Below are positions 1 through 43,023 of a stretch of 43,023 bases of DNA, piece by piece. Source of the DNA: Chloroflexota bacterium. Its GTDB lineage: Bacteria > Chloroflexota > Chloroflexia > Chloroflexales > Herpetosiphonaceae. A model generated the notes under the pieces. That model was not told the origin of the DNA, did not search any database, and worked only from the letters and a program-made list of their open reading frames with translations. Location of the stretch: positions 1 through 43,023 of the forward strand of contig JAIUOC010000003.1 of assembly GCA_020161265.1 (NCBI GenBank), given 5' to 3'. Position 1 is the first letter of the stretch; every line of letters starts with the position of its first letter. Position numbers and translations under genes: made by a program.

Positions 1-308
1 TGGCAAAACCAGGCTCGATCAAACCACACACCAAGTTCAAGGCCGAGGTCTACGTGTTGAAGAAAGAAGAAGGTGGCCGCCACAGCCCATTCTTCAGTGG
101 CTATCGCCCACAGTTCTACGTTCGGACAACGGACGTGACCGGTGCGATTGGCTTGCCCGAAGGTGTGGAAATGGTGATGCCAGGCGACAACATCCAAATG
201 ACGGTGGAGTTGATCGTTCCGGTAGCTATCGAACAAGGCTTGAAGTTTGCGATTCGTGAAGGTGGCCGCACCGTGGGTGCTGGCATCGTGACCGAAATCA
301 TCGCCTAA
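1..308 (+). CDS. tuf: Elongation factor Tu, C-terminal fragment (5' end lies outside the window)
   Basis: Translation ...[41 protein letters not shown]...[15 protein letters not shown] matches EF-Tu domain 3. The frame is open to the window edge and the stop is TAA at 306-308. Confidence 0.9.
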
Positions 309-325
309 ACTATTGCTTTGAATCA

Positions 326-366
326 GCACAAACGCGATCAGCCATTTGGTCTGATCGCGTTTGTGC
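326..366 (+). terminator. Perfect 16-bp stem / 9-nt loop hairpin downstream of tuf; no U-tract, so terminator or attenuator-like
   Basis: gcacaaacgcgatcag (326-341) pairs exactly with ctgatcgcgtttgtgc (351-366). It is followed by ctcaacc rather than a T-run. Confidence 0.45.
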
Positions 367-459
367 CTCAACCTGCGTTATCAGCAGGCCAAGTATGACG
401 AACGGGGGCAACCCCGCATTATTATGTTTGGCCCTGATTTACATCTACAGAGGGTTCTC

Positions 460-624
460 ATGGCAAAGAAAGAAAACCGCATCGTAATCACTTTGGCTTG
501 TACCGAGTGTGGCGATCGCAACTACACAACGACCAAAAATCGCAAAAACGACACAAATCGTTTAGAATTGATGAAATACTGCCCACGTTTGCGCAAACGC
601 ACGTTGCACCGCGAAACGAAGTAG
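460..624 (+). CDS. rpmG: 50S ribosomal protein L33
   Basis: [54 protein letters not shown] (54 aa) is L33-like with the CxxC...C pattern. AGAGGG sits 6-12 nt upstream of ATG 460. The track ORF 361..624 carries an N-terminal extension I do not believe. Confidence 0.85.
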
Positions 625-689
625 TATTAGAATTGCGCACACGCGGTCGCGCCTAGCGCCCCGCAGCATTTCTATTTCATCAGGAGGTT

Positions 690-908
690 GTGGTGGCCGT
701 GGCAACAGAAGAAAAAGAAGATTACAAACCGAATCCAATCGCCCAATTTTTCCGCGATGCGTTTTCGGAAATGCGTAAGGTCGTTTGGCCAAGCCGCGAG
801 GAAACTCAACGCTTAACGCTGGTCGTTATTGGCATTTCGTTGTTGGTTGGGTCGATTCTAGCAGTCTTCGACTTGCTATTTGAAACGCTGGTGCGGCTGA
901 TCCAATAA
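690..908 (+). CDS. secE: Preprotein translocase subunit SecE
   Basis: A 72-aa protein with one C-terminal TM helix (LTLVVIGISLLVGSILAVFDLLF) and a PSREE motif. GTG start is preceded by AGGAGG. Its position between rpmG and nusG is conserved. Confidence 0.85.
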   Translation: MVAVATEEKEDYKPNPIAQFFRDAFSEMRKVVWPSREETQRLTLVVIGISLLVGSILAVFDLLFETLVRLIQ

Positions 909-933
909 TTACCCGCCGACTGCGAGGCTCAGA

Positions 934-1500
934 ATGTCTGACAACGAAGAAGAAAAATCCACTACTCCCGAAGGTGTCCATTGGTATGTTATTCATACCT
1001 ATTCAGGCTATGAAAACAAAGTGATGCAAAATCTCCGTCATCGGATTGAATCGATGGACATGCGGAATCAAATTTTCCGTGTGGTCGTGCCAACCGAAGA
1101 AGAGATTGAAATCAAAAATGGGCAACGTCGGACTGTTCAAAAAAAGGTGTTTCCTGGCTATGTGCTGGTTCAAATGGCCATGACCGACGATTCGTGGTAT
1201 GTGGTGCGTAATACACCAGGTGTCACTTCGTTTGTGGGCATGGGAACTAAGCCATCACCATTGGCCGATGAAGAAGTTCGCTTTATTCTGAAGCAAATGG
1301 AAGAAGAAGCACCCAAAGTCAAGGTCAACTACGAAATTGGTCAAACTGTCAAAATTACCGATGGCCCCTTCACCGACTTTGAAGGTGTGGTCGATGAGAT
1401 TGACGAAGAACGTGGGCGCGTGCGCGTGCTTGTCTCGTTCTTTGGCCGTGAAGCTCCGGTTGAGCTTGATTTCTTACAAGTTATTCGCGTTATAGAATAA
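934..1500 (+). CDS. nusG: Transcription termination/antitermination factor NusG
   Basis: N-terminal NGN domain (WYVIHTYSGYENKV) and C-terminal KOW motif (FEGVVDEIDEERGRVRVLVSFFGREAPVELDF); conserved synteny. Confidence 0.95.
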   Translation: MSDNEEEKSTTPEGVHWYVIHTYSGYENKVMQNLRHRIESMDMRNQIFRVVVPTEEEIEIKNGQRRTVQKKVFPGYVLVQMAMTDDSWYVVRNTPGVTSFVGMGTKPSPLADEEVRFILKQMEEEAPKVKVNYEIGQTVKITDGPFTDFEGVVDEIDEERGRVRVLVSFFGREAPVELDFLQVIRVIE

Positions 1501-1535
1501 ACACCCGCGACACCTAGTTCGCGAAGGAGTCCTCT

Positions 1536-1961
1536 GTGGCAAAGAAAGTAACCGCAGTCGTTAAGTTGCAATTGCCTGCTGGTAAAGCAACGCCTGCACC
1601 ACCCGTTGGTCCTGCACTTGGTGCAACTGGTATCAACATTATGGCGTTTTGTAAAGATTACAACGAAAAAACGTCAGCTCAAGTTGGTACAATTATTCCA
1701 GTTGAAATTACGGTTTATTCAGACCGCTCTTTCACCTATATTCTCAAAACCCCACCTGCTGCCGACTTATTGCGCAAGGCTGCTGGCATTCAGCGTGGTA
1801 GCGGTAAAACTGGTACCCAAGGGGCTGGCTCAATCACCCGCGCTCAATTACGCCAATTGGCTGAAACCAAAATGCCTGATTTGAACGCTAATGATATCGA
1901 AGCTGCCGAAAAAATTATTGCTGGTACCGCCCGCTCAATGGGTATTGCGATCAAAGACTAA
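1536..1961 (+). CDS. rplK: 50S ribosomal protein L11
   Basis: [29 protein letters not shown]...[12 protein letters not shown] is the L11 signature. GTG start has AAGGAG 7 nt upstream. Confidence 0.95.
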
Positions 1962-1970
1962 GTGAAAATA

Positions 1971-2140
1971 TGAAGGATGAATGATGAATTATGAATTAGT
2001 TTTCATCCTTTGATTTTTACATAGTCAGCCGATTAAATTATTGAAACCAAGCTATGAAGTGATGGCTGAACGATTTTTATCCTTCATCCCTCATCCTTCA
2101 TCCTTATAGATGTTGTGGCAGAAGTTCACGCTTCGTAAAG
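1971..2140. repeat. GGATGAA / TTCATCC module repeat element within the rplK-rplA spacer
   Basis: aaggatgaa (1972-1980) pairs with ttcatcctt (2003-2011). ttatccttcatccctcatccttcatcctta lies at 2077-2106, and gttcacgcttcgt at 2124-2136. The same GGATGAAGGATGAA unit recurs at 18676-18688. Confidence 0.5.
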
Positions 2141-2161
2141 ACCACAAGGAGCTAATTGTTC

Positions 2162-2875
2162 ATGGCAAAGCAACACGGTAAAAAATACCTGGCTGCTGCG
2201 GCAAAAGTAGAAGCAGATCGCTTGTACACGCCCGAAGAAGCTGCGGCTTTGGTCAAAGAAACTTCGTTCACCAATTTTGATGCAACCGTTGAAGTCCACG
2301 TGCGCTTGGGTATCGATCCTCGCCACGCCGACCAAACGGTGCGGAGCACTGCTTCGTTGCCCCACGGCACCGGTAAGAGCGTGCGCGTGTTGGTTTTCGC
2401 TCAAGGCGATACCGAAAACATCGCTCGCAATGCTGGCGCTGAAATCGTTGGCGGCGATGAGTTGATCCAACGCATCGAAAAAGAAAACTTCATCGATTTC
2501 GACGTAGCGGTTGCTACCCCCGACATGATGGGTAAGGTCGGTCGCTTAGGCCGGATTCTCGGTCGCCGTGGCTTGATGCCAAACCCCAAGAGCGGTACGG
2601 TTGTGCCTCCTGGCGATTTGCCTCAAGCGATCAAGGCTTTGCAAGGCGGTCGCGTCGAATTCCGCAACGATAAAACTGGTTTGTTGCACGTTGCCATCGG
2701 CAAAATCAGCTTCACCCCTGATCAAATCCGCGAAAACTTGGTAGTGTTGTTGGATGCGATCAAGGCTGCTAAGCCAAGTGGTTCAAAAGGTGTTTACATC
2801 AAGAGCATTACCCTGACCAGCACCATGGGCCCTGGGATTCCGCTCGATGTGAATGTTGCTCAAGCAACTGCCTAA
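2162..2875 (+). CDS. rplA: 50S ribosomal protein L1
   Basis: [27 protein letters not shown]... is L1 family. AAGGAG lies at 2142-2147. The start could instead be TTG 2156. Confidence 0.93.
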
Positions 2876-2888
2876 TTGTCACCAGCGA

Positions 2889-2928
2889 TCAGCGGGAATG
2901 GCTACTGCCGTTCCCGCTGATGTTGTTT
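2889..2928 (+). terminator. Intrinsic terminator after rplA (10-bp stem, T-rich tail)
   Basis: tcagcgggaa (2889-2898) pairs with ttcccgctga (2911-2920), then tgttgtttta. It lies between convergent rplA and the DDAH-like gene. Confidence 0.6.
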
Positions 2929-3704
2929 TAGCCCTCAGTTTCGTGAATCAGCACGCTGCAACAGGTCAACGCGCCCTCAGCCTTCGTCAACTCGCTGTTA
3001 TCGACCAAAATTAATTGGTAGCCCCGCTGGCGTAAGCGTTCAGCAGTTGCCGAATAGGCCTGATCGTAGAGTAAGCGCCCATCGTGCAGTTGGACCACAT
3101 TCGCCGCAAATTCCTCACGCGGGTCAACTTCGATCACCTGATAATCAGCAAACATTCGCGGTTCGACCCACAGTGGGTTGAGCAAGACGGTATTGCTATC
3201 AACCGCACAAACAGCAGTTTTCAGATGCAAACATTGGCCTAATTCAACCCCCTGGACACGATAGCCAAATGCGGCGGTTAATGCCTGCACCTGCTCGACC
3301 GCTGCCTGATTGCTGCGGCTCGAAAGCCCAATCCAAATCGTTTTGCCCAAAACTACTACATCGCCGCCATCGAGGGTGGCTGGTTCGCTCAGCCATGCTA
3401 GTTGGCGGTAGTTTTGCAATACGCTGGCCATGGCTGCCAACTCTGGGCGACGTGATGCAGCACCAGGCCGCGTGATGATCGCCAGCTCTGAAAAGACCAA
3501 GGCCGTGTCTTCCACAAACACCGAATCAGCCAAATCTTCGGCTACACTGAGTTCGACGACCTGATAGCCGTTGGCCGCCAGTGTGGTGCAATAACCGGCA
3601 TGTTGGCTTTGAGCGCGGCTAAAATCAATTGGCTGCCGTTCAAGATGAGTCAATTCACACTGTTGAATCGCCGGACTAACCGGACGTACAATTGCGGTTG
3701 GCAT
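2928..3704 (-). CDS. Amidinotransferase-superfamily hydrolase, N(G),N(G)-dimethylarginine dimethylaminohydrolase (DDAH)-like
   Basis: 258 aa with pentein-fold features and a C-terminal catalytic-Cys context ...ALTCCSVLIHETEG typical of the DDAH / arginine deiminase family. Confidence 0.55.
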   Translation of the reverse strand: MPTAIVRPVSPAIQQCELTHLERQPIDFSRAQSQHAGYCTTLAANGYQVVELSVAEDLADSVFVEDTALVFSELAIITRPGAASRRPELAAMASVLQNYRQLAWLSEPATLDGGDVVVLGKTIWIGLSSRSNQAAVEQVQALTAAFGYRVQGVELGQCLHLKTAVCAVDSNTVLLNPLWVEPRMFADYQVIEVDPREEFAANVVQLHDGRLLYDQAYSATAERLRQRGYQLILVDNSELTKAEGALTCCSVLIHETEG

Positions 3705-3856
3705 AGAAATTGCTATCCTCCTTGGCTACTTCTAAAGATCCACGTATGTACCACAGGCAGTCGTTCTACGATGGTTTACCGTATAATAACAATAGCATTC
3801 GCATGTTTGCCAGCATCAGGTGTTGGCCAAGCACCAACCTATGGAGGGGTTGCGCC

Positions 3857-5242
3857 ATGGAATTTCGAATGGGTATGTCGCCGGAGGCGCTAGCACAACA
3901 AGCTATGTCAACCAAAGCCTCGCCCGCTTTGATTGCACTTAACAATATGCTGGTGCTTTCAACCCACGAATTGCAACAATTGATCCAACAAGAGCTAGAG
4001 GAGAATCCCGCTTTAGAGAATGTTGACCTAGAGCCAGATGAAACCTGCTCGCGTTGTGGCCGCCCCTTAATCGAGATGCTCTGTTTATACTGCGTTCACG
4101 AAGATCAGCGCTTGGCCGAGGCTGAACGTGGCGATTATACCGCTGCTGGCGAAGACGATGAATTTGATCCATTAATGATGGTGGCGACTCCCGCTCAACT
4201 TAGCGAGGTGTTGCTACGCGATTTACGCGCTTCGTTGCCCGAGCAAGATTATTTTATCGCTGAATATTTGGTTGGCTGTTTGGACGACCAAGGCTTTCTC
4301 GATGCTAACACTGCCGATATTGCTGCAACCATGACGATCGACGAAGAACGGGTGATTGCGGTTTTGCTCAAATTGCAAGATATTGCCCCAGTTGGAGTTG
4401 GGGCGCGTGATGTGCAAGAATGTTTGTTGTTGCAGTTGCGCCGTTTAGAAGAAGAAGATGTACGTCACCCCTATGTGGAGCGAGTGATTACCGAATTTTG
4501 GAATGATTTGGCAGAGCATCGCTATGGGGCAATTGCCCAGGCGCTCAATGCTGAATACGATGATGTGGTTGAAGTGCGCGAGTTTATTCGTGAACATTTG
4601 CGCCCCTATCCGTTGGCGCTCAGTGGCGAAGGCTCAGCCCGCACCAACTATATTATGCCCGATGTGATTATTCGCGAGAACGAGGGCAAACTCGAAGCCG
4701 AAGTGCTGATGTCAGATCGTAGCTTCTTGCGAATTAATCCGCTGTATCAATCGCTGGCTAAACGTGGTCGCGAAGCTGAAGCTGAAATGTCTTCGGAAGA
4801 GCGCGATCATCTTAGTCAATATGTAGCACGTGCTCAAATGTTCCTGACCAATATTCGCCAACGCCGTGAAACCATCCGCCGAATTAGCGAATTTTTGATT
4901 GAAACCCAAGAAGATTTCTTGCGCCAAGGTGTGCGATTTCTGCGGCCAATGACCCGCGCCGAGGTTGCTGATGGCATTGGTGTGCACGAATCAACTGTGA
5001 GTCGTGCGACTGCCAACAAATATGTGCAACTGCCTAATCGCTCGGTGATTCCATTTAGCCATTTTTTCACAGCCTCGTTGAATGTTAAGGATGTGCTGTT
5101 AGAATTGGTGCAAAACGAAGTGCGCCCACTCACCGACCAAGAGTTGGTTGAATTGTTGGCTGAACGTGGCTTTGAGGTGGCGCGGCGCACGATTGCCAAA
5201 TATCGTAATCAATTGAATATTTTGCCCTCAACCTTGCGCTAA
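3857..5242 (+). CDS. rpoN: RNA polymerase sigma-54 factor
   Basis: Region I LxLxxxLQQLxQQELEENPALE, a core-binding region, an HTH and the C-terminal RpoN box ARRTIAKYRNQLNI. GGAGGGG lies 8 nt upstream of ATG 3857. The track ORF 3710.. is an unsupported 5' extension. Confidence 0.85.
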   Translation: MEFRMGMSPEALAQQAMSTKASPALIALNNMLVLSTHELQQLIQQELEENPALENVDLEPDETCSRCGRPLIEMLCLYCVHEDQRLAEAERGDYTAAGEDDEFDPLMMVATPAQLSEVLLRDLRASLPEQDYFIAEYLVGCLDDQGFLDANTADIAATMTIDEERVIAVLLKLQDIAPVGVGARDVQECLLLQLRRLEEEDVRHPYVERVITEFWNDLAEHRYGAIAQALNAEYDDVVEVREFIREHLRPYPLALSGEGSARTNYIMPDVIIRENEGKLEAEVLMSDRSFLRINPLYQSLAKRGREAEAEMSSEERDHLSQYVARAQMFLTNIRQRRETIRRISEFLIETQEDFLRQGVRFLRPMTRAEVADGIGVHESTVSRATANKYVQLPNRSVIPFSHFFTASLNVKDVLLELVQNEVRPLTDQELVELLAERGFEVARRTIAKYRNQLNILPSTLR

Positions 5243-5268
5243 GCAGCGGTTCGGGGGAAAGGCTGTGT

Positions 5269-5562
5269 GTGATGCAACGTTGGCGACATTGGCTCGAATG
5301 GTTGTTACTCGGCGGATTAAGTTTATTGATTGCCCGTTTGGTATTGCTGTTGTTTGCTGCCAACCCTGAACAGCCATTTACCCAAATTGTGCTGTGGTTG
5401 AGCCAAGGTTTAGTTTGGCCGTTGGCCTGGCTTGATCAAGCGCAACCAACGACTGGCGTGCGTTTTGAGCGTGGCACGTTCTTGCTTATTATGCTTGGAC
5501 TGGTCGGAATGGGCATTTGGCAATTGCGCCAAGCACGGAGAACTAACCATGGAATGGAGTAG
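5269..5562 (+). CDS. Small hydrophobic membrane protein (2 predicted TM), function unknown
   Basis: 97 aa with two long hydrophobic segments. GGGGGAAAGG is upstream. It overlaps the next gene by 14 nt. Confidence 0.4.
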   Translation: MMQRWRHWLEWLLLGGLSLLIARLVLLLFAANPEQPFTQIVLWLSQGLVWPLAWLDQAQPTTGVRFERGTFLLIMLGLVGMGIWQLRQARRTNHGME

Positions 5563-5929
5563 CTTCTTTCGGATTGTCGGTTGGATAATCGCCATTGCTG
5601 GTGGCTTGGGCTTGGCTGGCCTAGCCTTGATTTGGTATCGCCTGAAAAGCCTAAATGTGCCTGATGGCGCTTCCTATCGCGAAACGATGCTGCGGGTGCC
5701 GCTCAGCTTAGTGATTGTACTTGACCTGCTGGATTTGGCGTTTGATGTGTTTGCCGCGCCAATTTCGTGGATTGTGCTGAGCCATTTCAATTTACAAGGT
5801 TTACGCCGAGTTAGTGTGGTCGAGGCTTTGATTCCAGGTACGCAAGTTATTCCATGGATGACGGTGAGTTGGTTTGCGGTACGCTTATTTGATCGTTATG
5901 CCCAACCAGATGAAAGTATTGAGCCATGA
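5549..5929 (+). CDS. Membrane protein (about 3 TM), function unknown
   Basis: MEWSSFFRIVGWIIAIAGGLGLAGLALIW... has GGAG 8 nt upstream of ATG 5549. Its end overlaps the next start (ATGA, 5926-5929). The track ORF 5432.. carries an unlikely leader. Confidence 0.45.
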   Translation: MEWSSFFRIVGWIIAIAGGLGLAGLALIWYRLKSLNVPDGASYRETMLRVPLSLVIVLDLLDLAFDVFAAPISWIVLSHFNLQGLRRVSVVEALIPGTQVIPWMTVSWFAVRLFDRYAQPDESIEP

Positions 5930-6891
5930 GCGATGAGGCCACTTTGAAGATTAGCCTAATTATGAATCCAGCCTCAGGCACATCCGAGCAGGGTGCATTG
6001 CTACGTGAAACGCTTGCCCCAATGAGCGGCGTGAGCATCTTGACCACCGATGCTGCTGGCGATGGTGAGCGTTTGGCCCGCCAAGCAGTCGCCGATGGGG
6101 CTGAATTGGTTGTAGCGGCTGGCGGCGATGGCACGATCAACGAGGTTGTCAAAGGCTTGCTCGAAGCCGAACGACGGGTTCCATTGGGCATCATTCCGCT
6201 GGGCACTGGCAACGATTTGGCACGGACTTTGGCTTTGCCAATCGATCCATTAGAAGCTTGGAAATTGATTTTGGTTGGCGAACGGCGTAAGCTTGACGTA
6301 ATCGAGATTCGCACGCCGCGCGAATTGCATTATGCCTTGAATGTATCGGCGGGCGGGTTTAGTGGCCAACTCAACGAAGCCTTATCCAGCGAAGTCAAAT
6401 CGGCTTGGGGGCCGTTGGCCTATTTGCGGGGAGCCTTGGGTGTTTTGCCCGATTTGACCAGCTATCGCACGACAATTCAATACGATGATCAAGCCCCCGA
6501 GCAAGTTGATGCGCTGAATATTATTATTGCCAATGGCCGAACCGCTGCGGCAGGAGTGCAAGTTGCCCCGCTAGCCAACCCCGAAGATGGCTTACTCGAT
6601 GTAGTGATTGTGCATTATGGCTCGATTGTGCAGTTGGCAGGAGCGGCGGCACGCTTATTGGTCAATGGCAATTATCTAAATAGCGAGTTGGTCGAGTTGC
6701 GGCGAGCCAAAAAAGTGCAAGTTATCTCTGATCCTGAGATTTGGTTCAACGCTGATGGCGAATTAATTACCAATGAGCCAATTGTGTTTGAAGTGCTGCC
6801 CCAAGCCTTAGAAGTTGTGGTCGGCGCTGAGTATCAAGCCGTAATTGAGGATTCAGGGGCGAGGAGTCAGGGCTCAGGGATTAGCGTTTAG
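5926..6891 (+). CDS. Lipid kinase, diacylglycerol-kinase catalytic-domain family (YegS/BmrU/DagK-like)
   Basis: DAGK_cat signatures: NPASG, an AAGGDGTINEV loop and GIIPLGTGNDLAR. 321 aa is typical for this family. Confidence 0.75.
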   Translation: MSDEATLKISLIMNPASGTSEQGALLRETLAPMSGVSILTTDAAGDGERLARQAVADGAELVVAAGGDGTINEVVKGLLEAERRVPLGIIPLGTGNDLARTLALPIDPLEAWKLILVGERRKLDVIEIRTPRELHYALNVSAGGFSGQLNEALSSEVKSAWGPLAYLRGALGVLPDLTSYRTTIQYDDQAPEQVDALNIIIANGRTAAAGVQVAPLANPEDGLLDVVIVHYGSIVQLAGAAARLLVNGNYLNSELVELRRAKKVQVISDPEIWFNADGELITNEPIVFEVLPQALEVVVGAEYQAVIEDSGARSQGSGISV

Positions 6892-6960
6892 TGTTGCTTG
6901 ACAAGATATTCCTGAACCCTAGCCCCTAGTCGCTGGCCCCTCGATAAAAGGAGTTTTACG

Positions 6961-7263
6961 ATGACTGACGATTTACGTGATGAACTTCGTGAGTTAGCGG
7001 GATATCGCAATGAAGAAAGTGATATTTTGGGTGTTTTCAATGCTGATGAAATTGAACAAACCCAAGATTTTACTGTGACCGACATTGAACAAGGCGAAAC
7101 CGAAGCGTATGCCGATTTGAGCGAACCCTTCGAGTCGCTTGATGAATTAACTAGCGAAAACTTACGCGAAGGTGAAACCGACGACGTGATGGAGGCAATC
7201 CAAGAAGGTCTCAGTTATGTGCCCCCAATCGACGACCCTTTAGATTTTGATGATCCTGAGTAG
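6961..7263 (+). CDS. Highly acidic small protein, function unknown
   Basis: 100 aa, about 36 % Asp+Glu, no hydrophobic core evident. AAAGGAG lies 7 nt upstream of ATG. Confidence 0.5.
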   Translation: MTDDLRDELRELAGYRNEESDILGVFNADEIEQTQDFTVTDIEQGETEAYADLSEPFESLDELTSENLREGETDDVMEAIQEGLSYVPPIDDPLDFDDPE

Positions 7264-7268
7264 GAATG

Positions 7269-7342
7269 CGGCTATGGGCTTATGCTGTTCTCATCAGTTT
7301 ATGATGCGATGCCCATAGCCATTATTCCTCTGCGCTTCTACG
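7269..7342. repeat. GGCTATGGGC / GCCCATAGCC hairpin plus an ATTATTCCTCTGCGCTTCT module between convergent genes
   Basis: ggctatgggc (7271-7280) pairs with gcccatagcc (7311-7320). The following attattcctctgcgcttct closely matches ataatacctctgcgcttct at 27141-27159. Confidence 0.5.
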
Positions 7343-7388
7343 TTATTGGCGGATGTCTGATTTCTAACAACTAATCCTCAATCCCCGC

Positions 7389-9119
7389 TTATTCAACCAA
7401 ACGCCCTGCCACACTATATTCTTGATGATTGAAAGCCGACTGGACTTGCTCGCTGGCAGTGGGAATTAATTGAGTATCCAGTTGCAGCCGCAAGCGTTCG
7501 TGTTCATCACGATAGGGCTTGATCACGATTGTGCGCTGCCAGAGCGGATCAGTTGCGGGGTAATCGCTGCGTTGGTGTGCACCACGACTTTCGGGGCGCA
7601 TCAATGCCGCCAAAATTGTCGCTTCTGCGGTCAATAACATCGATTGTAAATCTAAAGTTGCGGCGATATCGGCTGCACCAACCGAGCGTTGCTGGGCTTG
7701 AAAGCGCAACGTATTCAGTTGATCAAGGCTAGCTTCGAGCGTTTGTTCGGTGCGTACCACGCCAGCGCCATGCCAAACGAGCTGTTGCAATTGGTCGATT
7801 AGGCTGCGTTGGAAGGCTCCTGATTGTTGGCTGGCCCAGGCCAAACGCTCAGCGGCTGCTTGCATTTGGGCTTCGTGCAAGCTTTGTTCGCCGTGTTGGC
7901 GCACATATTCGGCGGCATGCTGGCCTGCAATTCGCCCAAATACCAGTATTTCGGCCAAACTATTGCCGCCTAGCCGATTGGCTCCGTGTACGCCCGCCGT
8001 AACCTCGCCTGCCGCATATAACCCAGCAATGTTGGTGGCATGGCTGAAAGGATCGACCTGCAAGCCACCCATCGAATAATGGGCGGTGGGAGCAATTTGC
8101 ATGGCTTCGCGGGTAATATCCACCCCAACCGCCTGAAACTGTTCAACCATACGTGGCAAGCGCTCGTGGATTAAGCTGGCTGGAATATGACTAATATCGA
8201 GCCAAACCCCGCCATGTTCAGTGCCACGGCCTTCAATAATTTCGGTGTAATTGGCCAAAGCCACCCGATCACGCGTTGATAACTCCATGCGTTCAGCATC
8301 ATAACGCAGCATAAAACGTTCGCCATGGCGGTTGTAAAGTCGCCCACCCTCGCCGCGTACCGCTTCAGTCACCAAGGTTCCGGCCAATTCATGCGGGAAG
8401 ATCATGCCCGATGGATGGAATTGCACCAGCTCCATATCAGCTAGGTACGCACCAACTTGCAATCCCAAAGCCATACCATCGCCAGTATTTTCGCGCCGCC
8501 GCGACGAGGAACGCTGATAACTATGAATATGGCCGCCAGTCGCCAAAATCACGGCTTTGCTTTCGATCGCAAACTCACGTTGGTCGGCTAGCCAAAAGCC
8601 ATACGCCCCATTGACCCGATTGCCTGTGTGCAGCAAATCGCTGATATAGGCACGTTCGAGAATCGGAATTTGGCGGCGCTCAACTTCACGGATCAAGGCT
8701 TTGATGATCTCAAGCCCAGTGTAATCGCCAACAAAACAGGTGCGTCGATAGCGATGCGCCCCAAAATAACGCTGATCGATCAGGCCAGAACTGGTTCGAG
8801 CAAAGGGCATACCCCAAGCCTCAAGTTCTGCAATCGCCTTGGGTGCTTGTTGACAGAGCAATTCGACCATGCGCGGGTCGCCCAGCATCCGGCCTTCTTG
8901 CAAGGTATCGGCGGCGTGAATCGCCCAATTATCTTCAACGTCGACCGTCGCCAGTGCTGCATTGATGCCGCCAGCCGCCAAAACCGTATGCGCATCGGCT
9001 TTGGGGCGTTTGCCCACCAGCAACACCTGCAAGCCTTGATCATGCAGTTCGATCGCTGCGCGTAAACCTGCCCCACCTGTGCCAATCACCAAAACATCAG
9101 TTGTGTAATGTTGCCGCAT
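7389..9119 (-). CDS. FAD-dependent oxidoreductase, succinate dehydrogenase / fumarate reductase / L-aspartate oxidase flavoprotein family
   Basis: N-terminal DVLVIGTGGAGLRAA dinucleotide fold, HTVLAAGGINAA, an active-site region RPESRGAHQRSDYP and a C-terminal helical domain. No sdhB/C partners lie adjacent. Confidence 0.8.
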   Translation of the reverse strand: MRQHYTTDVLVIGTGGAGLRAAIELHDQGLQVLLVGKRPKADAHTVLAAGGINAALATVDVEDNWAIHAADTLQEGRMLGDPRMVELLCQQAPKAIAELEAWGMPFARTSSGLIDQRYFGAHRYRRTCFVGDYTGLEIIKALIREVERRQIPILERAYISDLLHTGNRVNGAYGFWLADQREFAIESKAVILATGGHIHSYQRSSSRRRENTGDGMALGLQVGAYLADMELVQFHPSGMIFPHELAGTLVTEAVRGEGGRLYNRHGERFMLRYDAERMELSTRDRVALANYTEIIEGRGTEHGGVWLDISHIPASLIHERLPRMVEQFQAVGVDITREAMQIAPTAHYSMGGLQVDPFSHATNIAGLYAAGEVTAGVHGANRLGGNSLAEILVFGRIAGQHAAEYVRQHGEQSLHEAQMQAAAERLAWASQQSGAFQRSLIDQLQQLVWHGAGVVRTEQTLEASLDQLNTLRFQAQQRSVGAADIAATLDLQSMLLTAEATILAALMRPESRGAHQRSDYPATDPLWQRTIVIKPYRDEHERLRLQLDTQLIPTASEQVQSAFNHQEYSVAGRLVE

Positions 9120-9255
9120 AGCCTACCTCGTTGTGTAGCGTGAAGCCTTGGCCCAATCAACTATTGCCCCTTATTGCGCCAAAGCAATTTTGTTGTTGTT
9201 AAACACTCTACCGTTAACAAATCGCTACGTCTAAGATATGATTGCTCTAGAAATC

Positions 9256-9270
9256 ATAGCCTTGAGCTAT
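9256..9270. promoter_or_regulatory. Candidate LysR-type binding site (T-N11-A within a perfect ATAGC-N5-GCTAT dyad) in the divergent promoter region
   Basis: atagccttgagctat lies 20 bp upstream of the LysR start, between the divergent flavoprotein and LysR genes. Confidence 0.4.
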
Positions 9271-9289
9271 CAATTATCGAGGAGTAACC

Positions 9290-10186
9290 ATGGAATTAAG
9301 CCAATTGCGCTATTTTGAGGCGGTGGCCCGCTTGGGCAATGTGACTAAGGCTGCTCACGAACAACACATTGCCCAACCATCGCTGAGCAAAGCATTGCGG
9401 GCGCTTGAGCAAGAACTAGGGGTGCATTTGTTTGATCGGGTTGGCCGAGGGGTTGAATTAAGCGATGCGGGCAAATTACTGTTGCCCTATGCGCGGCGGG
9501 TCTTGACCGAACTTCAAGCAGCCCGCCATGCCTTACAATCTCGTGCTGATCTGACGGTGGGCCATGTCTCGTTGGGCGTTACACCAACCGTTGGCACACG
9601 GCTCATTCCCCAAGCCTTAGCGGCCTTCAATCGGCGCTATCGCGGAATTCAGCTCGAATTGCACGAGGCCGGAGCTAGCGAGTTGGTCGAATTGCTCAAT
9701 GCTGGAGTGGTCGATTTGGCGATTGTTTCGGCCTTGGTGCATGGAGTCGAATCCACGACTTTGCTGAGCGAGCCGTTGGTGGTGGCGGTTGGTTTGCAAC
9801 ATCGATTTGCCCAACGCCAGAGCATTGCCGCCAACGAGCTACGCGATGAGGGCTTTATTTTGTTCCCGCAGGGCTACGAGTTGCGCAATTATACCTTGCA
9901 ACTTTGCGAACAAGCTGGCTTTGCCCCGCGCATTGTGCTCGATGGTGGCGAGATGGATACGGTAGTGAGTTTGGTTGCCGCAGGCTTGGGCGTGGCGGTT
10001 GTGCCTCAATTAGCCATCGATCAGCGCATGGGTTTGCATGCCTTGATGATCGATGCTGGCGGATTGCAACGGACGTTGCGGCTGATCCGCCATAGCCAAC
10101 GCCAACCCTCGCCTGCTGCTGCCGCCTTACATCGGGTGCTACACGAATGGGTCAGCCAACATTATCCCAGCGCTTCAGCAAATTGA
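9290..10186 (+). CDS. LysR-family transcriptional regulator
   Basis: N-terminal HTH LSQLRYFEAVARLGNVTKAAHEQHIAQPSLSKALRALEQELGVHLFDR followed by a LysR substrate-binding domain. Confidence 0.9.
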   Translation: MELSQLRYFEAVARLGNVTKAAHEQHIAQPSLSKALRALEQELGVHLFDRVGRGVELSDAGKLLLPYARRVLTELQAARHALQSRADLTVGHVSLGVTPTVGTRLIPQALAAFNRRYRGIQLELHEAGASELVELLNAGVVDLAIVSALVHGVESTTLLSEPLVVAVGLQHRFAQRQSIAANELRDEGFILFPQGYELRNYTLQLCEQAGFAPRIVLDGGEMDTVVSLVAAGLGVAVVPQLAIDQRMGLHALMIDAGGLQRTLRLIRHSQRQPSPAAAALHRVLHEWVSQHYPSASAN

Positions 10187-10839
10187 CGCGAAAGCGCTTT
10201 GGCTCCTTGGCTCATCCACGGCTTGACTGGAGTGAATTTCAGCACTTCCAACGGTGCAGGAATATAGCCGCCGCATATTCGGTTGATGATCGCCTCGGCA
10301 ATAATTCGCGTCGGAATTTGCTTGGCATCGGATGGACGTTGCCAAACGATCCCCAAGGTTTGTTCGCACAAAAATGCGGCGAATGTATTCAACACCAACA
10401 GTTGATAGCGCGAGTCATCGCCATAGCGCTGTGGCCGATTGAACCAGGTTTCAAAGCTATGGTAATCGGCTTGGTTGCCGCCAAAGCGTTCGACACACAT
10501 TGCGGCAATCGCTGTGCTCGGGCGTAGCCAAGCAGGCGTGGCTGTGTGGGCAAACCATTGTTCAAGGCTGGGCACAGTGCCAGCAAAATCTTCTTGAATA
10601 TGCTGGATGGCGATCAGCTCAGTTGGCACGGTTTGGTGATCGGAAGGGCGTTGCCAAAGCTCGCCAAAAATTTCCAAGCACAATTCGATACCGTAGGGCT
10701 GATGCAGCAGCATACGATGGCGGGGGTCGATGCAATAACTTTTGCTGCTATCAAACCAATGTTCAATCGGCCAATAATCTTGCCACACACCACCCCAACG
10801 TTGGGCCGCGCTACGAGCGTGATAATAGGGATGCGACAT
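10162..10839 (-). CDS. Hypothetical protein with an internal tandem duplication (two ~90-aa repeats, each ending WQRPSD...P(T)ELIA)
   Basis: Repeat 1 ends ...ELWQRPSDHQTVPTELIAIQHI and repeat 2 ends ...IVWQRPSDAKQIPTRIIAEAI. The start ATG 10839 overlaps the upstream stop (TGATG) and has GAGGA 6 nt upstream. Confidence 0.5.
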   Translation of the reverse strand: MSHPYYHARSAAQRWGGVWQDYWPIEHWFDSSKSYCIDPRHRMLLHQPYGIELCLEIFGELWQRPSDHQTVPTELIAIQHIQEDFAGTVPSLEQWFAHTATPAWLRPSTAIAAMCVERFGGNQADYHSFETWFNRPQRYGDDSRYQLLVLNTFAAFLCEQTLGIVWQRPSDAKQIPTRIIAEAIINRICGGYIPAPLEVLKFTPVKPWMSQGAKALSRQFAEALG

Positions 10840-11924
10840 CAATATCCTCGTTTCTTCCCATTCCAACGCGCTAAATCGACAGTTTGGCGTTGTGCTTCTG
10901 GCAGATACATCACATATAATTCAGGGTTGGCTGGGTGTTGAACCACAGGATAGGGAATGGCATTTGGTTCATCGTTGGCATAGGCTTGAAGATCTTCATA
11001 CTCATAACTGCTATAGGCCAAGCCCAAATACACCACTTGAGCCTGTTGCACGTCCAGCCGATAAACCCCATATGGCTGTTGATCTGAGAATTCGCTGCTC
11101 CAATCGAAATTAACCACATCCCAAACCAAACGTTCTAGTTCTTGATTGGCAAAGCCTGCACTGAGTGGTTTGGTTGTGCCATCGGCCAAATAATAGAGGC
11201 AGTAGCCTTCATCAGCTTCATCATTGTTGTTATAGACCGACCATTCGAGCGCCATAATCTGCTGTGCTTGCAACAACTCCAGTAAACGTTGGGCTGGGCT
11301 AGCTGTTGCTTGAATCAAGGCGGCATCGATGCTCAGCGGCGGGTCGAGGATCTGACAACTAAGCTCATACAAATCCCACAGATTCAGCGGTAGATTGCTC
11401 CATGGCTCAAGCCGCTCCTCGCGAATGGCCTCAGCGAGGTGTTGGGCTACGACCAAGGCTTGGCTGGCGTTACGATTTAAGCGGGCTTCGGCCAATTGTG
11501 CCAGGATTTTGGCTAATCTGATCGTTTGCAGCGAAGCTTCATGGTGATAGCGCTGGATACATTCGCGATCATCGCCCAGCCAAAACAGCGCTTGAAAGTA
11601 GGCCCATTGATAGGTTGCTTGCGCCCATTGGCCGGAGCTAGCCGGTTTGGTTGGCAGCTTGCGAAAACAAGCCTGCACCGCCGCTTGGTCGCCAGCCATC
11701 CGATAGAAATTTAAGCTAGCAATTTGAAACTCAATCGGGCTAGCTTGCTGAGTTGCTGCTTGCTGCAAATACATTGAGGCCAGCGGATCACGCAAATAAT
11801 AGGCACAACGAGCGAGTTTAACCCATTCATAGGCTCGCAGTGTATCGAGGCCTTTGGCTAGCACATCGCGAAACGCACTCAGCAAACTTTGGCGGTGGAG
11901 TTGCAGCGTGGGGAAATCATCCAC
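10839..11924 (-). CDS. Hypothetical protein (361 aa), helical N-half, function unknown
   Basis: A long ORF translationally coupled to the downstream gene. I recognise no family. Confidence 0.5.
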   Translation of the reverse strand: MDDFPTLQLHRQSLLSAFRDVLAKGLDTLRAYEWVKLARCAYYLRDPLASMYLQQAATQQASPIEFQIASLNFYRMAGDQAAVQACFRKLPTKPASSGQWAQATYQWAYFQALFWLGDDRECIQRYHHEASLQTIRLAKILAQLAEARLNRNASQALVVAQHLAEAIREERLEPWSNLPLNLWDLYELSCQILDPPLSIDAALIQATASPAQRLLELLQAQQIMALEWSVYNNNDEADEGYCLYYLADGTTKPLSAGFANQELERLVWDVVNFDWSSEFSDQQPYGVYRLDVQQAQVVYLGLAYSSYEYEDLQAYANDEPNAIPYPVVQHPANPELYVMYLPEAQRQTVDLARWNGKKRGY

Positions 11925-12000
11925 AATTTGATACTCTCGCTAGATCAACCGCTCTAGCTATAGCAAGAGCTTGTGTCAACGGCTGTCACATATACCAAAA

Positions 12001-12040
12001 ATTAAAATAAATACGCGGCACTACTCAAGGCAGTGCCGCG
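12001..12040 (-). terminator. Intrinsic terminator for the arylsulfotransferase-like gene (minus strand)
   Basis: Stem cgcggcact / agtgccgcg (12014-12040). On the minus strand it is followed by TATTTATTTTAAT. Confidence 0.55.
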
Positions 12041-12056
12041 CCAACAACCCAATAAT

Positions 12057-13940
12057 TTATTCGGTGGTTAGGTTTGGCAAATACATGCGGTTGGGCGTAC
12101 AGGTGTCGCTCGCCAAGAAGGCGATTGGCGATGAACCTAAGACTGTGCCTTGGTTATCACGGGCACGTACTTGGGCAAAACAATGGTCACTGTTAGTTAC
12201 TAGCGTGTTGGTTTCAAAGCTAGTTTTAGGGGTGGTATTTTGCAAACTCAAAGTTGCAGTGGTTGCTCCAGTGTACACCTGATAATCGGACACCTTGGTT
12301 GCACCATTCCAGCTATAGTAGAGGGTTGTGGTGTTGCCGTTGCTTTCGGGCACTAAGCTTGGCGGCCAAAGTGGCTCACCCTCCCATTCGAAGCGTTTCG
12401 CACGATAACTAACTGTTGGTGCAGCCGCCGTTAACTCAAAGACTGGCTCACCTTGTGAATTAAATTCAGTATACAGTGGGCGGGTGCTACCCCAACCAAC
12501 TCCGGTATTGCCATTGCTAAGGCGCTGGGCACTGCCCATGGCAATCCCATACTGATCGGGATTTGTGCGGAAACTCTTGACTAAACGGGCGGTTTTACGG
12601 GTTTCATCAAGCTGATATTCCATTGCCATCGAGAAGGCATCGGCGGCTGGCGGCAGGCTGTTCCAATTATTATAGAGCAGCAGATTACCGTTTTCCAAGC
12701 GTCGAATATCGTGCTGGTGGAAAAACCGTGGGCTATTTTCTAGAAATTGAAATTGATTGCCCTCGCCACCAAACCGCCACATTACCGCCCCTGTTTGGCG
12801 ATTGATTTTGGTAATCTCATCGGTATGGCGGCTAGAAATCAACCAATTGCCATCGCTATCAACGTCAATTGCATTGCCATGAATATAATCGACTGGAGCT
12901 GTGCCGAGCAGGCTATGGCTGGTATCATAAACTGGAATATGCTCGATTGAACGCCATTGGAATACGACATTGCCTGTTGTATCCAACTCTTGCAAGACCA
13001 ATTCGGTCAGGGTGGCGTTGGCTTCGCCGCCATAAGGGCTTAAATCATAGGGAATATTGGCGTAAATCATAAAAATGGCATGCCCATTGGGCTGAAGCAA
13101 AAATTCATGGTAATCGATTTGGTAGCCATTCCCAGCTTGATAACGCCCAACTTCTTGATAATGTTCGTTTAACACATGGTATCTGAAGGTCAGGCTATCG
13201 TAATAGGTTAGCCGATTCTCGGCAACTTTGCGAAAGTCGAGCAAGAAATTGCCTGGCCCACCGCCTTGATGATAGATCGGCGTTCCAGTGTTATCAACCA
13301 TCAGAATATAGCGATTTGGCGTGTAATTACTTTGCCACCGAAATGGGCTAACAAAAATATAGCCTGGCGTGTTACTGATTGCTAAAGTAACGGTTAATGG
13401 TGGCAGATTAAATGGCAATGTGCGCAGGGCTTGCTTCCCACCAGTCGGCGGCTCCGATTGTGGTTGATTGGCGCGATCGCTAGCAAGCTCGGTTTGAAGT
13501 CGCTTGGCCTGATCGGTTTGTTCGACCAAACGATCAACCACTTCAAACGACCAAGTTTGTTGATCAAGTTCAGCAATATCGTTGCTTTTGATCGATACCC
13601 GCACGGTTTCGCCAAGCGCAAATGAACTGGTCGGCTTAAAAATAACCGTGCGTTGATCGTCGGCTAGCACAACCTCGCCTGTATGCAAGCCGCTGCGTGA
13701 GCCAACAACTTGGAAATCCAGCGTTGCAACCGCAGCTTTGCTCAAGCTTGGCCCTAAGCGAATCGCGATCGTATTGGTGGGGTTGACCGCTTTGGAATAT
13801 GGGGCAGGGTTGCGATATTCGACCAGTGGGGCTGCTTGGGCAGGCTGGCGAGGGGAAAAGCTGAAACTCAGCACCACGATCAGGATGCAAAGACATCCAA
13901 ATAATTGTCGCATTGCTAGCTTCCTCCTTAGGCTAAGCAA
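12057..13940 (-). CDS. Secreted beta-propeller protein, arylsulfotransferase (ASST)-like
   Basis: N-terminal signal peptide with a hydrophobic core ...AQA. Motifs IDYHEFLLQPNGHAIFMIY and FFHQHDIRRLENGNLLLY resemble the ASST family. This is a weak, motif-level call. Confidence 0.4.
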   Translation of the reverse strand: MLSLRRKLAMRQLFGCLCILIVVLSFSFSPRQPAQAAPLVEYRNPAPYSKAVNPTNTIAIRLGPSLSKAAVATLDFQVVGSRSGLHTGEVVLADDQRTVIFKPTSSFALGETVRVSIKSNDIAELDQQTWSFEVVDRLVEQTDQAKRLQTELASDRANQPQSEPPTGGKQALRTLPFNLPPLTVTLAISNTPGYIFVSPFRWQSNYTPNRYILMVDNTGTPIYHQGGGPGNFLLDFRKVAENRLTYYDSLTFRYHVLNEHYQEVGRYQAGNGYQIDYHEFLLQPNGHAIFMIYANIPYDLSPYGGEANATLTELVLQELDTTGNVVFQWRSIEHIPVYDTSHSLLGTAPVDYIHGNAIDVDSDGNWLISSRHTDEITKINRQTGAVMWRFGGEGNQFQFLENSPRFFHQHDIRRLENGNLLLYNNWNSLPPAADAFSMAMEYQLDETRKTARLVKSFRTNPDQYGIAMGSAQRLSNGNTGVGWGSTRPLYTEFNSQGEPVFELTAAAPTVSYRAKRFEWEGEPLWPPSLVPESNGNTTTLYYSWNGATKVSDYQVYTGATTATLSLQNTTPKTSFETNTLVTNSDHCFAQVRARDNQGTVLGSSPIAFLASDTCTPNRMYLPNLTTE

Positions 13941-13982
13941 CCCACAACTGGGCTGCCTTAAGGTTTAAGCGAGCATCAAAGG

Positions 13983-14013
13983 GGCGATGCTCATAAAAAA
14001 ACAGGGCAGTTTG
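13983..14013 (-). terminator. Intrinsic terminator for the two-gene sensor-kinase operon (minus strand)
   Basis: cagggcag / ctgccctg stem (13990-14013). On the minus strand it is followed by TTTTTTT (plus-strand AAAAAAA at 13983-13989). Confidence 0.6.
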
Positions 14014-14030
14014 GGCTGCCCTGTTTGAAT

Positions 14031-16919
14031 TTATTTGTGTTGAGGGAGATAGACGTTGAAGGTTGTGCCTTCGCCGATCACGCTTTGCACCTCGATCGTG
14101 CCGCCATGCTCATCGACAATGCTTTTGGTAATTGCTAAGCCGAGGCCAGTCCCTTCAATTGGCGAATCAATATCACGCTTGACGCGATAGAAGCGCTCAA
14201 AAATATGCGGCAAAGAATCTTCGGGAATGCCCAAGCCGCTGTCTTGAATTTGTACATGCACCTTGGCATCACCATTGTTGGCACGAATCTGTACCTGCCC
14301 GCCGCTTGGTGTGTATTTGATTGCATTTGAGAGAATATTGGTAAACACCTGGCGCATCCGCGAGGGATCGGCCACCAAAGGCAAACTGGGCGGAATTTCA
14401 GGCTGGACGCTGATTTGACCCATTTTGGCCCGCAGTTTTAGCTCGTCGATGACTTCGCGCAACACCACCGCCAAATCAGTTTCTTGCGGCGAAATGCCAA
14501 TGCCTGCTTCGATTTTGCCCAAATCGAGCAAATCGCTGATCAAGGCGGTCATTGCGCCTGTATTGCGCACAACTGCTTGCAAGGCATCGCGCTGCATCTC
14601 ATTGACCGTGCCCATATGCCCGTCGGCAACCAATTGGGCATAGCCTTGAATTGCGGTTAGCGGCGACTTGAGGTCGTGCGAAACCATCGAAACAAAGCGA
14701 CTCTTGATTTGGTCTAGCTCTTTGAAATGGGTAATATCCTGCAAAACGATCACTTGGCCACCCAAGGAGCTGTTTTGCAATGGCGCAGTATTAACCGCAT
14801 AATAGCGGTTGCTGATGGCAATTTCTTTGCTTTCGTGATCTTCGCGGCGGGCCAGCATTGCCAACATCGGGAAGAAGGTCAGCAAGGGTTGATTGACCAA
14901 GCGACTATTGGAAACGCCCGCGATCGCGCCGGCGGCTGGGTTGGCCACCACAATTTGGCCTTCATCAGTCAACAAAATGCCGTCGCTGACCGATTCAATC
15001 ACTGCTGCCAAGAGCGTGCGCTCCTCGGATGCTGTGACATACAGCCGCGCACTTTCCATCGCTACTGCTGCTTGGCCTGCCAAGGCTGTGAGCAATTGGC
15101 GCTCGTAGGCATCAAAGGCATCACGGCGCTCATCGGCGGCAATCAACAACCCATTGATCCCATCACCTAACATCAAGGGCACGCCAATCCAGCTTTCGCC
15201 CAAGGGTTCTTCGTTATTGACTAATAGTTCAATTTGGCTGCCAGCCGAGGTCAACAGCACCGGCTCTTGATCATTCAGAGCGGCGCTAATCGGCCCCAAC
15301 TTCAACAATGGCTGTTCTTGACCGTTAATCAAGGAAACCAAGGGCAACGTGCCTTGTTTATCATCGACATGCAGCAATGCCACCATCGAAGCATCGAGCA
15401 TTTCGGCACAGCGATAAGCCACTTTGCGGGCTACTTCCAGCGGGTCAAGCGAGCTAGCCAATTCGCGGCTGGTCGAATTTAAGCCCTCAAGATCGAATAC
15501 CCGCTGCTCTAGCTCGGCAAACAAATTGGCATTTTCAATCGCGACAGCTGCTTGAGCCGAAACCGAGCGCACCAATTCCAAATCGGCAGCACTAAAATGG
15601 TCGATGCGTGGGTGCGTTAAGGTCATCACGCCAAGCACTTGATCTTCGCGCAACAAGGGCACGGCCAAGGCCGAACGTACTCGACCACGAGTTGAGGGCA
15701 ATTCAACCCAGCGTTTATCAACCCGCACATCGGCAATTCGCGCTGCTTCGCGCTGGCGAAAAACCCAGCCCGAAAGCCCGGCTTGCAACAGCGCCGCTGC
15801 TACCGATTCAGTCACCGATTGATCCATGCCATAACGCGCAACGATCCGCTGGGTCGTGCGGCCATCTTGCGATGAAATGATGATGCTACCACGTTCAGCG
15901 TTGACTGCTGCCACCGTGTGTTGAATAATTCGCGAAAGCAATTGATCGGGGTCAAGCGAGCTAGCCAACTCGCGGCTGATGCCATAGAGCAAGCGCAAGC
16001 GGTCGCGTTCCTCGCGGACTGCATTGAACAAGCGCGTATTGACCAAGGCCATGCTCAAGGCATTGCCCAACGAAATGAGAAATGGTGGCGACCAAGCTTG
16101 AGTTTTGCGGCTTGAGCCAACCAAGACCAGCGACATAAGCGCTTGTGGCCCGGCATCGAGTGGCAATGCGCCCCAAGCGACTTTGCCCCCAACGCTACTA
16201 CACAGACTTTGCAGCAATTCATAGGGCAGTTCGGCCAGCCATGGTGGACGATCTTCCCAAACGATCGTGGCTTTGCTCAGCGGGCTGGGCGGAAATAATT
16301 CGGCTAATTGTTGAATAAGTTGCTCATTCAGGCCAACGTGTCGCCATAAATGCCAGCGCATGCCATTTTCAGCGGCGGTGTAGAGCAAGGCCACTTGTGC
16401 GCCAGTTGATTCGGCGATTGCGCTCAAGGTGGCATCAGCCATCGCAACTGGCTCCAGCGAACGCCCCATTTGGCGAGCGATTGCGGCAATTGCTGAAAGC
16501 TCGGCGGTGCGCTGACCATCAGCCCGTCGCTTGGAAACCGCCGCCGAAGCTCGATTCAAGGCTGCTTGCACCGTTGGCAACGAAAAGGGCTTCAAAATAT
16601 AATCGTAAGCCCCTAAGCGCAGCGCACGGGTGGCACTTTCCAGCGAACCATAGCCAGTCATGACGATAATCGGCATGTCTGGGCGATTCTCGCGCACCCA
16701 TTGCAACACCGTATAGCCATCAACATCAGGCATGGTGACATCAGTCAGCACGACATCAACGTCGCTTGCTTGGAGCGTGGCAATGCCCGCAGCACCCCCA
16801 ACCGCCGTGGTTACGCTGTAGCCTTGCCCTTCCAATAACAACCGCAACTGGCCACTTAAGCGTGGCTCGTCATCGACCACCAAGATCTGTAATGGCAACT
16901 CATTCATCGGATTAACCAA
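14031..16919 (-). CDS. Hybrid sensor: N-terminal receiver (REC) - GAF x3 - PAS - histidine kinase (HisKA + HATPase_c)
   Basis: REC: ILVVDDEP...DVVLTDVTMPDVDG...ILKPF. HisKA: KSRFVSMVSHDLKSPLTAIQGY. HATPase: GTGLGLAITKSIVDEHGGTIEV. Confidence 0.85.
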   Translation of the reverse strand: MVNPMNELPLQILVVDDEPRLSGQLRLLLEGQGYSVTTAVGGAAGIATLQASDVDVVLTDVTMPDVDGYTVLQWVRENRPDMPIIVMTGYGSLESATRALRLGAYDYILKPFSLPTVQAALNRASAAVSKRRADGQRTAELSAIAAIARQMGRSLEPVAMADATLSAIAESTGAQVALLYTAAENGMRWHLWRHVGLNEQLIQQLAELFPPSPLSKATIVWEDRPPWLAELPYELLQSLCSSVGGKVAWGALPLDAGPQALMSLVLVGSSRKTQAWSPPFLISLGNALSMALVNTRLFNAVREERDRLRLLYGISRELASSLDPDQLLSRIIQHTVAAVNAERGSIIISSQDGRTTQRIVARYGMDQSVTESVAAALLQAGLSGWVFRQREAARIADVRVDKRWVELPSTRGRVRSALAVPLLREDQVLGVMTLTHPRIDHFSAADLELVRSVSAQAAVAIENANLFAELEQRVFDLEGLNSTSRELASSLDPLEVARKVAYRCAEMLDASMVALLHVDDKQGTLPLVSLINGQEQPLLKLGPISAALNDQEPVLLTSAGSQIELLVNNEEPLGESWIGVPLMLGDGINGLLIAADERRDAFDAYERQLLTALAGQAAVAMESARLYVTASEERTLLAAVIESVSDGILLTDEGQIVVANPAAGAIAGVSNSRLVNQPLLTFFPMLAMLARREDHESKEIAISNRYYAVNTAPLQNSSLGGQVIVLQDITHFKELDQIKSRFVSMVSHDLKSPLTAIQGYAQLVADGHMGTVNEMQRDALQAVVRNTGAMTALISDLLDLGKIEAGIGISPQETDLAVVLREVIDELKLRAKMGQISVQPEIPPSLPLVADPSRMRQVFTNILSNAIKYTPSGGQVQIRANNGDAKVHVQIQDSGLGIPEDSLPHIFERFYRVKRDIDSPIEGTGLGLAITKSIVDEHGGTIEVQSVIGEGTTFNVYLPQHK

Positions 16920-18546
16920 TCAACAATTCATCGGAATCAAGATCGGGCGATTGGCTGCGTTGGGCTGCAACCGGAATGCGCAAGGTAAAGTTCGAGCCTT
17001 TATCCACGATGCTCTCTACCGAAATTGCGCCGCCAACTTGTTGCAAAATACCATAAACAACTGAAAGCCCAAGCCCCGTTCCCGTCACACCTTTAGTGCT
17101 AAAGAATGGCTCAAAAATACGTTCGCGATGTTCGGGAGGAATCCCAATTCCGCTATCTTCAACATTGACAAAAATTTGACCCTTTTGATGGGCCGTGCGA
17201 ATGGTCAATTTGCCCCCATCGGGCATCGCATCAATCGCATTGCGCACCAAATTGATCAAAACTTGCTTACAAGCATCGCTGCTAATGTTTGGCGCTGGCA
17301 GATCGGTCGCCAACTCCTGATACAGTTTAACATTGGCTTTATCAAGTTGTGGTTTGGTGATGTGCATCAGTGAAATGATCAAATGATTGAGATCAGGTGG
17401 CACACCATCGTTATTGGGCTGATAGAAATTCACCAAGGTATAGAGCAACCGCGCAATCCGCGCCACTTCTTCATCTAGCCCTTGCACCAGATCGCCAAGC
17501 GCCGTGCCAGGGGTGTGTTGTTGCGCCACCAACTCCAAGCCTGAGCGAATAATCGCCAGTGGATTGTTGATTTCGTGGGCTAGCGAAGCCGCCATGCGCC
17601 CCATGCCTGATAATTTTTCAGCTTCAACCAAACGACCTTGGGTTTCGCGCAATGCGCTGTAGGTGCGGGCGTTGTGCAAGGCAATCGAGGCATAGTCGGC
17701 CAGCATCTGCATCAAGCGCTCATCACCTTCATCAAAATTGCGGCGATGGGTTGTCGCAGCGACGGTCAGCACGCCCAAGGCTTCAGTCCCAACCAATAAC
17801 GGCACCATGAGCACAGCCTGGGCCAAATAATTAGCTTGCACCCGAATCCCATCGCGCTCGGAATTGATCCGAATTGGTTTGTTGGTTTTAATGGTGCGCG
17901 TTGCCAGTTCATAATCGGTGTGTTTGCTTAGCTCGCGCAAATGCAATGGGTTAATATTGTGTGAGGCTCGCACAACCAACTGATTATCATCAATTAATTG
18001 CACAAAGCCTTCATCGGCATTCGAAAGAAAGACCGAGGCTTCAACAATTCGTTCAAGCAAATTGCTGGCATCAAGTTGGGCAGTTACCGCCTTACCAACC
18101 CGATGCAAAACCGTTAATTGGCGCACTTGGCCTTGTAATTGCCCAAGCAAGATTTCTTTTTCACGTTGCAAACGCCACTCGCGTAGCGCCCGATCAATCG
18201 CCTGAGCAACATCTTGCGGCTCAAAAGGCTTGATCAAATAATCGCGCACGCCCATTTTGAAGGCCGTTACGGCGATGCGTTCGGAACCTTCGGCGGTCAT
18301 CAGCAAAATTGGCACGGTGTTGCCATCGGTGCGCAGCTTACGCAGCAAATCCAACCCAGTGGTATCAGGCAACTGATAATCGAGCAAAATGAGGTGCGGA
18401 TGATGTTGGGTAATCGCGTTTAGCCCATTTCGCCCAGTTTCAGCCAACACGACCTGATAGCCCAGCGAACGCAATTGAGCCTGAAGTTTGACCCGAATTG
18501 CTTCGCTATCGTCGATCACTAGAATCGTTTCTTGACCACTTGCCAT
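16912..18546 (-). CDS. Hybrid sensor: N-terminal receiver - coiled coil - GAF - histidine kinase
   Basis: REC: ILVIDDSE...LILLDYQLPDTTG...LIKPF. HisKA: ASLAHEINNPLAII. HATPase: GTGLGLSVVYGI. It overlaps the downstream gene by 8 nt. Confidence 0.85.
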   Translation of the reverse strand: MASGQETILVIDDSEAIRVKLQAQLRSLGYQVVLAETGRNGLNAITQHHPHLILLDYQLPDTTGLDLLRKLRTDGNTVPILLMTAEGSERIAVTAFKMGVRDYLIKPFEPQDVAQAIDRALREWRLQREKEILLGQLQGQVRQLTVLHRVGKAVTAQLDASNLLERIVEASVFLSNADEGFVQLIDDNQLVVRASHNINPLHLRELSKHTDYELATRTIKTNKPIRINSERDGIRVQANYLAQAVLMVPLLVGTEALGVLTVAATTHRRNFDEGDERLMQMLADYASIALHNARTYSALRETQGRLVEAEKLSGMGRMAASLAHEINNPLAIIRSGLELVAQQHTPGTALGDLVQGLDEEVARIARLLYTLVNFYQPNNDGVPPDLNHLIISLMHITKPQLDKANVKLYQELATDLPAPNISSDACKQVLINLVRNAIDAMPDGGKLTIRTAHQKGQIFVNVEDSGIGIPPEHRERIFEPFFSTKGVTGTGLGLSVVYGILQQVGGAISVESIVDKGSNFTLRIPVAAQRSQSPDLDSDELLIG

Positions 18547-18600
18547 AGGCTCGCCGTTCTACAATGCTCAACAAGGAGATTCTCGCCAAAATCATACGAC

Positions 18601-18800
18601 AGAGAAGCGTAGAACGCAAGGACGAATGAAAAGTCAAAAGGCAGAAGTCAAAAGGCAAAAGAACATAGAGCAAAGGATGAAGGATGAAAATAAAAGCCAA
18701 AGGCAAAAGATTGTGCTGGCTTAACCGCGAAGAACACGAAGAGCACTAAACTTATAGGATAAAAAGCCTTTGTGTGCTTCGTGTTCTTCGTGGTTAAAAT
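18601..18800. repeat. Composite repeat element: GTCAAAAGGCA x2, GAACATAG, GGATGAAGGATGAA and a CACGAAG-based 24-bp imperfect palindrome
   Basis: aaccgcgaagaacacgaagagcac (18723-18746) pairs with gtgtgcttcgtgttcttcgtggtt (18771-18794). On the minus strand the hairpin is followed by T-rich sequence, so it probably doubles as the panC terminator. Confidence 0.5.
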
Positions 18801-18829
18801 CTGCGTGGGTTCTTTCCTCGATCTCCAAG

Positions 18830-19660
18830 TTACATCACTAAATTATCAATTAAACGGGTTTTGCCGATGCGCACTGCTAGCGATACCAACGCGCCCTGCT
18901 GATCGATCGTGGTTAGTTCTTGTAAACTGCGTGGATCGGCGATGCTAACATAATCGATTTGGGCTAGTGGCTCTTGGGCCAGCGTTTCCAACATCAATTG
19001 GCGAATAGCCTCAGCATCGGTTTGGCCTGCGACATAGGCGGTTTGAGCGGCTGTTAACGCTCGATATAGCACTGGAGCGGCTGCGCGTTGCTCAGCATTC
19101 AGGTAACTATTGCGGCTACTCATCGCCAAACCATCGGCCTCACGAATCGTCGGGGCGATGACTACTTCTACAGGCATGGCTAAATCGCGCACAAATTGGC
19201 GAATTACCACGGTTTGTTGGGCATCTTTTTGGCCAAAATAGGCTTTGGTTGGCTGAACGACATTAAATAGTTTGGTCACAACCGTGGCTACGCCGCGAAA
19301 ATGGCCTGGTCGGCGAGCACCCTCAAGCGGAGCTGTCACCCCTTCGACTTCAACATAACTGCTAAATCCCGCTGGATAAATTTCCTCAACGCTGGGCATC
19401 CAGACCAAATCACAACCAGCCGCTTCCAACAACGCGAGGTCGCGCGGCGTATCTCGTGGATAGCTGGCAAAATCTTCGTTGGGGCCAAACTGGGTGGGAT
19501 TGACAAAAATCGAGGCGATGGACACCCCGTTTTCGGCTTTGGCTTGTTGGACTAAGCTCAAATGCCCAGCATGTAAAAAGCCCATGGTTGGTACAAAACC
19601 AACCTCAGCCCACTGGCGACGCGCCGCCCGAACTTCTTCGATCGTTGTTACAACTTGCAT
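18830..19660 (-). CDS. panC: Pantoate--beta-alanine ligase
   Basis: TMGFLHAGHLSLV (HIGH-like), FGQKDAQQ and SSRNSYL motifs. ATG 19660 has GAGGAA 6 nt upstream. The track ORF is extended 12 codons at the 5' end. Confidence 0.9.
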   Translation of the reverse strand: MQVVTTIEEVRAARRQWAEVGFVPTMGFLHAGHLSLVQQAKAENGVSIASIFVNPTQFGPNEDFASYPRDTPRDLALLEAAGCDLVWMPSVEEIYPAGFSSYVEVEGVTAPLEGARRPGHFRGVATVVTKLFNVVQPTKAYFGQKDAQQTVVIRQFVRDLAMPVEVVIAPTIREADGLAMSSRNSYLNAEQRAAAPVLYRALTAAQTAYVAGQTDAEAIRQLMLETLAQEPLAQIDYVSIADPRSLQELTTIDQQGALVSLAVRIGKTRLIDNLVM

Positions 19661-19699
19661 GTTCAGTTCCTCATCCACAAAAACGCTTGCTAACAAATA

Positions 19700-20300
19700 T
19701 CTTAATTCAATCTAGCTGAAAGCGCCAAATTGCCGATTTTGTAACGGGAATTTTTAATTTATACCAAATTATGCCTAACATGTTGATGATATCAAATAGC
19801 TTTTTTTGATTGAAACTTACTGAATTGTCGCTATCGGTATGCTATAGATCTGGATATTTTATTAAAAAAATCTAAAAAATTAAGTTGCGTTAATTATTTA
19901 ACTATGTTAGCATCATGTATATATGAACAAATTTGCATGAATATAGAAGTATTCCAATGATTGTAATAAGTTTCTATTGATGCAATTTGTTAAAGCATGA
20001 ATTGATAAAAATGATTATTTCAAGCCTAGTCAGAATTTATTAAGCCTCATTCTTGGTTAAATTAACCTAAGCTTGACTCGAATTTTGATTGAATTAATCA
20101 TTCGATTGTCTAAATTTATTCATGCTGGTACTGACTTAGAAACGATGGATTGAACATTATTTCTAAGATTTAGTTCGATTTGTACTGAATAATTTATCTC
20201 GTCATTTCATTATTCCTGCTATTCAGTGCTCTCTTTTTTTAGGCATGATTTTTAATGATTGTTAAGAATTTGCCGATTAGTTTAATTGTTGTGCTGCGCC
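19700..20300. other. AT-rich (roughly 30 % GC by eye) non-coding island between divergent panC and the pectate lyase gene
   Basis: No ORF of 60 aa or more on either strand. Only 5-18-codon ATG...stop reading frames occur, and A/T tracts are abundant. The rest of the window is about 52 % GC. Confidence 0.6.
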
Positions 20301-20390
20301 ACAGCGTTGCAACGTGGTCGCTGGGGAATCGAAACATAGCTGGATGTGAGTTGTAATTGGGAGCGGTCTCAAAACCTGTCAAGCATTGTA

Positions 20391-20590
20391 GGGGTCAGGG
20401 GCTAGGATTCAGGGGTCAGTAAGTGTAGAACATAGGGATATGGCTATGGGCGCTAGGCGATCGGAATATGCTTTGAGTTTGCATAAGTTATCGATCCTGT
20501 GGACAAAAGCTTATAGTCAATTTTTCTTCGCGATCTTCGTGTGCTTCGTGGTTGCAATCATCCTGACCCCTGATCCCTGACGGCTGATCC
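20391..20590. repeat. About 200-bp imperfect palindromic repeat element immediately upstream of the pectate lyase gene
   Basis: Left arm ggggtcaggggctaggattcaggggtcag (20391-20419), then gaacatag, ggctatggg and cttcgcgatcttcgtgtgcttcgtgg modules. Right arm cctgacccctgatccctgacggctgatcc (20562-20590). Confidence 0.55.
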
Positions 20591-20610
20591 CTAAAATTAG
20601 GAGTTTACCA

Positions 20611-22047
20611 ATGAAATTATCAATTGCCCGACGTTGGGTTATTGCCACCGGCTTAGCCACCGCCTTGATTGGCGTAATCCAAAGCCCAATCACCAATGCC
20701 CAAAGTGGCCTAAGCTGCCAAGTTAATTATGCGGTTACCAATCAATGGGGTAGCGGTTTTCAAGCCGATGTGGTCGTGCGCAACACCGGAGCCAGCGTGA
20801 TCAATGGCTGGACAGTTGCTTGGAGTGCCGCCAGCGGCCAGCAAGTTGGCCAAATGTGGAATGCAACCTTTACCCAAAGTGGCAGCCAAGTCAGTGCTAA
20901 AAATGTTGATTGGAACGCGAGCATCGCCGCTGGTGGCAGCCAAAGTTTTGGCTTTACCGCTACCACGACTGGTAGCTTGGCCGTGCCCAGCGGCTTTACG
21001 GTTAATGGCGTAAGTTGTGGCGGCAGCATTAGCCCAACCGCCACCCGCACGCCAGCCGCGACTGCCACCCGCACGCCAGCCGCGACTGCCACCCGCACGC
21101 CAGCTGCAACTGCTACCCGTACTCCAATTGCCACGGCTACCGTCGTTCCAACCAATCCACCGGTCAGCAATGGCTTGATTGGCTGGGCCACGGTTGCTGG
21201 TTCGGGCTTGAGCACAACCACTGGTGGCGCTGGCGGCAGCACAGTTACCGCAGCCAACTTTACTGAATTACAAAACTACGCCAAATCATCATCACCCATG
21301 ATTATCAAGTTCTCAGGCACAATGCAAGGCACACTGACGGTTGCCTCGAACAAAACGATCCTCGGTAGTAACGGAGCCTTGATCCAAGGTAATGTCAAAA
21401 TCTCAGGCGCTCAAAATATTATTTTGCAAAATTTTGCAATCAACGGTAATAGCTGCTCAAGCTACGATAATTGCCGCGCTGGCAGCGATGCCTTGGGGAT
21501 TAGCAATTCGCACCATATTTGGGCCGACCACCTGACGATTACCAATGGCCAAGATGGCAACTTTGATATCAACAATGGCTCGGATTTCATCACGGTTTCG
21601 TGGAGCAAATTCGGCTATACCACCAACAAAGAGCATCGTTTCTCAAACTTGATTGGTAGCTCAGACGATGCAGCCTCGACCGATAGCGGTAAATTGAACG
21701 TGACCTTCCATCATAACTGGTGGTTTGGCGGGGCAATGCAGCGTATGCCACGCACGCGCTTCGGCAAAATTCACGTATTCAATAATTTGTACACCACCAC
21801 GGGCAACGATTATTGCGTTAGCTCAGGCTATCAATCCAAAGTGTTGCTCGAAAATAATGCCTTCATTGGGGTCAACACGCCGCACCGCTTGCACGATGGC
21901 GATCTCAAGGCTTTAGGCAACCTCTACCAAAACACCAGCGGCGACCAAATTAGCACTGGCGTTGCTTTCACTCCGCCCTACAGCTATAGCGCCGAAGCCG
22001 CTAGCTCGCTCAGCAGTTCAGTCCAGGCTGGCGCAGGGGCGAAGTAA
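20611..22047 (+). CDS. Secreted CBM2-linker-pectate lyase (PL1-like)
   Basis: Signal peptide; CBM2a (CQVNYAVTNQWGSGFQADVVVRNTG...VNGVSCGG); (TPAATATR)x4 linker; lyase motifs IWADH, NGQDGNFDI and QRMPRTRFG. AGGAG lies 8 nt upstream of ATG. Confidence 0.8.
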   Translation: MKLSIARRWVIATGLATALIGVIQSPITNAQSGLSCQVNYAVTNQWGSGFQADVVVRNTGASVINGWTVAWSAASGQQVGQMWNATFTQSGSQVSAKNVDWNASIAAGGSQSFGFTATTTGSLAVPSGFTVNGVSCGGSISPTATRTPAATATRTPAATATRTPAATATRTPIATATVVPTNPPVSNGLIGWATVAGSGLSTTTGGAGGSTVTAANFTELQNYAKSSSPMIIKFSGTMQGTLTVASNKTILGSNGALIQGNVKISGAQNIILQNFAINGNSCSSYDNCRAGSDALGISNSHHIWADHLTITNGQDGNFDINNGSDFITVSWSKFGYTTNKEHRFSNLIGSSDDAASTDSGKLNVTFHHNWWFGGAMQRMPRTRFGKIHVFNNLYTTTGNDYCVSSGYQSKVLLENNAFIGVNTPHRLHDGDLKALGNLYQNTSGDQISTGVAFTPPYSYSAEAASSLSSSVQAGAGAK

Positions 22048-22050
22048 TAC

Positions 22051-22232
22051 GAGGGGATCAGGGGCTAGGATTCAGGGATCAGGGGTTAGAACATAGAACA
22101 TAGAGCAGAGAACATAGCATTAGCCTTCATGTTCTTAGTGGTTTCAATCGTTCTAGCCCTAACACCTGATCCCTGAATCCTCAAGAGTAGTTTCAATTGA
22201 CCTGACCCCTAGCCCCTGATCCCTGACCCCTC
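22051..22232. repeat. Nested imperfect palindromic repeat element between the two lyase genes
   Basis: Outer arms 22053-22070 / 22201-22230, inner arms ggattcagggatcaggggttag (22067-22088) / ctaacacctgatccctgaatcc (22159-22180), and a central gaacatag x3. The left arm is 27/29 identical to 20391-20419. Confidence 0.6.
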
Positions 22233-22252
22233 AACAAAGGAGTACCCAAACC

Positions 22253-24574
22253 ATGAACTATCGCTGGCGAATATGCCTGCTATTAATTGCAATAATACTG
22301 AGTAGTTTGAGTTATACCAACGCCAATGCCCAAACTGGCCTCAGCTGCCAAGTGAATTATGCAATCACCAACCAATGGGGCGGCGGTTTTCAAGCCGATG
22401 TGGTGGTGCGCAACACCGGAACCAGCGTGATCAACGGCTGGACAGTTGCTTGGAGTGCCGCCAGCGGCCAGCAAATTGGCCAAATGTGGAATGCAACCTT
22501 TACTCAAAGTGGCACGCAAGTTAGTGCCAAAAATGTTGATTGGAATGCCAATATCGCCGCTGGTGGCAGCCAAAGCTTTGGCTTTACCGCTACCACGACT
22601 GGTAGTTTGGCCGTGCCCAGCAGTTTTACGGTCAATGGCGTAACTTGTGGCGGCAGCGTCAGTCCTACGGCAACCACTCCAGCGGCAACAGCCACCCGCA
22701 CGCCAACCAGTGTGCCAACCGCAACCCGTATTGCGACTAGCATACCAACCGCAATCAATGCGGCAACCAGTGTGCCGACGGCAACGCGCACACCAACCAG
22801 CGTGCCCACGGCCACCCCAAGCACAACCACAGGCCGCCAAATGGAAAAACTCAATCGCGGGATTATCAGCGTGCGCCAAGGCAGCAATAATTTTGTGAGC
22901 TGGCGGATGTTTGGCACTGATCCTAGCTCGATTGGCTTTAACGTCTATCGTGGTACCACCAAAATTAATTCTAGCCCAATTACCAATGCTACCAGCTATT
23001 TGGATAGCGGCGCGGCGGCCAATAGCGTTTACACCGTGCGACCTGTGATCGATGGGGTTGAACAAACTGCCTCAGAAAACTCGCTCAATTTCGCCAATGG
23101 CTATCTTGATGTGGCCTTGCAAATTCCGACTGGTGGCACAACCCCCGATGGTGTGGCCTACACCTACACCGCCAATGATGCCAGCGTCGGCGACCTCGAT
23201 GGCGATGGGCAATATGAAATTGTGCTGAAATGGGACCCAACCAATTCCAAAGATAATTCGCAATCTGGCTATACTGGCAATGTCTATCTTGATGGCTACA
23301 AATTGAACGGAACCCGTTTATGGCGGATTGATTTGGGCCGTAATATTCGGGCTGGAGCGCATTACACCCAATTTATGGTCTACGATTTGGATGGCGATGG
23401 GAAGGCCGAAGTTGCCGCCAAAACTGCCGATGGCACGCGTGATAATGCTGGCACCGTGATTGGCAACGCCAGCGCTGATTATCGCAACTCCAGCGGCTAC
23501 ATTCTTGCTGGCCCCGAATATTTGACCGTGTTCAATGGCCAAACTGGAGTGATTCGCTCGACCGTCAATTATGATCCTGCGCGGGGCACGGTTTCGTCGT
23601 GGGGCGATAGCTATGGCAACCGCGTTGATCGCTTTTTGGGTGGAATTGCCTACCTCGATGGTCAACGCCCGAGCCTGATTATGAGCCGCGGCTACTACAC
23701 CCGCAGCGTAATCGCCGCTTGGGATTTTCGCAATGGCAGCCTGACCAAGCGCTGGACGTTTGATAGCAATGTGGCGGGCAGCCAATATGCTGGGCAAGGC
23801 AACCATAGCCTTTCGATCGCCGATGTTGATCAAGATGGCAAAGATGAGATTATCTTTGGAGCCATGACGATTAATGATAATGGTCAGCCGCTGTGGAACA
23901 CCCGCAATGGTCACGGCGATGCCATGCACGTCGGCGATCTTGATCCAAGTCGGGCTGGCTTAGAAGTCTTCAAAGTCAGCGAAGATTCATCAAAGCCTAG
24001 TTCGTGGTTTGCTGATGCCCGCACAGGCCAAATTTTGTGGCAAACAGCGGCGGGCGGCGATAATGGGCGCGGCGTTTCGGGCGATATTTGGTCGGGCAGC
24101 CCAGGCGCTGAATCGTGGTCATCGATGGATAGCAATTTGCGTAGCGTTAGCGGGGCAACCCTTGGCCGCAAACCATCAGCCACCAACTTCTTGATTTGGT
24201 GGGATGGTGACCCAGTGCGCGAATTGCTCGATGCCACCCGCATCGACAAATATGGCACATCGGGCGATACACGCTTGTTGACTGGCAGTAACGTTAGCTC
24301 TAACAACAGCACCAAATCGACCCCAGCGCTCAGCGGCGATATTTTGGGCGATTGGCGCGAAGAGGTGATTTGGCGCACCAGCGATAACACCGCACTGCGG
24401 ATTTATTCGACTAGCACCAGTACCAACCGCCGCATCTTCACCTTGATGCACGATGCTCAATATCGGGTGGCAATTGCTTGGCAAAACACCGCCTACAATC
24501 AACCACCGCATCCCAGCTTTTTCTTGGGCGATGGCATGAGCAACCCACCGCAACCGAATATCTACTTACGCTAA
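22253..24574 (+). CDS. Secreted CBM2-linker-rhamnogalacturonan lyase-like (PL11/YesW-type beta-propeller)
   Basis: Signal peptide; a CBM2 about 90 % identical to the upstream gene's; Pro/Thr linker; repeated Ca-binding-loop-like DLDGDGQYE, DLDGDGKAEVAAKTADG and DVDQDGKDE motifs typical of PL11 propellers. Confidence 0.65.
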   Translation: MNYRWRICLLLIAIILSSLSYTNANAQTGLSCQVNYAITNQWGGGFQADVVVRNTGTSVINGWTVAWSAASGQQIGQMWNATFTQSGTQVSAKNVDWNANIAAGGSQSFGFTATTTGSLAVPSSFTVNGVTCGGSVSPTATTPAATATRTPTSVPTATRIATSIPTAINAATSVPTATRTPTSVPTATPSTTTGRQMEKLNRGIISVRQGSNNFVSWRMFGTDPSSIGFNVYRGTTKINSSPITNATSYLDSGAAANSVYTVRPVIDGVEQTASENSLNFANGYLDVALQIPTGGTTPDGVAYTYTANDASVGDLDGDGQYEIVLKWDPTNSKDNSQSGYTGNVYLDGYKLNGTRLWRIDLGRNIRAGAHYTQFMVYDLDGDGKAEVAAKTADGTRDNAGTVIGNASADYRNSSGYILAGPEYLTVFNGQTGVIRSTVNYDPARGTVSSWGDSYGNRVDRFLGGIAYLDGQRPSLIMSRGYYTRSVIAAWDFRNGSLTKRWTFDSNVAGSQYAGQGNHSLSIADVDQDGKDEIIFGAMTINDNGQPLWNTRNGHGDAMHVGDLDPSRAGLEVFKVSEDSSKPSSWFADARTGQILWQTAAGGDNGRGVSGDIWSGSPGAESWSSMDSNLRSVSGATLGRKPSATNFLIWWDGDPVRELLDATRIDKYGTSGDTRLLTGSNVSSNNSTKSTPALSGDILGDWREEVIWRTSDNTALRIYSTSTSTNRRIFTLMHDAQYRVAIAWQNTAYNQPPHPSFFLGDGMSNPPQPNIYLR

Positions 24575-24602
24575 ATTGATCTAGCCCAAATTTAAGTATC
24601 AA

Positions 24603-24629
24603 AGGCCGAGGAATTTCCTCGGCCTTTTT
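24603..24629 (+). terminator. Strong intrinsic terminator after the RG-lyase gene
   Basis: aggccgagga (24603-24612), loop att, tcctcggcct (24616-24625), then TTTTAT. Confidence 0.8.
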
Positions 24630-24634
24630 ATCAA

Positions 24635-24664
24635 CTTGACAGAGTTTATGCTTAACGGCACAAT
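24635..24664 (+). promoter_or_regulatory. Candidate sigma-70-type promoter for the GH3 gene (TTGACA-N18-CACAAT)
   Basis: ttgaca at 24635-24640 and cacaat at 24659-24664. This is sequence-motif only. Confidence 0.3.
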
Positions 24665-24685
24665 TGCAAGCGCTTACAGAATATC

Positions 24686-24711
24686 CGTTAACGATACCGG
24701 AAACGTTACCG
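24686..24711. promoter_or_regulatory. 26-bp dyad-symmetric candidate operator in the GH3 5' UTR
   Basis: CGTTAACGATACC|GGAAACGTTACCG matches its own reverse complement at 20/26 positions. It contains the perfect palindrome CGTTAACG. Confidence 0.3.
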
Positions 24712-24862
24712 AAAGTAAAAATCAGTAATTTCAACCAAATATTCCTAGCCCCAAATCCAAAAAACCGATCCTGCATGCGTGGCAACTGCCATTTCTGGGC
24801 TGTCGAATGGCAATTGCCGACTTGACTATGACAGTCATTCGGCTCAATGAGGACAAACGAAT

Positions 24863-27028
24863 ATGCAGTATGAGCAACAAATTGAAGCATTGTTGGCCCA
24901 AATGACTCTTGCCGAGAAGATTGGCCAAATGCGCCAGCTTCATGGCACTGGCGAACATCAGCAACAACTGGTGCGCGAAGGCAACTTGGGGTCGGTTTTG
25001 AATGTGATTGATGCTGATGCCCACGAAATTCAGCGCATTGCCGTTGAAGAATCACGCTTGGGCATTCCGCTGTTAATTGGCCGCGATGTGATCCACGGTT
25101 TTCGCACAATCTTCCCAATTCCACTTGGCCAGGCTGCTTCGTTTAATCCTCAGCTTGTGCGCGAAGCCGCGCGGATTGCCGCCCGCGAAGCCTCGGCCTC
25201 AGGGATCAACTGGACATTCGCCCCGATGATCGATATTTCACGCGACCCACGTTGGGGCCGCATCGCCGAAAGCTGTGGCGAAGATGCCTATCTTTCAAGT
25301 TTGATGGGTGTAGCGATGGTCGAGGGCTTTCAAGGCGACGATTTGACCGCCCCCGATGCGATTGCTGCTTGTGCCAAACATTATGTGGGCTATGGCGCAA
25401 GCGAAAATGGCCGCGATTACAACACTGCTTGGATTCCCGAAGTGCTCTTGCGTGATGTGTATTTAGCGCCATTCAAAGCTGCTGCCGATGCTGGGGTGGC
25501 CACCATGATGAGCGCCTTCCACGATTTAAATGGCGTGCCAACTTCGGGCAACGAATTTACGCTGCGCCAAATCTTAAAAGGCGAGTGGAACTACGATGGC
25601 ATGGTGGTCAGCGATTGGGCCTCGGTTGCCGAAATGATCGCCCATGGCTATGCCGCTGATTTGCGCGATGCGGCCTTGAAAGGCGTAACGGCTGGGGTCG
25701 ATATGGAAATGGCCAGCACCAGCTATGCCGAATATCTAGCTGAATTGATCGAAAGTGGCGCACTCAGCCTCGATTTAATTGATGATGCTGTGCGGCGGAT
25801 ATTGCGCATCAAGTTCCGTTTGGGCTTATTCAACCAACCCTATGCCAACGCAGCGGCAGCTGAATCGTTAGTTGCGCCTGATCATTTGGCCTTGGCTCGC
25901 CAAATTGCCAAAGAAAGTTGTGTGTTGTTGAGCAATCAGCAAACTTTGCCGCTCAACCGACAACAAACGCGGGTGGCAATTGTTGGGCCGCTCGCTAATC
26001 ATGCCGCCGATCAACTGGGCTGTTGGGTGTTCGATGGCAAGCCCGAAGATAGCCAAACCCCGTTGCAAGCGATTCGCGCATTGCTTGGCGCTGAGCAGGT
26101 GCAATTTGCCCAAGGTTTGCCCGAAGCCCGCAGCTTAGATCAAAGTTTGTTTGACGAGGCAGTCGCGGCGGCTCAATCTGCTGATGTAGTTATCGCCTTC
26201 CTCGGTGAAGATGCTGGCTTGAGTGGCGAAGCCCATAGCCGCGCCTTCATCGATTTACCTGGCGCACAACTGGCCTTGGTCGATGCCTTGGTGGCAACCG
26301 GCAAGCCAGTGGTTGCGGTCGTGATGGCTGGGCGCTCGTTGGTGTTGGGCGAATTGCAAGCTAAAGTGCAAGCAATTTTATATGCTTGGCATCCAGGTAC
26401 GATGGCTGGCCCTGCAATCGCCGATTTGCTGTTTGGCTTGGATAACCCTTCAGGCCGCTTGCCGATTAGCTTCCCGCGCACGGTTGGTCAAGTGCCAATC
26501 TACTACAGCCGCAAAAACACTGGCCGCCCGCCAAGCGAAGATGCCCCAAGCATTCCCACGGGTACGCCGCTTGATCCCAGTGGCTTTACCTCAAGCTATC
26601 TCGATGTTGATCATCGGCCCTTGTTTGCTTTTGGTTATGGCTTGAGCTACAGCACATTTAGCTATAGCAATTTAGGTTTATCGAGCCAAAAACTCACTAT
26701 CGGCGATACGCTCAGCATCACCGCCACAATTACCAACACAGGTAAGTATGCTGGCACAGAAGTTGTGCAATTGTATATTCGCGATTTGGTTGGCTGTATG
26801 ACTCGGCCAATCAAAGAACTCAAAGGCTTCCAACGGATTCATTTGGAGCCAGGCCAGAGCCAAACGGTAACATTTGAACTGAGCAGCGCTGACTTGAGTT
26901 TCCATAACAATGCCATGCAACGGATCGTCGAGCCAGGCGAATTTAATCTTTGGGTTGCGCCAAGCAGCCTTGGTGGTTTGCAGGCAAGCTTTGAATTAGT
27001 AGCCGAGAGCAAAGAACATAGAGCATAG
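24863..27028 (+). CDS. Glycoside hydrolase family 3 beta-glucosidase (BglX-like)
   Basis: GH3 N-terminal domain (GRDVIHGFRTIFPIPLG, KHYVGYGASENGRDYN), the SDW catalytic region, the C-terminal alpha/beta domain and an Fn3-like tail. 721 aa. Confidence 0.9.
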   Translation: MQYEQQIEALLAQMTLAEKIGQMRQLHGTGEHQQQLVREGNLGSVLNVIDADAHEIQRIAVEESRLGIPLLIGRDVIHGFRTIFPIPLGQAASFNPQLVREAARIAAREASASGINWTFAPMIDISRDPRWGRIAESCGEDAYLSSLMGVAMVEGFQGDDLTAPDAIAACAKHYVGYGASENGRDYNTAWIPEVLLRDVYLAPFKAAADAGVATMMSAFHDLNGVPTSGNEFTLRQILKGEWNYDGMVVSDWASVAEMIAHGYAADLRDAALKGVTAGVDMEMASTSYAEYLAELIESGALSLDLIDDAVRRILRIKFRLGLFNQPYANAAAAESLVAPDHLALARQIAKESCVLLSNQQTLPLNRQQTRVAIVGPLANHAADQLGCWVFDGKPEDSQTPLQAIRALLGAEQVQFAQGLPEARSLDQSLFDEAVAAAQSADVVIAFLGEDAGLSGEAHSRAFIDLPGAQLALVDALVATGKPVVAVVMAGRSLVLGELQAKVQAILYAWHPGTMAGPAIADLLFGLDNPSGRLPISFPRTVGQVPIYYSRKNTGRPPSEDAPSIPTGTPLDPSGFTSSYLDVDHRPLFAFGYGLSYSTFSYSNLGLSSQKLTIGDTLSITATITNTGKYAGTEVVQLYIRDLVGCMTRPIKELKGFQRIHLEPGQSQTVTFELSSADLSFHNNAMQRIVEPGEFNLWVAPSSLGGLQASFELVAESKEHRA

Positions 27029-27160
27029 AATATAAAACCAGTTCTGGTTCACGAAGAGAGAATAGGCTATAGGCTATAGGCTATAGGCTATTGGTTTTCA
27101 ACAAATGTTCCGCCAGCCAATAGCCTTCAGCCTCAAGCCATAATACCTCTGCGCTTCTGG
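27014..27160. repeat. Composite repeat element: GAACATAGAGCATAG, CACGAAGAGAGAATA, (GGCTATAG)x4, CCAATAGCC, ATAATACCTCTGCGCTTCT
   Basis: ttcacgaagagagaataggctataggctataggctataggctattgg (27049-27097) is nearly identical to 28640-28678, which has one fewer GGCTATNG unit. The GH3 stop codon lies inside the GAACATAG module. Confidence 0.6.
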
Positions 27161-27260
27161 ATCAAAACTTGATGATTGTCTTTGTAAGCTTTCTGTAAGA
27201 TTTGATACAAATAAATCTATCTATACTAGATGGGCAAGAATCGATCTTTTGGAGGATAGT

Positions 27261-27944
27261 ATGCGCCATCTACGTTGGGTCACGCTCTGTATGCTTGGTA
27301 TGATTTTGCTGTCGGCCTGTGGGAGTGCAGCCAATCCTACTACCCCATCATCACCTGTGGTTGCGGCTACTGCTACCACCGCCGCAATTGCGGCCACCAG
27401 TGTCACCGATTCAGGCAATGGCAACCAGTCACCAACGGTAATTCCAGCAACAGTTAATGACCCTGAACCAACGGTTGTACCAACAGTCGCGAATCTTGCA
27501 GCTTGGCAAAGATTGCCATTAATTAATGCGCGAACTGGTGAATCGTTTACCCTCGCAGATTTTTATGGCAAGACCATCTACGTTGAGCCAATGGCAACGT
27601 GGTGCAGCAATTGTCGTAAACAACTTACGATTGTGGCTGAAACTCAGGCCCAACTGACTAATCCCGATGTTGTATTTATTGGGCTAAGTGTTGAAACCGA
27701 TCTTGCGGCAAATGATCTTGCAGCCTATGCTGATGAAGCTGGGTTTGATTGGCTTTTTGCCGTGAGCACTCCCGAGCTGTTGCGCGAATTAACCGCAGTC
27801 TTTGGTCGAACCATCACCAATCCTCCAGCAACGCCACATTTTATTATTCGCCCTGATGGAACGACGACTGAACTCAGCACTGGAATCGAACCAAGCGATG
27901 TGTTACTCAGTGCGCTTCAAGCAGCAGGAGCAACCGCACCATGA
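27261..27944 (+). CDS. Lipoprotein thiol:disulfide oxidoreductase, TlpA/ResA (redoxin) family
   Basis: Lipobox LLSAC; thioredoxin-like WCSNCRKQ active site. GGAGG lies 5 nt upstream of ATG 27261. Confidence 0.75.
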   Translation: MRHLRWVTLCMLGMILLSACGSAANPTTPSSPVVAATATTAAIAATSVTDSGNGNQSPTVIPATVNDPEPTVVPTVANLAAWQRLPLINARTGESFTLADFYGKTIYVEPMATWCSNCRKQLTIVAETQAQLTNPDVVFIGLSVETDLAANDLAAYADEAGFDWLFAVSTPELLRELTAVFGRTITNPPATPHFIIRPDGTTTELSTGIEPSDVLLSALQAAGATAP

Positions 27945-36896: not shown

Positions 36897-36925
36897 TTGT
36901 CAATGTTGGCGAATAATGTGATAAT
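36897..36925 (+). promoter_or_regulatory. Candidate sigma-70 promoter for the Ser/Thr kinase gene (TTGTCA-N17-GATAAT)
   Basis: ttgtca at 36897-36902 and gataat at 36920-36925, about 80 nt upstream of ATG 37007 in an AT-rich intergenic region. Confidence 0.4.
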
Positions 36926-37006
36926 GGGGCATCAATCTAGCCTGCAATTTTCGGCACTTGATACTCGAAGCGGATACTCCGTAGTTGACGTTGTAGGATT
37001 ACAGCA

Positions 37007-39931
37007 ATGAAATCATTTGAACATACCCAACTGGGTGAGTATACATTGCAAGAAGAGATTGGCCGTGGCGGGATGGCGCAAGTCTATCGAGCGCAGCATC
37101 AAGCCTATGGTCTGGTTGCATTCAAAGTATTACCACCCTATTTTGCCCACGATAACGATACGCTTCAGCGCTTTATGCGTGAGGCGCGGGCCAATCGCAC
37201 TTTGCACCACCCACATATTGTGCAATTGTATGAAGCCAGCGACATTGCCCAAGCCCAAAACCCCTACCAGCCGATTCACTATATCGCTATGGAATATATC
37301 GCTGGGGGTACGCTGACTGATCGCTTGCGTCAACAGCCGCAACAGCCATTAAACACGACGCTTGAAATGGGTGAGCAAATTGGCTCGGCCTTGGATTATG
37401 CCCATGGCAAGGGTTTTATTCACCGCGATATCAAGCCGAGTAATATTTTGTTTCGTAGCAACGGCCATGCTGTGCTCGCCGACTTTGGGATTGCTCTCGC
37501 CAACAATGAGGCCCGTATGACCAAGGCTGGCGGTTTTGCTGGCACGGTCGCCTATACTGCGCCTGAAATTTTCGAGGGCGAAACCGCCGATGTGCGCTCG
37601 GATATTTATGCCTTGGGCTTGATTCTGTATGAATCGTTGGCTGGGCATAACCCCTATGCCAACATCAGCACTAATGCCCAAATTGCCATGAGCAAAATTT
37701 TAACGACGCCGCTGCCACCATTGCAAGATGTTGCGCCGCATGTGCCCCCGTTAACGGCTGAAATTTTGGCTCAAGCAACCGCCAAAGATCCAATTCGACG
37801 CTTTGCCACGATGTCGGATTTTGTCGAGGCCTTGAAACAAGCTAAATTTAATCGGGTCAGCGATCGACCTGCGCAACAATTGAATGCCAGTGGTCGCCCG
37901 ATGATTCCAATTGCTGGTCGGCCTGGAGCGCCAAATCGCCCACCACCACGCAATCAGCCAAGTGGCGATAACCCAACTCAAGCCTTTGTAGCTGGGGTTG
38001 CTGCCTCATCTGCGGCAGCTGCGGCCATGCCTGAGGCTAACGAAGGCACGATGATCTACACGCCGCCGACACCAAATCCGGTGGTCAATCAACAGGCTGC
38101 GCCACCACCAAACGAGCCAACCCAAATCTACACGCCACCAACCCCGAATCCAGTGGTGCAACAACCTGCGCCAGCGGCCAAGCCGCCAGTTGATGCAACT
38201 CAAATCTACACGCCACCAACGCCGAATCCGGTGGTGCAACAACCTGCACCAGTGGCTAAACCGCCAGTTGATGCAACCCAGATTTATACGCCACCAGCGG
38301 CCAACCCACCGTTGCGTCAAGCGCCGATTACCCAGCCAAATCAACCCTTGCCGAGTGTGCAGTCCCAGCCCAACCAATCGTTGCCAGCTGCGCCGACGAT
38401 GCCGCTGGATAACCAAAGCACCATGATGTACACGCCAAATGCAAGCGTGCCCAATCAGCCAATTCCAAGCCGTACCAACCAACCAGTTGATAACGAAAGC
38501 ACCGTGATGTATCCGGCCTATCCGCCGAATCAGCCACAAGCTTATCCACCGCCAGCAACTGGTAACCAAACCTATATGCCGCCTACGGGTAATCAGGCCT
38601 ATCCACCAGCAACTGGCAATCAAACCTATCAACCTATGGCTGGGGCTTCGCAGCCAAACCAGCAACTGCCAAAAAAGGGGCCAGCGCGGCCAATTAATGC
38701 CCAACGGATTGACCTTGCGCGACCTGCGGCTCCTGTTCAAGCAGCTCAGGCAGCGGAAACTGAATATGCGCCAGCGCCACCGCCCTATGCTATGCCACCA
38801 AAAGCATCGCCAGTCGCGAGAGCCAAGGATTTCTTCCGTTCGCCAAAGGTTCTCGTGGCCTTAGGTAGTGCACTTTTAGCCTTGATTGTGATTGCATTTT
38901 TGAGCTTTGGCCAAGGCGAGGACGATCCAAATATTGCTAGTGGTGCTACGGCTACCTCAGTAGTTGCAGTTGGTGAGAGTACTCCAACGGTTGCGGCAAC
39001 CAATGCGGCCACCCCAACTGTGGCCGAAACCGCCGATCCCCAAGAGGCCAAACGCTTAGAGTATATTGTTGGGCAAGAGGCCTATGCCAAACAAGATTGG
39101 CCTAATGCAGCGGCGGCCTTCGATAAAGTGCTCGCCATCGATCCAGCCTATCTTGATTTGAGCAACATTGGCTCGGCAACTTACTACAATTGGGCGGTCA
39201 GCGAGTTGACTGGCCCCGACAACGTTGCTGAAAGCTTGGAAATTCTCAACAAAACCTTTAGTTTCAAGCCCGACCATCAACCAGGTGGTAACTTAGCCAA
39301 AGTGCTGAATGTCTATCGCAATGGCCAAACTGCCGCCGAACAACAAGATTGGCAAGCAGCGATTAATGGCTATAAAGAAGCCCAAACCGCTGGTAGCGCT
39401 GAGTTTGGCGAGCTTATGGGTAAGCTACAAACCGTCAAGCAATTGTACGAGGCCTATCTTGGACGCGGGCGAGAGCTAGAAGAGGCTGGCGATACCGCTG
39501 AGGCCAATGCGATCTATCGCGAAGCTGCCGCCCTCAAGGATCTGGACAGCAGTTTAGACGTTGCTACTGCTAACACTCGGATTGCGGCAACCCAACCAAC
39601 CGCCGTGCCAGCGACCCCAACTAAGCCAGCACCACCAACGACTGCTCCGGTAGCTCAACGCTTGTACTTCCAAAAATATGCCGAAAATGCGGTTGATCCA
39701 ACCTGTTTTGCCGTGCATATTCGTGGGGTTAACACGGGCGGCTGGTTTGTGACCGTCGATGGGCTAGGCAATCGCGGCAATGTCGATGGCGCTGGTAATA
39801 CCAATGTTTGTGGATTGTCCCCCAGCCAAGAAGTGACCTTCACGGTTTACAATGGCTCTGGGCAAGCCGTGCCAGGTGGCGGCGGCATCCCAACTCGTGG
39901 TGGCGATTTGATGACCGGCTATTGGCAATAA
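37007..39931 (+). CDS. Membrane-anchored Hanks-type Ser/Thr protein kinase with a tandem Pro-rich repeat linker and an extracytoplasmic TPR-like domain
   Basis: VAFKVL (Lys), HRDIKPSNILF, DFGIA and TAPE motifs. (TQIYTPPTPNPVVQQPAPxAKPPVDA)x3-4 repeats. TM helix VLVALGSALLALIVIAFLSF. 974 aa. Confidence 0.9.
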   Translation: MKSFEHTQLGEYTLQEEIGRGGMAQVYRAQHQAYGLVAFKVLPPYFAHDNDTLQRFMREARANRTLHHPHIVQLYEASDIAQAQNPYQPIHYIAMEYIAGGTLTDRLRQQPQQPLNTTLEMGEQIGSALDYAHGKGFIHRDIKPSNILFRSNGHAVLADFGIALANNEARMTKAGGFAGTVAYTAPEIFEGETADVRSDIYALGLILYESLAGHNPYANISTNAQIAMSKILTTPLPPLQDVAPHVPPLTAEILAQATAKDPIRRFATMSDFVEALKQAKFNRVSDRPAQQLNASGRPMIPIAGRPGAPNRPPPRNQPSGDNPTQAFVAGVAASSAAAAAMPEANEGTMIYTPPTPNPVVNQQAAPPPNEPTQIYTPPTPNPVVQQPAPAAKPPVDATQIYTPPTPNPVVQQPAPVAKPPVDATQIYTPPAANPPLRQAPITQPNQPLPSVQSQPNQSLPAAPTMPLDNQSTMMYTPNASVPNQPIPSRTNQPVDNESTVMYPAYPPNQPQAYPPPATGNQTYMPPTGNQAYPPATGNQTYQPMAGASQPNQQLPKKGPARPINAQRIDLARPAAPVQAAQAAETEYAPAPPPYAMPPKASPVARAKDFFRSPKVLVALGSALLALIVIAFLSFGQGEDDPNIASGATATSVVAVGESTPTVAATNAATPTVAETADPQEAKRLEYIVGQEAYAKQDWPNAAAAFDKVLAIDPAYLDLSNIGSATYYNWAVSELTGPDNVAESLEILNKTFSFKPDHQPGGNLAKVLNVYRNGQTAAEQQDWQAAINGYKEAQTAGSAEFGELMGKLQTVKQLYEAYLGRGRELEEAGDTAEANAIYREAAALKDLDSSLDVATANTRIAATQPTAVPATPTKPAPPTTAPVAQRLYFQKYAENAVDPTCFAVHIRGVNTGGWFVTVDGLGNRGNVDGAGNTNVCGLSPSQEVTFTVYNGSGQAVPGGGGIPTRGGDLMTGYWQ

Positions 39932-39942
39932 CTAAATCTGTT

Positions 39943-39983
39943 GCAACGAGCCGCGATCGAAAAATCGCGGCTCGTTGCTATTT
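39943..39983. terminator. Bidirectional intrinsic terminator (15-bp perfect stem) between the convergent kinase and LRV genes
   Basis: gcaacgagccgcgat (39943-39957), loop cgaaaa, atcgcggctcgttgc (39964-39978), then tattt. Confidence 0.75.
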
Positions 39984-41336
39984 AACGAGCATTCAATTGC
40001 ATTTGCGCCAAGCGTTGGACATAGCAATTGCCATCGTTGGTCAATTGTTCGAGCACGTCACTTGGGCAACTTGGGTTTTCGGCTAAAGCTGCTCGTCCTT
40101 GCCACCATGGCGAGTGAACGCCCTTCGTCAGATGCTCAATCGGTGTCGCGGGGTGACCTAACGCCAGCATATGTAGCCATGGATCGAGCGCATACAAGGC
40201 TTCGATTAATCCTCGTTGGCGGGCAAGATCAAGAATTTCAGCTGTGGCCTGCGGGTTTTGCCCAACCGTTTGGCGTATCAGCGAGGCCTGATCTTGCGCT
40301 AGCAGCTCTAGAATTTCGGGAGTTGCGGCTGGGTTGAGCGCTGCTGCTCGGCGAATTGGCACTGCCGACCACGTGTAATCACGCGCCAGCGTCAGCAGTA
40401 ATTTTGGGCTAATGTTGGGATTCCGTGCTAGCGCCGCTCGCACATGCTGCGAATCATCAAGCTCCAATAGTTGATGGACTGTGCGTGGTGTTGCTGGATT
40501 TTGGGCCACCAGTAATCGAATGCTAAGATCGTCGTCTTCAGCCAAAATTGCTAAGCCTTTAATATCATTGGAATGCGCTACTTGAGCTCGTTCGGTTAGC
40601 GGCGCTTCGAGCAATCTTGGATATGTTGGGGTAAAGTCAAGCGTTTGTGGCTCAAGCACAGGCTGTGGCATAGCTGCCGCTCGATTAAAGCGCGCTTGCT
40701 GCTGCTCGGCTGTTGATTGGCGTAGCCAGCCTAACATTGGCTGATTGATCGCATTCAAGCCGATTAATTCTTGTAACAATGTGCTTGCTGTGGCATCGGG
40801 CAAGGCCACTTGTTGTTTGTAATGCTGATAGTCGGCGTACCAATTGGCATCAAACGTAGGATTCGAAGCAACATGCAGTTGCACGGTTTGCGCAATTTCA
40901 GGGCTAATGCTTTGAATCGACGCTAAAATAACTTGGGGAATTGCCGAACAGCTTAAAAACTGCAAACAGCGCAATGGCTCCATTCGCTTAAAAAACTCAG
41001 GATCATATTGGAGCCACGTGGGCAATGCCGGATTCGCCAAAACGCAGCGGGCAGATCGGCGGCAAATTCTAAAGCGAGCATGGGCGGAAGATTGGGGTTG
41101 GCAACTAGCGCTTCGAGCAGCGGCGAGGTTCGGCGTTCTAAGATAATTGCCAGTGGGCCTTGCGGTGCTTGGCTATTGAGGTAAGCAAAACTTGTGCTAG
41201 GCTGAGCTGAATCAGCGCCTTCTTGCAGTTTAAGCCACTCAGCAAGCGCCATTAATTGTTGTGGGTCGGTTTGAGGGTTGCGGGCAAGGCTGAGCATGGC
41301 GGCTTGCTCAACTTGGTTCAGATCGAGCATGATCAT
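39982..41336 (-). pseudogene. Leucine-rich-repeat-variant (LRV) repeat protein gene, apparently split by a -1 frameshift at an A4 run (41039-41042)
   Basis: Upstream ORF (..41345) ends ...ALVANPNLPPMLALEFAADLPAAFW and then runs 28 junk codons. The downstream ORF starts at a TTG with no RBS and reads ANPALPTWLQYDPEFF... Both parts carry LRV-type xNPxxPxxxLxxLA repeats. Confidence 0.5.
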
Positions 41337-41366
41337 TCCTCTCACCCCAAAACTACTGATAGCGTG

Positions 41367-41380
41367 CTACAATCAGCGCT
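41367..41380 (+). promoter_or_regulatory. Candidate extended -10 promoter (TGcTACAAT) for the GNAT gene
   Basis: gtgctacaat at 41371-41380, 26 nt upstream of ATG 41406. The same TGnTACAAT appears at 28755-28764. Confidence 0.35.
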
Positions 41381-41405
41381 GCTTAATTACACTGGAGTAT
41401 ACCCC

Positions 41406-41972
41406 ATGTTTAGCTCAAATCGTTTGACCCTGCGGTCAGTTGGTCAAGAAGATCTGCCGATTTTTCATCAATGGTGGGGTGACCCAGAAATTATGGCCCT
41501 GCAAACCGATGGCGATATTCGGTTACGCCATGAAACCACCAATGTGATGATGTTTGACCATTGGTTTCGTGATGGTGGCAGCGATGTGGGCTTTTCGATT
41601 GAACTCAGCGAGACTGGCCAGCTAATTGGCTTTACCAATGTTTGGGGGGCGCAATTAAAAAATCGCTCAGCCGAATTGGGGATTATGCTCGATAAAGATT
41701 TTTGGAACTGTGGCTATGGCACCGAAGCAATGCATGTAATTGTGCGTTATGTTTTTGCCGAGCTGAATTTTCACCGTTTGCAATTGACTGTGCGCGATTA
41801 CAACCAACGGGCGCAGCGGGTCTATAGCAAAGTTGGCTTTCAAGTCACAGGGCGGTTGCGCCAGATCAATTTTCGCAATGGCCGCTGGCATGATGATCTG
41901 GTGATGGATTTGTTGCAGGATGAATATTTAGCTGCCCATGGAGCCTACCCGCCTAGCCCAACCATGCCCTAA
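41406..41972 (+). CDS. GNAT-family N-acetyltransferase (RimJ/RimL-like)
   Basis: IGFTNVW...LGIMLDKDFWNCGYGTEAMHVIVRYVF is an Acetyltransf_3-type motif. GGAG lies about 10 nt upstream. The track ORF is extended 50 codons. Confidence 0.8.
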   Translation: MFSSNRLTLRSVGQEDLPIFHQWWGDPEIMALQTDGDIRLRHETTNVMMFDHWFRDGGSDVGFSIELSETGQLIGFTNVWGAQLKNRSAELGIMLDKDFWNCGYGTEAMHVIVRYVFAELNFHRLQLTVRDYNQRAQRVYSKVGFQVTGRLRQINFRNGRWHDDLVMDLLQDEYLAAHGAYPPSPTMP

Positions 41973-42026
41973 ATAGCTATAGACCGATCGTAACTTCATG
42001 GTATAGTGATAGACAATCGCGACATG

Positions 42027-42059
42027 AACCGCGCCCGATGCTTTCGGCGCGGTTTTGTA
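42027..42059 (+). terminator. Intrinsic terminator after the GNAT gene
   Basis: aaccgcgcc (42027-42035) pairs with ggcgcggtt (42046-42054), then ttgtatt. Confidence 0.6.
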
Positions 42060-42086
42060 TTAACCTAAATCAACATAGAGGTTGTT

Positions 42087-42695
42087 GTGCAAACGCTACT
42101 CTCGATTATTGAAATTTGTGCCACGATTGCCTTTGCCATTTCGGGCATTATTACTGCTCGCCGCCGTTCATTCGATTTAATTGGCGTATACACGGTGGCT
42201 TTTGTGACGACGTTTGGTGGGGGAACGGTGCGGGATATTTTGCTCGATCGCCGCCCGTTTTATTGGGTACAACAGCCGATTTATCCAATGTTGATGCTTG
42301 GTTTGGCAATTGGCTCGTTTTTTGTGGCTAAGGCTGATTGGGTCGCCTTGACCGAAAAGGCGATTATGATTCCTGATGCGTTTGGTTTGGGCTTGTTTAC
42401 AGCGGTTGGGGTGGCCTATGGCTTGGAAGCTTCGATGCCGCTGTTTATTGCTGCTTTGATGGGCGTGATCACCGCTTCGGTTGGCGGGATGTTGCGCGAT
42501 ATTTTGTGCAATGAAATTCCGCTGGTGTTTCAGCGCAGCACCCAATTGTATGTTACTTGTGCCTTTGTTGGAGCCTGCGGCTATCTCTTATGTACCTATC
42601 TCGGCTTTGAGGCGCTGGCAGTCTTGGTTTGTACTGGAATTACGGCGGCGATGCGTTTGGGTGCAGTGCGCTACGATTGGACGCTACCGATCTAG
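42087..42695 (+). CDS. UPF0126 (YadS/YvgT, TRIC-like) membrane protein with duplicated GGGxxRD motif
   Basis: TTFGGGTVRDILLDR and ASVGGMLRDILCNE, seven predicted TM segments. GTG start with AGAGG upstream. Confidence 0.75.
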   Translation: MQTLLSIIEICATIAFAISGIITARRRSFDLIGVYTVAFVTTFGGGTVRDILLDRRPFYWVQQPIYPMLMLGLAIGSFFVAKADWVALTEKAIMIPDAFGLGLFTAVGVAYGLEASMPLFIAALMGVITASVGGMLRDILCNEIPLVFQRSTQLYVTCAFVGACGYLLCTYLGFEALAVLVCTGITAAMRLGAVRYDWTLPI

Positions 42696-43023
42696 CCGTT
42701 GCAAGGCTGCCTGCGCACTATTGTTGATCATTGTGCGATAAGGGCTTTCGGCCAAGGCAACTAAACTGGCTAAACACGCTTGATAGTGCTCCACGGCTTG
42801 GTCGATCTGGGCGGTTTGCTCATACGACCAAGCCACATTTAAATAGAGCGAAGGCAGAAATTCGCTAATTGCGCTTGATTCCACCAACTGTGCCTGTTCA
42901 AGGGCGATTTGATTCCATTCGAGCATCGTGGCAAGGGGTTGATGCCGTGCACAATAATGCGCCGCGATACAGCGATCTAACGCTGTTTGGGCGGCAGCCC
43001 AAGCTTGTTGATAGGCCGCTTGG
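42684..43023 (-). CDS. Hypothetical TPR-like protein, C-terminal part (5' end lies beyond the window)
   Basis: The minus-strand frame is open from the window edge (QAAYQQAWAAAQTALDRCIAAHYCARHQPLATMLEWNQ...) to the stop at 42684. Confidence 0.4.
   Translation of the reverse strand, partial: QAAYQQAWAAAQTALDRCIAAHYCARHQPLATMLEWNQIALEQAQLVESSAISEFLPSLYLNVAWSYEQTAQIDQAVEHYQACLASLVALAESPYRTMINNSAQAALQRLDR

Follow-up and report, generated by a model that had tools for sequence, protein, structure and literature searches.

A heptamer-repeat cassette beside a candidate L1 operator in the rplK-rplA spacer of Herpetosiphon

The spacer between rplK and rplA in the 43,023-nucleotide window, by which we mean the whole stretch of DNA that was analyzed, very probably consists of two unrelated parts, an intact operator for ribosomal protein L1 and a heptamer-repeat cassette that was added beside the operator and did not damage it. 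The genes of this part of the window are arranged in the order tuf (end), rpmG, secE, nusG, rplK, the 200-nt spacer and rplA, and the parts of the rplKA unit described below are on the + strand. In the open reading frame (ORF) list, the rplK coding sequence (ribosomal protein L11, 1536-1961) has a GTG start and a TAA stop at 1959-1961, and rplA (ribosomal protein L1) extends from 2162 to 2875. The resulting distance of 200 nt agrees with the preliminary description of this DNA, which had put the spacer at about 200 bp. The ATG at 2162 was favored as the rplA start over an in-frame TTG at 2156; homologues begin with MAK, and public gene calls use the 237-amino-acid product. RplK is identical to RplK of Herpetosiphon aurantiacus DSM 785, shares 98.6% identity with the proteins of H. 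giganteus and H. geysericola, and carries the Pfam domains Ribosomal_L11_N and Ribosomal_L11, as found on the identical protein in public contigs. RplA shares 94 to 95% identity with its counterparts in H. giganteus and H. geysericola. These identities assign the window to the aurantiacus group of Herpetosiphon. The ORF list contained no small ORF in the spacer (1962-2161). Downstream of rplA, the terminator scan found a terminator-like hairpin at 2888-2921 (15-bp stem with 9 GC pairs and a T-rich tail), which appears to be the probable end of the rplKA unit, and a convergent gene (2928-3704) lies past it.

The candidate L1 autoregulatory operator lies at 2113-2147 and was predicted in the MFE fold as a helix-bulge-helix structure. 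The outer helix P1 (UUGUGG/CCACAA, 6 bp) pairs 2113-2118 with 2142-2147 and is followed by a 2-nt 5' bulge, CA (2119-2120); the inner helix P2 (GAAGU/GCUUC, 5 bp) pairs 2121-2125 with 2130-2134 around the apical loop UCAC (2126-2129), and the 3' bulge GUAAAGA (2135-2141) is 7 nt long. The Shine-Dalgarno sequence (SD) of rplA, AAGGAG (2146-2151), was read directly from the sequence and overlaps the 3' end of P1. The leaders of relatives have the same SD arrangement, ACCAC-N-AGGAG. The end of P1 is separated from the rplA start by 16 nt, within the family range of 8 to 22. MFE folding of 2111-2155 reproduces the family model structure exactly, with the stem of 6 to 12 bp and the asymmetric internal loop expected of L1-interacting rplA leaders at 2113-2147. 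The operator hairpin by itself is no more stable than its shuffles (z of -0.5).

Comparison with other Chloroflexota defined this structure as a family. Among the rplK-rplA spacers taken from 160 Chloroflexota loci, 124 contained the arrangement GUGG-GA-(P2)-G...A-CCAC followed by the AGGAG SD and a start codon. In an alignment of 45 leaders without Herpetosiphon, P1 was invariant and P2 covaried, with double changes in five of six pairs, 92.6% of cells paired and an observed score that was matched by 0 of 500 shuffles. A covariance model trained on these 45 non-Herpetosiphon leaders (CM R1) found its top match in the whole window at 2111-2160, with a modest score of 14.2 bits and an E value of about 0.03 under a rough calibration, and gave 15 bits at the homologous sites of H. 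giganteus and H. geysericola. Apart from the change of the 5' bulge from GA to CA, the Herpetosiphon operator equals the consensus of 114 relatives, a difference of one base. The GA bulge was present in 114 of the 124 relatives, AA was found in L098, and CA occurred only in Herpetosiphon and in L015, which belongs to a lineage unrelated to Herpetosiphon and lacks its cassette yet has the same bulge. The bulge nucleotides conserved in the family are a G, which could form a G-A pair, and an unpaired A on the 5' side, and an A before the 3' strand of P1; Herpetosiphon retains both A residues (the second at 2141) but has C in place of the G. P2 is A/U-rich (GAAG/CUUC) in Herpetosiphon versus GGGC/GCCC in the family. 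Across about 20 Herpetosiphon sequences, P1, both bulges and 4 bp of P2 were invariant except for a single G-C to G-U change in one strain (L083); the apical loop was hypervariable, and its closing pair was C-G, U-A or U-G. In the 10 distinct leaders of Herpetosiphon and L015, 97% of cells were paired.

The location directly upstream of rplA is normal for this phylum. Fu et al. (2013, PMC3616713) reported an L1-interacting RNA directly before rplA in Chloroflexi, as well as rplK-rplA placement in Cyanobacteria and Actinobacteria, and showed nanomolar binding for a Geobacillus example. An Rfam scan had been proposed in the preliminary description. No family matched in the whole window at the gathering threshold, and the region 1400-2400, at E values up to 10, gave only chance snoRNA and PYLIS matches; ribosomal protein leaders of this sort are typically absent from Rfam (Fu et al. 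2013, PMC3616713). The spacer comparison that had been proposed gave a divided result. The operator was found at its canonical position, but its usual distance to the rplK stop was not kept in Herpetosiphon. From the rplK stop to the operator, the 124 loci showed a median of 6 nt (interquartile range, 4 to 18), and the operator began within 12 nt past the stop in 87 of them; in Herpetosiphon this distance is 152 to 158 nt. A search with RplA in metagenomes yielded no close Herpetosiphon relatives (best identity, 73%) and gave only more distant spacers. When the family consensus pattern was searched in E. coli 23S rRNA, it had a single match, at nucleotides 2121-2177, which is the L1 stalk (H77/H78). 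CM R1 missed the L1 stalk in the same rRNA, because H78 is a long insertion and because the model includes the SD and ATG.

These comparisons bear on the claim that a repeat had disrupted, replaced or come to mimic the L1 leader, with rplA regulation altered or lost. Several features could be read in this way: the spacer is four times the usual length, no Rfam family was detected, the bulge has a nonconsensus C for G, and the CACGAAG/CTTCGTG repeat family has a core similar to P2 (GAAG/CUUC). However, no part of the operator is missing, its distances to the SD and start codon are correct, and nothing else in the spacer is as well conserved; the repeat arrays stop 7 nt short of P1, and the CA bulge recurs in L015. 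The leader is intact just 3' of the insertion with the usual SD and start geometry, the model that found it as the best match in the window was trained without Herpetosiphon, and the operator remains constant across Herpetosiphon while the repeat part is swapped. The supposed repeat fragment CACGCTTCG (2127-2135) is unique in the window; with up to one mismatch it had 9 matches versus 11.6 expected, which is chance frequency, and it falls outside the enriched CACGAAG family. From the MFE fold of 2111-2155, CACGCUUCG is instead the operator apical loop together with the 3' strand of P2. As the aligned leaders read, this explanation is already contradicted by the comparative data, and we consider it very improbable. 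As read from its sequence, the candidate leader has the canonical position and an almost canonical form, and by analogy with characterized systems, L1 autoregulation would almost certainly be intact in Herpetosiphon.

The heptamer-repeat cassette, which has its type I form in the window, occupies 1962-2112 between the rplK stop and the operator; it is lineage specific, and about 6 nt stand in its place in relatives. This confirms that a repeat-built segment is lodged in the spacer. Hairpin A (1956-2026, 71 nt) contains a purine-rich GGATGAA-like array at 1970-1996, and its core arms GAAGGAUGAA (1972-1981) and UUCAUCCUUU (2002-2011) are paired with each other (GAAGGATGAA with TTCATCCTT(T)). Its predicted folding energy was -26.0 kcal/mol (z of -7.3), and none of 200 shuffles folded as well, so the hairpin noticed earlier at 1972-2011 is real and nonrandom as the core of this larger structure. 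The last rplK codon and the stop codon are base-paired within hairpin A. The counterpart in H. giganteus gave -27.3 (z of -5.9), and two forms of the second cassette type described below gave -22.5 and -24.9 (z of -3.4 and -4.9). An A+U-rich linker (2027-2053), most of which has no pairing or only weak pairing in the MFE and centroid folds, leads to hairpin B (2054-2101), where the pyrimidine-rich (AUCCUUC)n at 2079-2105 is paired with a purine-rich, degenerate arm, AUGAAGUGAUGGCUGAACGAU. Hairpin B was modest, with -13.7 kcal/mol (z of -2.6), and its counterparts in other strains gave -12.3, -11.5 and -14.7. Tandem Repeats Finder (TRF) identified period-7 arrays at 1970-1996 and at 2079-2105 (ATCCTTC), each with 3.9 copies and 90% matches. 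The motif CCTTCATCC occurred 3 times in the window versus 0.23 expected, and TCATCCTTCATCC with up to two mismatches occurred 6 times versus 0.86 expected; both counts were above those of every shuffle, and the sole match outside the spacer was at 18675-18687. The (TTCATCC)n block reported at 2077-2106 is accordingly also a genuine, nonrandom array.

The A+T-rich cassette with its strong hairpins could in principle hold an internal promoter or a terminator or attenuator, making rplA a separate transcription unit. The consensus scan of 1962-2161, which covers sigma-70-type sequences only, found no promoter, and the terminator scan found no intrinsic terminator (GC-rich stem plus T tract) in the same interval, the nearest being the hairpin at 2888-2921; moreover, the run of U that follows the core of hairpin A takes part in base pairing. 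We regard such a role as highly unlikely.

Next, we compared strains that share an identical L1 or L11 protein with the window, together with other Herpetosiphon species, and found two forms of the cassette. Type I, (GGATGAA)n...(TTCATCC)n, is present in the window and in L170, L081, L083 to L086, L088, L089, L175 and L179, and type II, (AAAAGGC)n...(GACTTTT)n, is present in H. aurantiacus DSM 785, L176, L180 to L183 and L087. H. giganteus has type I and H. geysericola has type II, with flanks 98 to 98.6% identical. The two types have common boundaries, a common length (193 to 206 nt) and the same two-hairpin layout, and they interchange cleanly between the constant flanks TAAGTGAAA and GATGTTGTGG. 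Throughout the Herpetosiphon strains and species, only the operator part of the spacer is constant; the repeat part is swapped wholesale. A common origin of the two types was considered and rejected; global alignment gave z scores of 1.6 to 2.7 over the full length and 1.1 in the central part, with no convincing homology. Both types were found in two Herpetosiphon clades. Between the clades, the flanks were about 93% identical, type I 87% and type II 81%, and in the aurantiacus clade the flanking haplotypes did not group by cassette type. The pattern of divergence and haplotypes indicates that both forms are older than the split of the clades or were exchanged between them, and that recombination uncoupled the cassette forms from their flanks. 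One type I strain, L175, has exactly one heptamer fewer, as expected from slippage.

The clean swapping of types between constant flanks would also fit a MITE- or REP-like mobile element with heptamer arrays as terminal inverted repeats, two versions of which had inserted at a preferred target beside the rplK stop. In type I and type II alike, the left array is complementary to the right one, as in terminal inverted repeats, and strains differ from one another by whole repeat-rich intergenic blocks. However, the 43-kb window contains no second full-length copy of either type and only array matches of up to 31 nt, no target-site duplication is visible, and none of about 20 Herpetosiphon sequences showed an empty site. 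Long-range pairing between the two arrays was rejected as the main fold, since the MFE and centroid structures favored the two local hairpins, and the change by a single heptamer copy points to slippage. A mobile element is in our estimate distinctly improbable.

The cassette is not the only array of its kind. There are 12 period-7 arrays with 2.8 or more copies in the window, along with nonamer arrays (CACGAAGNN), and all of the stringent period-7 and period-9 arrays lie outside genes; one array was flagged as coding only because of an over-long ORF call. The heptamer units include GGATGAA, AAAAGGC, CCTGACC, AGAACAT, ATAGGCT and similar ones, and the CACGAAG/CTTCGTG nonamer family was enriched, with 18 matches versus 4.25 expected. 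The GGATGAA unit appears again at 18673-18688 within the repeat locus 18630-18690, which bears out the similarity to other repeat loci assumed in the preliminary description. Judged from the 43-kb window, the cassette would belong to a population of 7-mer and 9-mer arrays that are spread over the intergenic regions of the genome. In about 12 window arrays, the purine-rich array was always 5' and the pyrimidine-rich array 3' on the sense strand, 18 to 126 nt from the downstream start. Across 770 kb of Chloroflexota loci, tandem arrays also had a period of 7 far more often than any other (68 arrays of period 7, 20 of period 6 and 8 of period 8), and those of period 7 often came in inverted pairs. 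In other Chloroflexia, for example at the loci L104, L092, L098, L107 and L134, heptamer arrays or hairpins occupy exactly the gap from the rplK stop to the operator, among them the hairpin (AACGTGA)3...(CACGTTT)3 of L104, at -32.8 kcal/mol, and an array of 13 copies in L134; L013 and L031 also have arrays in the rplK-rplA spacer, but their operator lies before rplK. Other Chloroflexia have thus placed predicted heptamer hairpins at the rplK-rplA site independently of Herpetosiphon. We found no description of heptamer or tandem repeats in Herpetosiphon in the literature, and CRISPR repeats are the only repeats mentioned in the Herpetosiphon genome paper.

The conserved architecture of the cassette, its dimorphism and the polarity of the arrays make a selected RNA element a serious rival explanation. 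The cassette would then be an intercistronic stabilizer or insulator, or a platform for a Csp- or S1-like protein that reads heptamers, of which two equivalent alleles are kept. Two unrelated sequences have the same boundaries, length and layout, and hairpin A takes in the rplK stop in each; each clade has both forms, whose divergence parallels that of the clades, and flanking haplotypes do not group by cassette type. The purine-5'/pyrimidine-3' polarity of the window arrays near starts and the hairpins that arose at the same site in other Chloroflexia, such as that of L104, are consistent with selection, and translational roles have been proposed for heptamers upstream of start codons, including those in ribosomal protein operons (MacGregor 2015, PMC4679880). 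However, hairpin B is weak (z of -1.7 to -2.9), template switching within quasi-palindromes can preserve the complementarity of the arms without selection, and the polarity was seen in a small sample of about 12 arrays. A gap of 6 nt is enough for most Chloroflexota, and similar arrays elsewhere are gained and lost between strains in what looks like neutral flux. Selection on the RNA may thus be an unlikely explanation overall, but the conserved length and boundaries, the two-hairpin layout in two forms and the array polarity mean that the cassette may be under selection. In a more specific proposal, the cassette would be a selected module of a polar intergenic hairpin system that fills stop-to-SD spacers in filamentous Chloroflexia, and the two rplK-rplA versions, unlike in sequence but equivalent in structure, would be kept as a trans-species polymorphism in an essential ribosomal protein operon, tuning the coupling of the operator to rplK translation and the stability of the rplK cistron; we consider this proposal rather doubtful.

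Returning to the reading of an intact operator with a cassette added beside it, the operator would imitate the L1-binding site of 23S rRNA. By analogy with characterized L1 systems, L1 in excess over free 23S rRNA would bind the operator, occlude the overlapping SD and block ribosome loading on rplA. The arrays most likely arose by replication slippage and template switching within quasi-palindromes, and the cassette would have lengthened what is normally a gap of a few bases between the rplK stop and the operator. This expansion was presumably tolerated because the operator, the SD and the start geometry were untouched. With the cassette in place, the operator would lie beyond the reach of ribosomes terminating on rplK and so could fold and be read by L1 independently of rplK translation. 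The stable stem-loop left at the 3' end of rplK could protect the rplK cistron when rplA is repressed, although the cassette may equally be nearly neutral. We infer that the cassette is an expansion of repeats that the operon tolerates and that may act as an RNA hairpin between the two cistrons.

Finally, we compared both parts of the spacer with known systems. The operator resembles the L1-interacting mRNA structure (PMC3616713; L1-mRNA complexes, PMC2175363) in its place directly before rplA with an adjacent SD and in its short stem broken by an asymmetric internal loop; unlike that structure, it has a CA bulge, an A/U-rich P2 and a distance of about 153 nt to the rplK stop. Its outer helix GUGG/CCAC is identical to that of the L1 stalk of 23S rRNA. 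The cassette resembles the REP/BIME elements of Enterobacteria (PMC3733652, PMC3116915), which are imperfect intercistronic palindromes, and like them it could stabilize the 3' end of an upstream cistron, but it has no conserved family sequence, its arms are tandem heptamers, and the window shows no sign of RAYT-type mobilization and no further full-length copies. Intergenic direct heptamer repeats are found in Beggiatoaceae, Cyanobacteria and Bacteroidetes, also within ribosomal protein operons (MacGregor 2015, PMC4679880). Like these repeats and the short heptanucleotide repeats of filamentous cyanobacteria described next, the arrays have a period of 7 with 3 to 5 copies, are only intergenic, occur at many loci, often near start codons and inside ribosomal protein operons, and belong to a filamentous gliding bacterium. 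The differences are that Herpetosiphon is a member of the Chloroflexota, that it has many units rather than a dominant one, and that its arrays are typically inverted hairpin pairs with the purine arm 5'. In filamentous cyanobacteria, short tandemly repeated repetitive (STRR) heptanucleotide sequences were reportedly described by Mazel et al. in 1990. Membership of the arrays in named cyanobacterial STRR families was rejected, given the units listed above and a host in the Chloroflexota; the likeness is in kind and not in sequence.

Altogether, the apparent anomaly of a repeat in a ribosomal protein operon is resolved by an operator at the position expected for Chloroflexi. The operator with a CA bulge is a natural variant that could show which contacts L1 needs. 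Heptamer arrays that form hairpins, which are known chiefly from Beggiatoaceae and filamentous cyanobacteria, extend to the Chloroflexota, where they are pervasive in Herpetosiphon and other Chloroflexia and repeatedly colonize the gap between the rplK stop and the operator. The two-allele cassette, common across species and uncoupled from its flanks, could help to separate neutral replication by-products from functional RNA elements.

The repeat cassette between the rplK stop codon and the L1 operator, a heptamer-array segment at window positions 1962-2112, occurred in two forms with unrelated sequences. Type I was built from GGATGAA/TTCATCC units, and type II was built from AAAAGGC/GACTTTT units. 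The two forms nevertheless shared their boundaries, length, and two-hairpin architecture, as seen when the window was compared with four other loci (L174, 1727-1880; L082, 1688-1842; L001, 2801-2950; and L002, 2795-2950). Both types were present in the Herpetosiphon aurantiacus clade and in the giganteus/geysericola clade, and the flanking haplotypes did not cluster by cassette type. In the type I strain L175 (GCA_039545135.1), the rplK-rplA spacer was 193 nt (1727-1919) and the left heptamer array was exactly one unit shorter; slippage would be expected to produce copy-number changes of this sort.

Heptamer arrays were also found at the same site in unrelated Chloroflexia. Seven loci (L104 [395-470], L092, L098, L107, L134, L013, and L031) carried arrays or hairpins of their own directly 3' of the rplK stop codon, and in the first five of these the L1 operator lay within the rplK-rplA spacer, preceded by the arrays or hairpins. 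Across 770 kb of Chloroflexota loci, 7 was the commonest tandem-repeat period, with 68 arrays versus 20 for period 6.

The heptamer arrays of the window (1970-2105, 18629-18688, 20390-20592, 22055-22231, 27006-27145, 28615-28760, and 31219-31314) were polar with respect to genes, with purine-rich arrays at the 5' side and pyrimidine-rich arrays at the 3' side on the sense strand. Purine-rich arrays often started immediately past the upstream stop codon, and pyrimidine-rich arrays lay 18 to 126 nt from the downstream start; distance separated the two classes perfectly among approximately 11 arrays.

The units of a second repeat family were nonamers, CACGAAGNN together with the complement CTTCGTG, and were located at 18728-18792, 20527-20556, and 30947-31185 in the window, at 6620-6690 in L171, and at 6610-6730 in L172. 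CACGAAG was counted 18 times versus 4.25 expected, and the nonamer units were frequently arranged in inverted pairs and interleaved with heptamer arrays. Longer in-frame tandem repeats inside large ORFs of the window (21035-21141 and 38118-38296), with 24-nt units in 3.6 to 4.5 copies and 78-nt units in 2.3 copies, are unrelated to the intergenic heptamers.

Past the DAGK-like gene, close strains differed by whole blocks (window 6892-7388 versus L172 6601-6738 and L171 6616-7036). The window and L170 contained a 100-amino-acid ORF (window 6961-7263) with a CCTGAAC-type heptamer leader; at this site, L172 and L171 instead contained nonamer and heptamer repeat blocks or other genes. Directly 3' of rplA, rplJ-rplL did not follow (window 2876-5242); the region contained a hairpin resembling a terminator (2888-2921), an amidinotransferase/ADI-like gene in convergent orientation (2928-3704), and rpoN (sigma-54).

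The rplA start was ambiguous (2156-2164), with an in-frame TTG at 2156, 4 nt past the Shine-Dalgarno sequence (SD), and an ATG at 2162, 10 nt past the SD. Of the two, the ATG agrees better with homologues and with public gene calls. In a few Chloroflexota, the rplK-rplA spacer had no L1 operator-like motif, and such a motif was located upstream of rplK (L031, 2471-2520; L010, 1662-1696; L013, 2320-2351; and L011, 1474-1502). The location of the operator therefore switches within the phylum.

What the first reader, a model, noticed from the sequence alone, without database searches (positions are those of the whole stretch)
19700..20300. About 600-bp AT-rich, ORF-free island in a 950-bp divergent intergenic region (panC <-> pectate lyase)
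GC drops to roughly 30 % with many A/T tracts, against about 52 % elsewhere. There is no ORF of 60 aa or more on either strand, only 5-18-codon fragments. The island ends abruptly at a GC-rich patch containing the perfect palindrome CGTTGCAACG (20305-20314). It could be a horizontally acquired remnant, a curved-DNA or nucleoid-protein-bound regulatory region for the secreted lyase genes, or it could host an unannotated ncRNA.
Basis: seen in the sequence. Interest (0 to 1): 0.55.

Follow-up and report, generated by a model that had tools for sequence, protein, structure and literature searches.

The report
Control region of a pectin-degradation operon
The AT-rich gap is real, and it is best read as the conserved promoter and long untranslated leader of a Herpetosiphon pectin-degrading operon whose first gene has been lost here; that is ordinary regulatory DNA, with a possible new leader RNA hairpin.

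Summary
Window 19691-20290 has 27% GC against 51% for the window (z -7.5). It is the only stretch of 300 nt or more below 36% GC in 43 kb, and it has no ORF over 26 aa.

The window comes from a Herpetosiphon genome. Seven orthologous loci carry the same island wherever the pectin genes sit next to panC. Two lineages lack those genes and have a 362-bp spacer instead (45% GC in H. geysericola).

In H. giganteus, H. llansteffanensis, strain NSE202 and MAG L090 the island runs from panC to the start region of a pectin methylesterase gene (pme). In the window lineage that gene is deleted. The island therefore ends "abruptly" at the former start codon (20276).

Conservation is patchy:
- a panC promoter block;
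- a core (19856-19995) more conserved than panC itself, holding phased A-tracts and an extended -10 promoter pointing toward the lyase genes;
- a 66-nt hairpin (19926-19991) with two compensatory pairs;
- a U-run and ribosome-site block.

Evidence against other readings: no known RNA family, no conserved peptide, no island-wide curvature signal, no DnaA-box excess and no sign of foreign origin. The palindrome CGTTGCAACG is a chance match. Transcription is inferred, not shown.

The parts
18830..19660 (-). panC (pantoate-beta-alanine ligase), left flank
   Evidence: Pfam PF02569 E 8e-110. 100% identical to P0001 and 98% to the H. aurantiacus-type protein P0003. The ATG is at 19660..19658.
19691..20290 (.). 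AT-rich island as a whole (maximal AT-scoring segment, GC 0.273)
19699..19728 (-). Candidate panC promoter: -35 TTGGCG (19728..19723), 18-nt spacer, -10 TAAGAT (19704..19699)
   Evidence: The block 19689-19750 is conserved across clades. As far as about 19728 it is also conserved in H. geysericola, which lacks the rest of the island. The hexamers were read from the sequence, so this is inference.
19751..19855 (.). Poorly conserved AT-rich spacer between the two promoter regions
   Evidence: Cross-clade identity is 0.37-0.58, and there is a 19-nt deletion in H. giganteus/NSE202.
19864..19879 (+). Two A-tracts (A7 19864-19870, A6 19874-19879) about 10 bp apart, UP-element-like, upstream of the core promoter
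   Evidence: Almost invariant in 8 sequences. Lies in the conservation peak of 0.85-0.95.
19885..19913 (+). Candidate rightward promoter: -35 TTGCGT (19885-19890), 17-nt spacer, extended -10 TGT-TAGCAT (19905-19913). Predicted transcription start about 19920.
   Evidence: Both hexamers and the TG are conserved in both clades (clade B has TTGCTT / TGC-TAGTAT). The only variable bases in the block lie between the -10 and 19922. The tool's minus-strand candidate (TATACA, 19921..19916) falls on those variable bases. No start site has been mapped.
19926..19991 (+). P1: conserved 66-nt imperfect hairpin at the predicted 5' end of the leader
   Evidence: RNAalifold gives 23 pairs. 98.4% of cells are paired against 34-47% when partners are slid. 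There are two compensatory pairs (A-U/G-C; G-C/G-U/A-U). 16 G-U cells favour the plus strand. 10 of 46 paired columns vary against 13 of 20 unpaired, Fisher p 0.0015. MFE is -16.0 kcal/mol with z -1.95.
19994..20001 (+). P2 5' arm (AGCAUGAA), candidate long-range helix
   Evidence: Pairs with 20119-20126. 90.6% of cells are paired, with two covarying positions. Caveat: the CAUG core is self-complementary.
20039..20057 (+). Short conserved block / 6-bp hairpin (AUUAAG...CUUGGU)
   Evidence: Conservation peak at 20035-20055. The alifold pairs show only G-U/A-U changes. Weak evidence.
20119..20126 (+). P2 3' arm (UUCAUGCU)
20182..20229 (+). Lineage-specific hairpin (GUACUGAAUA / UAUUCAGUGC, 28-nt loop) directly before the U-run
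   Evidence: MFE -9.7 kcal/mol, z -1.97. Other species have different hairpins here that are not in register and not adjacent to the U-run. A conserved terminator is therefore not supported.
20231..20275 (+). Conserved U-run and ribosome-site block (CTCTTTTTTTAGGC...TTTTTAAT...TTAAGAAT). In sister species it ends in AAGGA plus ATG of pme.
   Evidence: Conserved in all sequences that cover it. The Shine-Dalgarno is AAGGA in clade B and is degraded to AAGAA in the window.
20276..20384 (+). Remnant of the deleted pectin methylesterase gene (former ATG is now ATT at 20276-20278). Contains the chance palindrome 20305-20314.
   Evidence: The window sequence ATTAG-TTTAATTGTTGTG aligns with clade-B ATGAATCAATTTAATCGCCGTG, the start of a Tat-signal pectinesterase. 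Window 20357-20374 matches a site about 270 nt before the pme stop in four genomes (91-94% over 16-23 nt). Pairwise significance for 20300-20385 is weak (z 0.1-3.5).
20385..20597 (+). Inverted arrays of GGGKTCA heptamers (20385-20419 / 20563-20597) flanking 143 nt. This is the former pme-pel spacer.
   Evidence: Folds at -77.4 kcal/mol, z -3.0. It is 115 nt longer than in the H. aurantiacus-type locus.
20611..22047 (+). Secreted CBM2 + PL1 pectate lyase, now the first gene after the leader
   Evidence: Pfam PF00553 and PF00544. Shine-Dalgarno AGGAG lies upstream of the ATG.
22253..24574 (+). CBM2 + rhamnogalacturonan lyase (PL11), second gene
   Evidence: Pfam PF21348 E 7e-251.
24604..24629 (+). 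Intrinsic terminator closing the pectin module (GGCCGAGG-AATTT-CCTCGGCC + T5)
   Evidence: Read from the sequence. A remnant is retained next to panC in H. geysericola.

Best explanation
The island is the shared divergent control region between panC and a pectin-degradation operon (ancestrally pme-pel-rgl).

The first ~70 bp carry the panC promoter. After a poorly conserved spacer comes a strongly conserved rightward sigma-A-type promoter, with two phased A-tracts acting like an UP element, a weak -35 and an extended -10. It would start a roughly 355-nt A/U-rich leader.

The leader opens with a conserved 66-nt stem-loop, probably an mRNA-stabilising or regulator-binding element. It may also contain a long-range helix. 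It ends with a U-run and ribosome-binding block that, in sister species, directly abuts the start codon of a Tat-secreted pectin methylesterase.

In the window lineage that gene was deleted, leaving its first bases. The AT-rich non-coding DNA therefore runs straight into former coding sequence, and the leader is now fused to the pectate lyase gene through the old pme-pel spacer.

Shown: the composition, the synteny, the conservation pattern, the co-occurrence with the pectin genes and the loss of pme.
Inferred: the promoter assignment, the transcription start, the RNA nature of the hairpin and its role.
For: - Source organism: Herpetosiphon.
- The island (GC 0.29-0.35) is present in 7 orthologous loci that have the pectin genes. 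It is replaced by a 362-bp spacer in H. geysericola (45% GC) and in L096, which both lack them.
- Relative to H. geysericola, the window has one extra 4.9-kb segment, 19714-24607, made of island + pel + rgl.
- In clade B the island ends at the annotated pme ATG (three loci) or at its homologous position (L090). The window retains the homologous bases with ATG changed to ATT and AAGGA changed to AAGAA.
- Cross-clade identity is 0.70-0.95 over 19856-19995, against 0.80-0.83 for panC DNA and 0.2-0.5 elsewhere in the island.
- The promoter elements and A-tracts are conserved in both clades.
- P1 hairpin: 98.4% of cells paired, two compensatory pairs, G-U pairs favouring the plus strand, and variation concentrated in unpaired columns (p 0.0015).
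- P2 helix: 90.6% paired with two covarying pairs.
- The conserved columns are the most AT-rich (0.22-0.26), so much of the AT bias sits in the constrained elements.
Against: - There are no transcription data. No Herpetosiphon transcriptomics was found.
- The -35 matches only 3 of 6 positions, and the consensus scanner did not call this promoter.
- Thermodynamic support for P1 is modest (z -1.0 to -2.0), and in H. llansteffanensis the MFE fold is different.
- Only about five independent lineages are available, and each covariation is essentially one event. The structure was predicted from the same alignment on which the pairs were counted.
- A conserved DNA palindrome would give the same pairing counts.
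- A 355-nt leader is long, and a second promoter nearer the genes cannot be excluded.
- Similarity of 20300-20385 to pme is statistically weak.
Confidence: 0.65

Rival explanations
1. DNA-level regulatory platform. The AT-rich tract is bound along its length by a nucleoid-associated or silencing protein, or by several transcription factors, which keeps the pectinase genes off until induction. On this reading the conserved 'hairpin' is a palindromic operator rather than an RNA structure.
For: - AT-richness is kept (GC 0.32-0.36) even in columns whose sequence is not conserved. This is below the GC3 of flanking genes, 0.43-0.57.
- The palindrome lies just downstream of the promoter-like block.
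- H-NS binds extended regions of the pel regulatory regions in Dickeya and spreads along AT-rich DNA (PMC3378864).
Against: - There is no island-wide helical-phase AA/TT periodicity in any of six species.
- The compensatory A-T to G-C change and the many G-U (not C-A) positions in P1 fit RNA better than a protein-binding palindrome.
- 66 bp is far longer than typical operators.
- No H-NS-type silencer is known to me in Chloroflexota (my own knowledge).
- No LacI/cre-type operator like the one in front of the neighbouring GH3 gene occurs in the island.
Confidence: 0.17
2. A free-standing small RNA gene. The conserved promoter drives a roughly 70-320-nt non-coding RNA (P1, or P1 through the U-run at 20234-20240) that acts in trans, and the lyase genes have their own promoter.
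For: - A conserved promoter-like block is followed by the conserved hairpin.
- In the window lineage a 10-bp hairpin is followed directly by U7 (20182-20240).
- The core is retained in clade A even though pme is gone.
Against: - No terminator-like site is called on the plus strand of the island.
- In clade B the hairpins are not adjacent to the U-run, so a terminator is not conserved.
- In clade B the conserved U-run and ribosome-site block runs directly into the pme ATG with no room for another promoter.
- The element occurs only at this locus in 160 kb searched, and always with the pectin genes.
- There is no Rfam family.
Confidence: 0.1
3. A neutral, horizontally acquired or decaying insertion remnant with no function. 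It would be AT-rich because it is foreign or because unconstrained DNA drifts toward AT.
For: - Composition is very different from the genome.
- The segment is absent from two Herpetosiphon lineages.
- Part of the intergenic region really is a gene remnant (20276-20384).
Against: - Blocks are conserved above the level of the neighbouring coding gene across species whose panC DNA is only 80-83% identical.
- There is no tRNA, no integrase and no terminal direct repeats.
- The adjoining pel and rgl genes have native GC and GC3.
- H. geysericola keeps a remnant of the rgl terminator next to panC, pointing to deletion there rather than insertion elsewhere.
- Other intergenic DNA in the window does not drift below 0.36 GC.
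Confidence: 0.04
4. The island hides a small protein gene, or it is a replication origin.
For: - A 20-31-aa minus-strand ORF overlaps the core in six of eight sequences.
- Two one-mismatch DnaA-box-like 9-mers lie at 19671 and 20498.
Against: - The ORF has no start codon in the window or in L092, and about half of its residues change non-conservatively between species.
- DnaA-box-like sites number 8 in the window against 8.5 expected.
- There is no dnaA/dnaN nearby and no clear skew switch.
Confidence: 0.02

Closest known systems
Regulatory regions of the pel (pectate lyase) genes of Dickeya dadantii (PMC3378864)
   Same: An extended non-coding region upstream of secreted pectate lyase genes. 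In Dickeya, H-NS binds extended stretches of these regulatory regions, FIS also modulates pel expression, and the genes respond to supercoiling. The function controlled, pectin depolymerisation, is the same.
   Different: The phylum is unrelated (Chloroflexota) and there is no sequence similarity. No H-NS-type protein is known here. The island shows no helical-phase A-tract signal. Most of the conserved sequence lies downstream of the predicted start site, so control at the leader-RNA level is more likely.
5'-terminal stabiliser stem-loops of long bacterial leaders (E. coli ompA 5' UTR, B. subtilis aprE leader). This comparison rests on my own knowledge and was not checked in the paper library.
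   Same: A stem-loop begins a few nucleotides from the predicted 5' end of a long leader of a highly expressed secreted-protein gene. Such a hairpin would protect against 5'-end-dependent decay.
   Different: P1 is much longer (66 nt, 23 pairs). Its apical part is sequence-conserved, which suggests specific recognition. Neither the 5' end nor any half-life effect has been measured.
pan RNA motif (Rfam RF01749; PMC2864571)
   Same: A structured RNA found upstream of panB/panC operons. From my own knowledge, the phyla in which it occurs include Chloroflexi. It is an obvious candidate for a conserved element next to panC.
   Different: There is no match on either strand even at E up to 10. The predicted panC leader is only about 30 nt. 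The conserved structure points away from panC.
Transcription-attenuation leaders and riboswitches (hairpin plus U-run before the first gene)
   Same: A long structured leader. In the window lineage a hairpin is followed directly by U7 about 35 nt before the (former) start codon.
   Different: The hairpin is AU-rich with a 28-nt loop. In clade B the equivalent hairpins are not adjacent to the U-run. There is no known aptamer family and no ligand-pocket-like conserved junction.

Membership tests
Sigma-70/sigma-A promoter with UP element and extended -10 | -10 hexamer close to TATAAT, preceded by TGn | tested here: met
   TGT-TAGCAT at 19905-19913 (4 of 6 plus TG). Clade B has TGC-TAGTAT. Conserved in all 8 sequences.
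Sigma-70/sigma-A promoter with UP element and extended -10 | -35 hexamer close to TTGACA at 16-18 nt | tested here: inconclusive
   TTGCGT / TTGCTT is only 3 of 6, with a 17-nt spacer. It is conserved but falls below the scanner's threshold.
Sigma-70/sigma-A promoter with UP element and extended -10 | A/T-rich UP element at about -40 to -60 | tested here: met
   A7 at 19864-19870 and A6 at 19874-19879 are about 10 bp apart and nearly invariant.
Sigma-70/sigma-A promoter with UP element and extended -10 | Mapped transcription start | not testable with these tools
   No transcript data are available. No relevant papers were found.
Structured cis-regulatory leader RNA | Base pairs maintained through compensatory changes across species | tested here: inconclusive
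   P1 has 2 compensatory pairs among 23 and 98.4% of cells paired. P2 has 2 among 8. Only about five lineages are available, and the controls are favourable but not decisive.
Structured cis-regulatory leader RNA | Fold more stable than shuffled sequence | tested here: inconclusive
   z scores are -1.95, -1.06, -1.19 and -1.67 in four species.
Any Rfam family (including pan motif, riboswitches, T-box) | Covariance-model score at or above gathering threshold | tested here: not met
   There are 0 hits at gathering threshold in the whole window. Only eukaryotic snoRNA/miRNA noise appears at E 0.7-5 in 19600-20700.
Intrinsic terminator / attenuator in the leader | Stable G+C-rich stem immediately followed by a U-run, conserved in relatives | tested here: not met
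   The window has a 10-bp AU-rich stem plus U7. It is not called by the scanner. In clade B the hairpins end 10-30 nt before the U-run.
Horizontally acquired (xenogeneic) AT-rich island | Foreign composition of the associated genes, mobility genes, tRNA or direct repeats at the borders | tested here: not met
   pel and rgl have GC 0.53 and GC3 0.56-0.57. There is no tRNA, no integrase or transposase nearby and no border repeats.
Intrinsically curved DNA / nucleoid-protein nucleation region | A-tracts phased with the helical repeat along the region | tested here: not met
   AA/TT power at 9.5-11.5 bp is not above dinucleotide shuffles in 6 of 6 islands; the fraction of shuffles at least as high is 0.10-0.92. 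Only the two UP-like tracts are phased.
Intrinsically curved DNA / nucleoid-protein nucleation region | Protein occupancy | not testable with these tools
   This needs ChIP or footprinting.
Chromosomal replication origin | Cluster of DnaA boxes next to an AT-rich unwinding element, usually near dnaA/dnaN | tested here: not met
   8 one-mismatch boxes in 43 kb against 8.5 expected, with two of them in the panC-pel intergenic region just outside the island (19671, 20498). Neighbouring genes are unrelated to replication.
Small protein gene | ORF with a start codon conserved in all species and mostly synonymous or conservative change | tested here: not met
   the best candidate lacks a start in two sequences, and about 10 of 20 residues change non-conservatively.

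The most novel reading that the evidence does not exclude
The conserved leader (P1, P2 and the sequence-conserved apical loop) is a previously undescribed cis-regulatory RNA. It would be a riboswitch-like sensor of a pectin breakdown product, or the target of an RNA-binding regulator, controlling a pectinolytic operon in Chloroflexota. RNA-level control of polysaccharide use is essentially uncharted in that phylum.
Probability: 0.2. Interest if true: 0.55.

Novelty: new member of a known kind. Interest (0 to 1): 0.3.

Why it matters
The result turns an unexplained compositional anomaly into a concrete, testable map with four parts: two divergent promoters, a long leader with a conserved 5' hairpin, and a gene-loss scar. 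It shows that an abrupt composition boundary can mark a lost start codon. It also gives a first handle on how Herpetosiphon, a filamentous predatory and polysaccharide-degrading Chloroflexota genus with no published regulatory studies that I could find, controls secreted pectinases. If the hairpin proves to be a functional RNA, it would be a genus-specific addition to the catalogue of bacterial leader RNAs. Otherwise this is ordinary regulatory DNA.

Tried and rejected
Orthologues were obtained through the search for homologous proteins plus look-up of encoding contigs instead.
- Metagenome-contig scan with the most conserved 24-mer of the core: the only hit was a chance match inside an AT-rich coding sequence of an unrelated contig (L095).
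- PanC relatives at 70% identity (L097-L100): no synteny and no island.
- Covariance model of P1 (R1): it found only the orthologous copies in 160 kb, so this is not a repeated element.
- Rfam at gathering and at E up to 10: nothing credible.
- DnaA boxes: at chance level.
- Curvature periodicity: at chance level.
- Conserved small ORFs: rejected.
- Conserved terminator before the U-run: rejected, because the hairpins are not in register.
- LacI/cre-type operator like the one before the GH3 gene: none in the island.
- Direct repeat AATGATTGT..AA..TT (19956 and 20254): both copies lie in conserved blocks, but 12 of 100 shuffles give at least 2 matches, so it was left as an aside.
- Pairwise test of 20276-20392 against the pme 5' end: weak (z 0.1-3.5). 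Only the first ~25 nt and the 20357-20374 fragment are claimed as pme-derived.
- Literature: no Herpetosiphon transcriptome or pectinase-regulation study was found.

Full report
OBSERVATION

The stretch is real. GC is 0.25-0.31 in 200-nt windows across 19700-20300. The maximal AT-scoring segment is 19691-20290 (GC 0.273), in a window averaging 0.510. The 600-nt minimum lies 7.5 sd below the rest of the window, and no other stretch of 300 nt or more falls below 0.36. Other intergenic spacers in the window have GC 0.36-0.54.

The island sits in the 950-bp divergent spacer 19661-20610. On one side is panC (18830..19660, minus strand). On the other is a secreted CBM2 + PL1 pectate lyase (20611..22047), followed by a CBM2 + PL11 rhamnogalacturonan lyase and a GH3 enzyme. 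No ORF exceeds 26 aa inside it.

The palindrome CGTTGCAACG is at 20305-20314, but the window holds 32 perfect 10-nt palindromes against about 42 expected. The patch that follows the island is GC-normal rather than GC-rich.

SOURCE AND RELATIVES

PanC is 98% identical to the protein carried on a 6.35-Mb Herpetosiphon contig. It is 89-90% identical to PanC of H. geysericola, H. giganteus, H. llansteffanensis and strain NSE202. An identical copy of the region exists on a JGI metagenome contig.

Orthologous loci were fetched through exact-protein look-ups. I call two groups "clade A" and "clade B".
- Clade A (window, L082 H. aurantiacus-type, L092, L093) has the same arrangement as the window, with spacers of 834-949 bp.
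- Clade B (H. giganteus L087, NSE202 L091, H. llansteffanensis L089, MAG L090) has an additional gene, a 456-492-aa pectinesterase (PF01095 + Ricin-B). It lies between the spacer and the pectate lyase, and the spacer is 604-731 bp.

In all of these loci the spacer is AT-rich (GC 0.29-0.35).

H. geysericola (L086) and L096 have no pectinesterase, pectate lyase or rhamnogalacturonan lyase here. In L086 the GH3 gene faces panC across 362 bp of 45% GC, and L096 has the same 362-bp arrangement. A BLAST of the H. geysericola locus against the window shows one extra 4.9-kb segment in the window, 19714-24607, made of island + pel + rgl.

The perfect terminator that closes rgl in the window (24604-24629) survives in part next to panC in H. 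geysericola, where no gene precedes it. I therefore infer that H. geysericola lost the module, rather than the other species gaining it. PanC relatives at 70% identity show no synteny.

WHY THE ISLAND ENDS ABRUPTLY

In three clade-B loci the AT-rich DNA runs up to the annotated ATG of the pectinesterase gene. In L090 a one-base insertion moves the called start downstream. The protein begins MNQFNRRDFLRRLG, a Tat-type signal.

The conserved block in front of it is CTCTTTTTTTAGGC...TTTTTAAT...TTAAGGATTC.CCGATG. It is present in the window at 20231-20278, but with AAGGA changed to AAGAA and ATG changed to ATT. The next bases (TTTAATTGTTGTG) still align with the first codons of pme. Window 20357-20374 matches a site about 270 nt before the pme stop codon in four clade-B genomes. 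From 20385 onward the window aligns with the pme-pel spacer of clade B, including its heptamer repeats.

So the island's right edge is a former start codon. The gene behind it was deleted in clade A. Similarity of 20300-20385 to pme is statistically weak in pairwise tests, so I claim only the two flanking fragments as pme-derived.

ANATOMY FROM CONSERVATION

Cross-clade identity (alignment A3) is patchy.

(a) 19689-19750 scores 0.7-0.9. As far as about 19728 it is also conserved in H. geysericola. On the minus strand it reads TTGGCG-18 nt-TAAGAT, about 35 nt ahead of the panC ATG. This is the likely panC promoter.

(b) 19751-19855 scores 0.37-0.58 and contains a 19-nt indel. I treat it as spacer.

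(c) 19856-19995 scores 0.70-0.95, above panC coding DNA (0.80-0.83). It contains two nearly invariant A-tracts about 10 bp apart (19864-19870, 19874-19879). These are followed by TTGCGT, a 17-nt spacer and TGT-TAGCAT (clade B: TTGCTT and TGC-TAGTAT). That is an extended -10 promoter with an UP-like element, pointing toward the pectin genes. The only variable bases in the block lie between the -10 and about 19922, where a start site would fall. The best minus-strand candidate from the scanner places its -35 on exactly those variable bases.

(d) Short conserved patches occur at 20035-20055 and 20105-20126.

(e) The U-run and ribosome-site block lies at 20231-20275.

Conserved columns are the most AT-rich (GC 0.22-0.26). 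Unconserved columns still have GC 0.32-0.36 in every species, below the GC3 of flanking genes (0.43-0.57).

RNA STRUCTURE

RNAalifold on eight sequences predicts a 66-nt hairpin, P1 (window 19926-19991), with 23 pairs. The evidence for and against it is as follows.
- 98.4% of cells pair, against 34-47% when the 3' partners are slid.
- Two pairs change on both sides (A-U in clade A versus G-C in clade B; G-C/G-U/A-U).
- Only 3 of 500 column shuffles reach the observed covariation score.
- Sixteen cells are G-U, which would be A-C mismatches on the other strand, so a plus-strand RNA is favoured.
- Variation is concentrated in unpaired columns: 13 of 20 unpaired against 10 of 46 paired, p 0.0015.
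- Stability is only modestly better than shuffles (z -1.0 to -2.0), and H. llansteffanensis prefers another MFE fold.

A long-range helix P2 (19994-20001 with 20119-20126) is 90.6% paired with two covarying positions. Its CAUG core is self-complementary, which inflates the count.

Each species has a hairpin before the U-run. The window has GUACUGAAUA/UAUUCAGUGC directly followed by U7. These hairpins are not in register, and in clade B they are not adjacent to the U-run. A conserved attenuator is therefore not supported.

With about five independent lineages the RNA evidence is suggestive, not conclusive.

WHAT IT IS NOT

- Not a known RNA family: there is no Rfam family at gathering threshold in the window and only noise at E up to 10 in the region. 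That includes the pan motif, which occurs upstream of panB/panC operons.
- No tRNA.
- No conserved peptide: the best ORF lacks a start in two sequences and changes about half its residues non-conservatively.
- No excess of DnaA boxes.
- No helical-phase AA/TT periodicity above shuffles in any of six islands.
- Not a dispersed repeat: a covariance model of P1 finds only the orthologues in 160 kb.
- No mobility genes or border repeats, and the adjoining lyase genes have native composition.

MECHANISM

The best-supported reading is a divergent control region. It has a short panC promoter on the left. On the right is a conserved UP + extended -10 promoter that launches a roughly 355-nt A/U-rich leader, about 690 nt to pel in the window lineage after the loss of pme. 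The leader's 5'-proximal hairpin stabilises the message or recruits a regulator. The U-rich block next to the Shine-Dalgarno would serve translation initiation.

Composition, synteny, conservation and gene loss are shown. The promoter, the start site, the RNA nature of P1 and its function are inferred.

The main rival is a DNA-level platform for nucleoid-associated or specific DNA-binding proteins, as for the Dickeya pel genes, where H-NS binds extended regulatory regions (PMC3378864). It cannot be excluded without binding data.

VERDICT

This is a new member of a known kind: a promoter plus a long structured leader of a polysaccharide-utilisation operon. The neat extra is the gene-loss explanation for the sharp composition boundary. 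Interest is modest at 0.3. The most novel reading still open is a new cis-regulatory RNA for pectin use in Chloroflexota (probability about 0.2).

Noticed in passing
window 6849-6919; 20385-20419 with 20563-20597; 22054-22084 with 22171-22230: Inverted arrays of GGGKTCA-type heptamers occupy three intergenic spacers, with 16 hits against 3.5 expected. As RNA they fold into very long hairpins (-77 kcal/mol, z -3.0; -83 kcal/mol, z -7.2). The same repeats sit in the pme-pel and pel-rgl spacers of other Herpetosiphon species. They look like a genus-specific REP/BIME-like intergenic repeat family.
   Followed up: partly
window 24604-24678: After rgl there is a perfect intrinsic terminator (24604-24629). 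It is followed by TTGACA (24636-24641) and a LacI/cre-like palindrome TGCAAGCGCTTACA (24665-24678) in front of the GH3 gene. In H. geysericola the palindrome is perfect (TGCAAGCGCTTGCA). This suggests the GH3 gene has its own promoter and a LacI-family repressor site.
   Followed up: partly
window 27081-28613: Two genes (a Redoxin-like protein at 27249..27944 and a DsbD_2-like membrane protein at 27941..28606) are absent from the otherwise collinear H. geysericola locus. This is another small indel between species.
   Followed up: no
window 12057-18546 versus L086/L087/L089-L092: The flank on the other side of panC differs between lineages. The window, L082 and L093 have two hybrid histidine kinase/response regulator genes and an arylsulfotransferase-like gene. 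The other species and L092 have a shikimate-kinase-like gene and an ECF sigma factor cluster instead. panC therefore sits at a rearrangement-prone spot.
   Followed up: no
window 1962-2155: The spacer between the L11 and L1 ribosomal protein genes is also AT-rich (GC 0.356). It gave no Rfam ribosomal-leader hit at gathering threshold.
   Followed up: no
window 19956-19973 and 20254-20271: An 18-nt direct repeat (AATGATTGTAATAAGTTT / AATGATTGTTAAGAATTT) places a copy of the ribosome-site-proximal sequence in the apical 3' half of hairpin P1. Both copies lie in conserved blocks. This could be mimicry for a shared binding factor, but it is not statistically compelling: 12 of 100 shuffles give at least 2 matches.
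   Followed up: partly
L090 5250-5330 (minus strand): In the MAG L090 a one-base insertion after ATGAATCAA puts a stop codon in the pectinesterase signal-peptide frame. The gene is called 36 aa shorter and lacks the Tat signal. This is either an assembly homopolymer error or an incipient pseudogene.
   Followed up: no

What the first reader, a model, noticed from the sequence alone, without database searches (positions are those of the whole stretch)
39982..41345. LRV-repeat protein gene interrupted by a -1 frameshift at an A4 homopolymer
Two overlapping minus-strand ORFs both encode LRV-type (xNPxxPxxxLxxLA) repeats. The upstream one decays into 28 non-repeat codons before its stop. The downstream one begins at a TTG with no ribosome-binding site. 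Restoring one A in the run at 41039-41042 would join ...AADLPAAF to ...ANPALPTWLQ... in frame, giving a protein of about 445 aa. The candidates are sequencing error, a genuine pseudogene, or slippage-prone phase variation.
Basis: seen in the sequence. Interest (0 to 1): 0.5.

Follow-up and report, generated by a model that had tools for sequence, protein, structure and literature searches.

The report
Frameshift-broken LRV repeat gene in Herpetosiphon
A gene for a helical-repeat protein of unknown function has lost one T from a short T-run and now reads as two overlapping pieces; this is an ordinary broken gene (or, less likely, a base-calling error), not a special recoding signal.

Summary
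On the minus strand, ORF 40953-41345 and ORF 39982-41040 are the two halves of one gene. Adding one T to the T4 run (+ strand A4, 41039-41042) gives a 449-aa protein from ATG 41330. That is the same length as, and collinear with, intact single-ORF orthologues at 84-89% identity, including Herpetosiphon aurantiacus DSM 785. The junction AAF-L-ANPALP matches theirs. The two nearest relatives carry T5 (TTT TTG) here, so the lesion is a T5-to-T4 deletion.

No orthologue examined is split. There is no slippery heptamer, no downstream structure, no ribosome-binding site at TTG 41040, and the run is not conserved as a homopolymer. Programmed frameshifting and phase variation are therefore unlikely.

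I favour a genuine, recent, strain-specific inactivation. The same truncated products appear in four assembly records. No other gene in the 43-kb window looks broken. Three sibling strains have deleted the same gene. dN/dS is normal, so the lesion is young or an error; without reads a homopolymer under-call cannot be excluded (about 0.28). The finding is ordinary and of low interest.

The parts
39982..41330 (-). Whole disrupted gene: an LRV-type alpha-solenoid repeat protein, 449 aa once one T is restored (ATG 41330 to TAA 39984-39982).
   Evidence: The repaired product aligns end to end with 449-aa orthologues at 84-89% identity. H. aurantiacus DSM 785 has a 449-aa ORF at the same locus. Pfam PF01816 LRV scores 60.9 bits against a cut-off of 21.6.
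41039..41042 (-). T4 run on the coding strand (A4 on the + strand): the site of the 1-nt deletion.
   Evidence: Window reads GCGTTTTGGCG. The nearest relatives read GCGTTTTTGGCC (L027) and GCGTTTTTGTCC (L003/L022), both T5. Others read TTTCTGGCC, TTTCTAGCG or TTTTTTGCC. This is the only net -1 indel in the gene.
41040..41330 (-). N-terminal 97 codons (M1-F97), in the original frame and homologous to the orthologues.
   Evidence: Alignment A1; translation.
40953..41039 (-). Out-of-frame tail of the upstream fragment: 28 codons (WRIRHCPRGSNMILSFLSEWSHCAVCSF) plus the stop codon.
   Evidence: No counterpart in any orthologue.
39982..41040 (-). C-terminal 352 codons plus stop, in the -1 frame, corresponding to orthologue residues 98-449. 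It carries 8 of the 10 NP-type repeats.
41337..41343 (-). Shine-Dalgarno-like GAGAGGA, 7 nt upstream of ATG 41330.
   Evidence: Duplex with the anti-SD is -6.0 kcal/mol, against +0.3 for TTG 41040 and -2.2 for ATG 40983. The element is retained in strains that deleted the gene.
39943..39978 (.). Perfect 16-bp hairpin in the 50-nt spacer between the convergent LRV gene and the Ser/Thr kinase gene; a likely bidirectional terminator.
   Evidence: RNA.fold gives -31.2 kcal/mol. It partly overlaps the terminator-like site found.

Best explanation
This is one gene for a 449-aa LRV-type alpha-solenoid repeat protein in a Herpetosiphon close to H. aurantiacus. In this strain it has lost one T from an ancestral T5 run (TTT TTG became TTT TG) at codon 97/98.

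Shown: translation from the normal start (ATG 41330, good SD) now leaves the frame after Phe97, adds 28 unrelated residues and stops at 40953. The remaining 352 codons are out of frame, and the first in-frame start (TTG 41040) has no ribosome-binding site.

Inferred: the lesion is most likely a genuine, recent, strain-specific loss-of-function mutation, in a species cluster where this gene is dispensable. The expected outcome is a 125-aa truncated product and little or no C-terminal fragment, with no function retained.
For: One gene, broken at this site:
- Orthologues are single ORFs of 447-451 aa.
- The repaired junction AAFLANPALP equals that of P0003 and P0043.
- It is the only uncompensated indel in the gene.
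- The nearest relatives have T5 at the site.

The break is not at a domain boundary. In the AF2 model of orthologue P0001 (pLDDT 88, pTM 0.82), residues 91-110 have pLDDT 95-96 inside a continuous solenoid. The flexible linkers lie at 38-55 and 218-224.

Genuine rather than error:
- The exact 125-aa product with its out-of-frame tail, and the 327/333-aa fragment, are on record from four assembly records. These are the JGI 3300003765 49-kb contig, a Logan contig, NCBI MAG MCA0351800.1/MCA0351799.1 on a 580-kb contig, and a JGI 604-kb contig.
- The window holds 66 A/T runs of 5, 16 of 6 and 6 of 7, yet no other same-strand ORF pair overlaps by more than 28 nt.
- Three sibling strains with an identical neighbouring GNAT protein have deleted 428 codons of this same gene, leaving a 22-codon remnant.
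- A paralogue at 37-40% identity exists in every Herpetosiphon genome examined.
Against: - No reads could be inspected.
- A one-base contraction of a homopolymer is also the classic signature of 454, Ion Torrent, PacBio or Nanopore consensus errors.
- The four assembly records may share reads or the same culture or sample, so their independence is unproven.
- The gene carries no second lesion. Its dN/dS against relatives (0.16-0.27) equals that among intact relatives (0.16-0.23). This fits a very young mutation and an artefact equally well.
Confidence: 0.65

Rival explanations
1. Sequencing or assembly error: the organism really has T5 and an intact 449-aa gene, and the consensus under-called one T.
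For: The difference is a single base in a homopolymer. The rest of the gene is flawless and under normal purifying selection (dN/dS 0.16-0.27). The nearest relatives have T5. Contigs of 580-604 kb carrying the same allele could come from long-read data, which are prone to homopolymer deletions.
Against: T4/T5 is short for a systematic homopolymer error. The 43-kb window contains 22 A/T runs of 6 or more and shows no other split gene. The same allele was produced by four assembly records and pipelines: two JGI, one Logan, one NCBI MAG. The gene is demonstrably dispensable in sibling strains.
Confidence: 0.28
2. Programmed -1 ribosomal frameshifting or transcriptional slippage at the T-run restores a full-length protein.
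For: The downstream frame is -1, the shift lies on a T-run, and the downstream 352 codons are intact.
Against: - G TTT TGG is not an X XXY YYZ heptamer; neither tRNA-Phe on GTT nor tRNA-Trp on TTG re-pairs properly (sequence).
- The 87 nt downstream fold no better than shuffles (z = +0.40).
- T4 is far too short for polymerase slippage.
- None of the orthologues examined needs a shift, and several lack any T-run: TTTCTG, TTTCTA, TTCTTC.
Confidence: 0.03
3. Phase-variable contingency switch, or a functional split gene whose two pieces (97+28 aa and about 327-333 aa) are both made and reassemble.
For: Run length differs among strains: T4 here, T5 in L003/L027, T6 in L004/L006. A GGAG lies 12 nt upstream of TTG 40965 (-5.6 kcal/mol). 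PGAP and JGI both annotated two CDS.
Against: The T5 and T6 alleles are both in frame, differing by codon substitution (TTG to TTT) and not by length. Known contingency tracts are 7 nt or longer (general knowledge). The GGAG is simply the conserved Met-Glu-Pro coding sequence and its spacing is too long. The split falls inside a confidently predicted helix-loop of a continuous solenoid, not at a linker. No relative is split.
Confidence: 0.04

Closest known systems
Intact orthologues: the 449-aa hypothetical protein of Herpetosiphon aurantiacus DSM 785 (CP000875.1, about 4,386,647-4,387,996; locus L006) and metagenomic P0001-P0004 and P0043
   Same: Same locus, between a GNAT acetyltransferase and a Ser/Thr kinase. 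Same length, 84-91% identity, same repeats.
   Different: They are single ORFs, with TTT TTG, TTT TTT or TTT CTx at codons 97-98. The window lacks one base there.
Pfam PF01816 LRV (leucine-rich repeat variant); type structure PDB 1LRV, from Azotobacter vinelandii
   Same: Repeats of about 24-30 residues with an NPxxxP signature. PF01816 scores 60.9 bits. The predicted all-alpha solenoid has 1lrv among its top Foldseek matches (prob 1.00, TM 0.45 on the target, 21% identity).
   Different: The profile-to-sequence match to 1LRV is not significant (E 0.15). There is no conserved four-cysteine cluster like the Fe-S domain of 1LRV; only one Cys column is invariant. The protein is about twice as long. 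No member of the family has a known function.
Ordinary bacterial frameshift pseudogenes (single-base indels in short homopolymers)
   Same: A single 1-nt deletion in a T5 run, a premature stop 28 codons later, intact orthologues elsewhere, and complete deletion of the gene in sibling strains.
   Different: There is no second lesion and no rise in dN/dS, so it is very young, or not real.
Programmed -1 frameshift sites (for example dnaX, IS3-family transposases)
   Same: Two overlapping ORFs with the second in the -1 frame.
   Different: No slippery heptamer, no stimulatory structure, and no conservation of the shift.

Membership tests
LRV repeat proteins (Pfam PF01816) | Profile match above the curated gathering score | tested here: met
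   The repaired protein scores 60.9 bits and the downstream ORF 61.2 bits, against a cut-off of 21.6. The upstream ORF alone scores 16.3 bits, below the cut-off.
LRV repeat proteins (Pfam PF01816) | Alpha-helical solenoid fold like PDB 1LRV | tested here: inconclusive
   The AF2 model of orthologue P0001 is all-helical (pLDDT 88). Foldseek gives 1lrv prob 1.00 but E = 6e-3 and TM 0.26/0.45. ARM and HEAT solenoids score similarly.
LRV repeat proteins (Pfam PF01816) | N-terminal 4Fe-4S cluster domain, as in the A. vinelandii type protein (not required by Pfam) | tested here: not met
   Only one cysteine column is invariant among the 13 aligned homologues. There is no four-Cys motif.
Frameshift-disrupted gene (pseudogene) | Both fragments collinear with one intact orthologous ORF, joined by a single non-triplet indel | tested here: met
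Frameshift-disrupted gene (pseudogene) | The lesion is present in the organism's DNA (supported by reads) | not testable with these tools
   Indirect only: the same truncated products occur in four assembly records, whose independence is unknown.
Frameshift-disrupted gene (pseudogene) | Relaxed selection or further degenerative lesions | tested here: not met
   dN/dS is 0.16-0.27 for the window against 0.16-0.23 among intact relatives. There are no further stops or indels.
Programmed -1 ribosomal frameshift | Slippery heptamer X XXY YYZ at the shift site | tested here: not met
   The site reads G TTT TGG.
Programmed -1 ribosomal frameshift | Downstream stimulatory hairpin or pseudoknot | tested here: not met
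   MFE is -18.9 against a shuffle mean of -20.0, z = +0.40.
Programmed -1 ribosomal frameshift | The frameshift is conserved in orthologues | tested here: not met
   None of the orthologues examined requires a shift.
Phase-variable homopolymer (contingency) locus | A long, conserved homopolymer tract with out-of-frame length variants among near-identical strains | tested here: not met
   The tract is T4 here and T5 or T6 (both in frame) or interrupted in relatives. No second out-of-frame allele was found.

The most novel reading that the evidence does not exclude
The T-run acts as a low-frequency on/off switch, or the two fragments are both expressed and reassemble into a working solenoid. This strain would then keep conditional or partial function of a gene that its siblings either keep intact or delete outright.
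Probability: 0.04. Interest if true: 0.35.

Novelty: already known. Interest (0 to 1): 0.1.

Why it matters
It matters mainly for annotation. The two CDS that JGI and NCBI PGAP call here (125 aa plus 327/333 aa) should be one frameshifted gene or pseudogene of 449 codons.

There is a small biological point. Within one Herpetosiphon species cluster the same LRV-repeat gene is found intact, frameshifted and cleanly deleted. It is therefore dispensable and being lost repeatedly, perhaps buffered by a paralogue. It opens no larger question.

Tried and rejected
- **Metagenome scans.** A protein scan and a DNA pattern scan across the site allowing T4 or T5 both returned nothing. That collection evidently does not hold this contig, so neither scan counts for or against anything.
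- **Other assemblies carrying the frameshift allele.** P0042, P0044, P0045 and the 974-aa kinase are 'not on record'. The second, Logan contig carrying P0005 stayed hidden as a 'similar place' even with a small flank. I therefore could not establish whether the assemblies are independent.
- **Literature.** A search for the sample, contig, locus-tag and protein accessions found nothing relevant. A search on LRV found no functional studies.
- **Programmed frameshifting.** Rejected on the heptamer, the downstream structure and the lack of conservation.
- **Independent translation of the downstream ORF.** TTG 41040 has no SD and ATG 40983 a weak one. TTG 40965 has a GGAG, but 12 nt away and inside conserved coding sequence.
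- **Other features.** Rfam found nothing in the window. The promoter scan found nothing in 39700-41700.

Full report
**Observation.** The minus strand of 39982-41345 carries two overlapping ORFs. One is 40953..41345 (130 aa from GTG) and the other is 39982..41040 (352 aa from TTG). The coding strand around the overlap reads GCT GCG TTT TGG CGA ATC CGG, with the four Ts at 41042-41039, which is A4 on the + strand. After ...AADLPAAF the upstream frame gives 28 residues (WRIRHCPRGSNMILSFLSEWSHCAVCSF) and then stops. The downstream frame is -1 relative to it and begins (L)ANPALPTWLQ. Inserting one T yields a continuous ORF.

**It is one gene.**
- A search with the repaired product found 449-aa proteins at 84-89% identity covering 99% of the query (E down to 8.5e-256). 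It also found 447-450-aa proteins from Herpetosiphon giganteus, H. llansteffanensis and Herpetosiphon sp. NSE202, at 67-68% identity, and more distant homologues at 37-40% (P0011 from H. geysericola, and P0012).
- The alignment is collinear from MLDLNQ... to the C-terminus. The orthologous junction reads AAFLANPALP, AAFLSNPALP or AAFFANPALP, exactly what restoring one T gives.
- All orthologues start at the Met corresponding to ATG 41330. That codon has GAGAGGA 7 nt upstream (-6.0 kcal/mol against the anti-SD). The repaired gene is therefore 449 codons (39982-41330).
- In reference genomes the orthologue is a single 448-450-codon ORF. These are H. aurantiacus DSM 785 (89% identity), H. giganteus, H. 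llansteffanensis, H. geysericola, Herpetosiphon sp. NSE202 and a Chloroflexia MAG.
- Gene order is the same in all related contigs: ORF11_beta-like, DUF8410, a gene with no Pfam family, glycine transporter-like, GNAT acetyltransferase, LRV gene, Ser/Thr kinase.

**Where and what the lesion is.**
- Against four orthologous loci, every other gap in the gene is a paired +1/-1 alignment artefact in a divergent stretch. The only net indel is one base missing from the window at 41036-41039.
- Relatives read GCG TTT TTG GCC (L027, 95.6% DNA identity) and GCG TTT TTG TCC (L003/L022, 94.1%). Others read TTT CTG GCC, TTT CTA GCG, TTT TTT GCC (including H. aurantiacus) or TTC TTC.
- The most parsimonious event is therefore T5 to T4.

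**The protein.** Pfam LRV (PF01816) is matched at 60.9 bits against a cut-off of 21.6. The downstream ORF alone gives 61.2 bits. The upstream ORF alone gives only 16.3 bits (E 0.013), although its NPxxxP motifs are visible. An AlphaFold2 model of orthologue P0001, built from a 28-sequence alignment, is confident (pLDDT 88, pTM 0.82) and entirely helical. The frameshift position (residues 97/98) falls in the 91-110 block, at pLDDT 95-96, inside a continuous solenoid. The low-confidence linkers are at 38-55 and 218-224. The break therefore does not coincide with a domain boundary. Foldseek finds only generic alpha-solenoids (importin-alpha, the PP2A A subunit) together with 1LRV (prob 1.00, TM 0.45 on the target, E 6e-3). 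A sequence-profile search of the PDB is not significant (1LRV E 0.15). The function of the family is unknown and I found no functional literature.

**Recoding and phase variation.**
- G TTT TGG is not an X XXY YYZ slippery heptamer.
- The 87 nt downstream fold no better than shuffled sequence (z = +0.40).
- T4 is too short for transcriptional slippage.
- No orthologue needs a shift, and several have no T-run at all.
- TTG 41040 has no SD (+0.3 kcal/mol) and ATG 40983 only a weak one. TTG 40965 has a GGAG 12 nt upstream, but that GGAG is just the conserved Met-Glu-Pro codons.
- The T5 and T6 alleles are both in frame; they differ by substitution, not by length.

I rate these readings together at under 10%.

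**Genuine mutation or sequencing error.** The window is identical to JGI metagenome 3300003765 contig Ga0056911_1000151 (49,358 bp).

Points for a genuine mutation:
- The exact 125-aa product, including its out-of-frame tail, and the 327/333-aa fragment are also recorded from a Logan contig, from NCBI MAG proteins MCA0351800.1 and MCA0351799.1 (580-kb contig), and from a JGI contig of 604,596 bp. That makes four assembly records from three pipelines, though I could not establish that the reads are independent.
- The window contains 66 A/T runs of length 5, 16 of length 6 and 6 of length 7. Even so, no other same-strand ORF pair overlaps by more than 28 nt. The assembly is not generally prone to homopolymer errors.
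- The identical GNAT neighbour protein occurs on 13 contigs. On three of them, from several sequencing runs (L018, L019, L023), window positions 40044-41327 (1,284 bp, 428 codons) are cleanly absent. What remains is the SD, the ATG and a 22-codon remnant, MMTNDGNFYVQRLAQTQLNLVK*. The gene is therefore dispensable in this species cluster and has been lost independently.
- Every Herpetosiphon genome examined also carries a paralogue at 37-40% identity.

Points for an error:
- The gene has no second lesion.
- Its dN/dS against relatives (0.16-0.27) is the same as among intact relatives (0.16-0.23).
- A one-base homopolymer contraction is the typical consensus error of several sequencing platforms.

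My estimate is 0.65 for a genuine recent pseudogene, 0.28 for an error, and about 0.07 for anything functional.

**Verdict.** The feature is an ordinary frameshift-disrupted gene. Its practical consequence is an annotation fix: one pseudogene rather than two CDS. Its only mildly interesting aspect is that the gene exists as intact, frameshifted and deleted alleles among closely related strains.

Noticed in passing
L018:2511-2925, L019 (same coordinates), L023:648-1062, compared with window 39633-41330: Three sibling strains have deleted 428 codons of the LRV gene in frame. They come from Logan runs SRR33465458, SRR10827587 and SRR33465446, and their GNAT neighbour protein is identical to the window's. 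What remains is the SD, the ATG and the last roughly 20 codons. They also carry an extra 759-aa Ser/Thr kinase paralogue, 51-57% identical to the window's 974-aa kinase, between the orthologous kinase and the remnant.
   Followed up: partly
window 39943-39978: A perfect 16-bp stem hairpin (-31.2 kcal/mol) fills the 50-nt spacer between the convergent LRV gene and the kinase gene. It looks like a bidirectional terminator. The stem is kept, with some base changes, in the deletion strains.
   Followed up: partly
window about 40917-40952 (protein residues about 126-140): A hypervariable stretch lies inside the otherwise conserved LRV gene: LQFLSCSAIPQVILASIQS here against LQLLRHHDIPSSILERIQT in the nearest relative. 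The window's version resembles the H. aurantiacus DSM 785 type, which suggests mosaicism or recombination among strains.
   Followed up: no
window 19697-20610: A 915-nt stretch has no ORF longer than 59 aa. It lies between the pantoate-beta-alanine ligase gene and a secreted protein gene whose sequence looks, by eye only, like a CBM2 domain plus a pectate lyase (not tested). There is no Rfam match. It could be a long regulatory leader or a decayed gene.
   Followed up: no
window 37007-39931: The 974-aa Ser/Thr kinase contains a long Pro/Gln-rich region with near-perfect repeats (TQIYTPPTPNPVVQQPAP...) between the kinase domain and a C-terminal domain. The paralogue in L018 lacks most of this region.
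   Followed up: no
L011-L014, L016, L017 (Herpetosiphon genomes): Each Herpetosiphon genome examined carries a second, paralogous LRV-repeat gene (37-40% identity, about 450-460 aa) at another locus. It could buffer loss of the gene studied here.
   Followed up: no
window 40953-41330 and 39982-40983: Public annotations (JGI, NCBI PGAP) call two ordinary CDS here rather than a frameshifted pseudogene, and they disagree on the start of the downstream piece: ATG 40983 (333 aa) against TTG 40965 (327 aa).
   Followed up: yes
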